NCBI GenBank assembly: GCA_000002445.1
Contig: CH464491.1
Location: 1,312,001 to 1,376,000 of the forward strand
From: Trypanosoma brucei
Lineage: Eukaryota
Reading direction: 5' to 3'
DNA length: 64,000 bases
Shown here: positions 1 to 64,000 of the stretch, one piece after another
How positions within the stretch are numbered: the stretch's first letter is position 1
How the letters are laid out: every line of letters starts with the position of its first letter
The notes under the pieces: model-generated
The model's input: the letters and a program-made list of their open reading frames with translations, nothing else
The model's database searches: none
Told to the model about the DNA's origin: nothing
Position numbers and translations under genes: made by a program

Positions 1-2820
1 GGTACTTCCGATATTGTTCTCAAAGCCATCGATGTTGCAACAGCGTTGCTGCAAAGGAGAGAGTTAAAACGAGCAGTAGACGTGTTGCAGCACGCCTACG
101 ACGTGGGTGTTCGGACCCGTATCAGACCTGGAAACTTTGAACGCGTGGAGGAACATCTGGTTCTCTTGAGGAGAGAATACTACAAGCACTTCAAACCCCG
201 CTTTCTTCAGGACAATCCCGTACTGCCGGAAGAGATGGATGTTTTGCGAAAGTCCGGAATCACCACGACAATTGCACTCCCGATTTGGGATGACTTGAAA
301 GAAGGATATGGGAGAGAGAACGTATTTATGCCGTGTGAGGGTCACTGGAATGACACCTTCACACCAGAACTTTCCTCTGTGCAGAAGTCCGCTGGTGCCA
401 GGTATGTGTGTATCGGTGAAGCAAGGCGAGGTGTGGAGTTCTGCATCATACGCGCGGCGGATCCGTTGAACATCAAGCAGACAGTGGTGGGGGATTGCTC
501 CATGGTCTGCAGTCTTATCATATGCGCCCTATATCAGCAGCGGTTCCCCAAGGCGAAGATAATTAGCAACGTCATCTTCCCACAGGATTCGGATGGTGTT
601 CCGGTAGTGAACCCGAAGGGGAAGTATTGCGTCAAGATGCTTGTGAATGGTATCACTCGACTCATTACTGTGGACGACCGGTTCCCAGCAAACCCGCAAA
701 CGGGAGAAATGCTTTGCACGTATAGTCGCGACAAATCAGAGCTGTGGGTGTCAATTATGGAGAAAGCGTTCGTAAAAGTTTGCGGCGGAAGTTATGATTT
801 TCCTGGCAGTAGCAGCAGTAGCGACCTCTACAAGCTCTCTGGTTGGCTTCCAGATAGTGTTGACTTCACTGTAAAGGACTTTGATAGGAATTTGCAGTGG
901 TCAAGATTCTTCAACCGGTATGCAGATGGTTCTCTTCTCATTACGGTGAGTACACCCCCACTCTCCGAAGCTGAGGAAAGGAGACTTTTGCTCGCATCAG
1001 AACATGCGTACGCCGTTTTGGATATGAGAGAGATGTCAGGCGTGCGACTCGTACAATTAATGAACCCATGGAGCCGCCGTGCGTGGAGTGGTAAATTTTC
1101 CCTCAACGACAAGAGACCGGAAGTTGTCAAGGTTCTCACGCAGCTACAGTACGGCTCACCACAGGCTGATCAAGGCATTTTCTGGATTACGTGGGATGAT
1201 CTTTGCACAAACTTTTCCCGGTGCTCGTTGAGCTGGAACCCGTATATGTTGTTCAAAACGCCGGATGGTATGTCGCAGCGGCCCACGCGACTTTCCTGTC
1301 ACAGTCGTTTTCCCTACACAACAAGCATGGGTCAGTCCCCACAGTTCCATATTGGCGTAATCGACGCACCGAAGCCTTCCCGCATGCATCTTGTGTTTTC
1401 ACGTCACATGACGGATCCGACGGCGTTTGGTCAACAGTTTGATAGGGACCACCCGAATGTACCGTACGTTTCTCTCAAGGTATATGATGTCACTCGGTTC
1501 CCTTCCATCGCACAGCATCTGGGAGCTCGTTGTAGTTTTGGCATGTGTTACTGTCGCCGGCTCGCCCACGGAACAGAGTTGGGCGTAAAAATAGCCCCCT
1601 TGAGCAATCCCACATACCGAAACATGGCTGCGTATACACTGAGCTTCAACTGCCCAGCTGGTACAAGTGATCTTCTAGTTGTTGTTAGTCGGTTGGAATC
1701 TGCTATCAAGTCAGAGTTCAGCTTTTCCCTCACACTTCACACAGAATGGCCTCAAGTACTGCTGCAGGAGTCGGCTCAGCGCTGCTGGGGTGTGTATATA
1801 CATGCCATTCCCCGCAGTAGTCTCAGGCATTGCACTGTGACGCACGGCAAATGGGTAAAAGGCGTGAGTTGCGGGGGTAGGAGCTTTCTGCAAACCTTTG
1901 TGTACAATCCCCAGTACCTACTAACACTTGCACGTGCATCGATGGTATCCGTACGTTTATGTGTATCAGATCAAAATAATGACGATAGTGACAAAAGTGT
2001 TCAGGTGCACCTCCTGCAAAAAAGGCAGGACCCAGGAGTGGGGCAGGTCAAGTGGGCTGCACGGGTGGGTTCTACCAATGAATGTAGCTTGCACCTGTGT
2101 GCACCGTTGTTTGCTCATGGTGGTGTTGTCGTAGATACAAGCCTTCGAAGCTGTTTTGCGCCAGAGTCCGTGCACTACCCTGTTCCACAATCGCATCAAC
2201 TACAATCTGAACAACAGCTACAGCAAAGCCAATGGACGAAGAAGGCCCTATCAACGTCGGATGGACCACTACCTCCCCTTCCTGCCGGTGACTATACAAT
2301 TGTAGTTGCACAGTGGGAGAAGGGTATACCCGCAGCGTTTGAACTTACCGTTGAAACGACGGAGCCACATCAACTACGGGAAATTGTGCCAGAGGGTGTT
2401 GGTTGGGTGGAGACAGCTGTTCGGGGAAAGCTTCAGGGCGGAATCACTGGTGTAACAAGGTCTATCATGCTCAGAACAGATTCATATATTACAAGCAACA
2501 GTAAAGTTTCCATTGTTACAACCTCGGCAGGGGTTTTGACCGCCCGCTTGCTCTTGCTGATGGCACCAGCCGAGGAAAAGGAGGAAAATGAAGCGAGTTG
2601 CATTTCAACCAACTTGACGGTGTTCCGCTCGGTGGACGCCACATCTCTGCAGCGTGTTGCTACTTCCGGTCCGTATAGGCGATGTGGCGTCTCATTGGAA
2701 CCTCTCAAGGTGGACATGAATGCTACATACATCATTGTTGTTTCGTCATACACTCCCTCTCGCGAGGAGTACGTCTTGCGAATCTACTCCAACACTCCAC
2801 TGAAGGCGGAGGTGTTGTAA
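1..2820 (+). CDS. Calpain-like cysteine peptidase (5' end truncated by window edge; reading frame is open from base 1)
   Basis: Calpain catalytic-domain motifs present in order: Cys box VVGDCSMVCSLI (cf. GDCWLL), His box EHAYAVL (cf. GHAYS), Asn box MNPWSRRAWSG (cf. NPWG). No stop between base 1 and the annotated TTG at 46, so the gene continues upstream of the window. Confidence 0.8.
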   Translation, partial: GTSDIVLKAIDVATALLQRRELKRAVDVLQHAYDVGVRTRIRPGNFERVEEHLVLLRREYYKHFKPRFLQDNPVLPEEMDVLRKSGITTTIALPIWDDLKEGYGRENVFMPCEGHWNDTFTPELSSVQKSAGARYVCIGEARRGVEFCIIRAADPLNIKQTVVGDCSMVCSLIICALYQQRFPKAKIISNVIFPQDSDGVPVVNPKGKYCVKMLVNGITRLITVDDRFPANPQTGEMLCTYSRDKSELWVSIMEKAFVKVCGGSYDFPGSSSSSDLYKLSGWLPDSVDFTVKDFDRNLQWSRFFNRYADGSLLITVSTPPLSEAEERRLLLASEHAYAVLDMREMSGVRLVQLMNPWSRRAWSGKFSLNDKRPEVVKVLTQLQYGSPQADQGIFWITWDDLCTNFSRCSLSWNPYMLFKTPDGMSQRPTRLSCHSRFPYTTSMGQSPQFHIGVIDAPKPSRMHLVFSRHMTDPTAFGQQFDRDHPNVPYVSLKVYDVTRFPSIAQHLGARCSFGMCYCRRLAHGTELGVKIAPLSNPTYRNMAAYTLSFNCPAGTSDLLVVVSRLESAIKSEFSFSLTLHTEWPQVLLQESAQRCWGVYIHAIPRSSLRHCTVTHGKWVKGVSCGGRSFLQTFVYNPQYLLTLARASMVSVRLCVSDQNNDDSDKSVQVHLLQKRQDPGVGQVKWAARVGSTNECSLHLCAPLFAHGGVVVDTSLRSCFAPESVHYPVPQSHQLQSEQQLQQSQWTKKALSTSDGPLPPLPAGDYTIVVAQWEKGIPAAFELTVETTEPHQLREIVPEGVGWVETAVRGKLQGGITGVTRSIMLRTDSYITSNSKVSIVTTSAGVLTARLLLLMAPAEEKEENEASCISTNLTVFRSVDATSLQRVATSGPYRRCGVSLEPLKVDMNATYIIVVSSYTPSREEYVLRIYSNTPLKAEVL

Positions 2821-3283
2821 GTTAAGACATTGGGGGGGGAATTGTGTTTTTTCGTATTTGTCGGTACGTAACGCGAATGTGTCTGAAGTCAAGCTTCCCG
2901 CACTATGGTGGCCGCACCGTTGTGCCGTGGGTTGTTCTCACTTTTCCTGCGTTTTATTTTATTTCTTTAATAACGGCGCCAGTACGCTACGAATGCTGCG
3001 CGCGTGTGTGTCTGTATCTGTGAAGGGTCGGAGGTTGCAACGTGTTACTTCAGAAGTGTGCGCTGCCAATTTGTACAGTAAAAGTGATGGTGTTGAAGAG
3101 GTGTAGCGGTGCGCTAAAAGGTGGTTGAAGAAAATTGGCTGAGTAGCAGTGCGCACACGTTTTTGAATATGATCTGCCCACATGTTAACGACTCGCTGAC
3201 CTCACTTACTGTTTTCGCTCCTCCCTTATTTCTTCAACTATTTTAAACTTCATGAAGCCACTTGGGCCCACCCGTCTGAGTGC

Positions 3284-6200
3284 TTGCCGCTGTGCATGCA
3301 CATCTGGCGGACCGCTGCAAGCAACTGGGTAAAGAGACACGCCCGTTCTAATGCGGCACGGTGGAGGCGCCCAGAACCCGCTTCATCAAGTGCGGCAGCC
3401 AAAACAATAGCAAGATTGCTCGCAGTTGGTGGCCACGGCTGCTGGTCAGAAGCAACCGCGCTTTATGCAGAAGCACTCGCAACAAAGTCTGTGCAGAGGT
3501 ACGGTGTTGTGACACCCGCGCACCGCCATGATTGTATTGCACTAATTCTCGGAGCTATGTCATCTTCTGTCGACGCCAGCGGCTCTGATATTAACAGGGG
3601 CGAGGAGTCACTCACACCCCATTATGGGATGTTGGCAGAACGCTTGTCGTTAGACATAATTGTGCCGCATAGTGATGTAGGACAGGAAGAGAAGGAGGCC
3701 GCCTCTGTCGCATGCATAGCGGTTTTCAGGGCGCTGTTAACCTCCGGTCGCACGCATGCTGTCCAGCGTTTTGCTCAGCAGTTGCTGCGAAGCAGAAACT
3801 CACGTGAACATGGATTGTGGGCGCTTCGCACAATTATGTTGGCAGTAACGGCAAGGGAAGAGGGAATGTACCGTCAGCTTTTTCTGCATAGTGGGCTGCT
3901 AAAAGATCTTGAACATCTCACGGGCCTTGACGCGTTCACGGTCGTGATGTCGTCGTGCGATGGCCACGAGAAAAATATTGGACCGTGTGGAGGGAGGACG
4001 GAAGGGAACCTTGGAAGAGATGAGGTACACCGTGTTGCGGCAAGGTGGTGCGTGGACGTGGCCCTGCACATGCACACGTGTCCTTGGAGATTCTGCTTGA
4101 CAAACGAGAAGGAGCCACGACGAGAAACGGCGTTTAACAGTGAAGTCACAAGCTATTGCTGTGCCAAAGAGCTTCCAATGCCGGCATTTGCGGTGACGAT
4201 GCTGCCATTTGAGGTGCTACGCAGCAACGCGGTCGGTGTGTTGCGCTGTTGTACTGCTGCTGGGAACGGCTCACATGGCAACGAGGTTGTTACCTTTGAT
4301 GGTACTGCAAGTAATGTTAGTGGCGGTCGTTCTGGTGATTCTACCAGTTGTAGCACAACCGCTCCATCGCTGGGACTTCCTGCACTTAAGCGTTTACAAG
4401 ATGTTGTTTCTGCTGCTATTGAGGTTCCTCTCTCCACATATGAGCCTGTTGAGTGCTTATACTTGCTACTTCAAATATCTCGTGACAGCACCGCCCCTGA
4501 CCCCAGGCGTGTGATGCCATCCACGATGAATATTTTGTGGTGGCGACGGCATCTGCAGAGTTGCGTCCTTGAATCTGTTAAATCGGCTGTTAGGTGGAAG
4601 TCGGTGTGCGACTTTGTTGGTTTGAGCCGCTTAGTCACAGAACGTGTGCCGCATTGTTTTCCCCTTCTGGTCGCTCACGCGGCCGAGTCCCCGGATGCCT
4701 TGAGGACACTGTTCAACGAGGTGTCGCGGCAGGAAGGCGCTGCAGCACATCCTGTGGACGACATCCCACGCTCGTGTGTGATGGGGCTCCTGCAGATGTG
4801 TGGAGATGAAAGATCCGCTGCCGTTATTGATTGGGTGGTAGAGCATTGTAAGGATCATGAGAGTATCGCACAATTCGTTTTGGACAGCCTTGGGCAGCAC
4901 CAGAAGCTTGCGTCGGTCGTCGTGCGGCGGCTCTTTCAGCGAAGTGAGCAAAGCTCGGACGTTATTAATGCGCTTTCGAGACTGCTTGAAAAGGGCACTT
5001 GCAGGACGCTATTGGCTGATGTTTGCTCACTTGTTCCCCAAGCCCAGCAGTGGACGGTAGCGCTGCGGTTTGTAAGCGGCATGTCGGCCCCAGAAGTTGG
5101 GCACGTCCACACCGCCTTCATGGCGTTTGTAGGGAATTGTGATGAGCAGTTTGCTATTAACATGGCACTCCTTTGGTCCGATGAGACCTTCACGTGGTTG
5201 AAGGCTGATGTGAACCCACCGCCCCGGCGGGTGTACATGGACGACAGATGGAGCGATGCGCTTCGTCTTGTAGCGCTGGGTGCGGAGCGGTTAACGCAGC
5301 GGCCGGAGTTGTTGGGAAAGTACATCCGTTATTTTTCTAAAAGGGTTGCGGTAAATTCTCGCCTGTACATGGAGTTGGAGGCGCTCTTAGCGTGCTCGAA
5401 GGTGGGCGGTGGTAGCGCACGTAACTGCGGCCGTTCTTCTAACTGGAATCCCATTGCCAGTACAGTCACTGGCGGTCCTCCCTTAGAAACTTCATTGGTA
5501 GGAGTACGAACCGGGGTGCTTCCGAAGGGTCAGCAGTGGATGGAGGCATGCGCACATGCATCTGAGGTGGGTGTCACGCGTGGAGTACTCGAGATCCTCG
5601 CGAAGCGTGGGAGATGGGAAGAGGCTACCATAGTGCTGGCGAGAGCGGAGGCGAAACGAAGAGTGGAGTGGGCCCCGCTAGTAATACGTGCCGCACGTCT
5701 TTCCAGTCAGTGGCGGGCTGCACTTTCCGTGGCAGAGAAAATTGCAGCCAACGGAATGAAACTGCATTACAGTGTAGTAGCGGAGTTACTTGCGTGCTGC
5801 TTTTCTGCCGATGTACCCCTTGAGGTGGTTCAATTGTGGCTGCACAGGCGTTCAGTTGGGGAAAGTACGTCCTCGCATGTACTTTTCGGTCTGGGCCCTG
5901 GTTCGAGCTTGAGGACCGAGCAGCGTGACGCCAACGACAAACACAACGTTTTCGGTGATGCATCGAGATGGCTGGGCTCGGCGCAGGCGGAGCTCTTTTT
6001 TGTCCTCCTTGAATCGTCTTCCAGTCGATCGTCGGATCATCAGTGGCGTTACGCCCTGCAATTGCTGAAAGAGCATGTGCTATTAAGTGGTGGTGTTCCG
6101 TCTGCACGGGTGTTCCGTTCTACATATTCCATATTACACCGGGCAGAGCGGTGGCGGGAGTCGCTGCAACTTTTGGGTCTGCAGCGATCTGTTTGCGGTT

Positions 6201-7864
6201 CCCCCACGGTTAAATGTGTGCACCTTGTACTGAGCACCTTGCCGAGCACAGCTTGGCAGTATGCTCTAGGAGCTCTCCAATGTATTCCGCCTGGAGATTC
6301 GGGTTCCATTCATCGTGTATTGCCCTTATTGTTACCGGTGTCGTGGGAGTCTGCATTAGGTTTAATGATTGATCATCGTGTCATGACAAATACAGCGATG
6401 GAGTGTGTTGTTGGTTGCGAGGACGTGCCCTTGGTCCTACGTCTGCAGGCATGGAGGCGTTTGTTGCCGTCGCTGCCCGTGTCCATGAAGCACCGTGCGG
6501 CACCGATTTATTTACGGCTGGCAGCTGGTGTTGCTGATGGTGATGTTGGTGTTGAAGGGACGAATGGTCTGGACGCGATGTGCGTCATTGAACGCTCGAT
6601 CCGGGGCCTACGGGGTGATTATATTAATTACGCATCGTTTGTATACCATCGTGCTTTGCTGCATCGCCACTGGTGTAATGACAGCCTTCACCCGAGTGGC
6701 GGTGTGGCGGCCTTCCGGGCACTTAGCGGCATTGCTGAGGTAGACCAACAGTGTGAAGTTAGTGCCGCTGCGTTGGAGCAGTTAAGCAACATTGTTGAAA
6801 GGTTGGAACAGGTGTGTGGAACGGTTAGTGCATCGACAGCAACACATGGTTCCCAACACCTGGAGCGCACGGTGCCGGTTGTAAACTCCGGTGAGATACT
6901 TCAGGGCTCAGCTCCCACGAATGCTAGGCGTGACCCTGAAACCCACTGTTTTTCCTTTGTTTCATCCTACTGGTTGTCCTTGTTTTATTTGTTTCGTTAC
7001 TGCCGTTGTGTAATCTCCAGTTCTTTATTCCCTTTTTTTTTAAAAAAAAAAGATCAGGGCAGTGGACTACCGATATTTGACGTCATGCGCCTACATACGG
7101 TCCGCGCGCCAATCATCACGCGAGCCGCTATGCGTGGCTACTCGGAGGCACGGAGCAACTATGACGGCACCTCTCTCCCTGCGTGGCCGGCACCAGGGAA
7201 GAAACCAACTTATCCCGCAGCACTGTCGGAGTTGAGACTGCCGCAGCCGCGCATGCGCAAGACTCGTACCGAATGGATGTATTACCACGGCCACGGCGGT
7301 TGCCCTGGAAAGTATGGGCCGTCACGAGAAATAGCTGACTTCGAATATGCGGATGGGACTCCGGCGAGCATTAGTGGACGCCGGTTCGCGTTTAAGCACC
7401 ACCAAGACCACTTGCTCGTACAGCTAATACGCGCTGCAGCCACTGTGGAGCGCTACGACGCGAGTGGGTTACTACCACGTATCCCTGGTACGGCTGAGCA
7501 ACGCAACTGGGACCCGGCCATTCCGCTTTTTCTTGATGATGTGGATGAGCAAGGCAGACCTGCACCGTTGCGCACTGCGGGCGACGCCCCGGGGACGATG
7601 GTTAGTCATGTGTGTTCCCGTGTTGTGGATGAACGGATGGGAACTCCCACGCATACGCCAAATGAACTCGCCAACCGTCACGAGGGAGAAACACTCGAGG
7701 CAAATACAATGTTTGCAACCAATGATCCGAGTGCCTTTGTGTCTGATACGGTGAAGTTGCGTGACGACAAGCGGCCTTACTGGTCGCGGCGCCGCTGGGC
7801 CCTAACAGATAAATTTTTGGTGCCTAAGAGCCCCAAACCAAAGAACACCATCAAGGACGAGTAG
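3284..7864 (+). CDS. Large hypothetical protein (1526-aa open frame; first ATG at 3296). Possibly two genes, see finding on internal polypyrimidine tract at ~6930-7085
   Basis: Long uninterrupted + strand ORF with coding-like composition. No recognisable catalytic motifs. The track start is TTG. Confidence 0.55.
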   Translation: MPLCMHIWRTAASNWVKRHARSNAARWRRPEPASSSAAAKTIARLLAVGGHGCWSEATALYAEALATKSVQRYGVVTPAHRHDCIALILGAMSSSVDASGSDINRGEESLTPHYGMLAERLSLDIIVPHSDVGQEEKEAASVACIAVFRALLTSGRTHAVQRFAQQLLRSRNSREHGLWALRTIMLAVTAREEGMYRQLFLHSGLLKDLEHLTGLDAFTVVMSSCDGHEKNIGPCGGRTEGNLGRDEVHRVAARWCVDVALHMHTCPWRFCLTNEKEPRRETAFNSEVTSYCCAKELPMPAFAVTMLPFEVLRSNAVGVLRCCTAAGNGSHGNEVVTFDGTASNVSGGRSGDSTSCSTTAPSLGLPALKRLQDVVSAAIEVPLSTYEPVECLYLLLQISRDSTAPDPRRVMPSTMNILWWRRHLQSCVLESVKSAVRWKSVCDFVGLSRLVTERVPHCFPLLVAHAAESPDALRTLFNEVSRQEGAAAHPVDDIPRSCVMGLLQMCGDERSAAVIDWVVEHCKDHESIAQFVLDSLGQHQKLASVVVRRLFQRSEQSSDVINALSRLLEKGTCRTLLADVCSLVPQAQQWTVALRFVSGMSAPEVGHVHTAFMAFVGNCDEQFAINMALLWSDETFTWLKADVNPPPRRVYMDDRWSDALRLVALGAERLTQRPELLGKYIRYFSKRVAVNSRLYMELEALLACSKVGGGSARNCGRSSNWNPIASTVTGGPPLETSLVGVRTGVLPKGQQWMEACAHASEVGVTRGVLEILAKRGRWEEATIVLARAEAKRRVEWAPLVIRAARLSSQWRAALSVAEKIAANGMKLHYSVVAELLACCFSADVPLEVVQLWLHRRSVGESTSSHVLFGLGPGSSLRTEQRDANDKHNVFGDASRWLGSAQAELFFVLLESSSSRSSDHQWRYALQLLKEHVLLSGGVPSARVFRSTYSILHRAERWRESLQLLGLQRSVCGSPTVKCVHLVLSTLPSTAWQYALGALQCIPPGDSGSIHRVLPLLLPVSWESALGLMIDHRVMTNTAMECVVGCEDVPLVLRLQAWRRLLPSLPVSMKHRAAPIYLRLAAGVADGDVGVEGTNGLDAMCVIERSIRGLRGDYINYASFVYHRALLHRHWCNDSLHPSGGVAAFRALSGIAEVDQQCEVSAAALEQLSNIVERLEQVCGTVSASTATHGSQHLERTVPVVNSGEILQGSAPTNARRDPETHCFSFVSSYWLSLFYLFRYCRCVISSSLFPFFLKKKDQGSGLPIFDVMRLHTVRAPIITRAAMRGYSEARSNYDGTSLPAWPAPGKKPTYPAALSELRLPQPRMRKTRTEWMYYHGHGGCPGKYGPSREIADFEYADGTPASISGRRFAFKHHQDHLLVQLIRAAATVERYDASGLLPRIPGTAEQRNWDPAIPLFLDDVDEQGRPAPLRTAGDAPGTMVSHVCSRVVDERMGTPTHTPNELANRHEGETLEANTMFATNDPSAFVSDTVKLRDDKRPYWSRRRWALTDKFLVPKSPKPKNTIKDE
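6938..7056 (+). promoter_or_regulatory. Polypyrimidine tract followed by T10/A10, embedded inside the 3284..7864 ORF; candidate trans-splice/polyadenylation signal region for a downstream gene starting at ATG ~7085
   Basis: Sequence ccactgtttttcctttgtttcatcctactggttgtccttgttttatttgtttcgttactgccgttgtgtaatctccagttctttattcccttttttttttaaaaaaaaaag is >85% pyrimidine and resembles intergenic spacers elsewhere in the window. Its translation is low-complexity (FPFFLKKKDQGSG). Confidence 0.4.
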
Positions 7865-8139
7865 GGGTGTAAAAGTTGTTGACGCACAAACGAACATCTC
7901 AGTACAAACGTGATGTTTGTTTGCTCGTTTGTGCCCAGTGGTTTTGTACACACCATTTCTTAGATTCGTTGTCTTACGTCGAGGTGTAGTGTTGCGAGGC
8001 GCTTCAATCGCAGTCAGGGATGGAATGAGTTGCGTAACGCCTTGACAATGTGATGAGGAATACCGGTGCTACCGCATGGGGAGGGCAGTTGTGTGCCGGT
8101 GGTTGAGGCTTCGTTATTACCGTCGTGACTCTCTTTACG

Positions 8140-8300
8140 GGCAAGCTGTGTTTTTTTCCTCTCTTTCTCTCGTAGTGGTAGTGGTGGTTTATGTCAATAC
8201 AACTATAGTTTCTGATATGTTTCTCACTTTATCGTGTTTATTGCGTGTCCTTGTTGTTGGTCTCAATATTGTTGCTCCCACTGCATTGTCCTTCATAACC
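8140..8300 (+). promoter_or_regulatory. Polypyrimidine-rich spacer upstream of the kinesin gene (candidate SL trans-splice acceptor region)
   Basis: Runs such as ttttttcctctctttctctcgtag and ...ctcactttatcgtgtttattgcgtgtccttgttgttggtctc precede the ATG at 8399. Inference from kinetoplastid mRNA processing rules. Confidence 0.4.
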
Positions 8301-8398
8301 ACTTGTCAGTAATAAATAGATTACACATAAATTGGTACGACAGCTGGTGGCTGTGGCGCTAGGGGGAAACTTTACCCATATCAATTAGAGACCAGGGC

Positions 8399-10471
8399 AT
8401 GACCTCACTCTGTCCAATTACGAGTTCAATCACCGTAGCTATACGCAAGAGGCCAATCGCAAATAATGGAAACTCGGGAGACAAGGACATTGTTACATGT
8501 GAGGACTGTCGCACCATATCAGTGCACGAACCGAAGACACGCGTTGACCTTAAGGCAGTGGTGGAGACCTCAGCTTTTGCATTTGATTATGTATTTGATG
8601 AGTCTGTGGCAAACGATGTGGTATACAAGGTGTGCTGTCAACCGTTGCTGTCGGATGTACAGAACGGGGGAAGCGTTGTGGTTATTGCCTTTGGCCAGAC
8701 GGGCAGTGGGAAAACACACACCATGTTGGGTCACGGCAGCAAGACCATAGGGTTGTATGGATACGCCATTAGGGAGCTGATTGGCGAAGAAACCACTCGC
8801 AAGCTTGCGGTTAGCTTCTATGAGGTTTACGGTTCTAAGCTCTTTGACTTGTTGAATGGACGGACACAGTTGAAAATGATGCAGGATGAGGCTGACAATC
8901 TTCGGATTGTCGGGTTGTCGGAGAAAGTTGTCACATGTGACAAGGAGGTATATAAACTCATTTCAAAAGGAGAGTCGCTGCGTTCATCTGGGTCAACGCT
9001 CGCAAACGACACGAGCTCCCGATCGCACGCAGTGCTGGAAATCAAGGTTCTCAATTATCAGGGTGAGCCGCATGGTGGCCGAGTCACTCTTATAGATTTA
9101 GCCGGTAGTGAGCGGGCTGCGGATACGACAAGTAGTGATACAAGGGGACGACATGAAGGAGCTGAGATAAACAAGTCTCTGTTGGCCCTCAAGGAATGTA
9201 TTCGGGCCATGTCAAGGAACAGACGGCATATTCCTTTTCGTGCCTCCAAGTTGACGCAGGTGCTGCGTGAAAGTTTTATTGGTAATTGTAAGACATGTTT
9301 CATAGCGACAGTTTCACCCTTGCAGCGGCACTGTGAGGATACGCTGAACACGTTGCGGTATGCTAACCGCATAAGGGACCTTAAAGCCCCCTCCGATGAC
9401 GGCTTCAGCCGTAAGATATCGATGACATGCCCCAACTGCAATGGCCCCGTACGCCCTGATGCATCCCACACATGCGTGCGTTTGTCCACACGATGTCCGC
9501 ACTGTAGACAAGTGGTAGAAAAACATAACCTCGAAGGGCACATCGAGGAGTGTAGCGAGTTTCCCGTACGATGTCCTCGCTGTAATGAACTGTTAGTGCG
9601 CGGTGATATTCCACGGCACAATCGTCGTTGTTCCCGATCTCTAGTGCGCTGTCCGTTGTGCACATGCCACGTGATGCGCTGTGGTTTGGAGAAACACACT
9701 CTGATGGATTGCGGGGCCAAACTAGAGAAGTGTCGTTATTGTGGACAGGGGTTTCCACGTCACTCATTGAAGAGGCACGAAGACGTGTGCACGATGATGA
9801 AGATCGCCTGTCCTTATTGTCTGCAATATTTTAGAAAAGTTTGCGTAGATGCTCATGCCTCGGTGTGTGTAAGGAACCCAAACTGCAGGCGAGTGTCACC
9901 GTCAAGGATTAGGGATTCGGGTGAAGAGGTGTGGAAGATAACAAACGGAAAGGAATGGCGGCAACGGCCTCGGATGTTAAGGAACCAGTCGTTGAAGCAG
10001 CTTGAGGCAATCTCTCGAACAAAATCAAGTGTGCAGCTTCGGGAAGGGCGAAAACCCTTAGGGCCACTTGAAGACAATTTTTCACTTCCCGCTTTGCACG
10101 CACCCTCCTCAGCCCCCGACAGGAAACACCCACCGGTTACCAGCGCTTTCACCGAAAGCCTACAAAGTCACCCCAACAGCGAGGACGATGATGCCGACAA
10201 GGAAGTTTGCAGAACCGCCCCAACTATCAGTGGAGAAAATAGCAGCCGAGTTGGAGGTGAAGGTTGTGTTTGCCCTTACGCTGCCTATGGTTGCTTGCAC
10301 ACTGTGTGTGACTCTTCTCTAGAGAAGCATATGAAAGACTCGGTAGAAATGCATCTGCAATTGGTTCGTGACTACGCAGAGCGGGTTTCAGAAGAAAATA
10401 ACATTCTTCGGGAGCGTGTGAATGAGGGCACCACTAAGGCTTCAAAGCTTCATGAACTTGAAAGCGTGTGA
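8399..10471 (+). CDS. Kinesin-13 family motor protein with C-terminal TRAF-type zinc-finger repeats
   Basis: ATG start. Motor motifs GQTGSGKTHTM (P-loop), SSRSH (switch I), DLAGSE (switch II). Kinesin-13-type neck and loop (KTRVDLKAVVETSAFAFDYVFDE), as in MCAK. The C-terminal half has repeated C-x2-C...H-x3-C units (CPNCNG..., CPHCRQ..., CPRCNE..., CPLCTCH..., CRYCGQ..., CPYCLQ...) typical of TRAF-type zinc fingers. Confidence 0.85.
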   Translation: MTSLCPITSSITVAIRKRPIANNGNSGDKDIVTCEDCRTISVHEPKTRVDLKAVVETSAFAFDYVFDESVANDVVYKVCCQPLLSDVQNGGSVVVIAFGQTGSGKTHTMLGHGSKTIGLYGYAIRELIGEETTRKLAVSFYEVYGSKLFDLLNGRTQLKMMQDEADNLRIVGLSEKVVTCDKEVYKLISKGESLRSSGSTLANDTSSRSHAVLEIKVLNYQGEPHGGRVTLIDLAGSERAADTTSSDTRGRHEGAEINKSLLALKECIRAMSRNRRHIPFRASKLTQVLRESFIGNCKTCFIATVSPLQRHCEDTLNTLRYANRIRDLKAPSDDGFSRKISMTCPNCNGPVRPDASHTCVRLSTRCPHCRQVVEKHNLEGHIEECSEFPVRCPRCNELLVRGDIPRHNRRCSRSLVRCPLCTCHVMRCGLEKHTLMDCGAKLEKCRYCGQGFPRHSLKRHEDVCTMMKIACPYCLQYFRKVCVDAHASVCVRNPNCRRVSPSRIRDSGEEVWKITNGKEWRQRPRMLRNQSLKQLEAISRTKSSVQLREGRKPLGPLEDNFSLPALHAPSSAPDRKHPPVTSAFTESLQSHPNSEDDDADKEVCRTAPTISGENSSRVGGEGCVCPYAAYGCLHTVCDSSLEKHMKDSVEMHLQLVRDYAERVSEENNILRERVNEGTTKASKLHELESV

Positions 10472-11627
10472 ACCTGCAAATTAAATCACATGCCTCAGTG
10501 CGCACAAGCATATATCCACATATATTTGTTTATTTCTTTATATATCCGGCACGTATTTAGTTAATTGACAGAGCGGATTGCAGTTAATAGAGGACTTTTT
10601 TTTCCTGCAATCGAGTATATATATATTTTTTCGCTTTCTTTTTTCTTCGTTCCACTATGCCCGTGCTGCAGAGCCCCTGTTTTTAGTTTTTTTTACTATC
10701 CACTAGCGTAGGGTAACGCTTATGCTTACTAACTACCAGTTGCCTTTCCGGTATCGGCGAGGAAGGGAACGGAAGAGGTTTTTTTTAAAAAAAGATTAAA
10801 GGAAGAAGCGGTGACAGGTGTTGACGTACCGCAGTATTCTCATTCGGTTCAGTTCACGTTTCCTTCAATTGGTTTCTACTTTTTTTTTTGTTTAATCTTT
10901 CACTTTCTGCTTTCTCCCTTTTCCCTTTTCCCCTCCCCGCTTCCGTACCCCTATTTTCCTCTGGCCTCCGCCCTGTGGGCGAAAAAGGTGAGTAAATGTG
11001 TTACGAGTATGCAACTGTGCATAAATATATGAATAAATATATATATATATAACTAGAACAGTAAATAAGAGCATTGAATTGCGGTAACCCGTGGTGGTGA
11101 AAGGAGCTGCAACAAACTTGGAGGAAAGAAAAAAAAAGGAAATGAAAATGTGATTTCGCTCCCCTCCTTCCTTTCTTCCTTACACACATACTCGCTTCCC
11201 CTCCCCCCTCCCCACAATTTCTCTCTCATTTTCTCATTGGGAATTATGCTCCCGGCGACCGATGCATGTGAAGACGTGCCGTGTTGTTGTCGTCCCCCCC
11301 CGTGTGGTGTTATTACCATTGTGCTTTTGCATTATTGTTCTTTTTTGTTTGTTTGTTTGTTTTCATTTCAACAAATTGTTGGGTCCCCCTCCCTCCGCAC
11401 ACCCCTGATTGGGTATTCTGTTTTGCTTTGACGCGCACCCGTATTTTCTACCGTCGTTATTGTTGATTCCTGCTTACATCTCTGCTGTCGTTATCAGTAC
11501 ACTTATATTATGGTCAAGATGTTCGTCACTTAACTGACTAAATTAACCCAACATTGTTATTATTGTGAATATTAATGCTTTTATTTGTTGCTGGCGCTTT
11601 TTTTTTTCGAATTTATGCTTTTTCCTC

Positions 11628-11670
11628 CTATATATATATATATATATATATTTATTTATTTATTTATATA
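11628..11670. repeat. (TA)n / (TTTA)n microsatellite
   Basis: tatatatatatatatatatatatttatttatttatttatatata. Confidence 0.9.
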
Positions 11671-12279
11671 TAGTTTCATCGGTATAGGGCAGTGTGTATA
11701 TGTGTGAAGGAATGAGAGAAAAAGGAATTAGGGGGAGAGAGTAGAAGGAACCGAAGAAATGGAAAAGAAAGCGAGGGAAATGTGCCATCGGGTTGTGGTA
11801 TTTTTGGCCGCTAAATCAAGTATGTATGAAGAAATGCATTTAACAAATGAGCAAGTCATCAAGTGGGGTTGCAACTGCGGCCTCATTGGGTAACTACTTG
11901 CCGCATATGTGCGATGAATGGCATTCGTGTATATATATATATACGCATTTTATATTTCACCTTCATATATATTTGTGGTTCCATTTCATCAACTCATGTC
12001 TCAGTTGTATTACGTCTGACGTTATTCCCGCACGCTTGTTTTATTATTATTTTTTTCCTCCCCCTTTTCGTTTTTCCTCATTCCAATCCTTTTTAATAGG
12101 TAACAAGGTGTAGCTCCTCTCCTGTCCCTTTAGGTAATAGGGAGGGATTTTCCACCCGCGAAAGTGCGGTGTGTGTGCGTGTGGAAAAAACAAACCAAAT
12201 AATTAGTTCTTTAAAAAAAAAACAAAAAGAAGGAAGGGGGTAAGACGAGTTATTTTTGACTCGTGTCTTGGAGGGAAAT

Positions 12280-12609
12280 ATGCCGGGCATTGAGCGTCTT
12301 CGAGAAGAGGTGGAGCAACTGAGAAGTGAAACCAATAGACTAAAGGAAAATTTGAAATTGCAGAATCCACAAAGTGTCAGGGAGAGGAGCGGCTCGGACC
12401 GTCAGCATATGGAAGTGGAGTCATTTAGAGCTCAAATACGAAAGCATCACGCGGATGCCCCGATTTTGAAACTCCATGACGAATTATTAAGAGCGGAGCA
12501 GCGATGTACCCAATACGCCGATGCCTTGGCAGAAAGCAAAGGAAACTTCGTAAACATGAAGAGGCTCTACCAGGAACTCAGCGATATTCTTGACGGATGT
12601 TCAGCGTAA
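12280..12609 (+). CDS. Small coiled-coil hypothetical protein (109 aa from first ATG)
   Basis: ORF 12256..12609 has a TTG track start; first ATG is at 12280. Heptad-like charged sequence (IERLREEVEQLRSETNRLKENLKL). Sits in an otherwise long non-coding spacer. Could be spurious. Confidence 0.35.
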   Translation: MPGIERLREEVEQLRSETNRLKENLKLQNPQSVRERSGSDRQHMEVESFRAQIRKHHADAPILKLHDELLRAEQRCTQYADALAESKGNFVNMKRLYQELSDILDGCSA

Positions 12610-13454
12610 TGAAATGTTGTGTTTTTTTTTATATATTGTGGGGAAGTTTGGCTCCGCCCTTATTTGTGTCTTTTCCTCCCGTTTCCTACGGGGGAGGAGG
12701 GGGGAAAAAAACATCTAGTGGGGGGATTTCTTTTTTACCGCCCTTCAGTGCCGCCTCCTCGAGTTTCTGCGGCTTCGCTCGCTTAATTATTTGCTGTTTC
12801 GACTACTGTGAGGATGAGGGATCCATGAGATGTATTAGCTGTGGTGTTTCAATACAGCGATGAGTGAGGTGTTGTGTTCTCTTTTGTCTCATATTTTTCT
12901 GCTCCCCCTCTTTTTTTACATCTCCCTTTTCGCTTCACCGTGTGAGGCATACGAATTATCTGGCGGTTGTATTGTACATATTTGTATCTAAAGAGGAAAC
13001 GGCTGAAGTGCGAAGGGAAACATACAAATTGTGAGTTGCTGTCGTGTCTCATTTGCTTCAGTACAGGTGTAGTGCAGTGAAGTGTGACCATAATTTACTT
13101 CACAACTTCCCTTTTCGCTTCTTTTTACCACGGCTTGGTGAGTTTTTTTTCCTTTCTTTTTTTCCCCCTTAAATCTCGGATTCCCCGTAAGCGTCTGCTT
13201 TCAACATTGTGTTGGCGTCTGCTCACATAGCATCCACGTTTTTTTTTTTAAGGGGCAGTTACAAGGGCTTCTCACATCACGTGAAACTACAGGGGGGGGG
13301 GAAGTGCGGAAAGGGCTCTTCCGCAACACCGACTTCGTACGGTTTGTGTGTGGTAACGAAAGAAAAAAGTGGAAGTGAAGGCAGGGAAAGAACACCTTCC
13401 ACCTTCGGGTTAGGTAAATAAGTATAAGCATTACGTAAATAAAAGGCAGACAAC

Positions 13455-14495
13455 ATGAGGCCAGATTACATGGGTTTCATGTTCCTTACGAGCGGTGTAA
13501 TGTCGTTCAACGCGGGAATCTGGCAACTGCATCGCCGGCGGCAGAAGCGCCGTTTGATGGAAAACCACAAGAATATCCGCAAACCTCCAGTATATGAACT
13601 TCCACCAGGAGATGCCACCATCGACGAGTTTGAATTCCTCCCAGCCGCCTTCGAGGGCACATTTGATAACGAAGGCTCCATGCTTGTGGGCCCGCGTGCT
13701 CTTCCGACTTATAAGGGAGCCTCTTCAAACGAAGAGAGTAACGGGGGATTTCTGGTGGTGACGCCTTTTGAGATTGCCCACACCGGTCAGTTCATAATGG
13801 TGAACCGTGGCTGGGTTCCCATAGACGCCGGAAAGCACAGGACTCTCCTCATGCAGTACGTTGGCGAGGGTTTCACACCGGGTTCAGTGCGTGGCATATT
13901 CCGGCGTGAGGAATACATGTCTGCTTCACTAATTTGGGGACCGAATAAAGACAATGAGGGCCCCGTTGCCGCGGATTTATCGTGGCTGGTCATGCGCCCA
14001 TGGAACATGGCGGTCCACTACTACAAGCGCAGGTGGGGACCTGATCGTGCAGAGGAGTCGGTAGAAAAGCACGGTGCGCGGCATTACTACTTGGAAATGA
14101 TTGAGGACTATTCGGGAGATGACCAGCGAATGGTGCGCGGCCACCCGTGGCCATGGCGACGCAGCGTAGATGAAATAACTTACGTCCACTTACCCCCTTC
14201 TGTGCATACCATGTACATTTTCTTCTGGTTCTCTGTTACTCTGGGGTCTCTCTACGGTATGGGTAAATGCTACAAACGACAGAAGGAACTCTTTGCGCTG
14301 CGCAGGCAAATGACTGCACAGACAACACTGCTGGAACGGAAACGACAAGAGGAAGCGAAAATGTACATGGAGGCAATGAAGGAGGTGGAGCGGTTGAAGA
14401 AGTTGGGAACTGTCGCGGCACCGCGAATTGGGTCACAACCAACTGAACAACAGAAGTCAGATGAAAAGTCTCCCGCCTCAGGGGAGAAGTCGTAA
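13455..14495 (+). CDS. SURF1: SURF1/Shy1 family cytochrome c oxidase assembly protein
   Basis: ATG start. N-terminal TM helix followed by the conserved GIWQLHRRRQK motif (cf. GTWQVQRRKWK in human SURF1). Later VVTPFE...IMVNRGWVP matches the SURF1 VVTPF...ILVNRGFVP block. A second TM helix lies near the C-terminus (MYIFFWFSVTLGSLYG). Confidence 0.88.
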   Translation: MRPDYMGFMFLTSGVMSFNAGIWQLHRRRQKRRLMENHKNIRKPPVYELPPGDATIDEFEFLPAAFEGTFDNEGSMLVGPRALPTYKGASSNEESNGGFLVVTPFEIAHTGQFIMVNRGWVPIDAGKHRTLLMQYVGEGFTPGSVRGIFRREEYMSASLIWGPNKDNEGPVAADLSWLVMRPWNMAVHYYKRRWGPDRAEESVEKHGARHYYLEMIEDYSGDDQRMVRGHPWPWRRSVDEITYVHLPPSVHTMYIFFWFSVTLGSLYGMGKCYKRQKELFALRRQMTAQTTLLERKRQEEAKMYMEAMKEVERLKKLGTVAAPRIGSQPTEQQKSDEKSPASGEKS

Positions 14496-15994
14496 TGGCG
14501 AGATGTGAAGGTCATTCCGGGACGGATTGGACACCCCACGTTGTCATGATGTATGGGTGTTTCAAAAAAAAAAAAAAAGTTGCACCGTGTAACCGCCCAC
14601 TATTGGGAAGTTTGCGTTGGGAACCTTTCTCGTTAATTTATCGTTGTTACTTCACATACATGTATAAGTTGTTTTTTTTAAATTTTCCCCTATCATTTTT
14701 GTTTTTTTTTCTTTGGTCGTTTCGAAGTGAGCACAGATGGTAACTATATAACTCTTAAGATACTGTTTGATGCTCCCTTATTTTGTTGGTATATATATTT
14801 TTTTATTTTTTTTTGCGTGTGTGTGTAATGACATTATTCGCCTGCTAAACTGTGCAGTATTTGCGCCGCGGCACACTGTTCCTCACGTCTCGTGTATCAC
14901 ATGTATCCTCCTTTTTCGTTTTATTGTTGCAGTTCCTTCATGCTCTTTGGTCGCTAAGCGTTTGATAATTAAAAAGTTTCTGGTGTTAGTGCCGTTCTGC
15001 GTACGTGTTGAAAGCCAGAAAATGGCTCCAGCTTCTATCTTTCAGCGCGGTGTGGAGGAGGGGAAAGGAGGAAAGGGGTTGAGTGCTTTTTTTTATTTTT
15101 ATTTTTGCCATATATACCGCACAAGAATAAATGAAACTGTTCCTGGATTCCGTTCCGATGTGCGTTTACTTAAAGTTTACTGTGGAGATTAAAGAGATGA
15201 AAATGTAGTATCTTCCGTTGACTCCGGTGTGAAGCCACAAATACCATAGCGTGGGGCGTGGAAGAATTATGTTGTGGTCAATTAATGTAATTACCCATGT
15301 CGTGGCATGTTTTGGGGATGGACCATTTCACTTTGATTTATATGTAGTCACTTAGTACGTGGAATGTGTGCAATTTTTTGTTGTTGTTTGCCCACCGTTC
15401 GTGTGTCCGCACGACTGAGTTTACAACAAATCCGGGTATCGGGAGAAAACGGAACGGGTGGGTCGCCACCAAAAAGATGGATTTTTTTAAAACAGCTTTT
15501 TCCCCCCCCCCTCGCATATTAAGTGGCAGGAAGTCCGTAATTCAGCTGACATGGTGCAGAGTAGAGATTGTTCCCACTTGTGCCATTTTTCTGTCTTTTT
15601 TTTCCTCGCGTCGGATGAGCGGTGCTCGCCGGTGTCCCAGCGGGTGCTAACCGAGGCATGACCGGAATTAAGTTTTGGCAGTGCTCTTCCGTCTACTCAC
15701 GTAGTGGTCTTTAATCGATGGTGGCGTTGAAGGCGTAACCTCCTCAGGGAAACTCAGCGCCGATGGAAAATTGAAATGTGGCGGCATTCTTCTCATTTTA
15801 CTTGTTAAGGTGGCACGCAAGACAATATGGAATTATATCCATGAGGCAAAGGTTACCGCTGGTGTCGAGTGTATATTCTGGTGGTCCGCATAGTGATAAA
15901 AGTGTGCATATTGGCGTGCATGTACGATATCGTGCACGCGTACGAGACAGGGGGGGGGGGAGAACCGTTATTCACAGCTGTGGACTGTACATTT

Positions 15995-16050
15995 CTTGTA
16001 TTTCCTCTCCGCCTTCCTCCGCCCCCTCCCCTACATTGGTTTTATATTTT
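15995..16050 (+). promoter_or_regulatory. Polypyrimidine tract upstream of the DNA polymerase gene
   Basis: tttcctctccgccttcctccgccccctcccctacattggtttt lies ~100 nt upstream of the ORF. Confidence 0.4.
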
Positions 16051-16146
16051 AAAAAAGGGCTATCACGTGTAGCACAAGGGCATATAGAAAGAGAGGTATA
16101 CGTGCCTATTTGTATAGATATAGACTTTCATATAGAGTGAGTGTGC

Positions 16147-19100
16147 ATGCGGCTAAATAGCTGCTGGATACGGAGGGTACACAGGGGAATTGCACAGTCG
16201 AACTTAAGATGTGTCTCTACCTTCGCCGCTCTTGTAAAGGTGCAAGAAGCCCTGAAAAGTTCGAAACCATTTGCTGATGATGCCAAGGGTTTTGCAGAGT
16301 TCTTTCGAGTTCCATGTCTTCCCGGCGTTGGGGCGCAGGAGAGCGTTCGCCGCCACTACGACCGAGTGCTCCGAGACCTCAAGCAACAAAAAGATAGCTA
16401 CGTCATGCGACAACAAGGACAAGATGAGCGTGTCAACGAGGAACTTCCAATCTTTTTGGTCTCATATGATACTGGATCGAAAAACTTTTACCTCTTTTCG
16501 GTCGAGAAAGATTGCAATGCAGTCCGCTCTCCAGCTGATGGTGAGTCAGACGTATCAGGTTTGGCGGACGAACTAATGCAATACACACGCGGCATGACAC
16601 AAGCGATTATGATTCCCATTGTGGCCGACGAAGAGGAGCGGGGAGCTCTGGCCCCTCACCTGACGCGACTCAGCGGTGAACTGAAACGGTGTGGCATCAT
16701 TCCTGTTCTCAGTGTTGATAGCTTAGAAATCATAAAGACACTAGATCCCCAGCAGTCGCCTGTTCGTATCGTGACAAAAGGTCGCGGCAAGCATGCGTCG
16801 GAGCCACTCACCGAAGAGTGGTTTCGCGCCCATTGGGTACACCTGCGCACGCTCGTCTTCAAATCCAGCGAGGAGGACCCCATTATTACTTTGAACCGCC
16901 TCGTCGCGCCACGGTTTACCATATATGTTATTCACCTGGTGCGCGCAGGTTCCCGCGGACTTAACGTGGCCCTTTATGAGCCGCTTCAGAAAAAACGATA
17001 TGGAGCAAAGGGGATGCTTTCCGACGTTTTGGGCTGCCTCTTAGAGAGGCAAGCAAAGCAGGTGATATTTCTCCCAACGAACCGTACAGATCGTCCCACA
17101 TTACTGCGATGTCGTACCGCGCTCACAAAAATGGGACGCACTTGTTACCTTGTCTTCCCATCAGAGATTGGGGAAAAGTATCGTGGGGTATATCAGTCGG
17201 ATCCGGCCCGGTACTGGTCATCGCTATGTGAGGTAAAAGGTTCTCTCGACGCAGATTTCAGCTTTGAAGTGTACGCAACTGTAGGAAATAATATTCGCAC
17301 CCAGCAGTACAAGCGAACGAGAGAAAATTTACTAGAGAAGCAGGCTTCCTTAAGCAGCGAAAATAACATGCCGGCAGTAACAAACTCTGAGGTGGAGAAG
17401 TGGCTTCGTGTTCTTTCACTCGATAAGCGTGTGTCATGTGAAAAGGCACAAATGCGCAAGTACAAAAAGTACCTTGTGATTGCATTCATGGCGACGGAAT
17501 TTGCTGCATACACTCGACCGGCAAACCCCCACGCACCTGCGAATTATGTGGTAGCTACTAGCATTATGGACTATCAGCAACAGGTTGTGGAGCCATGGAC
17601 CAAGTACTCTTCCCGCGGGGAGTTCAAGCTACCCTCATTGGAAGGGTTCGATGTTATTGTGTGTCACGATGTTAAACACTTCGTGTTATTGATATGGGAC
17701 GATCCCGAACTCCGACGTTTCTTAAAGCGTGGGGGAAGGGTGTGGTGCACGATGTTCGCAGAATACCTCCTCGACGCCCAGAGGTGTCAGTCTGGCAGCA
17801 ATAGCCTTCACGACGTGGCAATGAAATACGGCATCCTCACACCACAGTCGTCGGTTTTGGGGCTCAGTACGCCAGACCTCCCCATTGCATTTATTCAACA
17901 CTACCTGGTAGCCGCAGTGGATGCTATATCCCGTGTTTTTCAAGAACAACTCAAAAAGGCCTGTGGGAATAGCCAATTGATTTGTGTCGCCCATCGGATG
18001 GATTCGTTGCTAGCGATGGCTTCCATAGAGAAGGCTGGAATTCACATCGATTCCAAGGAGGCAACTCTGCAGGCACAGGCGATCCGTAATCGGTTATTGG
18101 CTATCGACAAGTCTCTCTCTCTTTATGCACCCGATGAAATACCACTTGACATGCAACGGTTCTTCGACTGGACTTCCTTACAACACCTTCAGGCCTACTT
18201 CTTCGGTGGAAGCATTACGTTGGGCTACACAGACATTTCGCGTGATTCCTCCACATGGACCGCCCATCTCATTCATCTCTGCCATAAATACGGCAACCTC
18301 GGGCTCATGTCGGCAGATGTGCACCTACAGCGGTTCGCTTCTGAAAGAGGGTTGCGGGGAGCTGGGCGTTTACCACAGCGTGTGGCACGATTCTTTGATG
18401 CGGACGGAAGCTCCCGGAGGCGCAAGTACAGACTAGTTGTATTTGATATTGAATCCACGGGATTGAATACAGCGACTGACGCCATAATTGAGGTTGCTGC
18501 ATTTGATCCCGTGGAGGGGACGTCTTTTAGCTCATTGGTAAATCCGCAACGCCCCATCCCGCCACAGTCTACCGCTATCCATCACATAACCGACAGTATG
18601 GTGCAGGGAGCTCCGCGTTTGTCAGAGGTTACACAAGCCTTTGCACGGTACTTGCGGCTGAGTGAAGGGCAGCGCGATGAGGATGAAGTTACAATCCTCA
18701 TAGGTCACAATGTTTTCGCCCTTGATGAACCGCTCCTTCGCCGCGCTTTTCGGTCTGAAAGTGTGGATACAGAGAACCTTCTCTTTTGTGATTCGCTCAC
18801 TATACTTAAGGGTCTCAAGCAGGAACTGCAGGGGTCAAAGAAAGATTCGAAGTTTGACAGAGGGGTGCTGGATATATTGACCAACTCACTTCGTCTCTCT
18901 TCCCTCGTAGAAGGCTTGCGTGTAGAGGCCGACGGAGAACTTCACCGTGCCGACACGGATGCGAAAATGCTGTGGTTTGTTCTCGTTAACGCTTTCGGTA
19001 TCGGGGGAAAGGATGCCGTCAAGCAGCGCGATGAGGTGCTTAGCCATGCTGTACGCACGCTGGTATTGTACCCAGGTGTTGGGTGTTTTCTTCCGCAGGA

Positions 19101-20361
19101 GCGACGAAAGGATTGCGTCACAGTTCAGTTACCTGGCGTATGCTTCAAGGCGATAAAAGAAAAACGAACCATTGAACAGCTTCGCAAGCGCCACCTCGAT
19201 GAGGCAACATTTGTCGTGTTACAGCGGCACAAGCTGGAGGTAGCGGGGCTTCTACTACAAAAGTTGCAATTAGAGCGTGGCTCCGCAAATTTTCTCCACT
19301 CGGGAACTGATGGCCGGCTGTCCATCCTTCATAGTGACAATAAGGTAAGACAGTATATTGATCTTACCGCTACCACAACTTCACGCACAACGAGCTCCTA
19401 CCCAAGCTGCCAAAATATCCCGAAGGACGACAAATCTTCGCTACGCCACCTTTTTGTATCAAGGTTTGGTGAGAAGGGCCGTTGCGTGGAAATTGACTAC
19501 TCGCAGCTGGAGATTGTTGTTATGGCTGTTCTCTGTGAGGACGAAAGGCTCGTTTCAGACCTAAACCAGGGGGTCGACTTCCACGTGAAACGCGCTTCGT
19601 TTTTCAGTGGAATATCCTATGATGAAATCTATAACGGATACAAGCGTGGAGAGGCCAAATTTCTCAAGCTACGTAAAGTGGCCAAGACTTTCTCGTTTCA
19701 GCGTTTGTATGGTGCAGGCGTGCCGCTGCTTCACAAAACGACTGGTATCCCCGTTCAGGATCTTCAGGAATGTATACGCAGGGAAGAGGAAGAATATCCA
19801 GGTATATCGCGCTTCCACCGTCTCGCTCGGACGGTTGCTCTGCGGGCAAATAATCCCGGTCTGCCAACACACTTCATTGTTGAGCTCCCTACAGGCCTAC
19901 GCGTATGTTACAAAACCCGAGATGTAGTGCTCAACCTTCCTCCAGTGAAAAATTACCCCATTCAAAGCTTTGGTGCGGAACTTGCCCAAATGATGATTGG
20001 GCGCGTATTTCGTCAATTCGTGCGCAAAAGTTTTTACGGCCAAAAAGCCTTTATGATAAACTTCGTACACGATTCGCTTTGGCTCGACTGCCACATGAGT
20101 GTCCTTGAGGAATGTGTACACGAGACGCGCACCATCATGGAAGAAGTAGACACGTACGTGGCAAAGACATTCCCAGGTGTTAAGTTGAAAGTTCCGCTGA
20201 AGGTTTCAGTGGACTGTGGCGTGGATATGTGTGCCATGGAATCCGTCAAGGATGATTTCAGCGCGCTCGCGTCACAGCAGCGAAGCAAATCGTCAGAGTT
20301 AGATGCACTTATACCCGAACTTAGTAAGGAAGTTACTGACAGTGTAGAAATTACGGTGTAA
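16147..20361 (+). CDS. POLIB: Family-A (Pol I-like) DNA polymerase with inserted DEDD 3'-5' exonuclease domain; mitochondrial POLIB-type architecture
   Basis: Exonuclease motifs: Exo I VVFDIESTGL, Exo II IGHNVFALDEP, Exo III HRADTDAKM. These lie ~250-350 aa upstream of polymerase motif A (EIDYSQLEIVVMA), consistent with insertion in the thumb. Motif B is KVAKTFSFQRLYGAG and motif C is VHDSLWLD. The ~1400-aa size matches kinetoplastid POLIB. The symbol rests on architecture and on recalled neighbourhood with PGFS. Confidence 0.8.
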   Translation: MRLNSCWIRRVHRGIAQSNLRCVSTFAALVKVQEALKSSKPFADDAKGFAEFFRVPCLPGVGAQESVRRHYDRVLRDLKQQKDSYVMRQQGQDERVNEELPIFLVSYDTGSKNFYLFSVEKDCNAVRSPADGESDVSGLADELMQYTRGMTQAIMIPIVADEEERGALAPHLTRLSGELKRCGIIPVLSVDSLEIIKTLDPQQSPVRIVTKGRGKHASEPLTEEWFRAHWVHLRTLVFKSSEEDPIITLNRLVAPRFTIYVIHLVRAGSRGLNVALYEPLQKKRYGAKGMLSDVLGCLLERQAKQVIFLPTNRTDRPTLLRCRTALTKMGRTCYLVFPSEIGEKYRGVYQSDPARYWSSLCEVKGSLDADFSFEVYATVGNNIRTQQYKRTRENLLEKQASLSSENNMPAVTNSEVEKWLRVLSLDKRVSCEKAQMRKYKKYLVIAFMATEFAAYTRPANPHAPANYVVATSIMDYQQQVVEPWTKYSSRGEFKLPSLEGFDVIVCHDVKHFVLLIWDDPELRRFLKRGGRVWCTMFAEYLLDAQRCQSGSNSLHDVAMKYGILTPQSSVLGLSTPDLPIAFIQHYLVAAVDAISRVFQEQLKKACGNSQLICVAHRMDSLLAMASIEKAGIHIDSKEATLQAQAIRNRLLAIDKSLSLYAPDEIPLDMQRFFDWTSLQHLQAYFFGGSITLGYTDISRDSSTWTAHLIHLCHKYGNLGLMSADVHLQRFASERGLRGAGRLPQRVARFFDADGSSRRRKYRLVVFDIESTGLNTATDAIIEVAAFDPVEGTSFSSLVNPQRPIPPQSTAIHHITDSMVQGAPRLSEVTQAFARYLRLSEGQRDEDEVTILIGHNVFALDEPLLRRAFRSESVDTENLLFCDSLTILKGLKQELQGSKKDSKFDRGVLDILTNSLRLSSLVEGLRVEADGELHRADTDAKMLWFVLVNAFGIGGKDAVKQRDEVLSHAVRTLVLYPGVGCFLPQERRKDCVTVQLPGVCFKAIKEKRTIEQLRKRHLDEATFVVLQRHKLEVAGLLLQKLQLERGSANFLHSGTDGRLSILHSDNKVRQYIDLTATTTSRTTSSYPSCQNIPKDDKSSLRHLFVSRFGEKGRCVEIDYSQLEIVVMAVLCEDERLVSDLNQGVDFHVKRASFFSGISYDEIYNGYKRGEAKFLKLRKVAKTFSFQRLYGAGVPLLHKTTGIPVQDLQECIRREEEEYPGISRFHRLARTVALRANNPGLPTHFIVELPTGLRVCYKTRDVVLNLPPVKNYPIQSFGAELAQMMIGRVFRQFVRKSFYGQKAFMINFVHDSLWLDCHMSVLEECVHETRTIMEEVDTYVAKTFPGVKLKVPLKVSVDCGVDMCAMESVKDDFSALASQQRSKSSELDALIPELSKEVTDSVEITV

Positions 20362-20469
20362 AAGGTGGACCGCACCTGTTTCTTTGCATTACGCGAACAT
20401 TGCACAGTTTCAATACCCTCTGTTAAAAGAAGAAAGGACCACATTCTGCCGAAATAACTTTAGGGCGAG

Positions 20470-20560
20470 GGCAGAAGTGCCTTAAGCCCTTTTTTCTTTT
20501 CTATACAGAATGTTTCACCGTACTTTTCTTCCCCAAAACAAGAAATTTTATCCTCTAACA
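20470..20560 (+). promoter_or_regulatory. Polypyrimidine tract upstream of PGFS
   Basis: cccttttttcttttctatacag...ccgtacttttcttcccc lies ~100 nt before the ATG at 20644. Confidence 0.4.
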
Positions 20561-20643
20561 AACTTACAAAGTAAAAAATTCAAAAGAAATAAAGGAAAAA
20601 CATCACAGTTAACGGTATATAAGTACACCCCCATTTCTTCAAC

Positions 20644-21474
20644 ATGGCTCTCACTCAATCCCTAAAACTCTCGAATGGAGTGATGATGCCAGTTCTTGGT
20701 TTCGGTATGTGGAAGTTACAGGATGGCAATGAAGCCGAGACGGCGACGATGTGGGCCATAAAAAGCGGCTATCGTCACATCGATACTGCAGCCATCTATA
20801 AAAATGAAGAAAGCGCTGGCAGGGCCATTGCCTCATGTGGTGTACCGCGGGAAGAGCTATTCGTCACGACGAAGCTTTGGAACTCCGACCAGGGATATGA
20901 GAGCACGCTGAGCGCATTTGAGAAGAGCATTAAGAAGCTCGGCCTGGAATATGTTGACCTATACCTCATCCACTGGCCGGGGAAGGACAAGTTTATCGAC
21001 ACATGGAAGGCGTTTGAGAAACTGTACGCCGATAAGAAGGTGCGCGCCATTGGCGTTTCCAACTTTCACGAGCACCACATCGAGGAACTGCTAAAGCACT
21101 GTAAGGTTGCACCGATGGTTAACCAGATCGAGCTCCATCCGCTGCTCAATCAGAAGGCACTCTGCGAGTACTGCAAGTCGAAGAACATCGCCGTCACTGC
21201 CTGGTCGCCGCTTGGTCAAGGACATCTCGTCGAAGACGCCCGTCTGAAAGCTATCGGAGGAAAGTATGGTAAGACAGCTGCGCAGGTGATGCTCCGCTGG
21301 GAAATACAAGCAGGGGTCATCACGATTCCCAAATCGGGCAACGAGGCCCGCATCAAGGAAAATGGCAATATATTTGACTTCGAACTAACTGCGGAGGACA
21401 TTCAAGTCATCGATGGTATGAATGCCGGCCACCGCTACGGCCCCGATCCGGAGGTCTTCATGAACGACTTTTGA
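20644..21474 (+). CDS. PGFS: Aldo-keto reductase, prostaglandin F2-alpha synthase
   Basis: ATG start, 276 aa. AKR catalytic tetrad context is present (D...Y in [11 protein letters not shown] in TTKLWNSD, H in LIHWP). The N-terminus [25 protein letters not shown] matches my recollection of T. brucei PGFS. Confidence 0.9.
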
Positions 21475-21886
21475 TGCCCAAGGGTGCGGTGTTCGAGTAG
21501 TAACACTGGACGGATTGCCATCTCACCTTTGAGTGGGCTTTCAACCTATACTTTGATCTCTCATTTAACTATTTTTTTTTCCTAGCATCGCGGCTACTAT
21601 TCATCTCACTGCTCTTTTGTCCTGCGAACGAGGACGGTATTTATGTTTTCCGTAGTGAATAAATGTGTGACACTGCGTAGGACGGGGGAGTGGGCGGCAA
21701 GGATATGGACCTTGCGCCTGGGCGTGCCATGTTAGTGCCTTTTCTTTGCTTGCTCAACCGGTTGCTTGTTCTTCTTCAATCTCACTGCCGCATGCAAACG
21801 CACGTGCGTGAATACAACTGAAGCGTAGGAACGAACGTTACGGTAACACTATTGCTGCGGCGTGCGCTCCCGAATCTTTGGGGGCC

Positions 21887-23215
21887 ATGCCACGTCAGAC
21901 TACTTTGTCCGTCGTCTGCCTGAGCACCGGCAGAGGGGCTTCGATGGTGTATGAGGGGAACTGTAGCACAGCCTATGTGCTCTGCGTGGGTGACGCCCCG
22001 GTTGTTCTCTTTGGTATTGGATACGGAGTGACTCGCCAGTGTCTCCGCTACTTCGGTACCATCCCCACTAATATTGCAGTGTTTTCTAACCGTTCCCATA
22101 TGTCAGCAGAACTCCCCGTGGTGATTGCTGTTGAAGGTCGCAAGGGGAGGCACCCCCGGATCGTCGCTAGCGAAACGGTGATGATGCGCCTCATGCAGCA
22201 CAGGTTGGCGGAAATGCACTCCCGAGCAGCGTTTGGTGTACCCGGGGAGGGCGGTGTTTGCGACTTTGTCAATCTCCAAACCGATGAATCATCTCCAACA
22301 GTACCGTACCGTCTGCCCGACTTTCCATCTGTCTCCCTTGTGGCGTTCGACGCGGTTTCTTCACTGGAGAGTTCCTGTGGATTCGTTGTGCTGCATCATG
22401 GCAGTCCTGTACTTGCGCTGACAGGAGACTGTGCGTACGACGCGCAACGATACCAAGAGGTGCTCCGTATGGCACCCGTGGTCATTGTCGACGGACGGAA
22501 GAAAGGTTCGCCGGACCATGCGTCGTTTGCTGATATTACCCGCGCGGTGGATGACTGCAGGAGCAATGGCGGAGGACCACGTAGAGTATTCATTGGGCAG
22601 TATGGGGCCCCGGCTGATGCACCACCAGTTGTTTCTGGTGCAACAGTGCTTCCGATCGTGGAGGGTGCTGTGGTGGAACTAAGCGAGGGAGTATGCATTG
22701 GGGATGCAGAGGAGCTGCTTGTTCCACCAGCACCATCGGCGATAGACATGTGCGAAAGCACCAAAACCGTATGTTGTGATAGATCCGAGGGAGAGGAAGC
22801 ACCGAGCTCTTTTGTCATGCGCATGGCCCACACTGGAGGTGGCGGAGGACAAGATGCACTGCATGAAGGGAGCTCATGCAGGAGGGGACGGGGTGCCGGC
22901 ATTGGGGACTGGCAGTGTGGAGGAAAGGAAGCTGTGATTGTACCCGAAGCGAATTTGGGGAGCATAGGTGTATCTGCAGCGTTCGAGGAGTACATGCAAC
23001 GGGCTTATTGCGCCCTCCAGAGGTATCCCACGCAGGAGGGGGGTGTGAGTGGGGTTGTCCAGATGCGCAGCAACAACACAAACGCCCCGCGAGGCCCCAA
23101 CGAAGCGCCACCCAGTAGGGCACAGTCTGCAGAGGTTCCTAATAGGCCTCGTGGTGAGGAGTCGACGAAGCACACCACAGGGTACACATGCAGATTCACG
23201 GCTCTGAAGACATGA
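21887..23215 (+). CDS. Hypothetical protein (443 aa from first ATG)
   Basis: Long + strand ORF in coding-like GC-rich sequence. Track start is TTG at 21878; first ATG is at 21887. No confident domain. Confidence 0.5.
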   Translation: MPRQTTLSVVCLSTGRGASMVYEGNCSTAYVLCVGDAPVVLFGIGYGVTRQCLRYFGTIPTNIAVFSNRSHMSAELPVVIAVEGRKGRHPRIVASETVMMRLMQHRLAEMHSRAAFGVPGEGGVCDFVNLQTDESSPTVPYRLPDFPSVSLVAFDAVSSLESSCGFVVLHHGSPVLALTGDCAYDAQRYQEVLRMAPVVIVDGRKKGSPDHASFADITRAVDDCRSNGGGPRRVFIGQYGAPADAPPVVSGATVLPIVEGAVVELSEGVCIGDAEELLVPPAPSAIDMCESTKTVCCDRSEGEEAPSSFVMRMAHTGGGGGQDALHEGSSCRRGRGAGIGDWQCGGKEAVIVPEANLGSIGVSAAFEEYMQRAYCALQRYPTQEGGVSGVVQMRSNNTNAPRGPNEAPPSRAQSAEVPNRPRGEESTKHTTGYTCRFTALKT

Positions 23216-23504
23216 CGAGGAACGGTAGTGACACCGTTCTGCCCGTTCATTTCTTCTTTTGCGTCTACATCCACATTTGTGCTGCAGCCCTACGCCTCCC
23301 CTTGGCATGCGCGTTCAGAGGATGTGGCGAAAGGTGGTACGGTAGGCGTCGGGAAGTTGCTTGCTGCTACCACATGGGTAATTTACTGTATTCTGTCATA
23401 TCCCTTTGTTTGTGTAGTTTCTTCTCTGCTCAGTGGATTTCAACTTCTCTTTCCGTCACTTCACAATACCACCCAACTAGGTACACTACATCCTGACTAA
23501 CCGG

Positions 23505-24053
23505 ATGCCCGACTCGCCGACATCCCAGCGTTGCGCAGGCTCTAACAATCGGAAACCCAAGCGTGTTGCAACGAGGAAAGCGGATGGCGGAGATCAGCCT
23601 CTCGCTGTGAACGGCCCATCATCGCCGGAGTGTATCCGTACGAGGACACAAAAGTTAGAAAAGGAACTGCGTGAGCTTGTTCTCCGCAACAGGTCCAGGC
23701 ACGAGCGGCTGCAGAACATGAGGAATCGTGCCACATTGTCAAGCCCTCCACCGTCAGGCCCTCAGTCGTTCGAGCGTGCAGCAAGGCCGTCAGATGAATC
23801 AAAGCCGAGGAGCGAAACGGAGGGGAGGAATAAGCTTCCTAATCTGTACAAGTGTTTTGACGAGGCGCGAACGAAGTCGCTCTTGGAGTACGAAAAAAAT
23901 AAAGGGAGCAAAGAGTCTTGTATGTACTCTTCGTACATACCGCGCGACGCAGACCTCACGCCGAGGGGGAAACAGCGAGACGCGATGAAAGATCCCGACT
24001 CTTTCAGCCTTCGATTCTGTAGCAAGTTGCACCCAAGAGACGACTCTAGATAA
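23505..24053 (+). CDS. Hypothetical basic protein (182 aa)
   Basis: ATG start. Arg/Lys/Ser-rich. Lies between flanking + strand genes with a polypyrimidine run upstream. Confidence 0.45.
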   Translation: MPDSPTSQRCAGSNNRKPKRVATRKADGGDQPLAVNGPSSPECIRTRTQKLEKELRELVLRNRSRHERLQNMRNRATLSSPPPSGPQSFERAARPSDESKPRSETEGRNKLPNLYKCFDEARTKSLLEYEKNKGSKESCMYSSYIPRDADLTPRGKQRDAMKDPDSFSLRFCSKLHPRDDSR

Positions 24054-24355
24054 GATTTTTGGAATCGTTAGGAGAGAGAGGTGCGTGTGGGTGGGGGGAA
24101 GGGGGCGGTGAATAGCTATGGGGGACCACCGTGTTCTCTTTCCTCACTTTGTGTGTGCTCTCTGGTTGAACTCCTACACCACGAGATGTCCGTTTGCGAA
24201 AATGTGTATGTATTGCAGTAACCTGACTACGCTGGAACTGTTATTTGTGCTCTCCTTTCAATGTATCATGCATCGTGCTTGTTTTCCTTTGGGCCGACGT
24301 GCGCGCTGTTGTGTCACTTGTCACACTGTGTTTGATTTTTTTGCATAATCTTAGG

Positions 24356-25354
24356 ATGGCAGGATTGCAGAGTGCTTTAGCGTATCGACTTGCTTTAGTT
24401 GACCAAGAAAGGCAACAGCAACAACGAGGGTATGATTTCCTGCGGCGGTCCCTGCTCCATAAGGTTGTTGCTGCATGTGCTCAGGGAGGCTCAGCAGCCA
24501 AACTCGATCGCCACGGAGGTCGGGTCTCGTCGAGTGACGAACTGGTTATTAGGGATGAACGTGGGATTGCCAGTATTGGTGATAGCGATGTAGTGTCTAA
24601 TGCGGGGGATGACATGACGGGTGTCAGTGTTTCGTCACAATGGCCCAGTCCAGATGAGGAAACGGAGGAGCCTCCTTCACGGAAGTTGTTGGGCTTCCAA
24701 AGTACCCCTATGGAGTCCGTCGGTGCGAAAGGCAAGAAGCGCGAGGAGGGAACTTTTGGTGCAGGGGTGTTGGAGACCACCGGAGGGCGCTTGCAGGGCT
24801 TGGACGATTCCGATGTAGTTCCGAGTTTCCGTCCCACTATTTCGCTAGTCTCAGCCAGACTGGCGCGACAACGGCGGTTGAAAGATCGTGCGGAGGGTTT
24901 ACCCATTTCAGAGTACCTTTTTCAGCGAGGTAAGGCCACTAACAGGGTCGGCAAGCAAGAGCAAGGTGAGACTGTCCGTGCACATGCGGATCCCACAGTA
25001 GCAACGAGGGTGAGAAAGGTGACCTTCACAGCTTCTACCGTGGAAAGACTGTACTCAAACCCAAAGGGGAAGCAAGGGAACGACACTCAACATAGAAAGC
25101 AGCAGTTACAGGATATCTCCCCGACCGATATAGATCTTCGCTTTCATCCGTTGATATCGGAGAGGGCAGCGAAGCTACAGAGGGGAACGAGCAGAAAGGT
25201 GCATGATGACCTATACGAACATGGAGTCCGAAGGCAACTACAGAAGAATTGCGCTCAGCCGCGGAACGAACCCTCGTTTCACCCTACCATTAACCAGGTG
25301 AGCGAGATGATTGTTAGGGGGTTGTCCAACCCTGCCGTAGCGGGGCTGACGTAA
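24356..25354 (+). CDS. Hypothetical protein (332 aa from first ATG)
   Basis: Track ORF 24245..25354 starts at TTG; first ATG is at 24356 (MAGLQSALAYRL...). Coding-like composition. Confidence 0.5.
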   Translation: MAGLQSALAYRLALVDQERQQQQRGYDFLRRSLLHKVVAACAQGGSAAKLDRHGGRVSSSDELVIRDERGIASIGDSDVVSNAGDDMTGVSVSSQWPSPDEETEEPPSRKLLGFQSTPMESVGAKGKKREEGTFGAGVLETTGGRLQGLDDSDVVPSFRPTISLVSARLARQRRLKDRAEGLPISEYLFQRGKATNRVGKQEQGETVRAHADPTVATRVRKVTFTASTVERLYSNPKGKQGNDTQHRKQQLQDISPTDIDLRFHPLISERAAKLQRGTSRKVHDDLYEHGVRRQLQKNCAQPRNEPSFHPTINQVSEMIVRGLSNPAVAGLT

Positions 25355-25908
25355 CCTGGGAAATGTTCTCTTCGGATAGCATGCACACAAGTATAGATAT
25401 AGCGGTGAATGGACCCATCACAGGGCACTCGGTTCGCCCCGGTCGGCGTACATGAGTTGGTGGGAAATGCCGCGAGTGTATCACGTTTTATGAAAGCCTT
25501 TTACATATATATATATGTACAGTGCTTACTGACTGCACCGGGCGATTGCTTGCCTCTGTTTGTGCCCCTTGTGTGGATGTGAATTGTTAGGACCGAATCA
25601 CGCCACAGCAGCTATCAGGCTGCACCATCGGAAGCCACTGGTTGCATCCCGGGGCGCACCACAATACACATCGTTTGCAGGTGTGGTATCCACCATGGGC
25701 AAAGGGGTTCGTTGGTCTGCCGGTTCGCTGCACGAAGCGTGTAGCTAACATCGTATTTCATACTTTATCTGTGGTTTTGCGCACAAACTTCCTGACCGTC
25801 GTACCTTCCTTCTATTTGTCAATTGCTGATACCCAAATCTATTTGGCGTGTGTTACGCACCTTTTTTTTTCACCTTCATTTGTTGCTAACCCTTCAAAGA
25901 GCAGTTGG

Positions 25909-27453
25909 ATGGCGAAAAAGGGTAAAAAGAATTCGGCGCCGCAGTTGGTGGCACCGGAGCCGGTGGCAGACGAGCTCGAGGTGGATATCCTGTGGGACGC
26001 CGTCAAAGAAGTAGATGATAAACCTCCTTTCATGGATGGGACACACCTGGACGCCACACGTGCGTTGTTCAAACTGGAGAAAACAGGACGCGGCGCACCG
26101 GATGTTCCGCACAATTTTTTCCAACTTCGGGAAAGAAACCTCAGCGTCGTGCGTGCCCGGGACCGTTTTGTGTTGGCTGAGCAGCGGCTGAAAGAGAGAA
26201 TGGAGGTGGACGAAGGCCTGCAGGACGATGATCAGTGTTTTCTATCACTGAAGCAAAGTGAGGGCGAAGAGTACCTGCGGGAGAGGAGAGCTGCCATGGA
26301 AAACATTGCTGGTGTTAAGTCAGCACTGGTGGAGGACCAACTCGGCTTGATTACACGTATGGAGGAGGCGGCCGAAGACTTCTTCCGAGGCTGGAATGAC
26401 TTATTAGAGGAGGTAACCGCACTCGCCACTGGGGACAGCAAAGTGAGCGCCGCGTTCGAAGAGAAACGAACTCTCACCAAAACGTTTAGGGAAGCGGAGG
26501 AACAGTATTTTCACGACCACGGGGAGCACGTTGTGGGCATCCGAGAAATGCGAAGGGAGACCAAGCGGCAGCAGGATGAAATGCTTCAGTCGATGGTAAC
26601 GCGTCTCGGGGCAGGTGTAGTGGAAATGGCAAGGTTGTCTGTGGAAGAACTAGAGGACAAGGCAGCCCAGCAAGAAGAAACAACGCGGCTTATTTCAGAA
26701 CTCATGAAGGTTCAAGGGAAGTCTACCGTGTTGGAAAAGCAGACAATTGCCATTAATGAGCACCGTGCCACGCTACAACGGTTGATAGATCTGGAGGTGC
26801 AAAAGCAGGAGTTCTGTATCCTGCGTCAGAAACAGATCGAGTCCGATTTGAAAACTCTTTCTGAAACTGTAAAGCACAACAACGAGCAGTTACTTCTCTT
26901 GTCAAGTAACGCCACTCCTTGCCAGGAATACAAAAAGCTGCTGCCGATGATCCCCACTTCTCCCAACACCATTTCCAACCTAACGAATGTGCAGGACAAG
27001 AGCCTGCTGTTGCTGACGGTGGAGGCTAAGCGGCAGCTTGAAGGGCTAGACGCTGAGCTGAAAACTCTGAAAGATGAGCTCGCTACACTTAGGAGGCGCC
27101 ACATTGTGCATCTAAGCGGCAAGTATAAACCAACAGCTACGGATGGGCCCCTAAGTGCCATGAAGAAAACTGCGGAGTTAGGTATCGAGACAACGAGCGC
27201 TATTCGGTCCGCAGTTCTAAACTCTTTGGAGCAGGTGTGCCGTTGCCTTGGATGTACGGAAGATGCAGAAGCACCTGGAGATTCTCTGGAGCGTCTTTTT
27301 TCCATAACAGATGTGGAAGAACGGAAAGCTGTACAATTGTACGTGTCGAGATGTATCAGTAAACTGTTTAGTTCGGAATGCCCTACGGCTTTGCCAGTTC
27401 CATTCCCCAGGAGTTCGAAGGGTATACAATGGGATATGTTGCCTTCACACTGA
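25909..27453 (+). CDS. Hypothetical coiled-coil protein (514 aa from first ATG, MAKKGKKNSAPQL...)
   Basis: Track ORF 25642..27453 begins at TTG; the first ATG at 25909 is preceded by a pyrimidine tract. Long heptad-rich charged sequence with many E/K/L/Q residues. Confidence 0.55.
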   Translation: MAKKGKKNSAPQLVAPEPVADELEVDILWDAVKEVDDKPPFMDGTHLDATRALFKLEKTGRGAPDVPHNFFQLRERNLSVVRARDRFVLAEQRLKERMEVDEGLQDDDQCFLSLKQSEGEEYLRERRAAMENIAGVKSALVEDQLGLITRMEEAAEDFFRGWNDLLEEVTALATGDSKVSAAFEEKRTLTKTFREAEEQYFHDHGEHVVGIREMRRETKRQQDEMLQSMVTRLGAGVVEMARLSVEELEDKAAQQEETTRLISELMKVQGKSTVLEKQTIAINEHRATLQRLIDLEVQKQEFCILRQKQIESDLKTLSETVKHNNEQLLLLSSNATPCQEYKKLLPMIPTSPNTISNLTNVQDKSLLLLTVEAKRQLEGLDAELKTLKDELATLRRRHIVHLSGKYKPTATDGPLSAMKKTAELGIETTSAIRSAVLNSLEQVCRCLGCTEDAEAPGDSLERLFSITDVEERKAVQLYVSRCISKLFSSECPTALPVPFPRSSKGIQWDMLPSH

Positions 27454-28277
27454 TACTTTGGTTGATGATACAAAAGCAAGAGTTAGCCCCGGAGTTTCCG
27501 CTATGGTGTTGTCTTTACCTTCCCATCTCCCTAGGGGGGGGGAATTTATGCTCCTTGTACACCTTCTCCTACCCCCAGTTTAGTAGAGTTCGATGGCATC
27601 AATATGACATATTAAACCGTGGGTGTAGTTAAGTGAATACCATCATTAATTGTACTATCAGATGTTAGTGTAGTGTCGGGTGTCAGTGGCAAGTGCAAGA
27701 GGAGAAGAAGGTAAATTTCTCCCGATTCGTCAAAGTCACGTTACGGCCTGTTACCGATTGGCAGAACCCTTTCGTGTTGGAAACCACACTCAACCGCTCC
27801 ATTTTAGGTGTGCTTATGTGTTTTGTCTCTTCTCTCTTTCCCATCCACACACACACGAACACAAAGGCCTAAAATAAAATCCCACTAAAAACGTTACTGC
27901 GACACTATCACTCACAAAATTCACTACTTTTAACCTTGTTTATTATTGTAATAATAATAATAAATGAATGGATTAACCCTCTACTTAGACACAAGGAGAA
28001 GTTACACATTAAAGCACAGTTAAGTTGAGGGGAAAGCGCAAGCAAAGGGATTGAAGGCGAAAGTGACTTTCCACTACGTTTTTTCAGCAGTTCATCGAAA
28101 ATCGGCAAAAAAAAGTGGGTGTATTTAAAAAAGGAAATATATACGGACGTGAATATAAGAAACATCGAAGAAATAGGAAAACAACATATTGAAAAATAAC
28201 ACAAACACATTTTGTAAAAAAAAAAAAAAGACAAACAGTAGTAGTATAGATTTACAGGGGTCTACAACGGTACTGAA

Positions 28278-29591
28278 ATGAATCGCATACTGTTTGCACT
28301 TGCCATCATCTTTTATTTACCGATTCCCCTCAGCGTCATCAAGGGGAGCTGTAAAGAAATTCCGACCCACCAGCAGCCACAGGCCCCTTACATACCAAAT
28401 ATTCAAAAGCAAACAAAAGAGGTATTGACACCATCGCAACAAGAAGATAAACAGAATTTTTCTCCAACGCTCCACAAAATAGAAAGTGCGCGGCAGTTCC
28501 ACTACGACGACTCAACAAATATCGACGGAAACAAAAGCATTCAGCATCAAACCGCAGTAACAGACGTCAATGACAATAACAGTGCCAACACTTCCAATGA
28601 GGATGAAGAGGAAGATGAAGATGAAGATGATACCGCAGTAACAGACGTCAATGACAATAACAGTGCCAACACTTCCAATGAGGATGAAGAGGAAGATGAA
28701 GATGAAGATGATACCGCAGTAACAGACGTCAATGACAATAACAGTGCCAACACTTCCAATGAGGATGAAGGGGAAGATGAAGATGAAGATGATACCGCAG
28801 TAACAGACGTCAATGACAATAACAGTGCCAACACTTCCAATGAGGATGAAGAGGAAGATGAAGATGAAGATGATACCGCAGTAACAGACGTCAATGACAA
28901 TAACAGTGCCAACACTTCCAATGAGGATGAAGAGGAAGATGAAGATGAAGATGATACCGCAGTAACAGACGTCAATGACAATAACAGTGCCAACACTTCC
29001 AATGAGGATGAAGAGGAAGATGAAGATGAAGATGATACCGCAGTAACAGACGTCAATGACAATAACAGTGCCAACACTTCCAATGAGGATGAAGGGGAAG
29101 ATGAAGATGAAGATGATACCGCAGTAACAGACGTCAATGACAATAACAGTGCCAACACTTCCAATGAGGATGAAGAGGAAGATGAGGATGAAGATGATAC
29201 CGCAGTAACAGACGTCAATGACAATAACAGTGCCAACACTTCCAATGAGGATGAAGAGGAAGATGAGGATGAAGATGATACCGCAGTAACAGACGTCAAT
29301 GACAATAACAGTGCCAACACTTCCAATGAGGATGAAGAGGAAGATGAGGATGAAGATGATACCGCAGTAACAGACGTCAATGACAATAACAGTGCCAACA
29401 CTTCCAATGAGGATGAAGGGAAAGAGGAACTGGAGTTTACCATTGCTCCTTCTCCTGTTTTTTTACCTCCTCCACCGGTAAGTGATGAAAATTCCACTCT
29501 TCTGGATGGGAATGATCTCTCCGTTGACAGGGGTAATTATTGTTCATTGCTATTTTCCTTCGTGTTTGTGTTTCTTACCTTTGTCGTCTAA
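28278..29591 (+). CDS. Secreted/GPI-type acidic tandem-repeat protein: 10.5 copies of the 27-aa unit TAVTDVNDNNSANTSNEDEEEDEDEDD
   Basis: ATG start. The N-terminal hydrophobic signal peptide is MNRILFALAIIFYLPIPLSVIKGSC. The central part is a perfect-to-near-perfect 81-bp tandem array. The C-terminal hydrophobic tail LLFSFVFVFLTFVV is typical of a GPI-anchor signal. Confidence 0.7.
   Translation: MNRILFALAIIFYLPIPLSVIKGSCKEIPTHQQPQAPYIPNIQKQTKEVLTPSQQEDKQNFSPTLHKIESARQFHYDDSTNIDGNKSIQHQTAVTDVNDNNSANTSNEDEEEDEDEDDTAVTDVNDNNSANTSNEDEEEDEDEDDTAVTDVNDNNSANTSNEDEGEDEDEDDTAVTDVNDNNSANTSNEDEEEDEDEDDTAVTDVNDNNSANTSNEDEEEDEDEDDTAVTDVNDNNSANTSNEDEEEDEDEDDTAVTDVNDNNSANTSNEDEGEDEDEDDTAVTDVNDNNSANTSNEDEEEDEDEDDTAVTDVNDNNSANTSNEDEEEDEDEDDTAVTDVNDNNSANTSNEDEEEDEDEDDTAVTDVNDNNSANTSNEDEGKEELEFTIAPSPVFLPPPPVSDENSTLLDGNDLSVDRGNYCSLLFSFVFVFLTFVV
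28551..29419 (+). repeat. 81-bp tandem repeat, 10 full copies plus one partial copy (coding repeats of the acidic protein)
   Basis: The unit accgcagtaacagacgtcaatgacaataacagtgccaacacttccaatgaggatgaagaggaagatgaagatgaagatgat recurs head-to-tail. Only a->g (E/G) and gaagat/gaggat variants distinguish copies. Confidence 0.95.
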
Positions 29592-29697
29592 CGTTTTATT
29601 TTGCTTTCTTAAACCTTAAATATACTTTTCGATTGTAGTTTTAGTGTTGTTTGGTTATATTCTTTTACATAAAAGATTTTGTTCATTTTATTTTTCA

Positions 29698-30023
29698 CCT
29701 TAGCAGTGAATCTACGAAGTCCTCTTTCGCACATTCCACTGATGTGAACCACACCCTCTCGCACATAATTAGTTATTGATTTAATACTGCATATAAATCT
29801 ATTTTATATTTTTTAAATATTTACTGATGCTTTCTACCAGCCTTGAGGCGCATGCAGTCGCCCAAAAATAAGTGGACATCGCAGTAGATTTATTGTGGAG
29901 TGATATCAATAAGCTTGCGCGTGTGTATATGAGACCCGTTTCCTCTCTTCTTTTTAGTGGTGCTCCTATTTTCCTTGTTTTGGTGTTTGTTTTTTCGTGT
30001 GTGTGTGTGTGATGCTGTTGCAT
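29698..30023 (+). repeat. Copy 1 of a ~330-bp low-copy direct repeat (contains a (GT)n microsatellite)
   Basis: Near-identical to 31445..31784. It begins ccttagcagtgaatctacgaagtcctctttcgcacattccactgatgtgaaccacaccctctcgcacataattagttattg and ends ...gtgtgtgtgatgctgttgcat. Confidence 0.9.
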
Positions 30024-30240
30024 GTACGACGCCGCATATTATCCGTATTTTTTAGTTCGGTTTTTGCTCCTGTAGTTTTAATGGTATCGTAACGCTCTGT
30101 ATACATATTCCAAGTTATTCATGCTTATTAATTAAATTGTGTATCGTTTCTTTTTTTTAAAAAAAACCCTTTGTTCTTCTTGACGTTAGGCATATTATTG
30201 TTATAGTAGGGTATAGCCTTTACATTTTCGTCGTGTTAAA

Positions 30241-31059
30241 ATGTTTATCAGTGGGCTGTTCGTGTTGGCCGTGGCTCTGTGCTGCACGAACCCCACAGAT
30301 GGTTGCGACAGCAACTTCACATTGGCTCAAGTGCTGACGCTGTGTCAAATAACAGAACAGCTGAGGGGACTGAAGGAAGTTGTTATGAAAATTGGACCGC
30401 GAGCTGTTGAGGAAGCATTGTTTACTTTGAAGGCGAAGAAACGTAGTGAAGTATCTTTGAGGCGGGCAGAGGAGGCGGCGGAACGGGACCGCAACGCAGG
30501 TTTTGCGGCGGAACGGGCAAGGCTGGCGTATGATAGCGTTTGTGAGGCCGTTGAGTTTGCTGAGTATGCGGCGACAAGCATCGAGGGACGAGCGAGTTCC
30601 CTCCTAGTTATTCAGGAATATTATGTGCCATTCCTGGAAGATGTGATGCTCAGGGTTGGGACGGATGCGGAAGCTGCGGAAGCCCAAGAAGCCGCCATGT
30701 CATGTCTACAAACAAAAAGAAGTGTTTCACCAACGTCACTAAGTGAAGCGGCCTTGGAACTCCGGGTGAGATTAGGGGTCAGAAACTTTAGAGCGTTGAG
30801 GCGCGATCTCCACCGAGCGGCGTTTTGTCTCTATTCGTTGAAAAAGACGGCCGCGAAGATTGCGCTGGCCAGAAGTTCAGTAGAGGAAATAGAGTACCTC
30901 ATAAACGAAGCAGCAAATGAAGCAGAGTGCGTGTCTCCCCCCAAGGGAGGCATACAGGGACAGTTGCCATCGGATGAAAGTGATTCTTCAAATTTGGTCA
31001 CTGTGATTTCGGCCGTCCCGATATGTTGGTTATTGGCCACCATTACGCGTGTTTTGTAA
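30241..31059 (+). CDS. Ala/Glu-rich putative GPI-anchored surface protein (272 aa); GARP/BARP-like composition
   Basis: ATG start. Cleavable signal peptide MFISGLFVLAVALCCTNPTDGCDS. The mature region is Ala/Glu/Arg-rich and helical (RRAEEAAERDRNAGFAAERARLAYDSVCEAVEFAEYAATSIEG). The C-terminal hydrophobic tail AVPICWLLATITRVL is GPI-signal-like. Confidence 0.6.
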   Translation: MFISGLFVLAVALCCTNPTDGCDSNFTLAQVLTLCQITEQLRGLKEVVMKIGPRAVEEALFTLKAKKRSEVSLRRAEEAAERDRNAGFAAERARLAYDSVCEAVEFAEYAATSIEGRASSLLVIQEYYVPFLEDVMLRVGTDAEAAEAQEAAMSCLQTKRSVSPTSLSEAALELRVRLGVRNFRALRRDLHRAAFCLYSLKKTAAKIALARSSVEEIEYLINEAANEAECVSPPKGGIQGQLPSDESDSSNLVTVISAVPICWLLATITRVL

Positions 31060-31444
31060 CGATATGCCCTCACACGCATGCAGAGGGAATAAATCTGCAG
31101 GCGTAGCACCGTCCATGGTGCAGCGACTTGAGTATAAATGAAGTATGAGCGTGTTGTTTTACGTGCGTAACTTTATGTGAAAAATGTGCACGTGGGGCTG
31201 AGGCATGAATGCACGCATGTTTGCCTCGCGTTCACGCAGTAATGATAGTTTTCGACGTGTGTTGACGACACATTGCCCCTTACCTCCTTTTTTATTTTTT
31301 ATTTCACTTGTTAGCGTCATTACATTCGCAAAAACAGATGTGCAAAGTGTTTTTCATGTAAAATCTGTCTGCCTCCCCTTTACTGCCGTAGATACTGCAC
31401 GCTGTGCAATCGTGTTAACACGTGTATGTTCATTTAATTGCTCC

Positions 31445-31784
31445 CCTTAGCAGTGAATCTACGAAGTCCTCTTTCGCACATTCCACTGATGTGAACCACA
31501 CCCTCTCGCACATAATTAGTTATTGATTTAATACTGCATATAAATCTATTTTATATATATTTTAAATATTTACTGATGCTTTCTACCAGCCTTGAGGCGC
31601 ATGCAGTCGCCCAAAAATAAGTGGACATCGCAGTAGATTTATTGTGGAGTGATATCAATAAGCTTGCGCGTGTGTATATGAGACCCGTTTCCTCTCTTCT
31701 TTTTAGTGGTGCTCCTATTTTCCTTGTTTTGGTGTTTGTTTCTTCGTGTGTGTGTGTGTGTGTGTGTGTGTGATGCTGTTGCAT
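31445..31784 (+). repeat. Copy 2 of the ~330-bp direct repeat (longer (GT)n)
   Basis: Aligns base-for-base with 29698..30023 apart from tatattttt/tatatatattt, ttttt/tttct and the (GT) tract length. Sequences diverge immediately after gatgctgttgcat. Confidence 0.9.
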
Positions 31785-33036
31785 TTACTTGTGCCACCAC
31801 AAACTCCCCAGGCTTTTTTAACACTTATTTATTATAACTGTACCGTAAGGAAGGGGATATGGGCCCGCTGTGAAGCTGGTGCAAATGAGTTGGTTGGAAT
31901 GTAACAACGGATGGTCGGGGGAGGGGGCATATTGGATCCCTTCCTGGTCATCGCCAGCACAAACATCCGCCGAAACACCGCGGAAGAGCCATTGCTGAGG
32001 TAAATTAATCGGCGTGAGAAATGTCGTGGCTGCCAATGGGGCTCCATTGGTTTAAGAAGAAAAAAGAAAACACGGAGCGTCAGCTTCACAGAGCACTGTA
32101 AACAAACGCCTTAACCACCACCGGATCCCATGTTACGCTGCATCCATGCATTCTCAAGTGCTGGATGCGTTTGCGTTTGTATTTGTATGTGTGCGCTTCT
32201 CCTTGAAACAGTAAATATTTTACGCATTACATTTGACATTACGCATATTCCCTTTTCATATTCATTGAAAAAAGTGATGACAATATCTTTTATGCAAATA
32301 ATAATGAAATTCCACAACTATCGCTACCGCTTCAGTATTTTTCTTTCTCGTAACTGTTTCAACCTATTTTGTCATTGTATCCAAAAATATACATCACACG
32401 ATTCAGTACCACATCTTACAACATTTAATAGCATCTTCCTGCTTCCGGTTGCCGTTGTTCCCATTCACATTAATTTTATTCACAAACACTTACAAGCACC
32501 TTAACTTCTCTGTTGAAACATTCCCAATACAAAATGTTGTTTCCTTTTCATAAAAATAAAAATTATCAAGGGAAAACATAATAAGGGGTTAAAGTTATGA
32601 AATCAACTATTAATATATGATATAAACGATGGCTCAGTGTTTCCATCAACACGCGTATTCCTGCGACAAATGCTTTCCATATGTAATGTTAATCATCCTG
32701 AGCTTAATAATGGCAAAAAAAATAAATAAAATTAATCAATTCTGGCACAATGGTACGCACTCATTAGTTGTTTATGCTGATTGCACCTCAACTTTGATTC
32801 GGAGTGCACAACTCCATTGGCGTCAGGTTGGGCTGAAAGGACATTTACGACAACTTTTCCTTTCCGTATATTCCGTAACCTCTGTTTTATCATTATTATT
32901 CGTTATTCGTCACTTCTCTTGCCTCGTGCGCAGCTGGTGGAGGTGTGGCACCATTCAGCTCCGCAAAACGTGCAACAGTTAATGCCTTAACAATATTAAC
33001 GTCAAATTTGACGAGGTATTGTTTGACATCATTTTT

Positions 33037-35340
33037 CTAAAACACTTCAACATGCCTGTGGTTTTCATCATCTGCTTTACCATCTGTGAGATCACATCGC
33101 TGCTTGACTCTCATTGGAGTGGCGTCAGGGTGCTGAACATAAATCATTTCCCATCGATACTTCCCCATAACTGCTTTCCAATATTCATCACTTGGATTAG
33201 TGGTTGGATTTAAAAGTTTCTTCAGCATGCCAAGGAATGTTCCTGTCTTCGTATCATGCGATTCAGCAGTTGTGTACTGCAACATCACTATTGTCTTTTG
33301 TTTTCTCTGTTGTTTTTTATCCTCAGCAATTGCATCAGGGTCAACAACAAAGAAGGCATCCAAAACAGGGAAGTTAGGAAGCGCCTAGTATGCCTGAAAG
33401 AGACTTGGGGAACGTGTTATCATGCCACAACCGTCTGTAAAATCGGCAGCGTTGCCAAAGTTCAGGTATCTCTTCTGTACATGCCTCAAGACAGTGATAT
33501 TCTGCGCAACTTCCTGTTCCTCTACTCCCCTTTCGGGAAGTGGCTTGGTCATTTCGGTGATCGTACTCAACACTTTGGGAAATCCAAGTGCTTTTATAGC
33601 ATTGTACTCAAATAAAGCTGGAATTATCTCACGGGTAGGAATAAGCCCCGCCAACTGAGCTAAATTTTGAGCGGTTATTTCAGTTTCTCAATTATTCTCT
33701 TCTTTATGGATTCAGAGTGAGGTACGCATATGTATATCTCACCATTGTTTCTCCCACAGGCACGAACAATCTTCACGAGTTTGTGAGACGCGTCACTTTC
33801 CTTCCATTCGCCTTTGTTACCCACCACGCCAATATAGAGTTCACGTCGCTCATGGGATTTGATGGAATTTATTTCTTTGTCTATGTCGACCTCACGCGTG
33901 ACATACTTTGCTTCATCAAACACATAACGAAGTGAAGGTCCGACAAACTCCACACGGCTCTCATGCATCTCCCACTTTTCCCTCAACCCGACAGGTGTGG
34001 CTCCAGGATACAGCATGGGTCCAATACGTGAGAAGAAAGCCCGCATTTCAGTCATTTCCCAGCAGTTAACAAAGATACGTGTACATCTTTCCCTTTGCTG
34101 GAACCAGCTGTCAAAATTTCTCAAATTGGGTGAACTGATCAAAATGCTTCCCCATTTTGGAGCCACATCTGCCGGTGGCTGCTCGCCTTTGTTGACGAAG
34201 TCATAAATAACATAACCACGTGTATTAGATGATATAACCTTCATAAACGTTATAGCCGCTTCTTTACTGTACTCCCTAACTCTGCCAACGCCACCACCAC
34301 CAGATTTCTCAAATATATATGCGGCTACACCACGGAAGTACGCAACAACAGGCAACTCTTCCGCATCATAATGCAGTAAGTTGTAGAGTATGAAAGAACC
34401 CAAATTCTGAGATTTACCAATCCCAGGATTACCAATGGCAACGTATGATCGTGGAAAATAAAGACATCCCGGTAAAGCACGCTGTGTACGCCATAATTCA
34501 ACTCCACTCCTTACAACTTTCCATACGCGGAGCTCTTCTCTACGGGTGAATATTCTTTTGTTACTTCCGTCGGTAAACTTGGCTTATTATCACCCCATTT
34601 GAGATGTTAGAACCATTGCTTCAACTTCTTCCCTGCGTTCTGGTTTCTTCTCAACAGCTTCCTCAATTTCAGGGACAACATTAAGTTCTTCATCCTTCCA
34701 CATTACATTGCCACCACGCGTTCCATCAACAAACTCCATCCCGAGCAGTTGAGTTCCATTGTCAATTTCAATATGACTCCATTTCGCATTATAAACAGAG
34801 TCGTAAACTCCTGGAAGGTCAGCACCGTCAGCTAGTTAAATATATCGTTCCCCCGCCTTCCTGGCAATGCACCGTACCGTGTCCAACCTTGATGTCGCTG
34901 CGGAGCCAACTTGTTTCCTCATTTGGGCAGTTGCCTTCTCGCCCCACTGCCGCAGGGAGTAAATTCCATTACCGTTTAGATAGTTTATCCAACCTTGTAT
35001 TTCAGGCAACTGCTCACATATCCTTTATCGCTTAAACTGGAGGAGATTCTCTATGTCTTCAAGTAACTCGGCATCCCTAGTGTACCTTCCTGGGTTGGTA
35101 ACACACAAACTCATTGCTACATTCTTCATGTTGTTCGTGTTCAGAAAGAATTGCATCAGAAATTCGTGCAGGCTCATTTTAGCCAACGCCGCATAGTCTT
35201 CCAGAAGCACATCCTCAACCCTACTTTCCATCGTCCAGTTGGTGTCCCCTTCATTTCTCCACCACTTCTTTCTTTTTTTTCCTTGTACGGTCCCTTGGTC
35301 GTCCTTCCGAATTCACCCCACTTACGTTTCGTTCATACAT
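33037..35340 (-). pseudogene. RHS: Retrotransposon hot spot (RHS)-like pseudogene, fragmented by frameshifts/stops
   Basis: A series of minus-strand ORF fragments with coding character sits in different frames (35025..35231, 33675..34403, 33385..33654, 33037..33363). Walker-A P-loop reads AIGNPGIGKSQNLGSFIL across 34390-34450. The N-terminal basic stretch followed by NWTMESRVEDVLLEDYAALA resembles the RHS N-terminus as I recall it. It sits next to an ingi/L1Tc element. Confidence 0.55.
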
Positions 35341-36148
35341 GAAAAAGAGGTATCCGACACTGGCGGTTCAGGTTATCCATTGTGCTTTTCCACTAAATTA
35401 CACAGGATAAGATAGGGTGATGGTACATATTTGCTGAAGTGTAGTGATATCCATGCGCACACCCCGCGCTATCTTTGCAGGGGGTGCATCATATTCGGGC
35501 TTCGCCGCTCAGTGCAGGCACTTGGTGCCGTGGCCAGTTTTTGGTTGACCCGAAAATGGTTGTTGATGCAGCGCCGCATTAAAGTTTCTCCTTTGCTATG
35601 TGGCTGGATGGTGCGGCATCAGGAAAGCGTGCGGGCACGAGCGCCAGCACCAATGAGTTACGCAAGTCAGGTTACGCGCACTGGCTTATTTACCCCTAGC
35701 ATAAAAGTGTGGCGTGACAGAGTTACTAGTGAAAGCGACGATTTGCACCATATCTTGTAAATAGGCGATGGCCTGCGTATCTCAGAGGTGTGAAATGACT
35801 TCTATTCATGGATGTGCTGGTGGCCGCAAGCGTTGAAGCAACCTACTTCTACAGCTCTCATTCTTGTCCTACTCAAAAGACAGGACACCATCCGCTCATC
35901 GTCGAAGGCGTGGTGGAGTACGTCGCTTCCCTCGATCGTTTGTTCTTCGGTGGTGCCAGGGTCCAGTACCCCGTATCATCGGGGGAAGCCAAGAGCTACC
36001 AGTGTTACTCTCTTTTGGAACACTGCTTTGCTTAGACTACGGCATCGTACAGCACAGGGATCAGCAGCGTCTTGCTGGGACACCGTTTTTCGTTTGTCGG
36101 TCCCTGGGCACGTGCCAGCGTGCCATCAGCAGTATCATCCGCACTAAG

Positions 36149-39100
36149 ATGCTGCTGTCCGGTGATGTGGAAGAGAATCCCGGCCCATCATTGCGCGGGG
36201 TGCAGTGGAACTCCGCCGGGCTATCTCAAGGAAAGAGATTAGCACTCCACAAAACCCTTGTTGATGAGCGGATCGCCTTTTGTCTGTTGAGCGAGACAAG
36301 GATGAAACCTGGAGAGGCGGCTTGCTTTAGCGTTGCTGGCTACCAACATTACGGAATAGCTCGTAACTGCAAAGGAGGTCGTGTATCAATACTAGTGAGG
36401 GCGGACCTGCCAGTCGAGACCGGTATGGCCGTTGTTGGTCGCATTGAACAAGTGCATGCAACAATTCACCTTGCACGTGGAGCAGCGCTGACTGTCACGT
36501 CGGCATACATCCCACCAAAACACACCTTCACGGCAACTGACCTAGATACGCTTCTGACGACTGACGGTGCCCAGATCATCGGTGCAGACGCTAACGCACA
36601 CGCGTTGGCATGGGATCGCGCGAGCCCACCAAATACCAAGGGTGAAACCCTCACACAGTGGTGCATTGACAACCAGTTTCTGGTCTGCAACACTGGTGAG
36701 TGCACCAGGTACGCGCGCCACCAAGGGAAGTCCACCCCTGATGTGACACTGTCAAGGAATTGCACAGTGTACACGTGGACATCGCTGTATTCTCCCGATA
36801 GCGATCACCATCACATATTTTTCGACGTTATGGTTGGAGACGACACAGATGCACTGAGTTGCCCGCGGCTTCGAAAGCCCATGTGCGCATGGCTAAAAGC
36901 TGACTGGAGGAATTTCCGTCTCAAGGTTGACGAGTTCTGCAGGAAAATTGGTAGAGAGAAGAACGTCAACACCCTGGAACAGAAATTGAGCTCCGCCATC
37001 CGCATTGCGATGAAGGTCTCCGTCCCCCGTGGCTGCAGAGCAACGCCACCACATTGGACACCTGAGCTCGCGAAACTCGATGAAGAGATCACTGGATGCG
37101 GACCCTCCCACCGAAGGGAAAAGTTGGTAGCCACGCGTAAGCAGATCCTGGACCGTACCACAAAGAAGAGATGGAGCACACTATGCTCCAGACTTGCGGT
37201 GTCAGACCGCTGCAGTTGGCACATTGTCAAGAAGGTATATGCGCCACGACCACTAACCACACAGGCTGTACTTGTAGATAACGCGGCCATCACGGACTAC
37301 CGTCGAGCTGAGAGGTTCAATAAACTGTACTCGTCCCGCGCAAGAAGGCACCCCGACTCACACCCACCGGCACCAATAAAGACGATAGCGAGTGAGTTCA
37401 GTCCAATCACGATGGCTGAACTACGGAGATCGATCAAACTGCTACCGTGTGGATCCGCAGCCGGACCTGATTGCTTATACAACGAGGCGCTACAACATCT
37501 CGGTATAACAGCGCTGAATGTTGTTCTGAGGCTATTCAATGAGAGCCTACGAACGGGAGTCGTGCCACCTGCATGGAAGACTGGTGTTATCATCCCCATC
37601 CTGAAGGCCGGAAAAAAGGAGGAGGACCTCGATTCTTACAGGCCTGTGACGCCCACGAGCTGTCTCTGCAAAGTCATGGAACGCATAATTGCCGCAAGGT
37701 TTAGAGACACTGTTGAGTCCCAGCTGACGCCGCAGAAATCAGGCTTTCGCCCCGGATGCTCAACGCTCGAACAGCTGCTGCACGTCCGCGCTGCCCTCTG
37801 CCGTCCCACGCACCAATCACGTACGGGTGTTGTATTCGTCGACTACGAGAAGGCATTCGTTACTGTAGACCACGACAAAATTGCGAGGGAAATGCACAGA
37901 ATGAAGGTATCACCCCACATTGTGAAGTGGTGCGTATCATTTCTGAGTAACCGAACTGGCAGAGTGAGATTCAAGGAGAAGCTTTCCAGAAGCAGAACAT
38001 TTGAGCGAAGAGTGCCACAGGGAACTGCCCTTGGCCCAATCATGTTCATTATTGTCATGAACTCGTTGAGCCAGCGCCTTGCAGAAGTGCCGTTACTGCA
38101 GCACGGATTCTTTGCAGACGACCTAACGCTACTTGCGAGCCACACAGAGAGGGATGTCATCAACCACACACTACAATGCGGCCTAAACGTGGTGTTACAG
38201 TTGTCAAAAGACTACTTCATGTCTGTCAACGTAGCGAAAACAAAGTGCACACTCTTCGGGTGTATAGAGCGCCACCCCCTTACATTACAACTGGACGGCG
38301 AAAGAATAGGAGCTGACAGAACACCGAAGCTTTTAGGAGTAACATTCCAGTGTCTGCAAGGGATGGCAACACATGCGGCCGAAACGAGACGCAAGATGGA
38401 CTTCAGACTACTGCAGATAGCAGCCATCTCAGCTTCTACATGGGTACCAAGACGACAAGTGCTGAGAACTTTTTATCTAGCGCTCGTACAGGCACACACC
38501 ATGTATGGCATTGAGGTATGGTACTGGGACGCTTCGGAACGAAGTCGCGACCTCCTTGCATCAGCACAACACAAAGCCAGTCGCATCATAGCCGGCATAC
38601 CGCATGGGACGCGCAAAGAGGACTCTCTGCTGGAAGCAAACCTCCTGCCACTCAAGACGACCACTCTTGTGCGCAGCATGAAATTCATGCTGATGTGTGA
38701 GTCACGAGGCGGATGTTTGCGGCGCAGTGCTGAGGAAGTATACCACAGCAAACACCCAGTCAGAGTCTTACATTCCCGCATCATGCGGTCTTATCCCCAC
38801 CTCCGCATTGAGCCACGCGAGCACCCACTAGAGACATCGACGCTCCGCCACAGCTGCCGACCGCTATTTCACACGCAGATAAAGCCTGTGTGCGCTGATG
38901 ACCCTGACGATGTCAAAAGGGAGGCTTCCGAAAAGTGGATTGAACGGCATTTTGTACGGAGGGGGAAGGAGCTACCGCGGCGAGAGCACTACGAATTGTG
39001 GACTGATGGATCCGTGTCCCTCGGTGAGAAGTCCGGAGCAGCTGCCCTGCTCTATAGAAACAACACGCTGATTTGCGCACCCAAAACTGGAGCAGGGGAA

Positions 39101-39223
39101 CTCTCATGCAGTTACAGAGCGGAATGCGTAGCATTAGAGATAGGACTGCAACGGCTGCTGAAATGGCTTCCGGCATACAGAAGCACACCGAGCAGGTTGT
39201 CCATCTTCTCTGACTCGCTGTAA
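36149..39223 (+). CDS. Retroelement ORF segment: 2A peptide + AP endonuclease + reverse transcriptase + N-terminal half of RNase H (ends at in-frame TAA)
   Basis: The ATG at 36149 encodes MLLSGDVEENPGP. The track ORF 35864..39223 is the same frame read through flanking DNA. The stop TAA at 39221-39223 is in frame with the next segment. Confidence 0.85.
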   Translation: MLLSGDVEENPGPSLRGVQWNSAGLSQGKRLALHKTLVDERIAFCLLSETRMKPGEAACFSVAGYQHYGIARNCKGGRVSILVRADLPVETGMAVVGRIEQVHATIHLARGAALTVTSAYIPPKHTFTATDLDTLLTTDGAQIIGADANAHALAWDRASPPNTKGETLTQWCIDNQFLVCNTGECTRYARHQGKSTPDVTLSRNCTVYTWTSLYSPDSDHHHIFFDVMVGDDTDALSCPRLRKPMCAWLKADWRNFRLKVDEFCRKIGREKNVNTLEQKLSSAIRIAMKVSVPRGCRATPPHWTPELAKLDEEITGCGPSHRREKLVATRKQILDRTTKKRWSTLCSRLAVSDRCSWHIVKKVYAPRPLTTQAVLVDNAAITDYRRAERFNKLYSSRARRHPDSHPPAPIKTIASEFSPITMAELRRSIKLLPCGSAAGPDCLYNEALQHLGITALNVVLRLFNESLRTGVVPPAWKTGVIIPILKAGKKEEDLDSYRPVTPTSCLCKVMERIIAARFRDTVESQLTPQKSGFRPGCSTLEQLLHVRAALCRPTHQSRTGVVFVDYEKAFVTVDHDKIAREMHRMKVSPHIVKWCVSFLSNRTGRVRFKEKLSRSRTFERRVPQGTALGPIMFIIVMNSLSQRLAEVPLLQHGFFADDLTLLASHTERDVINHTLQCGLNVVLQLSKDYFMSVNVAKTKCTLFGCIERHPLTLQLDGERIGADRTPKLLGVTFQCLQGMATHAAETRRKMDFRLLQIAAISASTWVPRRQVLRTFYLALVQAHTMYGIEVWYWDASERSRDLLASAQHKASRIIAGIPHGTRKEDSLLEANLLPLKTTTLVRSMKFMLMCESRGGCLRRSAEEVYHSKHPVRVLHSRIMRSYPHLRIEPREHPLETSTLRHSCRPLFHTQIKPVCADDPDDVKREASEKWIERHFVRRGKELPRREHYELWTDGSVSLGEKSGAAALLYRNNTLICAPKTGAGELSCSYRAECVALEIGLQRLLKWLPAYRSTPSRLSIFSDSL

Positions 39224-39679
39224 ATGTTAACAGCACTGCAGACAGGCCCCCTAGCCGTAACGGACCCAATTCTGAGACGACTATGGAGGCTTCTGCTTCA
39301 AGTTCAGAGAAGGAAGGTGCGTATCCGACTGCAATTTGTGTTTGGCCATTGTGGCGTGAAACCGAATGAGGTTTGTGACGAAATGGCCAAAAAGGCCGCA
39401 GATTTACCACAGTTGCGAGACACATGGATCCCCGACATCATTGCTTATGCGAAGCGAGTGCTTAGGTCGGAAGAAGTCCATGAGAACACTCATAGGTTTG
39501 GTATCACGGGCAACCACTTTCCAACAAAACATAGGGAAGAACTGACGAGGGAAGAAGAAACGGCACTGGCACGCTTTCGGGTTGGGTCTTCAAGACACTA
39601 TGGATGGATGTTGCGAAAGATCAACCCGAGTGTAGTGTACCCTCACAGTGCCGATGGTGTAACCCGCAACATGCAGTGA
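39224..39679 (+). CDS. Retroelement ORF segment: C-terminal half of RNase H (same frame as upstream segment, separated only by a TAA nonsense codon)
   Basis: 39224 and 35864 are in the same reading frame. Contains the RNase H C-terminal motif HCGVKPNEVCDEMAKKAADL. Confidence 0.8.
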   Translation: MLTALQTGPLAVTDPILRRLWRLLLQVQRRKVRIRLQFVFGHCGVKPNEVCDEMAKKAADLPQLRDTWIPDIIAYAKRVLRSEEVHENTHRFGITGNHFPTKHREELTREEETALARFRVGSSRHYGWMLRKINPSVVYPHSADGVTRNMQ

Positions 39680-39806
39680 TAGGACCAACAATACAAACAC
39701 AAACAGCCTACCTGTTGCGACACGCACTCTTCAGAGAACCTCCGAACCGACCAAATGTACGGAGTGTGATGCCACATACCAATGCCGCTCGAGTGCTGTA
39801 ACGCAC

Positions 39807-40916
39807 ATGGTAAACAAACATGGCTTTGTGCGAGCTGATGCCCTCCGGAGGATCAAATACGGCGATGCAACACCCGCAGTGGATATCCCCCCGGAGCCCC
39901 CTCCAGTGGTGGCGATCGTTCCTCTACCATCGAGCACACGAGTCCCGATGAGACCGCAGGTGTTTCATTGTACCCTCTGTGCCTCCAAATTCGCAGTGCA
40001 AGGCCGACTATTACACCACCTTAGAACAATACATGGCATAGGCAGCGGTAGTTACCGCGTGAAAAGGGAGCGAGAGAACGAGGACTCAGTGCAAGGAGAT
40101 GGTAGAGCCCCAGCAGCGCCAGCCTCTCAGGATACACGGAAGCTGCCGTTTCAATGTGACCTGTGCGAGGCGAGCTTCGGTACACGCTCTTCCCTGTCAC
40201 TACACAAGAAATTCAAACATAAGAGCATAGTGACGGAGGACGGTACCGTGGTGGTGGTGCAATTCCCTCGTAAGCGTGCCCGTGAGGGAAACGTTGACGT
40301 CCCGGGGAAGGGCGAGGTGCAGTGCGGTGTGTGCCAAAAAGTGCTCAGTTGCAGGGACTCCCTCATCCGACACTGTAAGGCTTTCCACAAAGGTGAGGGA
40401 GTCGAGCTTAAATGCAGCAAAAGCACAAAATTGTGTTCCACGGATTCCCCGCATACAAATGCATCCATGTTGGTGTGCCCGACATGCGGAAGGCAGTGTG
40501 CTAGCAAAACTGGCCTCACCCTACATCAAAAGAAGATGTACGGTATGAAGGTAGAGCGCGCTGTTACCAGCCAACGCGGCGACTGCGAAGAAACGTCGCT
40601 GTACCTGATGAGCTGGCCCGGTTTGAAGGAGTTACGTGTCAGGTTTGCGGTAGAAGGTGTATGTGTGCAGGATGTATGCTTCTCCAAAAGGCTGGCGCAG
40701 TTTCTCATTGCGGTTGAACGGAGCCGGCCGCAGGTGAAGTCCTCACCTAAGGTAACAGTCATACAACCCACTCTCCCTTCTGCAACTTTCCCCCTTATTG
40801 CCGAGTGTGGAGCTTGCAGGAAAGGCACTGGACGCAGGAATAGTCCAGAAACCCTCAGAGACAGAGGGGGTATGCAGTCAACAAGCAACAGAAACAGAAA
40901 GAGGGGGAGAGAATAA
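39807..40916 (+). CDS. Retroelement ORF segment: C2H2 zinc-finger nucleic-acid-binding domain (frameshifted relative to RT/RNase H)
   Basis: Several C2H2 units: CTLCASKFAVQGRLLHHLRTIHG, CDLCEASFGTRSSLSLHKKFKH, CGVCQKVLSCRDSLIRHCKAFH, CPTCGRQCASKTGLTLHQKKMYG. The frame differs from 39224..39679. Confidence 0.8.
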   Translation: MVNKHGFVRADALRRIKYGDATPAVDIPPEPPPVVAIVPLPSSTRVPMRPQVFHCTLCASKFAVQGRLLHHLRTIHGIGSGSYRVKRERENEDSVQGDGRAPAAPASQDTRKLPFQCDLCEASFGTRSSLSLHKKFKHKSIVTEDGTVVVVQFPRKRAREGNVDVPGKGEVQCGVCQKVLSCRDSLIRHCKAFHKGEGVELKCSKSTKLCSTDSPHTNASMLVCPTCGRQCASKTGLTLHQKKMYGMKVERAVTSQRGDCEETSLYLMSWPGLKELRVRFAVEGVCVQDVCFSKRLAQFLIAVERSRPQVKSSPKVTVIQPTLPSATFPLIAECGACRKGTGRRNSPETLRDRGGMQSTSNRNRKRGRE

Positions 40917-41985
40917 TAAACGAATAACAAAAATCAAAACAAAAGGATTGCTAATTGACATCTTTTGGAGAGTCTGGGGTGGGGGGCTTCTCGCCCCATC
41001 TGCTGTATTCCGTTCAAATGCGGAGCTACAAAAAAAAATTATAGAGGGTGTGTTAGGATGAATAAAAAAGGGAGACTCTGCCACAGTCGCCAGACCGATA
41101 GCATCTCAGGGCTCTACGGTGATGGCTGACGGCCGTGCCAGTGGGGGGAAACTCTCCCGAAGGCACGAAGAAAATTTCAAAAAAAAAACTTGCTGTTTCG
41201 ACCAAATGAACTTTGCAGCGACATCCAGAGTGGTGACCGTTGATGCAATCACTGCCCGGAGCTGACATTGCCGGCTACCCATCTCGTGGCCTCCGGGTGC
41301 GGTGCATATGGTGATAGGACTCGGTCGATCGCTTGATTTTTAGTTGGTACGGGGTCGGCTCCGCTGCATGGTGCTGCGCGTATAGAGTTGCTCACGGTGG
41401 AGCCGTTGTTCCTCTTGCGTTGCTGATGGTGACATTTTTCGACCTTTATATTGATGGGTGAAACGATAAGACGAAAAAAAGGTGTTTGTAGCGATTGTAG
41501 TGGTGGCGCTTCTTTTTCCCCCCTATTTTTAACGGGTGTCTAATACATAGTCACTGTTTATGCTACGCTGCACTACTCTCTTCGTGCGGGCGTGAGGCAA
41601 CGTTAAGTTTCTGCTACATATGTATCGCATAGACTGATTAACAAGCTTATCATAACCTATTTATCCCTCCGTTAGAGACTTTCCTATAACGAGGCGTGAT
41701 GTTTCTATATTCTTCATGGCTCTGCAATCACCCTGTGCTATTTTTGCCCCAGATTTGCTAATGCTCACTTCTGGGAAGTATATTCCCCTCGTGGACGACT
41801 CAAATATTTCAAGAGCTGAGGGACACGGTGCTTCAACCCCTGTAACCCTCTTTACCGCTGCGCATATTTATTAATTTAGGATTTCGAGGAGCCCTTGATG
41901 TGGTATGGTATGTGTCCTTGATGTGACTGTTATTCTCATTACATCTTTATTTTCCATGTGTGTCGCAAGAATATAGGTAAAGAAA

Positions 41986-43323
41986 ATGTTTCGGTGTTAT
42001 GGACGAAAACTGAGTCCCCAACTACGTGACATTATACACCGACTGGACTTTATTGAAAAACAGATTATTGATCTCAAGGCTTTTCGAGATGCGGTTCAGG
42101 CGACGTTGCCAAGCGTTGCGACCGCTGCTGATGCTCTAGCTAGGAAGCGCCAAGAAACAGCAAACCAAATCAATGTAGTGGCGAAGGATCCTTTGACGTC
42201 CGAGGAGTTCGTAGAACTGAATCAATATTATGCCGTTCAAATGGTTCAAACGTTAGCACTTCGTAATATGGTGCACATAAGGACGCATGAGGATCTATAT
42301 TCACACGCCCGATTAATTCACAGAGAGTATCTTGTACGTGTTGCACAGCGGGCCCGCGCACTTAGTCATGCATGTGTGGGGTTGTCTCAGATGCCTTCTA
42401 TTCAGGAACTACGCAGGTGGTATGAGTGGAGTTTCCATGATGTGAGGAGTACGAAAGCTCCAGTCGATGCTGAGGGCGCTCTGAAATTTGATACACTAGT
42501 TAGACGTCTTTTTTTGAGGCACTACAACGTGAGCGCACTTCTTAGCGAGGGCATGCACGAACTTGGGGAGCGCCAAAGGTGGGATGAACACTCTCACTCC
42601 GATGACCTCCTTACCGAAACATTTGACGAGCTTCAACGGTTCTTCGATGAATTTTGTATGGGTCGTGTGAGGTTGCGTTTTCTCGTGGGAAATTATGTTC
42701 AGTTGTCGACGCAAATTTTGCGGGTGGAACCACGGTACTCTGAGAAGCTTACAGCTCCCATGTATTTTGACCACGACCCCGAGAGCTTTGTTGGACAAAT
42801 ATGCCAACGATGCTCATTAATAAAACTAGTAGAGTGCGCGATACGTTCTGCAAGGGCGTCTTACAGTGAGTTGGGTATTGAGCTCCGTGTAGCTGTAGAT
42901 CCTGATGCAACGCTATCTGGGATTCCATACATTACGTATGATATTTTATCTGCGTTAATTGACGATGCCATTCAGGCTAATGTTCTACGGCAGGAAAAGT
43001 ATGGAATACCATTCACGCCAGTTGTGATCACTATTGCTCAACGCAATGCCAATGAGCAGTTTAGTGTCCGTGTTTCCGATACTGCCGGCGGGATGCCCCT
43101 TCATCTTGCCCGACACGTGTTGAAATATTGGTTTGCGTACAAGTGCACGGATGACATGTTGAAACTCGCTAAAACATGGACACATAGTCCCATACGTCTA
43201 CCATATGCTTACTGTGCAGCCAAGGTTTTAGGGGGGGATATATCAGTGGTTTCCATTGATGGTTATGGCACCGACCGTTTTCTTCATCTTCCGTCCGACG
43301 GGATAGAGAGGGTTCGTTTTTAG
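41986..43323 (+). CDS. Mitochondrial PDK/BCKDK-family protein kinase-like protein (GHKL ATPase fold), with degenerate G2 box
   Basis: ATG start. G1 box VRVSDTAGGMP (cf. SDRGGGV). The C-terminal block SVVSIDGYGTDRFLHLP closely matches PDK LKLYSLEGYGTDAVIYI. The N-box-like helix is ILSALIDDAIQANV. The glycine-rich G2 loop is replaced by HSPIRLPYAY. Confidence 0.7.
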   Translation: MFRCYGRKLSPQLRDIIHRLDFIEKQIIDLKAFRDAVQATLPSVATAADALARKRQETANQINVVAKDPLTSEEFVELNQYYAVQMVQTLALRNMVHIRTHEDLYSHARLIHREYLVRVAQRARALSHACVGLSQMPSIQELRRWYEWSFHDVRSTKAPVDAEGALKFDTLVRRLFLRHYNVSALLSEGMHELGERQRWDEHSHSDDLLTETFDELQRFFDEFCMGRVRLRFLVGNYVQLSTQILRVEPRYSEKLTAPMYFDHDPESFVGQICQRCSLIKLVECAIRSARASYSELGIELRVAVDPDATLSGIPYITYDILSALIDDAIQANVLRQEKYGIPFTPVVITIAQRNANEQFSVRVSDTAGGMPLHLARHVLKYWFAYKCTDDMLKLAKTWTHSPIRLPYAYCAAKVLGGDISVVSIDGYGTDRFLHLPSDGIERVRF

Positions 43324-43878
43324 CAGTCAGCTTTTGCTAATCTTAATTTGTTTAACTGAGATACTTACGTTTACACCTAAGCGGGAGAGCGAACTGACAC
43401 ACAGTTTACTACTTTTTTCTGAACTTGTTAACTATCGCTCGATTTTCGTTAGCATTCACCATTTGTTTTACTCGTATTTTAACGTGGAATCCTCTAATGA
43501 AATTACGGAAACGAACGACTTTATCTTTTCCTGCTTATGGACATTTACCACCTTACTCTTCCTCTCTATTTTTTGCTTTGCGTTCCTCTGTTCGTGGAAG
43601 GTGGTTACTTGATGCTTTACCCTCATAATTATATCTGTACGACTACAAAATTTTTGTTCACCATTAGCAAGCATAGCCGTTGCCTGTTTCTACAAAAAAA
43701 AAACAACAAGCGACAGGGTAAGTGAATGTATAGATTAAGCGGGATATTTATGTGAAAGTCTACTAGAGGAAAGCCGTTCAAAAGTCCAACTTCCCCCCAC
43801 ATAGGACATTTTAGTTGTGCTGAGAGGTGTACCTGCTAACTCGTGCGCTCGTGCGGGACTACAACGTGATCAAGGCAG

Positions 43879-44481
43879 TTGTTGAGAAGTATAAGTAAGT
43901 TCTTACTGTTTTCTTTCCCTGAGATTAATAAAGACAAGGGTTCTCGGCGGAGGGGTATCGAAAAAAGTGATCATGTAGAGGGATATATGCGCTTGAAAAC
44001 TGCCGTTAGCGTTTCTTCTGGAGCGAAGATCATGTTTGTGGAAGTCACTGGTGATGCCGTGCTGTACCCACGACGGGCTGTATTATCTTACATTGCTTCT
44101 TGCGAGCCCCACGGTATGCAGTTTGATATTTGCCCGCCCTTACTCTCCGAGAAACACACATGTGCCCTGGATGTTGTTGGGTTGCTCCGGGGCGTAATAT
44201 GCATATCGTCTTTAACCCTGGGAATGCGCAGTGTGGCGGGCTGCATGAGAGTTAGCAAACCACACCTTACTCGCCAGCAAAGCTATGTTTTCTTTCCTTT
44301 TTGTTTTATTCCCACTTCTTCAGTGCCGTTTGTTGCTGGTCGATATTCCGCCGTAATTAAAGAGAAAATGATTCGTATGCACGGTAAACACTACTTTTGT
44401 ATAAAAGTGCCAGTGTTGCGCCTTACAGCTTTCCAAGGCGTGCAGGGCGGGGGGGGCAGGGTGTTATTCGAGGTCACTTGA
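43879..44481 (+). CDS. Hypothetical ORF (200 aa; non-ATG track start), weak
   Basis: Only the open frame supports it. No motifs. Composition is intermediate. Listed for completeness. Confidence 0.25.
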   Translation: MLRSISKFLLFSFPEINKDKGSRRRGIEKSDHVEGYMRLKTAVSVSSGAKIMFVEVTGDAVLYPRRAVLSYIASCEPHGMQFDICPPLLSEKHTCALDVVGLLRGVICISSLTLGMRSVAGCMRVSKPHLTRQQSYVFFPFCFIPTSSVPFVAGRYSAVIKEKMIRMHGKHYFCIKVPVLRLTAFQGVQGGGGRVLFEVT

Positions 44482-46986
44482 GTGGCTGCGGCGCGGTGAG
44501 TTGTGTTCTTTTCAGATCTAAAAAGGCCGCGGTAATGATGTGTACGATGGATTCGTTTTTTAAGGCGATGACGAGCTGGTAAAGTGAGAAAAAGTTGTGC
44601 GGTGCCGACGTTGGTGCATTCATCCCAATTATAGGAAGAGCCTTCTATCTCTCCATCACATATTTTGGTTGTAGCAACGATTTTTGTTGGATGTATTTGG
44701 TGACTTTAGGCATATTCTTCTTTGCGGATATGGATATTGAATGAGGGCATATAGTTGTATTCCATCACGGTGATCTGCGACAGGTTTTAAATAAATTAGC
44801 TTTAGCCCCGTTGTTAACATCCGTTTTGAGACCCGTGTACGACATTTGGGTGACACCTTCATGATTCTATGCTCGAATAACTGCCTTTTCATTGCTAGAG
44901 ACTTGATTACTGGATAATTATACAAACATTTGAAGGGAAGGGCGCGTTACAGAGGTAAACAAACACACAACGCAAATTTTCGATTGCTGACCTTTTTTGC
45001 TCTCAGAGACGCCGAGGGAAAGGAAGCGAAAAGCCTTCTTCTGTGAAGACGTGAGCGCAAGGCTCACAGCAAAGAGGGAGGTTGCAGTGATACGAATCGA
45101 CGGTAAACGTGCTTGTGTGTTTTTCTGTGGCGATGTTTTTAAATATTACTGTTTATGAACCACTGACGTCAGTAACACAGATTTCACTACTTATATGGTC
45201 TCCTCTTTTTATTTCTTTAAGTTTGTTGTAGAGAATGTGAAACATATGAAGGTAATACAACTGTTCTAACTTCCCCCCTGGGTGACAGTATAGTTCAACG
45301 AAGAAGACGGAAGGCCATGACCTGTGGTGCTGTACAGGTGGGATACTTCGCACAAAGGGCGCATAACGGAAAATATTGCGTATGTTAAACGCGATTTTAT
45401 TTTGTTTCTTTTGAGTTCTTCAGACGTTTGTCTGTACAGGTGGAAAGGGGGAAAAGACTCGTATTTTAATTTTACCGCAAAAAAAAAAAAGAAATTAAGT
45501 TTTTGTTAACTAGTGTGTGACTCACATAAGGGAGCACACTTAGATGAGCGGATCACATGAGGTGGGATAAAGGTGCAGGCGTGTGTCCATGATGCTCCTT
45601 TCTTCTTCTTTTTTTTTTTTTGAGAGAGTTTTGTGGTTGTCATCTGTCTTTTATTCTGTTGGCCTTATGCTCTTTCTTGGTTGAGTGAGGTAGTAAAGGG
45701 TATGGTGGGGTATTGTCGTGAAGAGGAGCTACGGTTGCGTTTTGTGCATGATGGATTGCAATGGAAACCGTAATGTTACCTGTGTTTAGTGTGTGTGTGT
45801 GTGTATGTGTGGTTGTGTGCCGTCATTGACAGGAGATCGCGTCTCTTGTGAGAGTCTATATTACAGTTCGGCGCAACGGTTTTGCCGCGTTAACGCTGCT
45901 GGAATCTAATCAGAGATGTTGGGATGCCTTGAAGTGTATGTTTGCTGCTAAGGTTGTTCGCAGTGTTGTGCCTCTATTGTGTTGCGTAAGTAAAGGGTCG
46001 ACTGCCCTTGTTGCCGGTGTGGGAAGTAATGAGTCCGTGCATGCTTTCCCTTGTTCGCGTTTGTGGCGTATGGGTTGTGTGTAAATCGTTATTCTTTTCT
46101 GTTAATCATCGTGAGGAGCATGTTGATATAATTTTTGGTCTTTTTCGTTCATTTGTGACAGGGGGTCAGCTCCAGGTGGTGCAAAAGTACCAGAATGAGT
46201 GGTGTAATGCCGAGGCGGATGATTCCACTGCGGCACCATACGATGCTGTCTCAAAAGGTTGAAGCGTCCTTTCACAGTGTGTTTGGGGGGGGGGTTCTGC
46301 TTTGTTGAAGTGAGCGCTGGTGGTGTTTTGATTGCAAGTGCTGAACAAATGGCAACATTACATGATTGCCCTTGAAGTGTCTGTATACACCCTGATGGGT
46401 GAGCGGAGCACATTTCTTTATGTTAGACGGCGGTTGTGGTGCTGAAATTTATCATAGCTGCCTGTGAGTGCCCATCTCGACCATCCAAGGATACTTAGAT
46501 ATTGTTCACTGTTTCCATATTCTTTGTTATTTTTTAAAGGCGAGGTTAAGTAAAAGTAGATTGCTGCATATTGCATTTGTGCGTAGGCCAGTACCGGCGG
46601 TTGATCTCACGAAAATTACTTTTATTTATTTTTGTGGTTAACAATAACCCCTCTCCTGCCTGGTTATTCCCAACGAGTGTGTATGGATCTGATGTTCTCT
46701 TCCAACCACAGTGATTGGACCCACTGCTGTATTGGTCGGCGCAGAATTTGCCGAAGCTTTTGTTTTAATATCTACCTTGCGGTAAGAGGAATCTTGCGAA
46801 TAACGTGTAAGCAAAAGTGTCAAAAACCGAACGCTTCGATGTCCCCCTCCAAATTCGAAGTTTGAGAATTTACCTGGATGCTGGTGCCTAACCTACCCTA
46901 TTTCCCCCTTTTTTCCCCTGCGATTGTGTCTCGTGTAGTCAGGTTGCCGAAAGGCTCAAAGTTAATTACATCGCAACATCGGTTCG

Positions 46987-48465
46987 ATGAACTCTAAAGA
47001 CACGAATGAGTTGAAAAGGGGTGCTGGGTACCTAAAAGAAAAAGCAATAATTGGGCTTACGCGTGTGACGGGAAATGAACTGGATCGTGCCATATACAAA
47101 GTTACAAGTCACAAGCTTAAGGCCCCTAAGGAGAAGCACATGCAGCGGGTTTTGGCCGCGACACGCGGATATAGTAGCCAGAAAACTCACAAAGGTCGCA
47201 ACACATGCGAGTACATTGTTTCTGAGTTTGAGAAGCGTCTTCATACACACAACTGGATCGTTGTATTGAAAACGTTGGTGACGTTTCATCGCTTAATGAA
47301 GGATGGTTCGGACGAGGTGAATAATTGTATACAGCAGAACCGTAATATTTTTTGCTTTCGCAACATAAAGGACCTTTCAGAGAGTTCCGAAGGGGCCGTA
47401 CAAAGTGTGTTTATCCGCCAGTATATGTATTACCTCGAGGAGCGTTCCTCTTCTCAACGGAAGCTAGGTGCTTCTAAACGTATGGAAAACAGTGAATTTG
47501 GCGTTTTTCTTCGGTCCCTCGATGTTGACACTCTTGGCCCCGTCTTTGAGTCGCTGTTGGTGCAACTTTCTGCACTTGTCGAGGTACAGTACAAGGAGGC
47601 TATAGTTGACAACTTTTGCACGATGGAGGCTTTTCAAAGGCTGGTGAACGATGGGAAGCTACTCTATCAGATACTTTCAGACCGGGCAATCTTTATACTT
47701 GACGGCTTTAGTGGGTTTACTCTTCAGCAGAAAAAGGATTGGGTAAGGCGGTATCGGGAATACACTGTAGTGGGAGAGAGACTGCGCTTACTTTTCGAAT
47801 CAATCGCAAACTCAAAAAGGATGTTTGACGAACCTCCTCCACCCCTAAAGGCGCTTCCCGGGTCTTTATTAGAGAGCCTGGAGAGAGAAGTCCGTTTGAG
47901 TAGCATAGCTCACGAGGACATAACCGAGACGCTCGAGAGTCTGGGTATAACTGCCGATGAAAAGACCCCACTGAAGGCGACAACTTCAGATGGCACAATG
48001 GCAATATACTCACCAGTGGCGACTGAGAAGGCGCTTGACACCACAGAGACAGGAGCACCTCCGGTCACTGAGCCCAAAAAAGAGTCTGGTTTCTCAATTG
48101 ATGATCTGTTTGTACCTCCTCCTGTCACCGACTCTCATCAACAAACATCTTATAACCCGTCCACAATACCTCAAGGTACCCAGATGGAGGGGCCCCTTAT
48201 TCAAACTGAGGCGAACCCAAACATGACCTACACTTTCCCAACCGGGGTTCCTGTTGGTCAAAACTTCTTCGGCCAACAACCGACAGGGAATTCATTGACG
48301 TGGGAGGCCCCCAGCCCTGCACCGGGTTCGATGCAACCGCAGTCTGCGGCGGGCATCGTTCCCTCGTGGAGTGATTCGTCAGCATCATGGGGTCGAGGTA
48401 ATTGCGGTAGCAATACTGTGGATCCGTTTAAGGATCTTTACGCGAGCCAGAAGGGAGGCCAGTAG
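46987..48465 (+). CDS. CALM: ANTH-domain clathrin assembly protein (AP180/CALM homologue)
   Basis: ATG start. The N-terminus LTRVTGNELDRAIYKVTSHKLKAPKEKHMQRVL matches the ANTH signature (KAT.H....PK.KH, the PIP2-binding site). The C-terminal half is a low-complexity Pro/Ser/Thr/Gln-rich linker, as in AP180/CALM. Confidence 0.8.
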   Translation: MNSKDTNELKRGAGYLKEKAIIGLTRVTGNELDRAIYKVTSHKLKAPKEKHMQRVLAATRGYSSQKTHKGRNTCEYIVSEFEKRLHTHNWIVVLKTLVTFHRLMKDGSDEVNNCIQQNRNIFCFRNIKDLSESSEGAVQSVFIRQYMYYLEERSSSQRKLGASKRMENSEFGVFLRSLDVDTLGPVFESLLVQLSALVEVQYKEAIVDNFCTMEAFQRLVNDGKLLYQILSDRAIFILDGFSGFTLQQKKDWVRRYREYTVVGERLRLLFESIANSKRMFDEPPPPLKALPGSLLESLEREVRLSSIAHEDITETLESLGITADEKTPLKATTSDGTMAIYSPVATEKALDTTETGAPPVTEPKKESGFSIDDLFVPPPVTDSHQQTSYNPSTIPQGTQMEGPLIQTEANPNMTYTFPTGVPVGQNFFGQQPTGNSLTWEAPSPAPGSMQPQSAAGIVPSWSDSSASWGRGNCGSNTVDPFKDLYASQKGGQ

Positions 48466-48565
48466 TCGAGTGGCAGGATGAAAACGTTTTCCAATTATTC
48501 AGGTCGTGTGTTGGTGCAGTGGTTGGGTCTGGGTAAAATACTGTGTCCTTATCACTGAGGTAGTG

Positions 48566-48590
48566 AATATATATATATATATATATATAT
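48566..48590. repeat. (AT)n microsatellite
   Basis: atatatatatatatatatatatat immediately after the CALM gene. Confidence 0.9.
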
Positions 48591-50006
48591 GTTGATGTGT
48601 GCCTGATAGGCGAGATCACCACCTATTGGCCCGTGCGGCGACTGCTTTCCTTCTTTTGTGCGGTACTAGGAGACTGAGGGTTGTAAGGGACTTCCCCTAT
48701 TCCTATGTTGCCCTTTTGGGACGGCCTAGCGAGGGCGTGACAGTAGTGGTGCTACTTGAGGTGGGAAAGATTTTGGAACCTCTGTATTTGCGTTTGGTAG
48801 AGGTGGGTTGGCCGCACATCGGGGGTGGACGAAGAAAAATCAGTTGTGTTTTTTTGATTACTGTTTTTGTTCTCGGGGATGCTTATAGCGGTGCACGGTT
48901 TTCGAATCTGGTGCCCGGGCTACGAAAGGGTGTTTTGAGGAGGGGGAGGATCAAAAGTAACGCCCTTTTCGTAATTCTGATGCTTATTACCCTCCATTTT
49001 ATTGATGCTCGTGTTTCGAGGTTGTTTAATGGTGGCATTTCCCTTGTAGGGAAGCTTCTCTTTGTTGTTTGTGGCCCTTTTTTGTTCCTTAAGGAAAACC
49101 CGGACCGCACCCGTACTTGCATGAATCAGGTTTTTACGCAATAGGTCGGCGGTATTTGGGGTCCTCTACCGCGACCCGAAACCGACACCCAAACAAGTTA
49201 TCATTTCTCTTTTTTTTTTTTTTGCGGGACTTTATTCTTGTGGTATAGAATGGCTTGGATTCCCCCCTTACTGACTGTACTCCCAACACGCTCGGCCCTT
49301 CCGTACGGCCGCATTTTCGTGTAGGCGACGCAACCGGCGGGTGGTGGTTGTTTTTATGCTTTGCGTGGGGCTTGGTGACCTGTGGCACATGTTCGGTGAC
49401 TTCAGGTCAAGAATTATTTTTTATGTGCCCGCTTTCAGTTGATTCTATTCGTACCACCACTTTCCCCCTTCTATTCATAACTTAGTAGACGGTATTTGTG
49501 AAAATGTGCTAGGGAATTGTCGCACTTCAGTGCGTTGTGGGCGTTTTTGAAGATACGGAGTTCTTGTTAATTCCCACGTTGACATACTTTATTTGCTTTC
49601 TTACTTGTGCTTCAGATTCCTAAGCTCCTCAATATTTTTGAGTGTTACATTTTTTTAATGATGTTGTTGTACTACGTAGGGCATCCATGGAAGAGCAAAG
49701 TAAAGCATATATCATTTGTGATGGGTGAAGGAAGGGCGTTTTGACAAGTGCAATGCATGCCCGTGGTCGCTGCAGTTTTTTGCCGTTGTATGACCGCTCA
49801 CAAAACTCCCATCCCTCGAGTGAGTATGCACGTTGCTCAATCGTAGTGTGGTGCGTGTGGTGCCCGTTATTTTCGTACTTTTCAAACATTTTCATGCACC
49901 GAGTATATGCTGCAGTTTCCGCTCATATTTCATTTTACCCCCGATTTTTTATTCTTTGACTTCCTCCCTCCAGTTGTTCAACGATTAGAAGCGTTCCGAC
50001 AAGGTT

Positions 50007-50531
50007 ATGAGGGCTCTCCGCCTAACTACATTTATCACTGCCACTAGTGCCGTTCGCTTACAATCAGGAGGAAATTATGGTCGGCAACCTCCACGCGAAT
50101 ATCGCCAACGACCCCACCAACCTCAGCATCGTTTTGGTGGCCCCCGTGACGGACGGCCGCAGAGGGGTTCCCCGCCTCCTCAGGGGTCTTCCTATGGCGG
50201 GTCTTGCAATAGGTTGAGCGAACCGCAGTTGGTGGCCAAACTGTTAGAGCACTTTCCTGTGGGTAAGACATCTATCCCAGTAAACAAGTGGGCGCCTTTT
50301 GTGCCCGAGGACATTCAAGAAGCGTTGGTACCCTTTGGGGGGTTGGCTCATTTTGCAGCGTCACAGACTAATTTCTTCATTGTTCGCAAGGAAAACGGGT
50401 TGACAGTTGTAACGCTTTCTACGATGGCCTCCACGTTGTGTGTAGAAAGGGAGAAAAGTATCAAAAAACGTGAAGAGAAGGCAGCAGCTTACGCTGCTCG
50501 CCGCCGCGACCAACCGCGGCGTTCACACTAG
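50007..50531 (+). CDS. Hypothetical protein with N-terminal mitochondrial-presequence-like region (174 aa)
   Basis: ATG start. N-terminus MRALRLTTFITATSAVRL is amphipathic and basic. Followed by a Gly/Pro/Arg/Gln-rich segment and then a globular part. No confident domain. Confidence 0.45.
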   Translation: MRALRLTTFITATSAVRLQSGGNYGRQPPREYRQRPHQPQHRFGGPRDGRPQRGSPPPQGSSYGGSCNRLSEPQLVAKLLEHFPVGKTSIPVNKWAPFVPEDIQEALVPFGGLAHFAASQTNFFIVRKENGLTVVTLSTMASTLCVEREKSIKKREEKAAAYAARRRDQPRRSH

Positions 50532-50749
50532 AGCAACCAAACTGTTGACGGTATGACTCAGCGTAGTTTCTAGCGAGGTTTTCCCCCTCTTAATGTTAAG
50601 TAGGTATGCGTACGGAGCGAGCCTGTCATTCCACCCGTATGCTGTCTTCTCATTTCTTGGCCATCCTTTCCTTTGTTCTCACTTTTCTATATTATTATGA
50701 TTGTCATTCGGTATGTTTGATTTCTGTTGCAAGGGGTAGGGATTAGGCC

Positions 50750-51250
50750 ATGGTGCATTACTCCCGCAAGCCACAGGTTTCCTCGAAGACAGCCAAGGCG
50801 AAGATCGCCGACCTCCGCTGCCACTACAAGAACACCTTCGAGACGGCTAATGTGATCAACGGCATGAAGCTGCGTAAGGCCCAGCAGTTGTATCGGCAGG
50901 TCCTCGCCAAAACCCGCTGCATTCCCTTCAAGCGTTACAATGGAAAGATTGGCAATACGGCACAAGCCAAGGAGTGGGGACAGACGAAGGGACGCTGGCC
51001 ACGCAAGTCCGTTGTAGCGATGCTCTCATTGTTGAAGAATGCTGAGGCAAATGCCATCGAGAAGGGACTCGACCCCGGAAAGATGGTCATTAAACACGTT
51101 CAGGTGGATCAGGCCCCTCGCGTGCGTCGCCGTACGTTCCGTGCCCATGGCCGCATAACGCCGTACATGCGCAGCCCGTGCCACGTACAGCTCTTCATGA
51201 CCCAGCCCCAGGAGCGCGTCCCTGTTCCCAAAAGCAAACCCAAGAAGTAG
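50750..51250 (+). CDS. RPL17: 60S ribosomal protein L17 (uL22)
   Basis: ATG start, 166 aa. MVHYSRKPQVSSKTAKAKIADLRCHYKNTFETANVINGMKLRKAQQLYRQVL...HVQVDQAPRVRRRTFRAHGRITPYMRSPCHVQLFMTQ is the eukaryotic L17/L22p signature. Confidence 0.92.
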   Translation: MVHYSRKPQVSSKTAKAKIADLRCHYKNTFETANVINGMKLRKAQQLYRQVLAKTRCIPFKRYNGKIGNTAQAKEWGQTKGRWPRKSVVAMLSLLKNAEANAIEKGLDPGKMVIKHVQVDQAPRVRRRTFRAHGRITPYMRSPCHVQLFMTQPQERVPVPKSKPKK

Positions 51251-51506
51251 GCCGCTGATGGGCTTGTCCTTAACACTCATTTATTGGTACAAGTATTTAC
51301 TTTATTTTTTCTGAACATCATGAGCGCATCATCATGCTGCTGGTGCTGAAGTAGAGTTCCATGTGACCAGATATTTTCCGTTATCTTGGTTGTGGTTCTC
51401 GGCAGCTTGATAACGACTCAGCTCGCAGTGTTTTCACTCTCTCCTGTCTTTCTTTCCTTTATGCTTTTTTTTTCCTGCGCTCCTTCTGGGTTAGTCGGCT
51501 ACGGGA

Positions 51507-52922
51507 ATGTTCACTGTATCTTCATCGATGCGCTGCGGAACTGCATATCGGACGGCCGCCGATCGATGTCAGGTGAGTCGTTATCATCAGCAACTCGTAG
51601 ATAGCAGATACTGGAACTGTTCAACCCCTTCACAAGCGTTGTCCACTTTGAGCGTACTGGTTCGATCACGCACGGTCGTTGATGCACTTGACGTGGCCGC
51701 GTTAGGAGCGCTGGAAGCCATGGCTCCCAGCATGACGCAGGGTGAACGTACATTGCTTCAGAAGTTTTCAACATTTTTGAAATTCAAAAATACCACTTGT
51801 CTACCGCCCGCTTCACCTCATGAGTCGAATGCGTCCCCCCTCACGGGGGACCCTAACGTCAATGTAGTCGCCTTGTACACTAAGCTTATGGGGGAGAAGC
51901 CTTCGGTAGCTGTGGAGGAGATCGGGTCCATTTCGTTTTCATCCGATTCGATCCTTCAACTCAGCACGGTGGGTGCTCTGATGTTATTTGAGATGATGGT
52001 TTCTACGACATTTCAACCTTGTGCCAGTTGGCGGATTGAGGATAACATCGTCGCTCTTCTTAACCACCTAAGGAATACTGTGATCCGCGGTGATACTGTC
52101 GATTCCAGAACTCTAGGGTGGATCATGTCGAAGCTTAACAGCGCAGGCTCGCCTATTGCTTGTCGTCCCTCAGAGTGTGGCCGCCTTTTCAAGGCTTGTG
52201 TGAAGCGTCTCAATGATATCCTACCGCAGATGTCGGTGAATGAATGTCTTCAGATACTACCCCTAATCGACACTACAGCTTACGAGAGGCCGTTTATAGT
52301 TTGTGTGGAGATTGTTAAACGTCTCGATGCTTGCTCTGAGATAGAACTCAGTGACGTGCGGACATCGACGCTGCTTTCCGCATTGAGGTGTGAAGATGTG
52401 ACGTTAAAGACTTTCATGAAAATCTGCCGTGTTATTTCGAAGGAATTCCGTATAGTGGAGCTCAGTAAGGGTGAAAGTTTGCTTTTTCTTACAATTTTAG
52501 TGGCACGCCTCAACTCCAGTGCTTCGGCCGAAGATGTTGGAATCATTGGGAACAATGGGAAGGTGTGGGAGGCCCTTTTTGCGCAACTTTACGTGGATAC
52601 CGGTGACATGAGCGTCGTCGAGTGCATTGAAGCGCTTATGTGTTTGGAGGTTTTATATTTTTCTCCCCTCATAACTGCGGTCCCAGGTGGCTTGGTTGAG
52701 AAATTGAAGAAGAGAGTGTTTTTTGTTATTCGGAAGGCCATGAAACAAAGACATGTAACCGCTCAGGAGGTTGAGCTCTTTCTCAAATCCCTACAGCGCC
52801 TAGGGGAATTGCTCAAGAGGTGTCTTCTTTTCCCTTTGCTTGAGAAAGACACGGCAATAATCACGGAGCTTCAGGCAGAACTGGCACTTCGTTTAGTACA
52901 GCAAAGTGTAAATACAGCTTGA
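51507..52922 (+). CDS. Hypothetical leucine-rich protein (471 aa)
   Basis: ATG start. Long ORF with coding composition. No recognisable motif. Confidence 0.5.
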   Translation: MFTVSSSMRCGTAYRTAADRCQVSRYHQQLVDSRYWNCSTPSQALSTLSVLVRSRTVVDALDVAALGALEAMAPSMTQGERTLLQKFSTFLKFKNTTCLPPASPHESNASPLTGDPNVNVVALYTKLMGEKPSVAVEEIGSISFSSDSILQLSTVGALMLFEMMVSTTFQPCASWRIEDNIVALLNHLRNTVIRGDTVDSRTLGWIMSKLNSAGSPIACRPSECGRLFKACVKRLNDILPQMSVNECLQILPLIDTTAYERPFIVCVEIVKRLDACSEIELSDVRTSTLLSALRCEDVTLKTFMKICRVISKEFRIVELSKGESLLFLTILVARLNSSASAEDVGIIGNNGKVWEALFAQLYVDTGDMSVVECIEALMCLEVLYFSPLITAVPGGLVEKLKKRVFFVIRKAMKQRHVTAQEVELFLKSLQRLGELLKRCLLFPLLEKDTAIITELQAELALRLVQQSVNTA

Positions 52923-53319
52923 CAGGTAAGTGTTTCACTGTCCGTGGCTGCGGGTCGTTCTTTTTTGTTTGCCACGTTTTCCCTCTCTAATGTCGGAGTA
53001 TCGAGGTTCTGAGTGTGTATTATGTTGTTGTGGACCGTTTTTCTCCTTTGTCGTATTTGGGGTTCACTTGCGATTGGCGGCCAGGGCTTCAGACACGTCA
53101 TTAAGAAAAAATTTAAGGGCGTGATGGGAAAGGGATTTTCTTCGCTTTTATGGTATCTTCACGAAGTTATACCTTACGCTGTGAGAATGAAAAGTGTTTC
53201 TATTTTCCTTCTTTAAAGGTTAGCCAATTCATATATATTGAGAAAGAAAAGAGGAACACAAGTTATCGACCACGTAAGTCGGCGACTGGAAGAACAAGCG
53301 AAAAGAGGGGCAGTAGCAG

Positions 53320-54480
53320 ATGATTGTTAGGGCGAAGTCCCTTTGGCTTCTGGCCTTCTTTGCACTCAACACCGCGCTTTTAGCGGATGCTGAGAATGTC
53401 ACGTTAAAGATTGTCCGAGAGTTAGTTCTACGTGATGTTGGAGATGTGGTATTAACTCCCCGTTTTCGGGAGAATGTTGACAAGTACCTCCGCCGTCATA
53501 CGGATCGAAATGTGAAGGCAAACGCTTACAAGTCGCAACCCGATGTCATTGTTGTGGCGCGTGCGTGGTTCACGGGAGACTCCAAAGAGGCCACTGCCTC
53601 ATACAACAGGGTGAAGGACATTTTCGACAGCTGGGAGGCGCAACCAAATGACACGCTTATTAGTGACTTGAACAACGTCTCTCTCAGGGAGCTTGGAGTA
53701 CAACCGCGCTTGATTGAGCTGTCAGATCAATGTAAATACGGGGAAAGTTACATAGATCAATCTGCCGAAAATTTTGGGTTCAACAATCTCACACTTGAGA
53801 TACGCATGTCTACAAACCCTCAAAGCGATTTGCGCTCTCGGCTCTGCCGTATGCTTCCATTTGTTGACTGCTCCCTCATCGTGCTTGATGTAGTCAAACG
53901 GGTTAATAATCTGTACACCACGAAGGTGACGATCACTTCTCCTAATAGGAACTACTGCCTTGTGGTGCTGATGAACAATTTCCACTATGCCGCGGCTCTC
54001 TTACCCGATATAATAGAGAGTGTTGTGATTGCAGACAAGGAGGTATTTAGACGTCCCTCCGTCAACATGGTTGAAGATGGAAGACTTCAGTCCCCATGCG
54101 CTCGCCGTTTTTGGTACCTTATCTTTCTCCTCCTGCTGATTCCCTTGAGTTTATTTGTGGGACACAAGATGTATTACAGTGGGCTTGAGTCCGGGAGAAA
54201 GGCAGCGCGTGCGTTGGAGCGGGACATCCGTGGTGGTGTCCGTTATCAAGGACAAGCCTCTTCACAACCACTTGAAGGATGGCAGTATATGGAGTCCAAT
54301 TACGCTGGATCCTCGTCGAATGGCAGTCCACGCATCGGTAGTAGCAGCCGGCAAACCAATCAGTCACAACGAAAAGTACATCACATGTACTACGACCCGA
54401 ATGAAAACTGGCAGAACAACGAGGTCCAGATGATGCGATCTTCTTCTACAATACCCTCTGCTTCCAGCCGCCAGCAGTAG
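53320..54480 (+). CDS. Hypothetical type-I membrane protein (386 aa)
   Basis: ATG start. N-terminal signal peptide MIVRAKSLWLLAFFALNTALLADA. Several N-x-S/T sites. Single TM helix FWYLIFLLLLIPLSLFVGH. Ser/Gln-rich cytoplasmic tail. Confidence 0.5.
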   Translation: MIVRAKSLWLLAFFALNTALLADAENVTLKIVRELVLRDVGDVVLTPRFRENVDKYLRRHTDRNVKANAYKSQPDVIVVARAWFTGDSKEATASYNRVKDIFDSWEAQPNDTLISDLNNVSLRELGVQPRLIELSDQCKYGESYIDQSAENFGFNNLTLEIRMSTNPQSDLRSRLCRMLPFVDCSLIVLDVVKRVNNLYTTKVTITSPNRNYCLVVLMNNFHYAAALLPDIIESVVIADKEVFRRPSVNMVEDGRLQSPCARRFWYLIFLLLLIPLSLFVGHKMYYSGLESGRKAARALERDIRGGVRYQGQASSQPLEGWQYMESNYAGSSSNGSPRIGSSSRQTNQSQRKVHHMYYDPNENWQNNEVQMMRSSSTIPSASSRQQ

Positions 54481-55373
54481 ATCTAACGCGCATATTCGCA
54501 CTTTAGTAGACTAAATCCCATAGAAACAAGTGATTTTCCTACATAACGTTTTCTTCCTTAAAGATTCTATTTCTTATCGTCTTAGTTTGTGCTGTGTGTC
54601 CACACATCTTTTTGCTCCTTAGCGGAAGATGCAGGTGGCGTATTCCCATTAAATTTGCTGCGATTCGATATCGTTTGGGCAACACTTGCCCTATCAACCG
54701 CTGCGTGTCTCTTCATTTCCATCTTGCTACGGGTTGTGATAATCACGTGCTTTCTAAATTTCAAGTTAGGGCTGGTGCCAGTGGGTTATGGTATGGTTAT
54801 GGTGAAAACGGGTTACGGAGAGGCCGAACGACAGCGTAGCAACTCTTACTTCATTTGATCTTTCATGTTCAGAAGGGCTGACATAAATCCGTGACTAACC
54901 TCGGTGCAGAGTTCCCATGTGGCGTTTTACGGGGAGCCAACATGCCAAGCTGTCGCTTGCGTGAAGTTCCCCCCCTCCCCGAAACTGAGAGCAAATACGT
55001 GGGTGATACGCTGATCGAGATCCACTACTTCATTTTTTGTGGGGTCGACTCAGGTTGAAAGTCGTGTACAGAGTGCTTCTATGCGGGAGGGTTTTATTAA
55101 GTGCATCGGTTGCTGCTGCACTACCTACTTCTGGCTCAGTTGCCTGCTGGGGTTGGAGGGTACCAGGCAATGCTTCATTGAACGACTGCATCCACCCTCT
55201 ATCGGAAGGCGGTCGAAGATATCACAGGACTTGTGGCGATCTTCGCACACCGCGTATGCGTTTCTTAAACCGTGTGGGGTCGCCGTACGCTTGCGCTGTG
55301 CTTCAGATGCCAGCAGAGCCATCAACGCAGAATGAAGAGGAAATGAAGGAGCTCAGATGGCGGTCTCCGTGAT

Positions 55374-55394
55374 GGTGTGTGTGTGTGTGTGTGT
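55374..55394. repeat. (GT)n microsatellite
   Basis: gtgtgtgtgtgtgtgtgtgtt. Confidence 0.9.
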
Positions 55395-56270
55395 TGAGCG
55401 TAGTCCCGCGACGTGTGTTACTGCGGCAGCACGTCACGTGTGTTTGGGCCCGTCCGGCTCTTCCACTGGTATCATTCAGTGAAGGTAATGAGGTGCTATT
55501 CCCCCTACCGTTTCCTTTTCTGTTGGATAACGGTCCTGCGTGGACTAACCCACCTTTCCAAACCCTTCCGCAACAGAGCTTTACCCATAAAAAAAAAGGA
55601 GAGGGACAGGGAAACAGTTATCTATACGGTTAAGCAAATCGGCGTATGAAAGGGGACAGCTGTTTGCGAAGCAGACTTACTGCCATCAACCAACCGAACG
55701 AGTAGACCCCCGCATCTGGACTCTGTAGCAGTCGGTTCTTTGCAAGTGCAGGAAGCGGGGGTCATTTAGCTTGGGTGTGCTCTACCAGATGTTGGCCTTC
55801 AAAAGGCCGAAGATTCAAAAGCTGGCTTTATCAAATCGATTTTCAAGGTTAGGTAGGGTGTGTGGATGTGCGGTAGAGTGAAGTGTTTTCGCTGCCAATG
55901 TCATGTAGTTAGGTGCCAAATGGGTTGACAGCCGCTGCTTCATTTTACTATTAACTGAAGGTGAATGCTGTGGTTCTGTATTCTAACACACACCATGCCG
56001 TTCACACCGCGGAGGTGCTTCACGACGGTATGTATGACACGAAAAGCCTCGGGGCTTTGCCTCTTGCCGCTTTAGAATAATTTTTGAAACCCAAAGCGTT
56101 TCTCGTTTGTGTTTTCTTTAGCGGCGTAGTGTACGTCACTGCCCTACCTTGCGTTTCGGAGTGTGTGTCTTTCTTCTAGAAGCCGGTGGTTGTAAAAATG
56201 TTACGTGTATTCTTGAATTTTATTTGCTTGTTTGTCTAGTATTTGGAGCAGTTACCTTCGGCTGTCATTG

Positions 56271-57603
56271 CATGCTTCGGCCGAGATCGGTACTTTTATG
56301 CTCCTCGCTGCAACGTGTGGCGGGTGCTATCGAACTTTCAAAGGATTATCAGAGCATTGAGGCCAGGTCTTGTGAATCAGCAGAGGCAGAAGAAAAGAGG
56401 AAGGAATATGAAAGATTTCCCCTGCGCTATCAACTATTAGAGTGCAAACCAGGTGTTCCATTGGCGCTCATGAAACTGAAATATCTCCTAGCCTGTCGAA
56501 GGACCCACCCTGATGCAGGTGGTGATGCGGAGGACTTTTTAAGAGTTTGCCTCGCATATCAGGATGTCATGAAGGATTACGGGGTGGAGACTATTGAGAA
56601 CAAGATTGTGAACCTGGGCAACTTTCAGGTGGATCGACACGAGGCGCGTAATTATCTGGAGGGCCGAGCCCAGATAAAGGGTTTCATACCCGTATCTACT
56701 TTGGAGGATTACATCAGTAAGTTGGAGGAGGTTAAGGCACGCATTGGCGATGATTTGGCTGAACGCCTTGCCACCAATGATGACGAAGCTCTCCTGCTAC
56801 TAGAGGATATCGAAGAGATTATGGAAGCGAACGGCCTGCGAACTGTCCGGCTGGAAGTGTTGGAGAGTGGTGATGTAAGGGTGTTAGAGAAACCAACACT
56901 TACAGACGGCACAGAGCGGCCTTTGCTCATTGGGGATCTTGACAACCTTAACAGAGGGACACTTGAAGTGGATCGACCCTTCGGCCCCCCCTCTGGTGTT
57001 AGTGAGGATGGGGGTGTGCATTTCGTTAGGGAGAATGAAAGTCACGATGAGCAAGGACTTGATGCAGCTGAGGGCCAACGGGCACTCAGGACAGCGGAGA
57101 TCACTGCTGAAGACATTGAAGTGCTGACGGCGAAGCATACGGTTCAAGACCGAACTGATGTGGCCGGACTTGCGTCCCGCACGGCTACAGAGGTGATGAA
57201 CAACACGGAAGAAGTGTATAAAATACGGCTTGAGTCGAGCGTCCTCTACGTTTTTGTAATCTCTGTTTTTGTTCTTCTATACGTCTATGTCGAGGGACTC
57301 ATGCGGGCGAAGGTTCAGGAGAAAAAGCGTCCGCAAGTAATGAGTCATGTGACAACGGACACGATGCTCCCGTGGTGGGGAAACGATGCAGAGTACGAGA
57401 GTCAAGTGAAGCGCATTTTTGTGGAGGAATGGCGTCGCGCCCGTGCGAGTTCGCGTCGTGTGCAGACCTTCCAGGACGGTGTGAGCCGCGAGTCATTGGA
57501 TGAGAACACCAAGAAAGAGCTGGATCTTGGCATATTTACTGTGACGGCTGAGCGGCTGCGTGAGATGAGAGAGCGTGCGGAAAAACACACTGGGCTTCGG
57601 TAG
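56271..57603 (+). CDS. J-domain (DnaJ-like) protein with acidic coiled region and C-terminal TM helix
   Basis: Track ORF 56149..57603 starts at TTG; the first in-frame ATG is ~56271. J-domain core is LKLKYLLACRRTHPDAGGDAEDFLRVCLAYQDVM with the HPD tripeptide. A hydrophobic segment VLYVFVISVFVLLYVYV lies near the C-terminus. Confidence 0.6.
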
Positions 57604-58059
57604 TGACCGCAGCTGAATATTATGTCTTTATCTTGTCATATTTACCCCGTTTTCTTTTCCTTAATCTTGGATGTTTGCACAGATACATTACTATCGTTCG
57701 AAGCTATGTCCCTCCCGGAAGGGGAGGCTTGAAGAAAATCAAGAAGCAAAAATGCTGTGCAAACCACGTGATCAATGGTGTAGGAGTGTGGGGAGAGGCG
57801 AAGAAACAAGACCGTCGACCACTCGGTGGAAATCTTAGTTGATGTGTGTACGCGTGCGCTTGTATTTTATCCTTTACTTTCTCTTTTCCTTACTTTCCTC
57901 TTTCGCTCTGATCCATCGCGCCACCGAATCTTTGCGCGAAGAAATCAGTATCAAACGGGGACACGCAAGGGGTAGGAACATTACGTAGTAACGGTTTCGC
58001 GAGTAAAGCAGGAGGGGGAAAAGGCGAAACACGTCGAAAAGGAGTGAGTACATAACAAA

Positions 58060-59460
58060 ATGGCCGTGGCCTACGTTTTCGATGGAGCCGTACTGAAGCA
58101 AATGAGTTTGGAGGCAGGGCACCCCAAATTTACTGTGCTTGATACCCCATTGTGTTCAGATTCTGCAGTTACATGCTTCGGCAAGGACGAGTTTTACTTC
58201 ATTAACGGGAGCGTTCCCAATGTATTGCGGCATTTTGGCGGAAGAAGCGGCTGCACTGAGCACTTTCTCCCAGGCCCAGCTCATTGCTTGCTGGTGCACC
58301 GTCAGAAGGTGTACTGTTGCGGTGTGGATTGCTTGTATGTATTTGATCCTCTTGGTGAGGAGGTGGAAACCATAGAGCTTGGGCAGCAAATCAAAGAGCT
58401 TACTGCAGCAGATCATGGATTTGTATTTGTCAACGACCGACACGAGCTTTACGCTTTCCACTTCACTCGCGGGGTCAAGATTGTGGGAACCAAAGGACCT
58501 GTGTCCAAACTGTTGGGGCACCATAATCGCTATGCTGTCGTTCTTCTCGACAACGGCGACGTGATTTCCGTTAATGAGGAAGCGGAAGTGCGGGAGAATC
58601 TTTTTCCACTAAAAATTAAGGAACGCTTTGTTGCACTCGACACTGGCATGACCCTTGCGCTGCGAGAAGACGAATTGGCTCTTCATATGAATGGCACCTG
58701 GTTGTGCCTGGATGGTTTTAAGGGTCGCGAGCTCCAGTTCCTTGGCGTGCCGCTAACCCCCGCGGAGGATGCGTGCACCATTTGCTTTTGTGATTTTGAG
58801 GATGGCGACGGTGTTCGACTTGACTGCGGCCATCCGTTTCATCGTGATTGCCTTGCTGAGTTCTCGACACACGCAAAAAGTTTTGTTGAGAAGGGTGAAC
58901 ATATTGTTTTTACGTACGCCGTTTGCCCATCGGGCTGCGGAACCCACATCCGTCATGCCGCTGCACCGCTCTCTGCGTACATGAACGACTTGTACCGGGC
59001 TGTTACCAAGGATGCTGAAGGGAGGCTTCGCGAGATGGAAAACAAAACCCTTGAAGATTTGTATTACTATGTCTGTTGTCGATGCGAGAAGCCTTACTAC
59101 GGCGGCAACCGTTGGTGCTCCCGGACAATCTCCGGGGAACCTTGCAAAAAACCAAGCGAGCTTATCTGCTCGGACTGCAACGACGACTTTCTTTGCCCTT
59201 CGCACAATCATGATTTCGTGCTTTACAAGTGCCGGTACTGTTGTAACCCTGCCACGCACCTGTCTTTCGGTAACCGTTATATGTGCGATGCTTGCAACAA
59301 GAAGTGGGAAGGCACGGAACCGGAACCAATGGAATGTCCAGGGGCTGAAAAGTGTCCTCTTGGTGGTGCCCATCCTACCGGTGGTTCACAACCGCTTGGG
59401 TGCATGCTCTGCACCCTCTTTGATAAATGTGATGCTAAACACTTCTTCCCACCGCAGTAA
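58060..59460 (+). CDS. RING-H2 finger E3 ubiquitin ligase-like protein with additional Cys/His-rich C-terminal domains (possible RBR-type)
   Basis: ATG start. RING motif CTICFCDFEDGDGVRLDCGHPFHRDC. Downstream Cys clusters CPSGCGTH (IBR-like) and CCRCEKPYYGG...CSDCNDDFLCPSHNHDFVLYKCRYCCNPATH...CDACNKKW. Confidence 0.65.
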   Translation: MAVAYVFDGAVLKQMSLEAGHPKFTVLDTPLCSDSAVTCFGKDEFYFINGSVPNVLRHFGGRSGCTEHFLPGPAHCLLVHRQKVYCCGVDCLYVFDPLGEEVETIELGQQIKELTAADHGFVFVNDRHELYAFHFTRGVKIVGTKGPVSKLLGHHNRYAVVLLDNGDVISVNEEAEVRENLFPLKIKERFVALDTGMTLALREDELALHMNGTWLCLDGFKGRELQFLGVPLTPAEDACTICFCDFEDGDGVRLDCGHPFHRDCLAEFSTHAKSFVEKGEHIVFTYAVCPSGCGTHIRHAAAPLSAYMNDLYRAVTKDAEGRLREMENKTLEDLYYYVCCRCEKPYYGGNRWCSRTISGEPCKKPSELICSDCNDDFLCPSHNHDFVLYKCRYCCNPATHLSFGNRYMCDACNKKWEGTEPEPMECPGAEKCPLGGAHPTGGSQPLGCMLCTLFDKCDAKHFFPPQ

Positions 59461-59741
59461 ACAGGGTTCTTCCCATGTTACTTTTGATCTATTTATCATT
59501 TGCTTGTGTTTAAGGTTGGTTATGAATTGCACGAGGAGTGAACCGAGTGTTTAAATATTTGTGTTGCAGTTTTGTACGCACCTTCCTTTGTAGTTTGTTA
59601 TAGTCCTTTCTCCCTTTACGCCGTTTTCTCCCCCTTCTTGCTGGCACCTATCCAAAACCAGAGGACTTGCTTCTTGTACAGTATTTGGGCGGGAATAAAA
59701 CTCTTGTATCAGAATTAGGTAACGTGAGCTGTAGTGCACTA

Positions 59742-60404
59742 ATGTCCGGTAGAATTTACAAGCTTTTCACAGGGAGGGAGCAACCGCAATGGATGTGGGA
59801 CCTGGCCTTAGAAACGCGCATTCCGGCTCTCTTTATGGCCTACGCTGTATATGTCAATACACGCTGTTACTACGATGCTCTGAGTTCCTATAAAGCGAAC
59901 TCGAAATGGGGCATAACTCGTGGGAAATTGTTGGAGCTTAGAAGGCTTGACTACCGTTACATTAGTGTCCCTCGCTACGCATTGCGCTACGAGTACGAAG
60001 TGGATGGCAAGAAGTACGTGTCAACGAGGGCGACAACCGGTTCGCCCTACAGGAATTGGATGGAGCGCTTTTACAATGATACCATTACTGAGTCTGAGTA
60101 CCTTCAAGCCATTCCAGTGCTGCGCGTGGGGGAAAACTGTACCGTCTTTTATAGTAAGAAACATCCGGGAGTTCATTCGGCGCTTGCACACGATGCAAAC
60201 TCATTTGAAATATCAATACTGTGCTTTTTGGCCGTTTTCCCGCTTCTCATGGGATACAATATGAAAGCGCAGTGGTGGATGATAAAGCGGGCTTACAGGC
60301 CAAACAAAATGTTACGCATTCGGTTCCCCCCGAACTGTCGCACCCCACCGCCTCCTGAGGCACCATCGAGTCCATGTCACATCTCAGCTATCCCTAAATC
60401 GTAG
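59742..60404 (+). CDS. Hypothetical membrane protein (220 aa from first ATG)
   Basis: Track ORF 59667..60404 starts at TTG; first ATG is at 59742. One predicted TM helix (ISILCFLAVFPLLMGY). Confidence 0.4.
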   Translation: MSGRIYKLFTGREQPQWMWDLALETRIPALFMAYAVYVNTRCYYDALSSYKANSKWGITRGKLLELRRLDYRYISVPRYALRYEYEVDGKKYVSTRATTGSPYRNWMERFYNDTITESEYLQAIPVLRVGENCTVFYSKKHPGVHSALAHDANSFEISILCFLAVFPLLMGYNMKAQWWMIKRAYRPNKMLRIRFPPNCRTPPPPEAPSSPCHISAIPKS

Positions 60405-60877
60405 GGTTGACTCCTTTCTTGTTTCCATTAGTCTCCAGGGAGAAGGTATGGCTGATGATGATGGAACGGCCGCAGGAGAGGGGTGTGCGGAGTAGATGTG
60501 GAATAACGGTCTCTCTTTATATAATATTTTTTTTTCGTAGCTGTGACACTTTTACCTGTTTGTTATTCTAGCAGAGGGTGCCAAGTTAGCGCTACACATC
60601 TTATCGTTACTTTAGGAGTTGTTGTGGCGTTCGCATTTTTTCTGACTCCATTTCTTGTAAAAAAAAAACAAAAAGTGTTGACACATAATTGAACATCTGT
60701 GTGTTTGAGTTTGTCTACCTGAGTGCACCTACACTGACGATGTTTTCGCCGCTTTTGGTTTTGCAGCTTTCCCATTTTCTTTGAGTAAAAAGTTTGCTTC
60801 CTTTCTTCCTTTGAAAGTGGGGACGAGGAAGGAGAGACAACATCAAGAAAGAATAAAGGAGCATACTGGAAAGTGTG

Positions 60878-61702
60878 ATGTCGGGTGAGAGTGTCTTCAA
60901 CCTGATCGAGCCAGATGTGGAGTCGGTGCAACCGCAACCGCTGCGGAAAGTAAAACTCGGAAAGGGAACTGCTGCCCCTCCGACGGCATCCACATTCGGT
61001 TTCCATGGGACAAGCGCAGTGGTGGCAAACGTAGGCGGCGAGAATACGGAGCCGTCTGTGCACCCAGCAAAGAAACCAACGGGTACATTCGGTCGCGAGG
61101 CCTCCAGCAGCGTCAACCCTAGTAAATTTCTCAAGAAAAACGAAGGTGTCGGTACTGCCAGCCGCGGAGTACCAATCGTGGACGCTACCAAGTTTGTCAA
61201 AGCCGAAAAAGATGCCTCGAAACGGAAAGATGACGTTCCCAATAGGTATGATAAGCCGGTTATGGGTGTAAAGACTGAAAAAAACTACGTTGTGGCGAAT
61301 GCCGTAGAGAACGTTCTTGCCCTTCCTACAAAGTGTATTCCAACTCCAATGAATCGTGCGGTTGATCGAGCTGACTTCGGTAAGGTGCCCAAGTACCTGA
61401 AGGAAGTGAAGGCCGACATCGAGGAACGACACGCTTTAGTAGAGAGGCTGAAGGCTGCCAAACGTGAGGCCGAGGAGAGGTGGTCGGAGTTGTCTGGGGA
61501 GGAACTCGAGCAACTAAAACAGGGATTACAGCGGCGCTGGGATTCTCTCAACAAAGATTATCAGTCCCGTGGTTTCAGTAAGCTGCAAACTCCCTCTCAG
61601 AAGGCCCAGCACGAGGCTGTGGGGAAGGAGCTGAATGCGGTAGAGTTTGCCATGCAGAAATTGAGTCGTGCACATGTATTTGTTTACGATGATCGAAATT
61701 AG
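60878..61702 (+). CDS. Hypothetical basic/coiled-coil protein (274 aa)
   Basis: Track start is GTG at 60875; ATG at 60878. Lys-rich N-terminal region. The C-terminal part is coiled-coil-like (ERHALVERLKAAKREAEERWSELSGEELEQLKQG). Confidence 0.45.
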   Translation: MSGESVFNLIEPDVESVQPQPLRKVKLGKGTAAPPTASTFGFHGTSAVVANVGGENTEPSVHPAKKPTGTFGREASSSVNPSKFLKKNEGVGTASRGVPIVDATKFVKAEKDASKRKDDVPNRYDKPVMGVKTEKNYVVANAVENVLALPTKCIPTPMNRAVDRADFGKVPKYLKEVKADIEERHALVERLKAAKREAEERWSELSGEELEQLKQGLQRRWDSLNKDYQSRGFSKLQTPSQKAQHEAVGKELNAVEFAMQKLSRAHVFVYDDRN

Positions 61703-62247
61703 AGATTAATTTTTTTTCTTTGACTACTCTCCTTTTCTCACCACAACTTACCGCATGTTTGTTTGTTTTGCACTTTTTGCATGTGTGGAGGTGCTGAGGG
61801 AGAAGAGGGCGCACGGCCGTCGGAGATAGAGGGCGAATAATTATGCGAAAGTGGAGGGTTGGTTGGCTTCTCATGTGCTCGTGGCTAAGAACCGGTTTGC
61901 AGGAGCAGTTTAGTTTCGTGCTAGCGAGTCTACATACCCCCAGTCTATTCCAGATTCCTCTTTCTTTTTCTTTTAGCGCCATCTCCGTCATCCGGCTACG
62001 TAGATGTGTCAAGCAGTTTATGATATGTATAATTGTGTGCACCTCATCATTCTTGAAAGCAATTAAACGATGCATATGCGTATGCCCGCTGGCACCTGTG
62101 TTGACTCACTAATGATTGATCACGCCATAAGCTCAGTGTACTATTCTTCTTTATTTCTCTTATTATTTCCTTGTGTTTTGGTTTAAATCGATCTGGATGA
62201 TTATGAAGGAAATTTGACGGCTTCCCCCCCAACCCGACAGACCATCA

Positions 62248-63501
62248 ATGAACTTTCCGGATAGTAGGGTACTTAGTGATGAGTTCCCCCGCCGGAAATA
62301 CAAACCATCATCTGCGACCCGGTTGGAAGATATAGTTCTGAAGGGGCTTCACTATGGGCAACGTAAGTTGCTCTTGTCTGAGATTGAATTTCTTTCGGCA
62401 TATTTGGAAGGCAGGCAGGCTGGGGCGAAGCCCACGCTAGTGGTTTATGCGGGTGCGGCGAACGGCTCACATCTTCCCTTCCTCTTTCAGCTTTTTGAAG
62501 CGGTAAAGTTTGTTCTTATCGATCCTGCCCCATTCTGTGATGCTGTGCGGGAAATTTCACTGAATAAGCAAGGACCCATTTTGGATCTAGTGCAAGGATT
62601 CTGCACCGATGAGTTGTGCAAGCAGCTCTCTAGCTCCTACGGTTCAACCTATGATATTCTTCTTGTTAGCGATATTCGTTCGGGGGTACCAGAGAAGCAG
62701 TCGAATCGGGAGAATACGCTGATGATCATGCGTGATAACGATATGCAGCGAAGTTGGTGCTGGACGCTAAAGGCAGAGGCGGCTCTGCTGAAGTTTCACC
62801 CACCTTATCCACCTTGCCGTGATAGAAACTCACGGCACTACGATGAGGCGGATGACACGCCTGAAAGCATAGAGTATTTGGATGGAGTTCGCCTGTTTGG
62901 AGTGTGGGCACCCAAATCGTCTTCCGAGTTGCGGTTGTGCGTGCAAGGGCCGTTCCTCCAGGGGACTAGTTTCCCGATGCGCCGATATGACTGCACTACG
63001 CATGAGGAACAGTGTTATTTTTATAATACAGACAACCGGTACACGCGTGACTGTGCTGCTGAGAGTGGGATATTGGAACGATACCTTCAATTGTTTCCCT
63101 CCGCGCCCTATAGCGACCCCACGGCCCTATCAATGACGATTAGTAATTTTCTCGGGTTTCCTCTTTTTCTCCCACTCGACTCGTCGTTTAGCGAGAGTGA
63201 CGCTCGCTGGGTAACTTTGTTATACTCCACGCGGATCCCTACCTGCTTGGAATTGTTCACCACCCTGCGCGGAAGGGTGACGCATACCGTCATGAAGCAA
63301 CTTGCTGAGGAATGGCAGAGCGCAACCACCGTTCCGAAGGGGGTCAGTATTGATTCCGTTGAGCTAACTTCTGAGTTCTGGAAGGCAGTTTGCGCTGGTG
63401 ACCTTACTGAGGCGTACAGCTTTCCTAACATTCGCTGGCGTTTCGCCAATCTACTTATCTCGAGAAGAAGGAAGAGGTCAGCCTCTGATCGTGCACCGTG
63501 A
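62248..63501 (+). CDS. MTR2: Vaccinia VP39-like mRNA cap 2'-O-ribose methyltransferase (kinetoplastid cap-4 MTr2/MTr3 family)
   Basis: ATG start, 417 aa. TLVVYAGAANGSHLPFLFQLF...FVLIDPAPF parallels VP39 VVYIGSAPGTHIRYLRDHF...WMLIDGR (SAM-binding). DILLVSDIRS parallels VP39 ILISDVRSK (part of the K-D-K-E set). Symbol from recollection that T. brucei MTr2 is encoded in the same chromosome-11 neighbourhood as PGFS. Confidence 0.75.
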   Translation: MNFPDSRVLSDEFPRRKYKPSSATRLEDIVLKGLHYGQRKLLLSEIEFLSAYLEGRQAGAKPTLVVYAGAANGSHLPFLFQLFEAVKFVLIDPAPFCDAVREISLNKQGPILDLVQGFCTDELCKQLSSSYGSTYDILLVSDIRSGVPEKQSNRENTLMIMRDNDMQRSWCWTLKAEAALLKFHPPYPPCRDRNSRHYDEADDTPESIEYLDGVRLFGVWAPKSSSELRLCVQGPFLQGTSFPMRRYDCTTHEEQCYFYNTDNRYTRDCAAESGILERYLQLFPSAPYSDPTALSMTISNFLGFPLFLPLDSSFSESDARWVTLLYSTRIPTCLELFTTLRGRVTHTVMKQLAEEWQSATTVPKGVSIDSVELTSEFWKAVCAGDLTEAYSFPNIRWRFANLLISRRRKRSASDRAP

Positions 63502-64000
63502 TTTGATGGAGGAGGTAACGAATAAGTGTGGGGTTTTTGCTTGGAGGAGGTCCTACCCCTCCGCACCACACCAGCTGGAAGTTGGCTTGTCTGTGGTATT
63601 TTTGTGAGGCGTTTTCCTTCTGCTCTCTTTCTGTGGGGTGTTTTTTCGTTGTGTGCTGCCCTACTTTTTCTCCCTTATTTTTGTTCTTTTCCATCATCAG
63701 GGTGCCCAGCTCAGCTCTGAGAGGCATGACATGTGGTGAAGAGAAGTAAAAAATGGCTCACAAATACCTGTGGAGGTTAGTATCGGCTGGAAAAGCCGAA
63801 GAGAATCTGCAACAACTACTATAGTGTGCACTCAGTAGGGGCATAATGGCGAAAAATCGTATCATGCGCCAAGCATGAGTAGTTCGAACGCTGCGCCATT
63901 GGTGACAGCTGCGGCGAAGGAAAGGAAAGTTGTAATTCCTGTTGCTGCGTGTGGTAGGGGCTAGTGAAACGGCTTAGGTTTCTGTTTACTTGTTTGTTTT

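What the first reader, a model, noticed from the sequence alone, without database searches (positions are those of the whole stretch)
29698..31784. A ~330-bp direct repeat pair precisely brackets the Ala/Glu-rich surface-protein gene
29698..30023 and 31445..31784 are >97% identical, differing only by tiny indels and (GT)n length. They lie in the same orientation 1.75 kb apart, with the 272-aa signal-peptide/GPI gene between them. The repeats end abruptly at gatgctgttgcat, after which flanks are unrelated. This arrangement is what is expected for a unit of a tandem gene array reduced to one copy, or for a cassette that moves by homologous recombination or circle excision. The repeats also supply identical 5' and 3' processing signals. 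Spurious minus-strand ORFs 29799..30023 and 31551..31784 are simply reflections of this repeat.
Basis: seen in the sequence. Interest (0 to 1): 0.55.

Follow-up and report, generated by a model that had tools for sequence, protein, structure and literature searches.

The report
Duplicated flank around trypanosome surface gene
A ~330-bp stretch of non-coding DNA sits on both sides of one Trypanosoma brucei surface-protein gene; the repeat is real and the two copies still exchange sequence, but it is an ordinary local duplication with no sign that the gene moves or is amplified.

Summary
The repeat is confirmed. Window 29698-30023 and 31445-31784 are direct copies 1747-1749 bp apart. They differ by two substitutions, a 2-bp indel and 12 bp of (GT)n. 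There are no other copies in the 64 kb. The window is T. brucei TREU927 chromosome 11. The bracketed gene is Tb927.11.4760 (Tb11.02.2370), the single-copy 'subfamily i' member of the GARP/BARP family Fam50, and it is the last gene of its Pol II transcription unit. The same repeat-gene-repeat layout, with identical junctions, occurs in T. b. gambiense and T. equiperdum. At two to four sites both copies share a strain-specific base, which indicates gene conversion or unequal exchange. Published mapping puts the gene's trans-splice site at 30190, outside the left copy, and its mRNA 3' end at 31718, inside the right copy. Each copy therefore lies 3' of a gene: the left copy follows the acidic-repeat GPI gene Tb927.11.4750. 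These two genes are regulated in opposite directions in tsetse, so the repeat does not co-regulate them. I found no second gene copy or remnant. Published read depth in a laboratory strain gives 1.1 copies. The array-remnant and mobile-cassette readings remain possible but unsupported. Genome-wide copy number of the repeat could not be tested. This is an ordinary feature of low interest.

The parts
29698..30023 (+). R-left: left copy of the direct repeat (326 bp; weak similarity from 29681 and up to 30027). It starts 107 nt after the stop codon of the upstream gene Tb927.11.4750.
   Evidence: Orthologous copies in T. equiperdum and T. b. gambiense.
31445..31784 (+). R-right: right copy of the direct repeat (340 bp; weak similarity from 31428 and up to 31788). 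It starts 386 nt after the stop codon of Tb927.11.4760.
29997..30011 (+). (GT)n microsatellite, 15 nt, at the 3' edge of R-left.
31746..31772 (+). (GT)13.5 microsatellite at the 3' edge of R-right. Its length varies from 15 to 29 nt among the six copies in three genomes.
29939..29957 (+). Polypyrimidine tract TTTCCTCTCTTCTTTTT followed by AG, inside R-left. It is a potential RNA-processing signal, but it is not the mapped splice site of Tb927.11.4760.
   Evidence: motif scan; mapped site is at 30190.
31688..31706 (+). The same polypyrimidine tract plus AG inside R-right. The mapped mRNA 3' end of Tb927.11.4760 (31718) lies 12 nt downstream of this AG.
   Evidence: Kolev 2010 Table S3: 3' end 1343718 = window 31718.
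30024..30240 (+). Unique 5' flank of the gene. It holds the mapped trans-splice acceptor (AG 30188-30189, transcript 5' end 30190), giving a 5' UTR of about 51 nt.
   Evidence: Kolev 2010 Table S3: 5' end 1342190; the chromosome offset of +1,312,000 is fixed by ORF coordinates 1342241-1343059.
30241..31059 (+). Tb927.11.4760 (= Tb11.02.2370). It encodes a 272-aa Fam50 'subfamily i' GARP/BARP-like protein with hydrophobic N- and C-terminal ends (predicted signal peptide and GPI signal). It is the last ORF of its Pol II transcription unit.
   Evidence: Pfam GARP at E = 1.6e-56. Jackson 2013. Kolev 2010 Tables S3 and S14. Fadda 2014: CDS of 819 nt.
31060..31444 (+). Unique proximal part of the 3' UTR and flank. 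A strong internal polypyrimidine tract (31283-31305) followed by AG at 31313 is a candidate for the 'alt 3'UTR' processing site reported for this gene. That assignment is an inference.
   Evidence: Kolev 2010 Table S3 flag 'alt 3UTR'.
28278..29591 (+). Upstream neighbour Tb927.11.4750 (= Tb11.02.2360). It encodes a predicted GPI-anchored protein with a 27-aa acidic repeat (81-bp array at 28551-29429). R-left lies in its downstream region.

Best explanation
R is a ~330-bp piece of 3'-flanking (3'-UTR and intergenic) DNA present twice in direct orientation on T. brucei chromosome 11. One copy lies downstream of the acidic-repeat GPI gene Tb927.11.4750. The other lies downstream of the Fam50 (GARP/BARP-like) gene Tb927.11.4760. 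Formally the structure is a 1.2-copy tandem repeat whose 1.75-kb unit is R plus the gene.

Shown here: the duplication predates the split of T. b. brucei TREU927, T. b. gambiense and T. equiperdum, because the junctions are identical in all three. Since that split the two copies have exchanged sequence, by gene conversion or unequal sister-chromatid exchange, and this keeps them about 99% alike.

Shown by published mapping: the Tb927.11.4760 mRNA is trans-spliced at a site outside R-left and ends inside R-right.

Inferred: each copy serves as the distal 3' UTR and poly(A) region of the gene on its 5' side. R-right gives the last gene of the polycistron a 3'-end formation region. R is not a shared expression switch, and the pair is a by-product of local duplication rather than a mobility device. 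The pair does make the gene liable to deletion or duplication by homologous recombination.
For: Repeat and boundaries. Same layout with identical junctions in DAL972 and T. equiperdum.

Concerted evolution: at alignment columns 79 and 172 (window 29736/31483 and 29827/31576) both TREU927 copies carry one base and all four copies in the other two genomes carry another. Two more such sites flank the (GT)n tract (columns 344 and 374). The expected number of coincident identical substitutions without exchange is 0.04, giving P(>=2) of about 7e-4. Copy-specific variants shared by the orthologues (columns 201 and 267) show that the copies are distinct loci and not collapsed in assembly.

RNA ends: Kolev 2010 Table S3 gives the 5' end at 1342190 (window 30190, directly after an AG) and the 3' end at 1343718 (window 31718, inside R-right), flagged 'alt 3UTR'. 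The gene is the last ORF of its Pol II unit; the next unit starts at Tb11.02.2390 (Table S14).

Recombination competence: T. brucei homologous recombination rises linearly from 50 to 200 bp of homology and plateaus near 200 bp (Barnes and McCulloch 2007), so 326 bp at about 99% identity is a competent substrate. Gene conversion often affects UTRs in T. brucei arrays, and terminal flanks of arrays are curtailed copies of the internal spacers (Jackson 2007).

No other role found: no Rfam match and no unusual RNA fold (z = -0.81).
Against: The reads that place the 3' end at 31718 cannot tell R-right from R-left, because the sequence is identical for more than 100 nt upstream. The mapping could therefore partly reflect the poly(A) site of Tb927.11.4750. 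No mapped 3' end for Tb927.11.4750 could be retrieved, so 'R-left is its 3' UTR' is inference by homology and position only. Only three genomes were available, and two of them are nearly identical here. Two of the four concerted sites abut a microsatellite and are less reliable. Overall paralogue distance (0.95-1.3%) is only slightly below orthologue distance (0.96-1.6%). The order of events that made a 1.2-unit repeat is not resolved. The copy number of R in the rest of the genome is unknown.
Confidence: 0.6

Rival explanations
1. Array remnant or poised array. R-gene-R is what is left of a tandem array of (gene + R) units, or is a state that repeatedly expands and contracts by unequal crossing-over between R copies.
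For: The 1.2-unit geometry. Exchange between the copies could equally come from cycles of unequal crossing-over. Other Fam50 subfamilies (BARP, MISP, GARP) are tandem arrays, and T. brucei arrays evolve by unequal crossing-over (Jackson 2007).
Against: No second copy and no degenerate remnant of the gene or its flanks lie downstream of R-right: tblastn and blastn find nothing, and the local-alignment z score of 2.5 is matched by unrelated controls at z = 3.0. The gene is single-copy in three assemblies, at read depth 1.1 in a laboratory strain, and is described as a single-copy locus in T. brucei and T. congolense. Collapse of a simple integer-copy array does not leave flanking repeats.
Confidence: 0.22
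2. Mobile or amplifiable cassette. Recombination between the two R copies pops the gene out as a 1.75-kb circle that can be lost, amplified or re-integrated, as in repeat-driven extrachromosomal amplification in Leishmania.
For: Direct repeats of sufficient length and identity for RAD51-type recombination. The Leishmania precedent (Ubeda 2014, PMC4028189).
Against: The locus and junctions are fixed in three subspecies. Copy number is about 1. There is no empty site or second insertion site in any sequence examined. No circles were tested. From my own knowledge, such amplicons are not a general feature of T. brucei.
Confidence: 0.07
3. Shared regulatory 3' UTR. R was duplicated and kept identical because it gives the same stage-specific mRNA control to two neighbouring surface-protein genes.
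For: Both copies lie 3' of genes for predicted GPI-anchored surface proteins. The mapped 3' end of Tb927.11.4760 is inside R. The copies are kept alike.
Against: The two genes behave oppositely in tsetse. Tb927.11.4750 rises from 37.8 to 126.2 to 616.8 RPKM (midgut, proventriculus, salivary gland). Tb927.11.4760 falls from 153.1 to 99.0 to 34.8 RPKM (2.84-fold down from proventriculus to salivary gland, P = 0.0166) (Savage 2016). R has no significant RNA structure and no Rfam match.
Confidence: 0.06
4. Generic dispersed repeat. R is one of many copies of a genome-wide element, for example sequence associated with RHS or ingi clusters, and its position around this gene is coincidental.
For: R-right is followed about 1.9 kb downstream by an RHS pseudogene and an ingi element. 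Genome-wide copy number could not be tested.
Against: Only two copies occur in 64 kb, and none lies next to the ingi or RHS sequences themselves. R has no retroposon hallmarks: no poly(A) tail, no short target-site duplications and no spliced-leader remnant. Proteins predicted from R-derived ORFs do not occur in the 5.8-billion-protein collection.
Confidence: 0.05

Closest known systems
Duplicated intergenic spacers and UTRs of T. brucei tandem gene arrays, homogenised by gene conversion or unequal crossing-over (Jackson 2007, BMC Evol Biol 7:54, PMC1855330)
   Same: Direct repeats of non-coding flank on either side of a coding unit in a polycistron. The copies are nearly identical and show within-genome homogenisation. 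Repetitive tracts vary in length. The homology is cut off sharply at the ends.
   Different: Only one gene copy is present, so there is 1.2 units rather than 2 or more. The left copy of the spacer lies behind an unrelated gene (Tb927.11.4750), so two different genes share a downstream segment.
Repeat-mediated circular amplicons in Leishmania (Ubeda et al. 2014, PLoS Biol 12:e1001868, PMC4028189)
   Same: In a trypanosomatid, short direct repeats bracketing genes are substrates for homologous recombination that can excise or amplify the intervening DNA.
   Different: No amplification, circle or copy-number change was seen or tested here. R is not shown to belong to a genome-wide repeat family as the Leishmania repeats do. 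The species and its genome dynamics are different.
Fam50 (GARP/BARP/CESP/MISP) surface-protein loci of African trypanosomes (Jackson 2013, PMC3605285; Casas-Sanchez 2023, PMC10089363)
   Same: The bracketed gene is the Fam50 'subfamily i' member on chromosome 11, sister to BARP/GARP. It encodes a predicted GPI-anchored, Ala/Glu-rich protein.
   Different: BARP, GARP and MISP are multi-copy tandem arrays up-regulated in epimastigote or salivary-gland stages. This member is single-copy, and its mRNA falls from midgut to salivary gland (Savage 2016).

Membership tests
Fam50 / Pfam PF16731 GARP (for the bracketed gene) | Significant match to the GARP family profile above the curated threshold | tested here: met
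   191.3 bits against a cut-off of 27.4, E = 1.6e-56, residues 29-216 covering profile positions 2-190 of 193. Jackson 2013 lists Tb11.02.2370 as Fam50 subfamily 'i'.
Fam50 / Pfam PF16731 GARP (for the bracketed gene) | N-terminal signal peptide and C-terminal GPI-addition signal | tested here: inconclusive
   Hydrophobic N-terminus (MFISGLFVLAVALCC) and hydrophobic C-terminal tail (VISAVPICWLLATITRVL) are visible in the translation. SignalP is positive in Savage 2016 Table S1. No GPI predictor was run.
Fam50 / Pfam PF16731 GARP (for the bracketed gene) | Three-helix-bundle fold as in solved GARP, HpHbR and MISP structures | not tested
   No PDB chain matches by sequence at E <= 0.01. No structure was predicted.
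Tandem gene array (T. brucei sense, Jackson 2007) | Two or more head-to-tail copies of the coding unit | tested here: not met
   One copy in the window and in two other assemblies. Copy number 1.1 by read depth.
Tandem gene array (T. brucei sense, Jackson 2007) | Repeated, homogenised intergenic spacer flanking the unit | tested here: met
   R-left and R-right are about 99% identical, with strain-specific bases shared by both copies.
Repeat-bounded amplifiable or excisable cassette (Leishmania type) | Direct repeats long and similar enough for homologous recombination | tested here: met
   326-340 bp at about 99% identity. T. brucei recombination efficiency plateaus at about 200 bp of homology.
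Repeat-bounded amplifiable or excisable cassette (Leishmania type) | Observed copy-number change, circular product or empty site | tested here: not met
   The layout is identical in three genomes and read depth is 1.1. Circles cannot be tested with these tools.
Dispersed repeat or retroposon-derived element | Many copies in unrelated genomic contexts | not testable with these tools
   No T. brucei genome is searchable here. Only two copies occur in the 64-kb window. An exact-match scan of metagenome contigs found none.
Dispersed repeat or retroposon-derived element | Retroposition hallmarks (poly(A) tail, short target-site duplications, spliced-leader remnant) | tested here: not met
   None are visible at the R or cassette boundaries. 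Spliced-leader matches in the window are at chance level.

The most novel reading that the evidence does not exclude
The R-gene-R arrangement is a recombination-poised cassette. In natural T. brucei populations or in particular life-cycle stages, it would let the last gene of a polycistron, an insect-stage Fam50 surface protein, be reversibly deleted, tandemly amplified or released as a 1.75-kb circle. This would be a T. brucei counterpart of repeat-driven gene amplification in Leishmania.
Probability: 0.07. Interest if true: 0.55.

Novelty: new member of a known kind. Interest (0 to 1): 0.2.

Why it matters
The main value is for annotation and technique. Short reads from the two copies cannot be assigned to one of them, so the UTR models and poly(A) sites of Tb927.11.4750 and Tb927.11.4760 are ambiguous. 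Any knock-out or tagging construct that targets these flanks can recombine at the wrong copy or loop the gene out. The pair is also a small, clean example of concerted evolution of non-coding flanks in a trypanosome. In addition, it shows two oppositely regulated surface-protein genes sharing most of a downstream segment, which argues that this segment does not set stage specificity. If the cassette reading were true, it would extend repeat-driven copy-number plasticity from Leishmania to T. brucei.

Tried and rejected
1. Retroposed gene copy. There is no spliced-leader remnant or poly(A) tail at the cassette ends; spliced-leader matches in the window are at chance level.

2. Degenerate second gene copy beyond R-right. 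tblastn and blastn found nothing. A weak similarity between 30089-30196 and 32132-32249 (z = 2.5) was matched by an unrelated control region (z = 3.0), so it is noise. Homology does not extend left into the end of Tb927.11.4750 (52 of 500 shuffles score as well).

3. Structured or known RNA in R. There is no Rfam hit (the only row is mir-67 at E = 0.38, which is noise). The fold z score is -0.81.

4. Genome-wide copy number. An exact 43-mer scan of metagenome contigs gave 0 hits. A protein search with the R-derived 77-aa ORF found nothing.

5. Outgroup synteny. The T. vivax (L004) and T. theileri (L006) loci are syntenic up to the 514-aa gene but then carry other genes, with no Fam50 gene and no repeat. 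The T. congolense orthologous contig was not on record. A fourth T. brucei-group assembly (T. equiperdum OVI, L009) breaks at the 81-bp array and lacks the region.

6. Co-regulation by a shared 3' UTR. Rejected because the two genes have opposite expression trends.

7. Assembly artefact. Rejected because three assemblies show the same layout with copy-specific variants.
Full report
OBSERVATION

The two segments are real. Weaker similarity extends 17 nt further left (29681/31428) and 4 nt further right.

The copies are in the same orientation, 1747-1749 bp apart start to start. They differ by a TA indel, two substitutions (31559 and 31742) and 12 extra bp of (GT)n in the right copy. blastn gives 99.05% identity over 316 bp.

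Across the whole 64-kb window the only direct repeats of 60 nt or more are this pair and an 81-bp coding array. A sensitive blastn finds only (GT)n-type noise elsewhere. The minus-strand ORFs at 29799..30023 and 31551..31784 exist and are reflections of the repeat.

WHERE THIS IS

The window is Trypanosoma brucei brucei TREU927 chromosome 11, Tb927_11_01_v4:1312001-1376000. Kolev et al. 2010 (PMC2936537, Table S3) list Tb11.02.2370 with its ORF at 1342241-1343059. That is exactly window 30241-31059 plus 1,312,000, and a second gene (Tb11.02.2500, 1374248-1375501 = window 62248-63501) fits the same offset.

The bracketed 272-aa ORF matches Pfam GARP (PF16731) at E = 1.6e-56. Jackson et al. 2013 (PMC3605285) describe Tb11.02.2370/TcIL3000.11.4860 as a single-copy chromosome 11 locus, Fam50 subfamily 'i', sister to BARP/GARP. 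Its current identifier is Tb927.11.4760, with an 819-nt CDS (Fadda 2014).

The upstream ORF at 28278-29591 is Tb11.02.2360 (Tb927.11.4750). It encodes a predicted GPI protein with 11 copies of TAVTDVNDNNSANTSNEDE... (PMC2254594). Downstream lie an RHS pseudogene on the minus strand (33675-35231) and an ingi retrotransposon (35864-39679). Kolev Table S14 makes Tb11.02.2370 the last ORF of a Pol II unit (Tb11.02.2030 to Tb11.02.2370). A new 'Internal' unit starts at Tb11.02.2390.

COMPARATIVE EVIDENCE

The repeat-gene-repeat layout, with the same junctions, is present in T. b. gambiense DAL972 (L002) and T. equiperdum (L001/L003). The duplication is therefore older than the divergence of these lineages and is not an assembly artefact.

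In a six-copy alignment, both TREU927 copies carry one base and all four copies in the other genomes carry another at two clean sites: 29736/31483 (C against T) and 29827/31576 (A against C). Two further sites at the edges of the (GT)n tract show the same pattern. Two other sites are copy-specific and shared by the orthologues (columns 201 and 267).

Without exchange between the copies, about 0.04 coincident identical substitutions are expected, and P(>=2) is about 7e-4. The copies therefore evolve in concert, by gene conversion or unequal exchange. Jackson 2007 (PMC1855330) describes the same behaviour for UTRs and spacers of T. brucei arrays. The distance signal is modest: paralogues differ by 0.95-1.3% and orthologues by 0.96-1.6%. 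Only three genomes could be used.

At 326-340 bp and about 99% identity, the pair is well above the length at which T. brucei homologous recombination plateaus, about 200 bp (Barnes and McCulloch 2007, PMC1904282).

Outgroups did not help. T. vivax and T. theileri are syntenic up to the 514-aa gene and then differ, with no Fam50 gene and no repeat. The T. congolense contig was not retrievable.

WHAT THE REPEAT DOES IN RNA TERMS

[quoted passage not shown] This is the base directly after AG 30188-89 and behind a pyrimidine-rich stretch. The site lies in the unique 5' flank, 167 nt beyond the end of R-left, so R-left does not supply the gene's mapped splice site.

The mapped 3' end, 1343718, is window 31718. 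It lies inside R-right, 12 nt after a TTTCCTCTCTTCTTTTT-AG motif (31688-31706) that is also present in R-left (29939-29957). The gene is flagged 'alt 3UTR', meaning spliced-leader and poly(A) reads were found inside the UTR. A strong polypyrimidine tract with AG at 31283-31314 is a candidate for that site; this is my inference.

By position and homology, R-left should be the distal 3' UTR and poly(A) region of Tb927.11.4750. It starts 107 nt after that gene's stop codon, and the equivalent 3'-end site would be 29969. No mapped 3' end for that gene could be retrieved. There is also a caveat: reads ending at 31718 are identical to reads ending at 29969, so the published assignment cannot separate the two copies.

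R has no Rfam match and no unusual RNA fold (z = -0.81).

IS R A SHARED REGULATOR?

Probably not. In tsetse-derived parasites (Savage 2016, PMC5176191; column headers verified), Tb927.11.4750 rises from 37.8 to 126.2 to 616.8 RPKM across midgut, proventriculus and salivary gland. It appears in the salivary-gland top-200 list. Tb927.11.4760 falls from 153.1 to 99.0 to 34.8 RPKM, which is 2.84-fold down from proventriculus to salivary gland (P = 0.0166). In culture forms Tb927.11.4760 is present at about 0.7-1.3 mRNAs per cell.

ARRAY REMNANT OR CASSETTE?

No second copy or remnant of the gene or its unique flanks exists in the window. The gene is single-copy in three assemblies. Fadda 2014 estimated 1.1 copies from shotgun read depth in their laboratory strain.

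A simple tandem duplication gives an integer number of units, and its collapse restores the original sequence without flanking repeats. The observed 1.2 units therefore need an extra step. That step could be partial deletion of a second unit, an R-to-R exchange, or a dispersed copy of R. The data do not say which.

The pair does make the gene liable to loop-out or duplication by recombination, as with the direct repeats that drive circular amplicons in Leishmania (Ubeda 2014, PMC4028189). Nothing here shows that this happens.

VERDICT

The best reading (confidence about 0.6) is a locus-specific duplication of 3'-flanking DNA that is kept homogeneous by recombination. Each copy lies behind a different predicted surface-protein gene at the end of a polycistron. 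This is a new instance of a well-known kind of feature in T. brucei and is of low general interest (0.2). Its main practical consequences are for read mapping, UTR annotation and gene targeting at Tb927.11.4750 and Tb927.11.4760. The key open test is the genome-wide and population-wide copy number of R and of the 30024-31444 segment.

Noticed in passing
window 28551-29429 (within ORF 28278-29591); L002 12692-14417; L001 8863-9170: The 81-bp (27-aa, acidic) coding repeat of Tb927.11.4750 differs greatly in copy number: 10.9 units in TREU927, about 21 units (a mix of 81-bp and 63-bp units) in T. b. gambiense, and 3.8 in T. equiperdum. The last figure may reflect assembly collapse; another T. equiperdum assembly breaks at the array. 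This gene is about 16-fold higher in salivary-gland than in midgut parasites (Savage 2016).
   Followed up: partly
L002 15248-16066 (T. b. gambiense DAL972): The Fam50 gene is intact in DAL972 (7 nucleotide and 2 amino-acid differences from TREU927: T33A and N226H). It is not among the genes called at that locus in the collection, so it appears to be unannotated there.
   Followed up: partly
window 33675-35231 (-) and 35864-39679 (+): An RHS pseudogene (Pfam RHSP and DUF7578, broken by stops) and an ingi-type non-LTR retrotransposon (endonuclease, reverse transcriptase and RNase H domains) fill the gap between two same-strand Pol II transcription units. The ingi ORF begins with a 2A-like DVEENPGP motif.
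   Followed up: partly
window 29997-30011 and 31746-31772; equivalents in L001 and L002: The (GT)n tract at the 3' edge of each repeat copy varies from 15 to 29 nt among the six copies in three genomes. Homology ends only 12 nt beyond it, so the microsatellite may mark the recombination or duplication breakpoint.
   Followed up: partly
window 31060-31718: Kolev 2010 flags the 3' UTR of Tb11.02.2370 as alternatively processed, with spliced-leader and poly(A) reads inside the UTR. A polypyrimidine tract with AG at 31283-31314 could generate a separate UTR-derived transcript of about 400 nt made largely of R-right.
   Followed up: no
L004 11527-17029 (T. vivax) and L006 11542-17605 (T. theileri): Synteny with T. 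brucei holds from the DNA polymerase and aldo-keto reductase genes up to the 514-aa gene and then breaks. T. vivax has a multi-pass membrane protein followed by a strand switch. T. theileri has amidohydrolase and glycosyl-hydrolase genes. The Tb927.11.4750/4760 pair therefore sits at a lineage-specific synteny break.
   Followed up: partly

What the first reader, a model, noticed from the sequence alone, without database searches (positions are those of the whole stretch)
33037..35340. Decayed RHS-like pseudogene on the opposite strand, head-to-head with the LINE
Minus-strand ORF fragments in three frames carry a Walker-A P-loop (AIGNPGIGKSQNLGS) and an N-terminal motif (basic stretch then NWTMESRVEDVLLEDYAALA) that I associate with retrotransposon-hot-spot proteins. 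RHS (pseudo)genes are the preferred landing pads of ingi/RIME. Here the element lies ~750 bp upstream of the RHS 5' end rather than inside it, and in opposite orientation. This is the only minus-strand coding remnant in an otherwise + strand transcription unit.
Basis: partly seen in the sequence, partly recalled or inferred. Interest (0 to 1): 0.5.

Follow-up and report, generated by a model that had tools for sequence, protein, structure and literature searches.

The report
Dead RHS6-type pseudogene beside an ingi
This is a real but dead copy of a Trypanosoma brucei retrotransposon-hot-spot (RHS6-type) gene, lying backwards inside a forward-strand gene array next to an old and a younger ingi retroelement; it is an ordinary feature of this well-studied genome.

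Summary
The minus strand of 32896-35340 carries a nearly full-length RHS pseudogene. Pfam gives RHSP P-loop E=3.5e-54, RHS_N E=1.4e-13 and DUF7578 E=6e-11. T. brucei RHS6a aligns over aa 39-833 in two reading frames, not three. The lesions are seven stop codons at five sites and one certain frameshift near 33681-33684; no start codon can be assigned. The C-terminal domain that defines RHS subfamilies is 88% identical to RHS6a and 36% to the next best, so it is RHS6-type. The first ~170 aa are only about 40% identical to any RHS compared. The Walker A motif GNPGIGKS is intact and the ingi/RIME hot spot after it is empty. The same pseudogene sits at the syntenic locus in T. b. equiperdum. That copy shares four lesion sites, but its central kilobase differs by 9-19% with many synonymous changes, which indicates gene conversion from other RHS copies. 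A degenerate ingi-like (DIRE-type) fragment, also on the minus strand, fills 35547-35918 and abuts the ingi 5' end. The locus is an inert relic, possibly a minor antisense/siRNA source. Novelty: already known.

The parts
32896..35340 (-). RHS6-type pseudogene, whole extent. The 3' end is the natural TAA at 32898-32896. The 5' end is uncertain: homology is detectable to 35309, and the nearest upstream ATG is at 35340-35338 in another frame.
   Evidence: tblastn with RHS6a; 141 RHS proteins give hits spanning 32899-35309 and no other credible RHS hit in the window; stop codon read.
35028..35312 (-). N-terminal segment with a basic stretch, the NWTMESRVEDVLL motif and a DUF7578 domain. It is closed upstream by TGA 35315-35313 and downstream by the premature TAA 35027-35025.
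   Evidence: Pfam PF24466 E=5.9e-11; only about 40% identical to RHS6a, RHS1 and the other RHS compared.
34593..34835 (-). RHS_N domain segment, bounded by the premature TAA 34838-34836 and the triple stop TGA TAA TAA at 34592-34584, which replaces the conserved WPY.
   Evidence: Pfam PF20445 E=1.4e-13; alignment.
33678..34583 (-). Central RHSP P-loop domain, an open 302-codon stretch. Walker A GNPGIGKS is at 34433-34410. The ingi/RIME hot-spot position, about five codons later near 34395, is unoccupied.
   Evidence: Pfam PF07999 E=3.5e-54; 89% identical to RHS6a aa 272-570 with no gap; hot-spot position from PMC7563717.
33681..33684 (-). Frameshift. The two tblastn segments for consecutive RHS6a residues 570 and 571 overlap by 4 nt, a net loss that is not a multiple of three where RHS6a has 'IC'.
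   Evidence: the same shift is present in the T. b. equiperdum ortholog.
32899..33684 (-). RHS6-specific C-terminal domain in the second reading frame. It carries premature TAG 33387-33385 (Lys in RHS6a) and TAG 33039-33037 (Trp in RHS6a).
   Evidence: 88% identical to RHS6a aa 571-833 against 36% to the next best RHS; both stops are absent from the T. b. equiperdum ortholog.
35547..35918 (-). Degenerate ingi-related (DIRE-type) endonuclease fragment, in the same orientation as the RHS pseudogene and truncated where the plus-strand ingi begins.
   Evidence: tblastn with the neighbouring ingi ORF: aa 128-274, 31% identity, E=4e-10; 53.5 bits against at most 23.5 bits in 300 dinucleotide shuffles; no Pfam hit.
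35919..41189 (+). ingi LINE of about 5.27 kb with a Pr77-like 5' end, 2A-like DVEENPGP (36164-36187), endonuclease, RT, RNase H and C2H2 zinc-finger regions, and an A-run at 41179-41189. The ORF is broken into at least three pieces.
   Evidence: Pfam Exo_endo_phos_2, RVT_1, RNase_H and zf-C2H2; Pr77 alignment at 35950-35996 (PMC1874656); sequence; no target-site duplication found.

Best explanation
The region is a non-functional relic: an almost full-length retrotransposon-hot-spot pseudogene of the RHS6 subfamily in Trypanosoma brucei. It lies antisense inside a plus-strand polycistronic unit in the chromosome core. It belongs to a small island of repeated elements made of the RHS pseudogene, a degenerate ingi-like fragment and a younger ingi.

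Shown here:
- It cannot encode an RHS protein. It has seven in-frame stops at five sites, at least one frameshift and no assignable start.
- It was already dead in the common ancestor of this strain and T. b. equiperdum, since four lesion sites are shared.
- It has kept decaying. Two further stops are private to the window, and two frameshifting 2-bp indels and one stop are private to the other strain.
- Its unconverted flanks change mostly by non-synonymous substitutions.

Inferred:
- Its central P-loop kilobase has been overwritten in patches by ectopic gene conversion from other RHS genes. This explains why that part is still an open 302-codon stretch 89% identical to RHS6a, while the two orthologous alleles differ by 9-19% there.
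- The plus-strand ingi later inserted at the edge of the older minus-strand DIRE-like fragment rather than at the RHS hot spot, which is intact and empty.
- The only likely activity is a by-product. Read-through Pol II transcription of the plus-strand unit would produce RNA antisense to RHS6 and could feed the known ingi/RHS siRNA pool.
For: Family and subfamily:
- Pfam RHSP, RHS_N and DUF7578 hit strongly.
- RHS6a aligns over aa 39-833.
- The C-terminal domain is 88% identical to RHS6a and 36% to the next best RHS. Subfamilies are defined by the C-terminus (PMC6393297; PMC7563717).

Lesions.

Organism and synteny:
- The neighbouring GARP-like protein is 99% identical to a T. b. equiperdum protein.
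- Locus L001 is collinear at 96-99% identity from window position 19684 to 40989.

Shared and private lesions.

Neutral decay against imported divergence:
- The flanks differ at 5 synonymous and 25 non-synonymous single-change codons.
- The central 346 codons differ at 37 synonymous, 39 non-synonymous and 32 multi-change codons.
- Mosaic affinities: at RHS6a aa 441-480 the window matches RHS6a 38/40 and the ortholog matches P0003 37/40. At aa 361-400 the window matches P0003 38/40.

Other points:
- The hot spot is empty: the alignment through the P-loop region is ungapped.
- DIRE-like fragment.
- Literature: 78 of 118 annotated RHS genes in TREU927 are pseudogenes. ingi/RHS sequences give about 52% of AGO1-bound small RNAs (PMC3447711). 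RHS pseudogenes form trans antisense pairs that yield siRNAs (PMC3683921).
Against: - No expression data can be consulted here, so neither silence nor antisense transcription is shown.
- The direction and donors of the conversion tracts are inferred from only two alleles and two reference proteins.
- The first ~170 aa match no compared RHS at more than about 42%. Whether the gene was chimeric from the start or merely old is open; the last protein search found nothing, but that index also missed RHS6a for the central query.
- No target-site duplication was found for the ingi, so the order of insertion events is inferred only from the truncation of the DIRE-like fragment at the ingi boundary.
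Confidence: 0.88

Rival explanations
1. The pseudogene is kept as a regulatory antisense locus. Because it lies backwards in a constitutively transcribed Pol II unit, it supplies RNA antisense to the essential single-copy RHS6 gene. That RNA pairs with RHS6 mRNA and is diced into siRNAs that tune RHS6 or RHS-family expression.
For: - The orientation is antisense to a plus-strand unit.
- The nucleotide sequence is close to RHS6: published RHS6 primers match with 0, 1, 2 and 3 mismatches over 20-26 nt.
- The literature reports pseudogene-derived and trans-NAT siRNAs from RHS pseudogenes, and RHS transcripts rise when RNAi is ablated.
- The locus is retained at the same position in T. b. equiperdum.
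Against: - Retention between two members of one species complex is expected by descent alone.
- The flanks change mostly non-synonymously and acquire private stops and indels, as neutral DNA would.
- In the small-RNA survey, siRNAs mainly target RHS3, RHS4, RHS1 and RHS5; RHS6 is not among the named main targets.
- Any antisense-oriented repeat in a polycistronic unit would yield such RNA without selection.
Confidence: 0.08
2. The fragments belong to a different P-loop NTPase family, or are chance ORFs, and the RHS resemblance is superficial.
For: The N-terminal 170 aa are poorly conserved, at about 40% to any RHS.
Against: - Three RHS-specific Pfam families hit in the correct order.
- The region is 88-89% identical to RHS6a over 560 aa.
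- The best 25 of 127 library hits at E<=0.001 score E<1e-30. All eight hits whose names were looked up are trypanosome RHS proteins, two of them deposited as 'hypothetical protein' but named RHS in another source.
Confidence: 0.01
3. The central 302-codon open stretch (or the 242-aa ORF 33675-34403) is an expressed, truncated P-loop protein rather than dead sequence.
For: It is an unusually long open stretch with an intact Walker A motif, 89% identical to RHS6a.
Against: - The first ATG in this frame lies after the P-loop (sequence).
- The stretch is on the antisense strand of the unit with no evident promoter.
- The orthologous stretch in T. b. equiperdum is broken by a private 2-bp insertion at the position of 34201 and contains a stop, so the ORF is not conserved.
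- Its openness is explained by recent gene conversion from intact paralogues.
Confidence: 0.03

Closest known systems
RHS6 / RHS6a of Trypanosoma brucei (AAL14357.1; Bringaud et al. 2002; studied functionally in PMC6393297)
   Same: The domain order is the same (DUF7578, RHS_N, RHSP P-loop, RHS6 C-terminal domain). Identity is 88-89% over aa 272-833, the Walker A motif is identical, and the natural stop is at the same position.
   Different: It is broken by seven stops and at least one frameshift. The first ~170 aa are only about 40% identical. It sits in a chromosome-core polycistronic unit on the antisense strand, not in a subtelomeric RHS cluster. RHS6 was described as the single annotated member of its subfamily, so this is a dead second copy.
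Typical T. brucei RHS pseudogenes (78 of 118 annotated RHS in TREU927)
   Same: It is a dead member of the same family, physically associated with ingi and DIRE retroelements, and mosaic through recombination with paralogues.
   Different: The classic cause of death is a RIME or ingi inserted in the hot spot five codons after the P-loop. Here that site is empty. Inactivation is by point stops and a small indel, and the retroelements lie upstream of the gene.
P0003/P0129, RHS proteins of T. brucei TREU927 chromosome 2 (XP_951477.1, XP_951494.1)
   Same: The central P-loop region is 87% identical. Patches of the window and of the T. b. equiperdum allele match this type better than they match RHS6a.
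   Different: The C-terminal domain is only 36% identical, so it belongs to a different subfamily.
DIRE (degenerate ingi/L1Tc-related elements) of trypanosomatids
   Same: The 35547-35918 fragment is a highly decayed ingi-like coding remnant, 31% identical to the ingi endonuclease and carrying in-frame stops.
   Different: It covers only about 147 codons. It lacks the Pr77 5' signature reported for full-length DIREs because it is truncated at the ingi junction.

Membership tests
RHS (retrotransposon hot spot) protein family | RHSP P-loop domain (Pfam PF07999) with an ATP/GTP-binding Walker A motif | tested here: met
   PF07999 E=3.5e-54 covering profile positions 1-258 of 312; GNPGIGKS at 34433-34410.
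RHS (retrotransposon hot spot) protein family | RHS N-terminal domain (PF20445) upstream of the P-loop domain | tested here: met
   PF20445 E=1.4e-13 at 34835-34593; DUF7578 E=5.9e-11 further upstream.
RHS (retrotransposon hot spot) protein family | Hot spot for RIME/ingi insertion about five codons downstream of the P-loop motif | tested here: inconclusive
   The position is present and uninterrupted, with an ungapped alignment to RHS6a. No element is inserted there. Whether the site is still a competent target cannot be judged without the insertion-site consensus.
RHS (retrotransposon hot spot) protein family | Location in subtelomeric RHS clusters | tested here: not met
   It is flanked on both sides by plus-strand housekeeping-type genes (DNA polymerase A family, aldo-keto reductase, BCDHK-like kinase, ANTH protein). 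No other RHS copy occurs in the 64 kb. This location is typical of the family but not obligatory.
RHS6 subfamily | Subfamily-specific C-terminal domain (subfamilies are defined by C-terminal similarity) | tested here: met
   88% identity over 263 aa to RHS6a aa 571-833; the next best RHS is 36%. RHS6 primers from PMC6393297 match with 0-3 mismatches.
Pseudogene | Disrupted reading frame that is not conserved as an ORF in orthologues and evolves without purifying selection | tested here: met
   Seven stops and at least one frameshift. The ortholog has different additional lesions. The flanks show 5 synonymous against 25 non-synonymous differences.
Pseudogene | No protein product or sense mRNA | not testable with these tools
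   No transcriptome or proteome data are accessible here.
ingi LINE (the neighbouring element) | About 5.25 kb, Pr77-like 5' end, APE-RT-RNase H-zinc finger coding capacity, 3' A-run, 12-bp target-site duplication | tested here: inconclusive
   Size of about 5.27 kb, the domains, a Pr77-like motif and an A-run are met. No target-site duplication was found. The Pr77 alignment score is only modestly above the window background (45 against 38).
DIRE (degenerate ingi-related element) | Degenerate ingi/L1Tc-related coding remnant; full-length copies start with the Pr77 signature | tested here: inconclusive
   The coding remnant is significant (E=4e-10; 53.5 bits against at most 23.5 in shuffles). 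The fragment is 5'-truncated, so the Pr77 signature cannot be present.

The most novel reading that the evidence does not exclude
A core-chromosome, antisense-oriented RHS6 pseudogene is kept partly 'fresh' by gene conversion. [quoted passage not shown] RHS6 is a factor tied to Pol II elongation and DNA replication.
Probability: 0.07. Interest if true: 0.5.

Novelty: already known. Interest (0 to 1): 0.15.

Why it matters
It matters little beyond annotation. RHS pseudogenes and their association with ingi and DIRE elements are a textbook feature of T. brucei genomes.

Three modest points of use follow.

- This is a second, dead RHS6-type locus, although RHS6 is treated as a single-member subfamily. 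Published RHS6 RNAi and tagging primers match it with 0-3 mismatches, which matters for the specificity of such experiments and for read mapping.
- The comparison of two strains gives a clean example of patchy gene conversion reaching a pseudogene in the chromosome core.
- The empty hot spot, with retroelements piled up just upstream, shows that ingi association with RHS is not limited to the canonical site.

Tried and rejected
- The word-indexed protein search with the central ORF returned only a 223-aa T. equiperdum fragment and missed RHS6a. The same search with the N-terminal 228 aa returned nothing. Both negatives are uninformative because the index demonstrably misses close trypanosome relatives.
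- Exact-sequence look-ups of five window proteins found no record. The window's own strain could therefore not be identified, and no third allele of the locus could be fetched.
- Bringaud et al. 2002 could not be read. The hot-spot position and the subfamily definition are taken second-hand from PMC7563717 and PMC6393297.
- Pfam does not detect the DIRE-like fragment; it rests on tblastn plus a shuffle control.
- The search for an ingi target-site duplication found only 8-9-nt chance matches.
- Rejected: a different P-loop family, sequencing or assembly artefact (lesions recur in an independent assembly), and 'three frames' (two suffice).

Full report
**What is there**

Translating the minus strand of 32900-35500 shows that nearly all long open stretches fall in two frames. 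One frame runs from 35312 to 33678 and is interrupted by stops. The other runs from 33687 to 32899.

Pfam scans of these stretches give three RHS-specific families in the order expected for an RHS protein:
- DUF7578 at 35312-35028, E=5.9e-11.
- RHS_N at 34835-34593, E=1.4e-13.
- The RHSP P-loop domain at 34583-33678, E=3.5e-54, covering profile positions 1-258 of 312.

AIGNPGIGKSQNLGS lies at 34439-34395 and NWTMESRVEDVLLEDYAALA near 35240-35181.

**Frameshift-aware comparison**

An exhaustive HMMER search of 1.84 billion representative proteins with the 302-aa central stretch found 127 proteins at E<=0.001. The best two were P0002 (89% identity) and P0003 (87%).

Cluster look-up names P0002 as RHS6a of Trypanosoma brucei (AAL14357.1, 833 aa). 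P0003 is an RHS protein of T. b. brucei TREU927. All eight hits looked up are trypanosome RHS proteins, including RHS1 and T. vivax and T. conorhini RHS.

tblastn of RHS6a against the window gives exactly two segments:
- aa 39-570 maps to 35255-33681 at 67% identity overall, and 89% from aa 272 onward.
- aa 571-833 maps to 33684-32899 at 88% identity.

**Lesions**

The lesions relative to RHS6a are:
- TAA at 35027-35025.
- TAA at 34838-34836.
- Three consecutive stops, TGA TAA TAA, at 34592-34584, where RHS6a has WPY.
- A frameshift at 33684-33681. The two segments overlap by 4 nt where RHS6a has 'IC'.
- TAG at 33387-33385, a Lys codon in RHS6a.
- TAG at 33039-33037, a Trp codon in RHS6a.

That makes seven stop codons at five sites and one certain frameshift.

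The start cannot be assigned. The main frame is closed by TGA at 35315-35313 and has no upstream ATG. The ATG at 35340-35338 is in the other frame and would need a shift, for example in the A8 run at 35280-35273.

With all 141 RHS proteins collected, homology spans 32899-35309. No other RHS fragment exists in the 64 kb.

**Subfamily**

RHS subfamilies are defined by their C-terminal domains (PMC6393297; PMC7563717). The C-terminal 263 aa are 88% identical to RHS6a and only 36% to the next best protein, so this is an RHS6-type pseudogene.

Primers published for RHS6 RNAi and tagging map to it with 0, 1, 2 and 3 mismatches.

The first ~170 aa are only about 40% identical to RHS6a, RHS1 or any other RHS in hand. 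A further search with that part found nothing, but that index is demonstrably incomplete for trypanosome proteins.

**Hot spot**

According to PMC7563717, the ingi/RIME insertion hot spot lies five codons downstream of the ATP/GTP-binding motif. The alignment to RHS6a through this region is ungapped. The hot spot is therefore unoccupied, and the gene was not killed by the classic insertion.

**Organism and context**

The neighbouring ORF 30241-31059 is a GARP-family protein. It is 99% identical to a T. brucei equiperdum protein.

The contig encoding that protein (L001, QSBY01000015.1) is collinear with the window from 19684 to 40989 at 96-99% identity. The window is therefore T. brucei sensu lato, and the arrangement is not an assembly artefact.

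All credible genes in the window are on the plus strand. GC skew is clearly negative only across 32-36 kb.

The LINE has these features:
- Endonuclease, RT, RNase H and C2H2 zinc-finger domains.
- A 2A-like DVEENPGP at 36164-36187 and an A-run at 41179-41189.
- A 5' motif, GTGGTGCCAGGGTCCAGTAC, matching positions 26-45 of the L1Tc Pr77 sequence printed in PMC1874656.

These place its 5' end at about 35919-35925 and its length at about 5.27 kb, as expected for ingi. Its ORF is broken into at least three pieces. No target-site duplication was found.

**A second minus-strand relic**

tblastn with the ingi ORF finds a minus-strand match at 35918-35547 to aa 128-274, the endonuclease region. Identity is 31%, E=4e-10, and the match contains in-frame stops.

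The real sequence scores 53.5 bits, against at most 23.5 bits for 300 dinucleotide-preserving shuffles. Pfam does not detect it.

This is a degenerate ingi-related (DIRE-type) fragment in the same orientation as the RHS pseudogene. It ends where the plus-strand ingi begins. The simplest reading is that the younger ingi inserted at or into the older element.

The '750 bp' spacer is about 580 bp, of which 372 bp are this fragment.

**Evolution of the pseudogene**

The T. b. equiperdum ortholog shares four lesion sites with the window:
- The two N-terminal TAA stops.
- The triple stop.
- The 33681 frameshift.

It lacks the TAG stops at 33387 and 33039. It has its own lesions: a 2-bp insertion at the position of 34201, a 2-bp deletion at 33489, and a stop in 'VMLQ*TTAES'. 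The gene was therefore already dead in the common ancestor and keeps decaying independently.

Nucleotide identity between the two alleles is 97-99.5% in the flanks but only 81-91% across 33800-34800. The type of difference also changes:
- In the flanks, single-change codons split 5 synonymous to 25 non-synonymous, as expected for unconstrained drift.
- In the central 346 codons there are 37 synonymous, 39 non-synonymous and 32 multi-change codons. This pattern is typical of divergence between functional paralogues.

Segment by segment the two alleles switch affinity:
- At RHS6a aa 441-480 the window matches RHS6a 38/40, while the ortholog matches P0003 37/40.
- At aa 361-400 the window matches P0003 38/40.
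- At aa 201-240 the ortholog matches RHS6a 37/40, while the window matches 27/40.

I infer patchy ectopic gene conversion from other RHS copies after the two lineages split. This also explains why the P-loop domain is still an open 302-codon stretch. Recombination among RHS variants is a known property of the family.

**How it works**

The best-supported answer is that it does nothing as a gene. It is a relic in a small RHS/DIRE/ingi island inside a Pol II unit.

Because it is antisense to the unit, read-through transcription would generate RNA antisense to RHS6. The literature bears on this as follows:
- ingi/RHS sequences provide about half of AGO1-bound small RNAs (PMC3447711).
- RHS pseudogenes form trans antisense pairs that yield siRNAs (PMC3683921).
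- ingi siRNA loci are enriched in H3.V (PMC4721609).
- The same survey lists RHS3, RHS4, RHS1 and RHS5, not RHS6, as the main siRNA targets.

Nothing in the sequence indicates selection for such a role. I rate a regulatory function as unlikely, at about 0.08.

**Novelty**

RHS pseudogenes are well characterised. 78 of the 118 annotated RHS genes in TREU927 are pseudogenes, and their association with ingi and DIRE is well known. This locus is almost certainly already annotated in reference T. brucei genomes, although I could not check that with the tools at hand.

The finding is correct but ordinary. The small additions are:
- The RHS6 assignment.
- The exact lesion catalogue.
- The corrected boundaries.
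- The DIRE-like fragment.
- The gene-conversion mosaic.

Noticed in passing
window 35547-35918 (minus strand): A degenerate ingi-like endonuclease fragment (DIRE-type), 31% identical to aa 128-274 of the adjacent ingi ORF.
   Followed up: yes
window 33800-34840 vs L001 about 13560-14600: The central kilobase of the pseudogene differs by 9-19% from the T. b. equiperdum ortholog, while the flanks differ by 1-3%. The synonymous to non-synonymous ratio is about 1:1 there against 1:5 in the flanks, a signature of patchy gene conversion from functional RHS paralogues.
   Followed up: yes
window 34584-34592 (minus strand): Three consecutive in-frame stop codons (TGA TAA TAA) replace the conserved WPY of RHS proteins, inside a short stretch that is locally much more diverged than its surroundings. 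The T. b. equiperdum copy has them too. Their origin is unexplained.
   Followed up: partly
window 35810/35811 vs L001 about 15571-15643: A 73-bp insertion/deletion difference between the two strains lies inside the DIRE-like fragment, about 110 bp from the ingi 5' end.
   Followed up: partly
window 28384-29574: The repeat finder reports 12 overlapping 300-nt copies at 81-bp spacing, that is a tandem array of 81-bp (27-codon) units, inside ORF 28278-29591, which has no Pfam match. The corresponding called gene in T. b. equiperdum is shorter (248 aa against 437 aa), so the copy number appears to vary.
   Followed up: no
window 29680-30011 and 31427-31760: A block of about 330 bp (96% identical) is duplicated, once after the repeat-containing ORF and once after the GARP-like ORF. 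It ends in (TG)n runs. It is probably a shared 3' UTR or intergenic module left by a local duplication.
   Followed up: no
window 30241-31059: A single GARP/BARP-family surface-protein gene (Pfam PF16731, E=1.6e-56) sits immediately beside the RHS/DIRE/ingi island.
   Followed up: partly
window 35919-41189: The ingi is itself degenerate. Its ORF is split into at least three pieces (35864-39223, 39224-39679, 39807-40916), and the breakpoints differ in T. b. equiperdum. It has a 2A-like DVEENPGP at 36164-36187. No target-site duplication was detectable.
   Followed up: partly
window 32904-33338: The RHS6 RNAi primer pair published in PMC6393297 matches the pseudogene with 0 and 1 mismatches. That RNAi fragment, and probably RHS6 read mapping, would therefore also hit this locus.
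   Followed up: partly

What the first reader, a model, noticed from the sequence alone, without database searches (positions are those of the whole stretch)
36093..41189. Near-full-length ingi/L1Tc-clade LINE with a viral-type 2A self-cleaving peptide, inactivated by one nonsense codon and one frameshift
The ORF begins with LLSGDVEENPGP, the canonical 2A motif D-x-E-x-NPGP, fused upstream of an APE-RT-RNaseH-C2H2 polyprotein. This is the signature of trypanosome ingi (T. brucei) and L1Tc (T. cruzi) elements. The first ~77 nt (ccctgggcacgtgccagcgtgcc...) look like the Pr77 internal promoter hallmark. The APE+RT segment (36149..39223) is intact. A single TAA at 39221-39223 interrupts RNase H without changing frame. 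The zinc-finger segment is in another frame. The copy is therefore recently decayed: probably unable to move on its own, but able to supply endonuclease and RT in trans to RIME/NARTc-type non-autonomous elements.
Basis: partly seen in the sequence, partly recalled or inferred. Interest (0 to 1): 0.6.

Follow-up and report, generated by a model that had tools for sequence, protein, structure and literature searches.

The report
Decayed ingi retrotransposon, Trypanosoma brucei

Summary
Window 35950-41188 (+) is a copy of the T. brucei LINE ingi. It is 96.4% identical over ingi nt 26-5252 to an intact copy encoding a 1656-aa ORF (P0039). Flanking proteins match T. b. brucei TREU927 chromosome 11 exactly.

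Confirmed:
- the 2A-like peptide SSIIRTKMLLSGDVEENPGP;
- APE, RT, RNase H and C2H2 domains;
- the TAA at 39221-39223;
- the 3' end at the A10 tail (41179-41188).

Corrected:
- The element starts at 35950, not 36093.
- Only nt 26-79 of the signature survive. The first 25 nt are missing, including the native ATG.
- In intact ingi the 2A lies about 65-85 residues into the ORF, not at its start.
- The frame change comes from two events: a 5-nt tandem duplication (39629-39638) and a 1-nt deletion (~39707).
- No convincing 12-bp target-site duplication exists (7/12), and the published ingi insertion signature is absent upstream.

The 5' truncation is shared with the orthologous copies in T. b. gambiense and T. 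b. equiperdum. The stop and both frameshifts are private to this genome.

The element abuts an inverted degenerate ingi fragment and an RHS pseudogene. It is already known and of low interest.

The parts
35950..41188 (+). ingi LINE copy (ingi nt 26-5252), 5'-truncated by 25 nt
   Evidence: 96.4% identity to the intact copy L002 and 95.4% to L001 over ~5214 aligned nt. nhmmer score 5280, model positions 25-5251.
35950..36003 (+). Remnant of the 5' 79-nt signature / Pr77 hallmark (nt 26-79 only)
   Evidence: 51/54 identical to ingi nt 26-79. The 25 nt upstream match 5/25. The true ingi 5' end CCCTGGCGATGCC is seen in L001 and L002.
35951..36148 (+). In-frame remnant of the N-terminal leader (native codons 7-72); the native ATG (ingi nt 9-11) is missing
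   Evidence: Alignment to P0039, which starts MPATSTWCQGPVPRIIGG; the window starts at WCQGPVPRIIGG.
36128..36187 (+). 2A-like ribosome-skipping peptide SSIIRTKMLLSGDVEENPGP; the first in-frame ATG is at 36149
   Evidence: Coordinates. Identical in the intact P0039. D-x-E-x-NPGP-like motifs sit at the same position in T. congolense, T. vivax and other clade homologues. Activity of ingi/L1Tc 2A-like sequences is reported in PMC3708506.
36203..36817 (+). Apurinic/apyrimidinic-type endonuclease domain
   Evidence: Pfam PF14529 E 8.6e-14 and PF03372, residues 19-223 of the 36149 ORF.
37616..38347 (+). Reverse transcriptase domain (FFADD at 38108-38122)
   Evidence: Pfam PF00078 E 4.4e-39, residues 490-733; motif coordinates.
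37859..37861 (+). GAT->GTT (KAFD -> KAFV) missense in the RT, private to this copy
   Evidence: All other ingi copies compared have GAT. D is present in P0002, P0003, P0004, P0007, P0008 and P0039.
38990..39400 (+). RNase H domain, interrupted by the stop codon
   Evidence: Pfam PF00075 on 39224-39679, residues 15-59. The YELWTDGS motif starts at 38990.
39221..39223 (+). Nonsense codon TAA (ancestral TCA, Ser; codon 1096 of the L002 ORF)
   Evidence: TCA in L001, L002, L004 and L003b.
39629..39638 (+). AGTGT tandem duplication (+5 nt): first frameshift, private to this genome
   Evidence: A single AGTGT in L001, L002, L004 and L003b.
39693..39704 (+). ACAAAC tandem duplication (+6, in frame), shared with the orthologous copies
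   Evidence: Present in L004 and L003b, absent in L001 and L002.
39706..39709 (+). Site of a 1-nt deletion in a C-run (others CAGCCCCACC, window CAGCCTACC): second frameshift, private
   Evidence: Removing the +5 and restoring this base gives one frame with only the TAA.
39756..40388 (+). C2H2 zinc fingers (four intact by pattern); a fifth further on has lost its last His (HQKKMH -> HQKKMY)
   Evidence: Regex hits at 39756-39821, 39969-40034, 40155-40220 and 40323-40388. Pfam zf-C2H2_4 / zf-C2H2. The fifth finger is seen in the alignment.
40914..40916 (+). Native stop codon of the ingi ORF
   Evidence: The repaired translation ends ...NRNRKRGRE*, as P0039 ends ...NRNRKRERE.
40917..41188 (+). 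3' untranslated region and A10 tail (41179-41188)
   Evidence: Aligns to the 3' ends of L001 and L002 up to the A-run; similarity to those non-orthologous copies stops there.
35296..35937 (-). Inverted, degenerate ingi-related fragment (DIRE-like), equivalent to ingi nt ~283-1009, abutting the 5' end of the ingi
   Evidence: nhmmer E 1.4e-27, confident from ~35920 down to 35296. tblastn of P0039 residues 105-251: 31% identity, E 3.6e-9.
32900..35200 (-). RHS (retrotransposon hot spot) pseudogene with internal stops; boundaries approximate, and the stretch below 33675 has no family hit
   Evidence: PF07999 RHSP E 2e-48 on 33675-34403. RHS_N E 8e-16 and DUF7578 E 1.4e-10 on the stop-containing minus-strand translation of 34380-35321. 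The minus-strand translation of 32900-33700 gave no Pfam family at E<=0.01.

Best explanation
The feature is a fixed, non-autonomous copy of the Trypanosoma brucei non-LTR retrotransposon ingi, on chromosome 11 of T. b. brucei TREU927. It lies in the sense orientation of the surrounding gene array, between the GARP-domain gene Tb11.02.2370 and a pyruvate dehydrogenase kinase gene.

How an intact ingi works (established knowledge, not tested here). The element is 5.25 kb. Its first ~79 nt are the clade-wide 5' signature (Pr77), reported as a promoter and HDV-like ribozyme in L1Tc. One ORF starts at nt 9. Ribosome skipping at the 2A-like peptide (residues ~65-85) is expected to release a short N-terminal leader from the APE-RT-RNaseH-C2H2 polyprotein. 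That polyprotein nicks a preferred target and copies the poly(A) RNA into DNA by target-primed reverse transcription, leaving a 12-bp duplication.

How this copy differs (shown here). It lacks the first 25 nt, so the native ATG and a third of the 5' signature are gone. This truncated junction is shared with the orthologous copies of T. b. gambiense and T. b. equiperdum, so it predates their separation. After that separation, this lineage acquired four changes:
- a TCA>TAA stop inside RNase H;
- a +5 tandem duplication;
- a -1 deletion;
- missense changes, including KAFD>KAFV in the RT and a lost His in one zinc finger.

Inference. The copy has been unable to transpose autonomously since at least the common ancestor of these subspecies, and it is now a pseudogene. 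Its 5' junction with an inverted DIRE-like fragment is not a canonical insertion junction. It therefore reflects either a non-canonical 5' joining or a later deletion or rearrangement in an RHS/retroelement cluster.
For: - Identity and extent: (95-96% over 5.2 kb to two T. b. equiperdum ingi copies).
- The intact reference ORF P0039 has 1656 aa. It starts at ingi nt 9 and ends at the same stop as the window copy.
- Domains.
- Host and locus: flanking proteins are exact matches to TREU927 EAN79440.1, EAN79441.1 and EAN79443.1 on a 5,261,801-bp contig.
- Orthologous copies with an identical 5' junction but different ORF lesions.
- Repairing the +5 and -1 gives a single frame with one internal stop and 94.1% amino-acid identity to P0039.
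- Non-canonical junction: the candidate TSD matches 7/12 (background for >=7 is 1.9%). The published ingi4 upstream signature matches 0/7, against 6/7 and 5/7 upstream of the two full-length copies.
- Context: DIRE-like fragment and RHS pseudogene.
- Literature: 2A in ingi/L1Tc, the 12-bp TSD and signature, Pr77.
Against: - Only four other ingi copies were available for comparison, so some 'private' changes could be shared with unsampled copies through gene conversion.
- The orthologous copies differ by ~4% while the flanks differ by 0.5-1.9%. A simple 'one insertion, then neutral drift' history does not fully explain that.
- Whether the 25 nt were lost at insertion or later cannot be decided.
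- No expression or activity data were examined.
Confidence: 0.93

Rival explanations
1. One reading: the copy cannot move on its own but still produces endonuclease and reverse transcriptase that mobilise RIME elements in trans.
For: The frame is open from 36149 to 39220 (1024 codons) with APE and RT hits and an intact FFADD motif. The element lies in the sense orientation of a polycistronic unit, so read-through transcripts are plausible (inference).
Against: - The native ATG and the first 25 nt of the 5' signature are missing.
- Translation from the internal ATG would place only 12 residues before the 2A skip site. The tract upstream of the motif is critical for 2A activity.
- The product would end inside RNase H and lack the whole C2H2 domain.
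- The RT carries D>V in the KAFD motif, invariant in the full-length clade homologues read.
- Intact ingi ORFs exist elsewhere, for example P0039 in T. b. equiperdum. Potentially autonomous copies in TREU927 itself are reported in the literature as I recall it; this was not checked here.
Confidence: 0.07
2. The 5' end was complete at insertion. A later deletion or ectopic recombination within the RHS/retroelement cluster then removed ingi nt 1-25 together with the upstream target-site duplication and the endonuclease recognition signature.
For: - The upstream flank has 0/7 of the ingi4 signature and only a 7/12 match to the downstream 12-mer. Two full-length copies retain 5-6/7.
- The flank is an inverted DIRE-like fragment that itself stops abruptly at about ingi nt 283.
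- The neighbouring RHS fragment is only 87% identical between 'orthologous' loci, which suggests recombination activity.
Against: - The junction is identical in three subspecies, so no intermediate state is available.
- A 5'-truncated insertion with a non-canonical junction gives the same picture.
- The upstream 12-mer GTTTGTTCTTCG fits the xTxTxxTxxxxx TSD pattern 3/3, and 7/12 is slightly better than chance.
Confidence: 0.45
3. The element is an L1Tc (T. cruzi) copy, or an old degenerate DIRE, rather than ingi.
For: Same clade, same domain order and a 2A-like motif.
Against: - 96% nucleotide identity over 5.2 kb to T. brucei-group ingi copies.
- The best protein hit is 94% identical, from T. 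b. equiperdum. The next best, from T. congolense and T. vivax, are about 40%.
- The flanking genes are exact TREU927 proteins.
- A DIRE would be riddled with stops, like the adjacent inverted fragment. This copy needs only three repairs to read through.
Confidence: 0.01

Closest known systems
Tbingi (ingi / TRS-1), the autonomous LINE of Trypanosoma brucei (ingi4 subclade)
   Same: 96.4% nucleotide identity over nt 26-5252. Same ORF end, same domain order (APE, RT, RNase H, C2H2 fingers), same 2A-like peptide, same 3' UTR and poly(A) tail.
   Different: - Lacks nt 1-25, including the native ATG and part of the 79-nt signature.
- Has one stop, a +5 and a -1 indel, and KAFD>KAFV.
- Has no convincing 12-bp TSD and lacks the ingi4 upstream signature.
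L1Tc of Trypanosoma cruzi (ingi6 subclade)
   Same: Same clade and architecture, with an N-terminal 2A-like sequence and a 5' Pr77 hallmark in intact copies.
   Different: Different species and subclade. L1Tc nt 1-11 are CCCTGGCTGAG, like the true ingi 5' end, which is missing here. No direct nucleotide alignment to L1Tc was possible with the data at hand.
DIRE (degenerate ingi/L1Tc-related elements)
   Same: Non-functional ingi-clade copies. One such fragment lies inverted immediately upstream, at 35296-35937.
   Different: DIREs are highly degenerate; the adjacent fragment is about 31% identical at protein level. The studied copy is only 3.6% diverged from an intact ingi.
Picornavirus-type 2A ribosome-skipping peptides
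   Same: Carries the D-V-E-x-N-P-G-P motif. Ingi and L1Tc 2A-like sequences were reported active in recoding assays.
   Different: It sits in a retrotransposon ORF, about 65-85 residues from the N-terminus in intact ingi. In this copy the upstream leader has lost its start codon, so the peptide is unlikely ever to be translated in its native context.

Membership tests
Tbingi (T. brucei ingi LINE) | High nucleotide identity along the whole ~5.25-kb element to bona fide ingi copies | tested here: met
   96.4% (L002, intact ORF) and 95.4% (L001) over ~5214 nt; nhmmer score 5280.
Tbingi (T. brucei ingi LINE) | Single long ORF (about 1657 aa) encoding APE, RT, RNase H and C2H2 zinc fingers | tested here: not met
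   All domains are present. The ORF is broken by the missing ATG, the TAA at 39221, a +5 at 39629 and a -1 at ~39707. This makes it a pseudogene copy of the family, not an intact member.
Tbingi (T. brucei ingi LINE) | 5'-terminal 79-nt signature (Pr77 hallmark) starting CCCTGGCG | tested here: not met
Only nt 26-79 are retained (51/54). The first 25 positions match 5/25.
Tbingi (T. brucei ingi LINE) | 12-bp target-site duplication preceded by the ingi4 signature AxxxxxxxTxxxGTxGGxTxxx | tested here: not met
   GTTTGTTCTTCG vs CTTGCTGTTTCG matches 7/12 (background for >=7 is 1.9%). Signature 0/7, against 6/7 (L001) and 5/7 (L002).
Tbingi (T. brucei ingi LINE) | 3' poly(A) tail | tested here: met
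   A10 at 41179-41188. Similarity to the other ingi copies (L001, L002) ends there.
Tbingi (T. brucei ingi LINE) | Host is a Trypanozoon (T. brucei group) genome | tested here: met
   Three flanking proteins are exact matches to T. b. brucei TREU927 entries. Syntenic loci exist in T. b. gambiense and T. b. equiperdum.
Tbingi (T. brucei ingi LINE) | Terminal ~250-nt segments shared with RIME | not tested
L1Tc (T. cruzi) | Close sequence identity to L1Tc and a T. cruzi host | tested here: not met
   The host is T. brucei. The closest proteins are T. brucei-group (94%), then T. congolense and T. vivax (about 40%).
2A / 2A-like ribosome-skipping peptides | C-terminal motif D(V/I)ExNPGP within a translated ORF, with a suitable upstream tract | tested here: met
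   SSIIRTKMLLSGDVEENPGP at 36128-36187, identical to the intact ingi ORF.
2A / 2A-like ribosome-skipping peptides | Demonstrated recoding ('cleavage') activity | not testable with these tools
   Activity of ingi/L1Tc 2A-like sequences is reported in the literature. This copy was not assayed and lacks the native start codon.

The most novel reading that the evidence does not exclude
The orthologous ingi copies at this locus differ by about 4% between T. b. brucei and T. b. gambiense/equiperdum, and the adjacent RHS fragment by 13%. The flanking gene and intergenic DNA differ by 0.5-1.9%. Site patterns are star-like rather than grouping the orthologues. One reading not excluded is that dead ingi and RHS copies in such clusters are continually overwritten by ectopic gene conversion from other family members. 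If so, the 'private' lesions and substitutions were imported rather than arising in place.
Probability: 0.2. Interest if true: 0.3.

Novelty: already known. Interest (0 to 1): 0.1.

Why it matters
It matters little beyond annotation hygiene. Ingi elements, their 2A-like peptide, their 5' signature, their 12-bp duplications and their association with RHS pseudogenes have been described for this very reference genome. The useful outcome is a corrected anatomy of this copy: true boundaries, what remains of the 5' signature, the exact lesions, and which of them are lineage-private. It also cautions that a CCCTGG-initial string is not sufficient to call Pr77.

Tried and rejected
- An Rfam scan of 35500-41800 at E<=1 found nothing, so no HDV-like ribozyme family matches this truncated 5' end.
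- Exact look-ups of the window's flanking proteins in the contig index failed. The locus was reached through cluster members instead.
- The search with the zinc-finger ORF returned only a T. theileri 'Tbingi protein' fragment at 33% identity.
- I tested whether the inverted DIRE-like fragment continues on the other side of the ingi, which would show the ingi had inserted into it. rc(41190-41700) against ingi nt 1-400 scored at chance, z -0.3.
- I looked for other ingi, RIME or DIRE pieces in the window. Only the two hits described were found.
- The first-pass reading of the 39700 indel as a 5-nt insertion was revised. The orthologous copies show a shared 6-nt in-frame duplication plus a private 1-nt deletion.
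- My own early coordinates for the L001 element start (4516) and for the junction were off by 1-3 nt. They were corrected against the rulers.
Full report
**What is in the sequence**

The window between about 35950 and 41188 on the + strand contains a long frame with the peptide MLLSGDVEENPGP at the ATG at 36149. Pfam finds the following:
- an endonuclease domain, PF14529, E 8.6e-14;
- a reverse transcriptase, PF00078, E 4.4e-39, both within 36149-39220;
- the C-terminal part of RNase H in 39224-39679 (E 2.2e-05; 25.1 bits, marginally below the family's 25.8-bit cut-off);
- C2H2 zinc fingers in 39807-40916.

The TAA at 39221-39223 is in frame. The zinc-finger segment is in a different frame. 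The core observation is therefore real.

**Which element, which genome**

The best protein match is a T. brucei equiperdum 'reverse transcriptase' at 94% identity. T. congolense and T. vivax homologues are about 40% identical. That protein's cluster contains a 1656-aa intact ORF, P0039. I used its locus L002, and a second copy L001, as references.

The window copy is 96.4% identical to L002 and 95.4% to L001 over about 5214 nt.

Three flanking proteins are exact matches to T. b. brucei TREU927 entries on a 5.26-Mb contig:
- Tb11.02.2370, a GARP-domain protein (EAN79440.1);
- pyruvate dehydrogenase kinase (EAN79441.1);
- a clathrin coat assembly protein (EAN79443.1).

The element is thus an ingi on chromosome 11 of the reference strain, not L1Tc. 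It lies in the same orientation as the surrounding + strand gene array.

**Boundaries**

Homology to full-length ingi begins at window 35950, which is ingi nt 26, and runs to the A10 tail at 41179-41188.

The other, 41039, is an internal A-run present in all copies.

**The 5' signature**

Full-length copies begin CCCTGGCGATGCCGG.... L1Tc likewise begins CCCTGGCTGAG. It matches the real first 79 nt at 19/79 positions, z 0.7 against shuffles. Window 35950-36003 matches ingi nt 26-79 at 51/54, and the preceding 25 nt match 5/25.

The copy has therefore lost the first 25 nt. That loss includes the ATG at ingi nt 9-11 with which the intact ORF (MPATSTWCQGPVPR...) begins.

**The 2A**

In the intact ORF the 2A-like tract SSIIRTKMLLSGDVEENPGP occupies roughly residues 66-85. 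It follows a short leader and lies immediately upstream of the endonuclease domain. The ORF does not begin with it. Related motifs sit at the same place in T. congolense, T. vivax and other clade homologues.

The presence and activity of 2A-like sequences in ingi and L1Tc, about 40-80 residues from the N-terminus, are published. In this copy the only in-frame ATG left is the Met 12 residues before the skip site. That leaves almost none of the upstream tract the literature describes as critical.

**Lesions**

I compared the window copy with L001, L002 and the orthologous copies. It has:
1. the 5' truncation;
2. TCA>TAA at 39221-39223;
3. an AGTGT tandem duplication at 39629-39638 (+5);
4. an in-frame ACAAAC duplication at 39693-39704;
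5. a 1-nt deletion in the C-run at ~39707.

Removing the +5 and restoring the missing base yields one frame. It has a single internal stop and the native terminal stop at 40914-40916, and is 94.1% identical to P0039.

Two of the missense changes stand out. GAT>GTT at 37859-37861 turns the RT motif KAFD into KAFV. An H>Y change removes the last His of a fifth zinc finger. So 'APE+RT intact' is true only in the sense of being open.

**History**

The pyruvate dehydrogenase kinase gene led to the syntenic loci of T. b. gambiense DAL972 (L003) and T. b. equiperdum (L004). Both carry an ingi at the same place with the identical 5' junction ...CGATCGTTTGTTCTTCG|GTG... and the ACAAAC duplication. Neither has the TAA, the +5 or the -1. 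They carry other stops and indels instead.

The truncation therefore predates the separation of these lineages, and the ORF-breaking lesions arose independently afterwards. This supports 'recent decay' of the reading frame. It also means the copy has lacked its native start and full 5' signature for longer.

**Target site**

The ingi clade makes 12-bp duplications. Tbingi is preceded by the signature AxxxxxxxTxxxGTxGGxTxxx. The two full-length reference copies show 6/7 and 5/7 of that signature and recognisable duplications. The window copy shows 0/7. Its flanking 12-mers (GTTTGTTCTTCG and CTTGCTGTTTCG) match at 7/12, a level reached by 1.9% of random positions.

The 5' junction is thus not a canonical insertion junction. 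I cannot tell whether the cause was a non-canonical 5' joining or a later deletion.

**Surroundings**

Three features lie on the minus strand upstream of the ingi 5' end:
- a degenerate ingi-related fragment at 35296-35937, about 12 nt (35938-35949) upstream of it (nhmmer E 1.4e-27; protein match to the endonuclease domain E 3.6e-9);
- an RHS pseudogene with DUF7578, RHS_N and RHSP domains and internal stops;
- no detectable continuation of the degenerate fragment beyond the ingi 3' end.

This is the familiar association of ingi-type elements with RHS pseudogenes.

**Mechanism and function**

By established knowledge of the clade, an intact ingi moves by target-primed reverse transcription, using the polyprotein released downstream of the 2A. 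None of that was tested here.

For this copy, the missing 5' end, the stop inside RNase H, the two frameshifts before the zinc-finger domain and the RT missense change make it a pseudogene. I give it about 7%.

**Unexplained**

The orthologous ingi copies differ by about 4%, and the RHS fragment by 13%. The flanking gene differs by 0.45% and the intergenic flank by 1.9%. Site patterns among four copies are star-like. Relaxed constraint on deep haplotypes and ectopic gene conversion are both possible.

**Verdict**

This is a correctly recognised family with several wrong details. It is an already known kind of element in a well-studied reference genome, and of low interest.

Noticed in passing
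window 35296-35937 (-): A degenerate ingi-related (DIRE-like) fragment, equivalent to ingi nt ~283-1009, lies head-to-head with the ingi 5' end. Together with ingi nt 283-1009 (about 36207-36933) it forms a diverged inverted repeat. The best blastn stretch is about 72% identical over 106 nt.
   Followed up: partly
window ~32900-35200 (-): An RHS (retrotransposon hot spot) pseudogene with DUF7578, RHS_N and RHSP P-loop domains and internal stops. It is on the opposite strand to the surrounding gene array. Its RHSP part is only 87% identical to the syntenic T. b. equiperdum sequence.
   Followed up: partly
L003 1551-4697 and 4798-11415 (T. b. gambiense DAL972 chr 11): The syntenic gambiense locus shows a partial tandem arrangement. 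One ingi segment corresponds to window 35811-38953, followed by a second corresponding to window 36779-43400. This could be a real duplication or recombination, or an assembly artefact.
   Followed up: no
window 35950-41188 vs L004 / L003: The orthologous ingi copies differ by about 4% (92.5-98% per 400-nt bin), while the adjacent PDK gene is 99.55% identical and the intergenic flank 98.1%. Shared-derived sites do not group the orthologues (13, against 16 and 10 for the alternatives).
   Followed up: partly
L002 (T. b. equiperdum CM010672.1, 83444-91414): An apparently intact ingi with a 1656-aa ORF starting at element nt 9. It is flanked by a near-perfect 12-bp duplication (TTCTCC(T)TCACA) and 5/7 of the ingi4 upstream signature, so it is a candidate autonomous copy. 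It lacks one GAG codon that all other copies have.
   Followed up: partly
window 30241-31059 (+): A GARP-domain (glutamic acid/alanine-rich protein family) gene, Tb11.02.2370, with a signal-peptide-like N-terminus and a hydrophobic C-terminus. It lies just upstream of the RHS/retroelement island.
   Followed up: no
window 35810/35811 vs L004 3758-3830: T. b. equiperdum has an extra 73 nt inside the DIRE-like fragment relative to the window. This is an indel polymorphism within the degenerate element.
   Followed up: no
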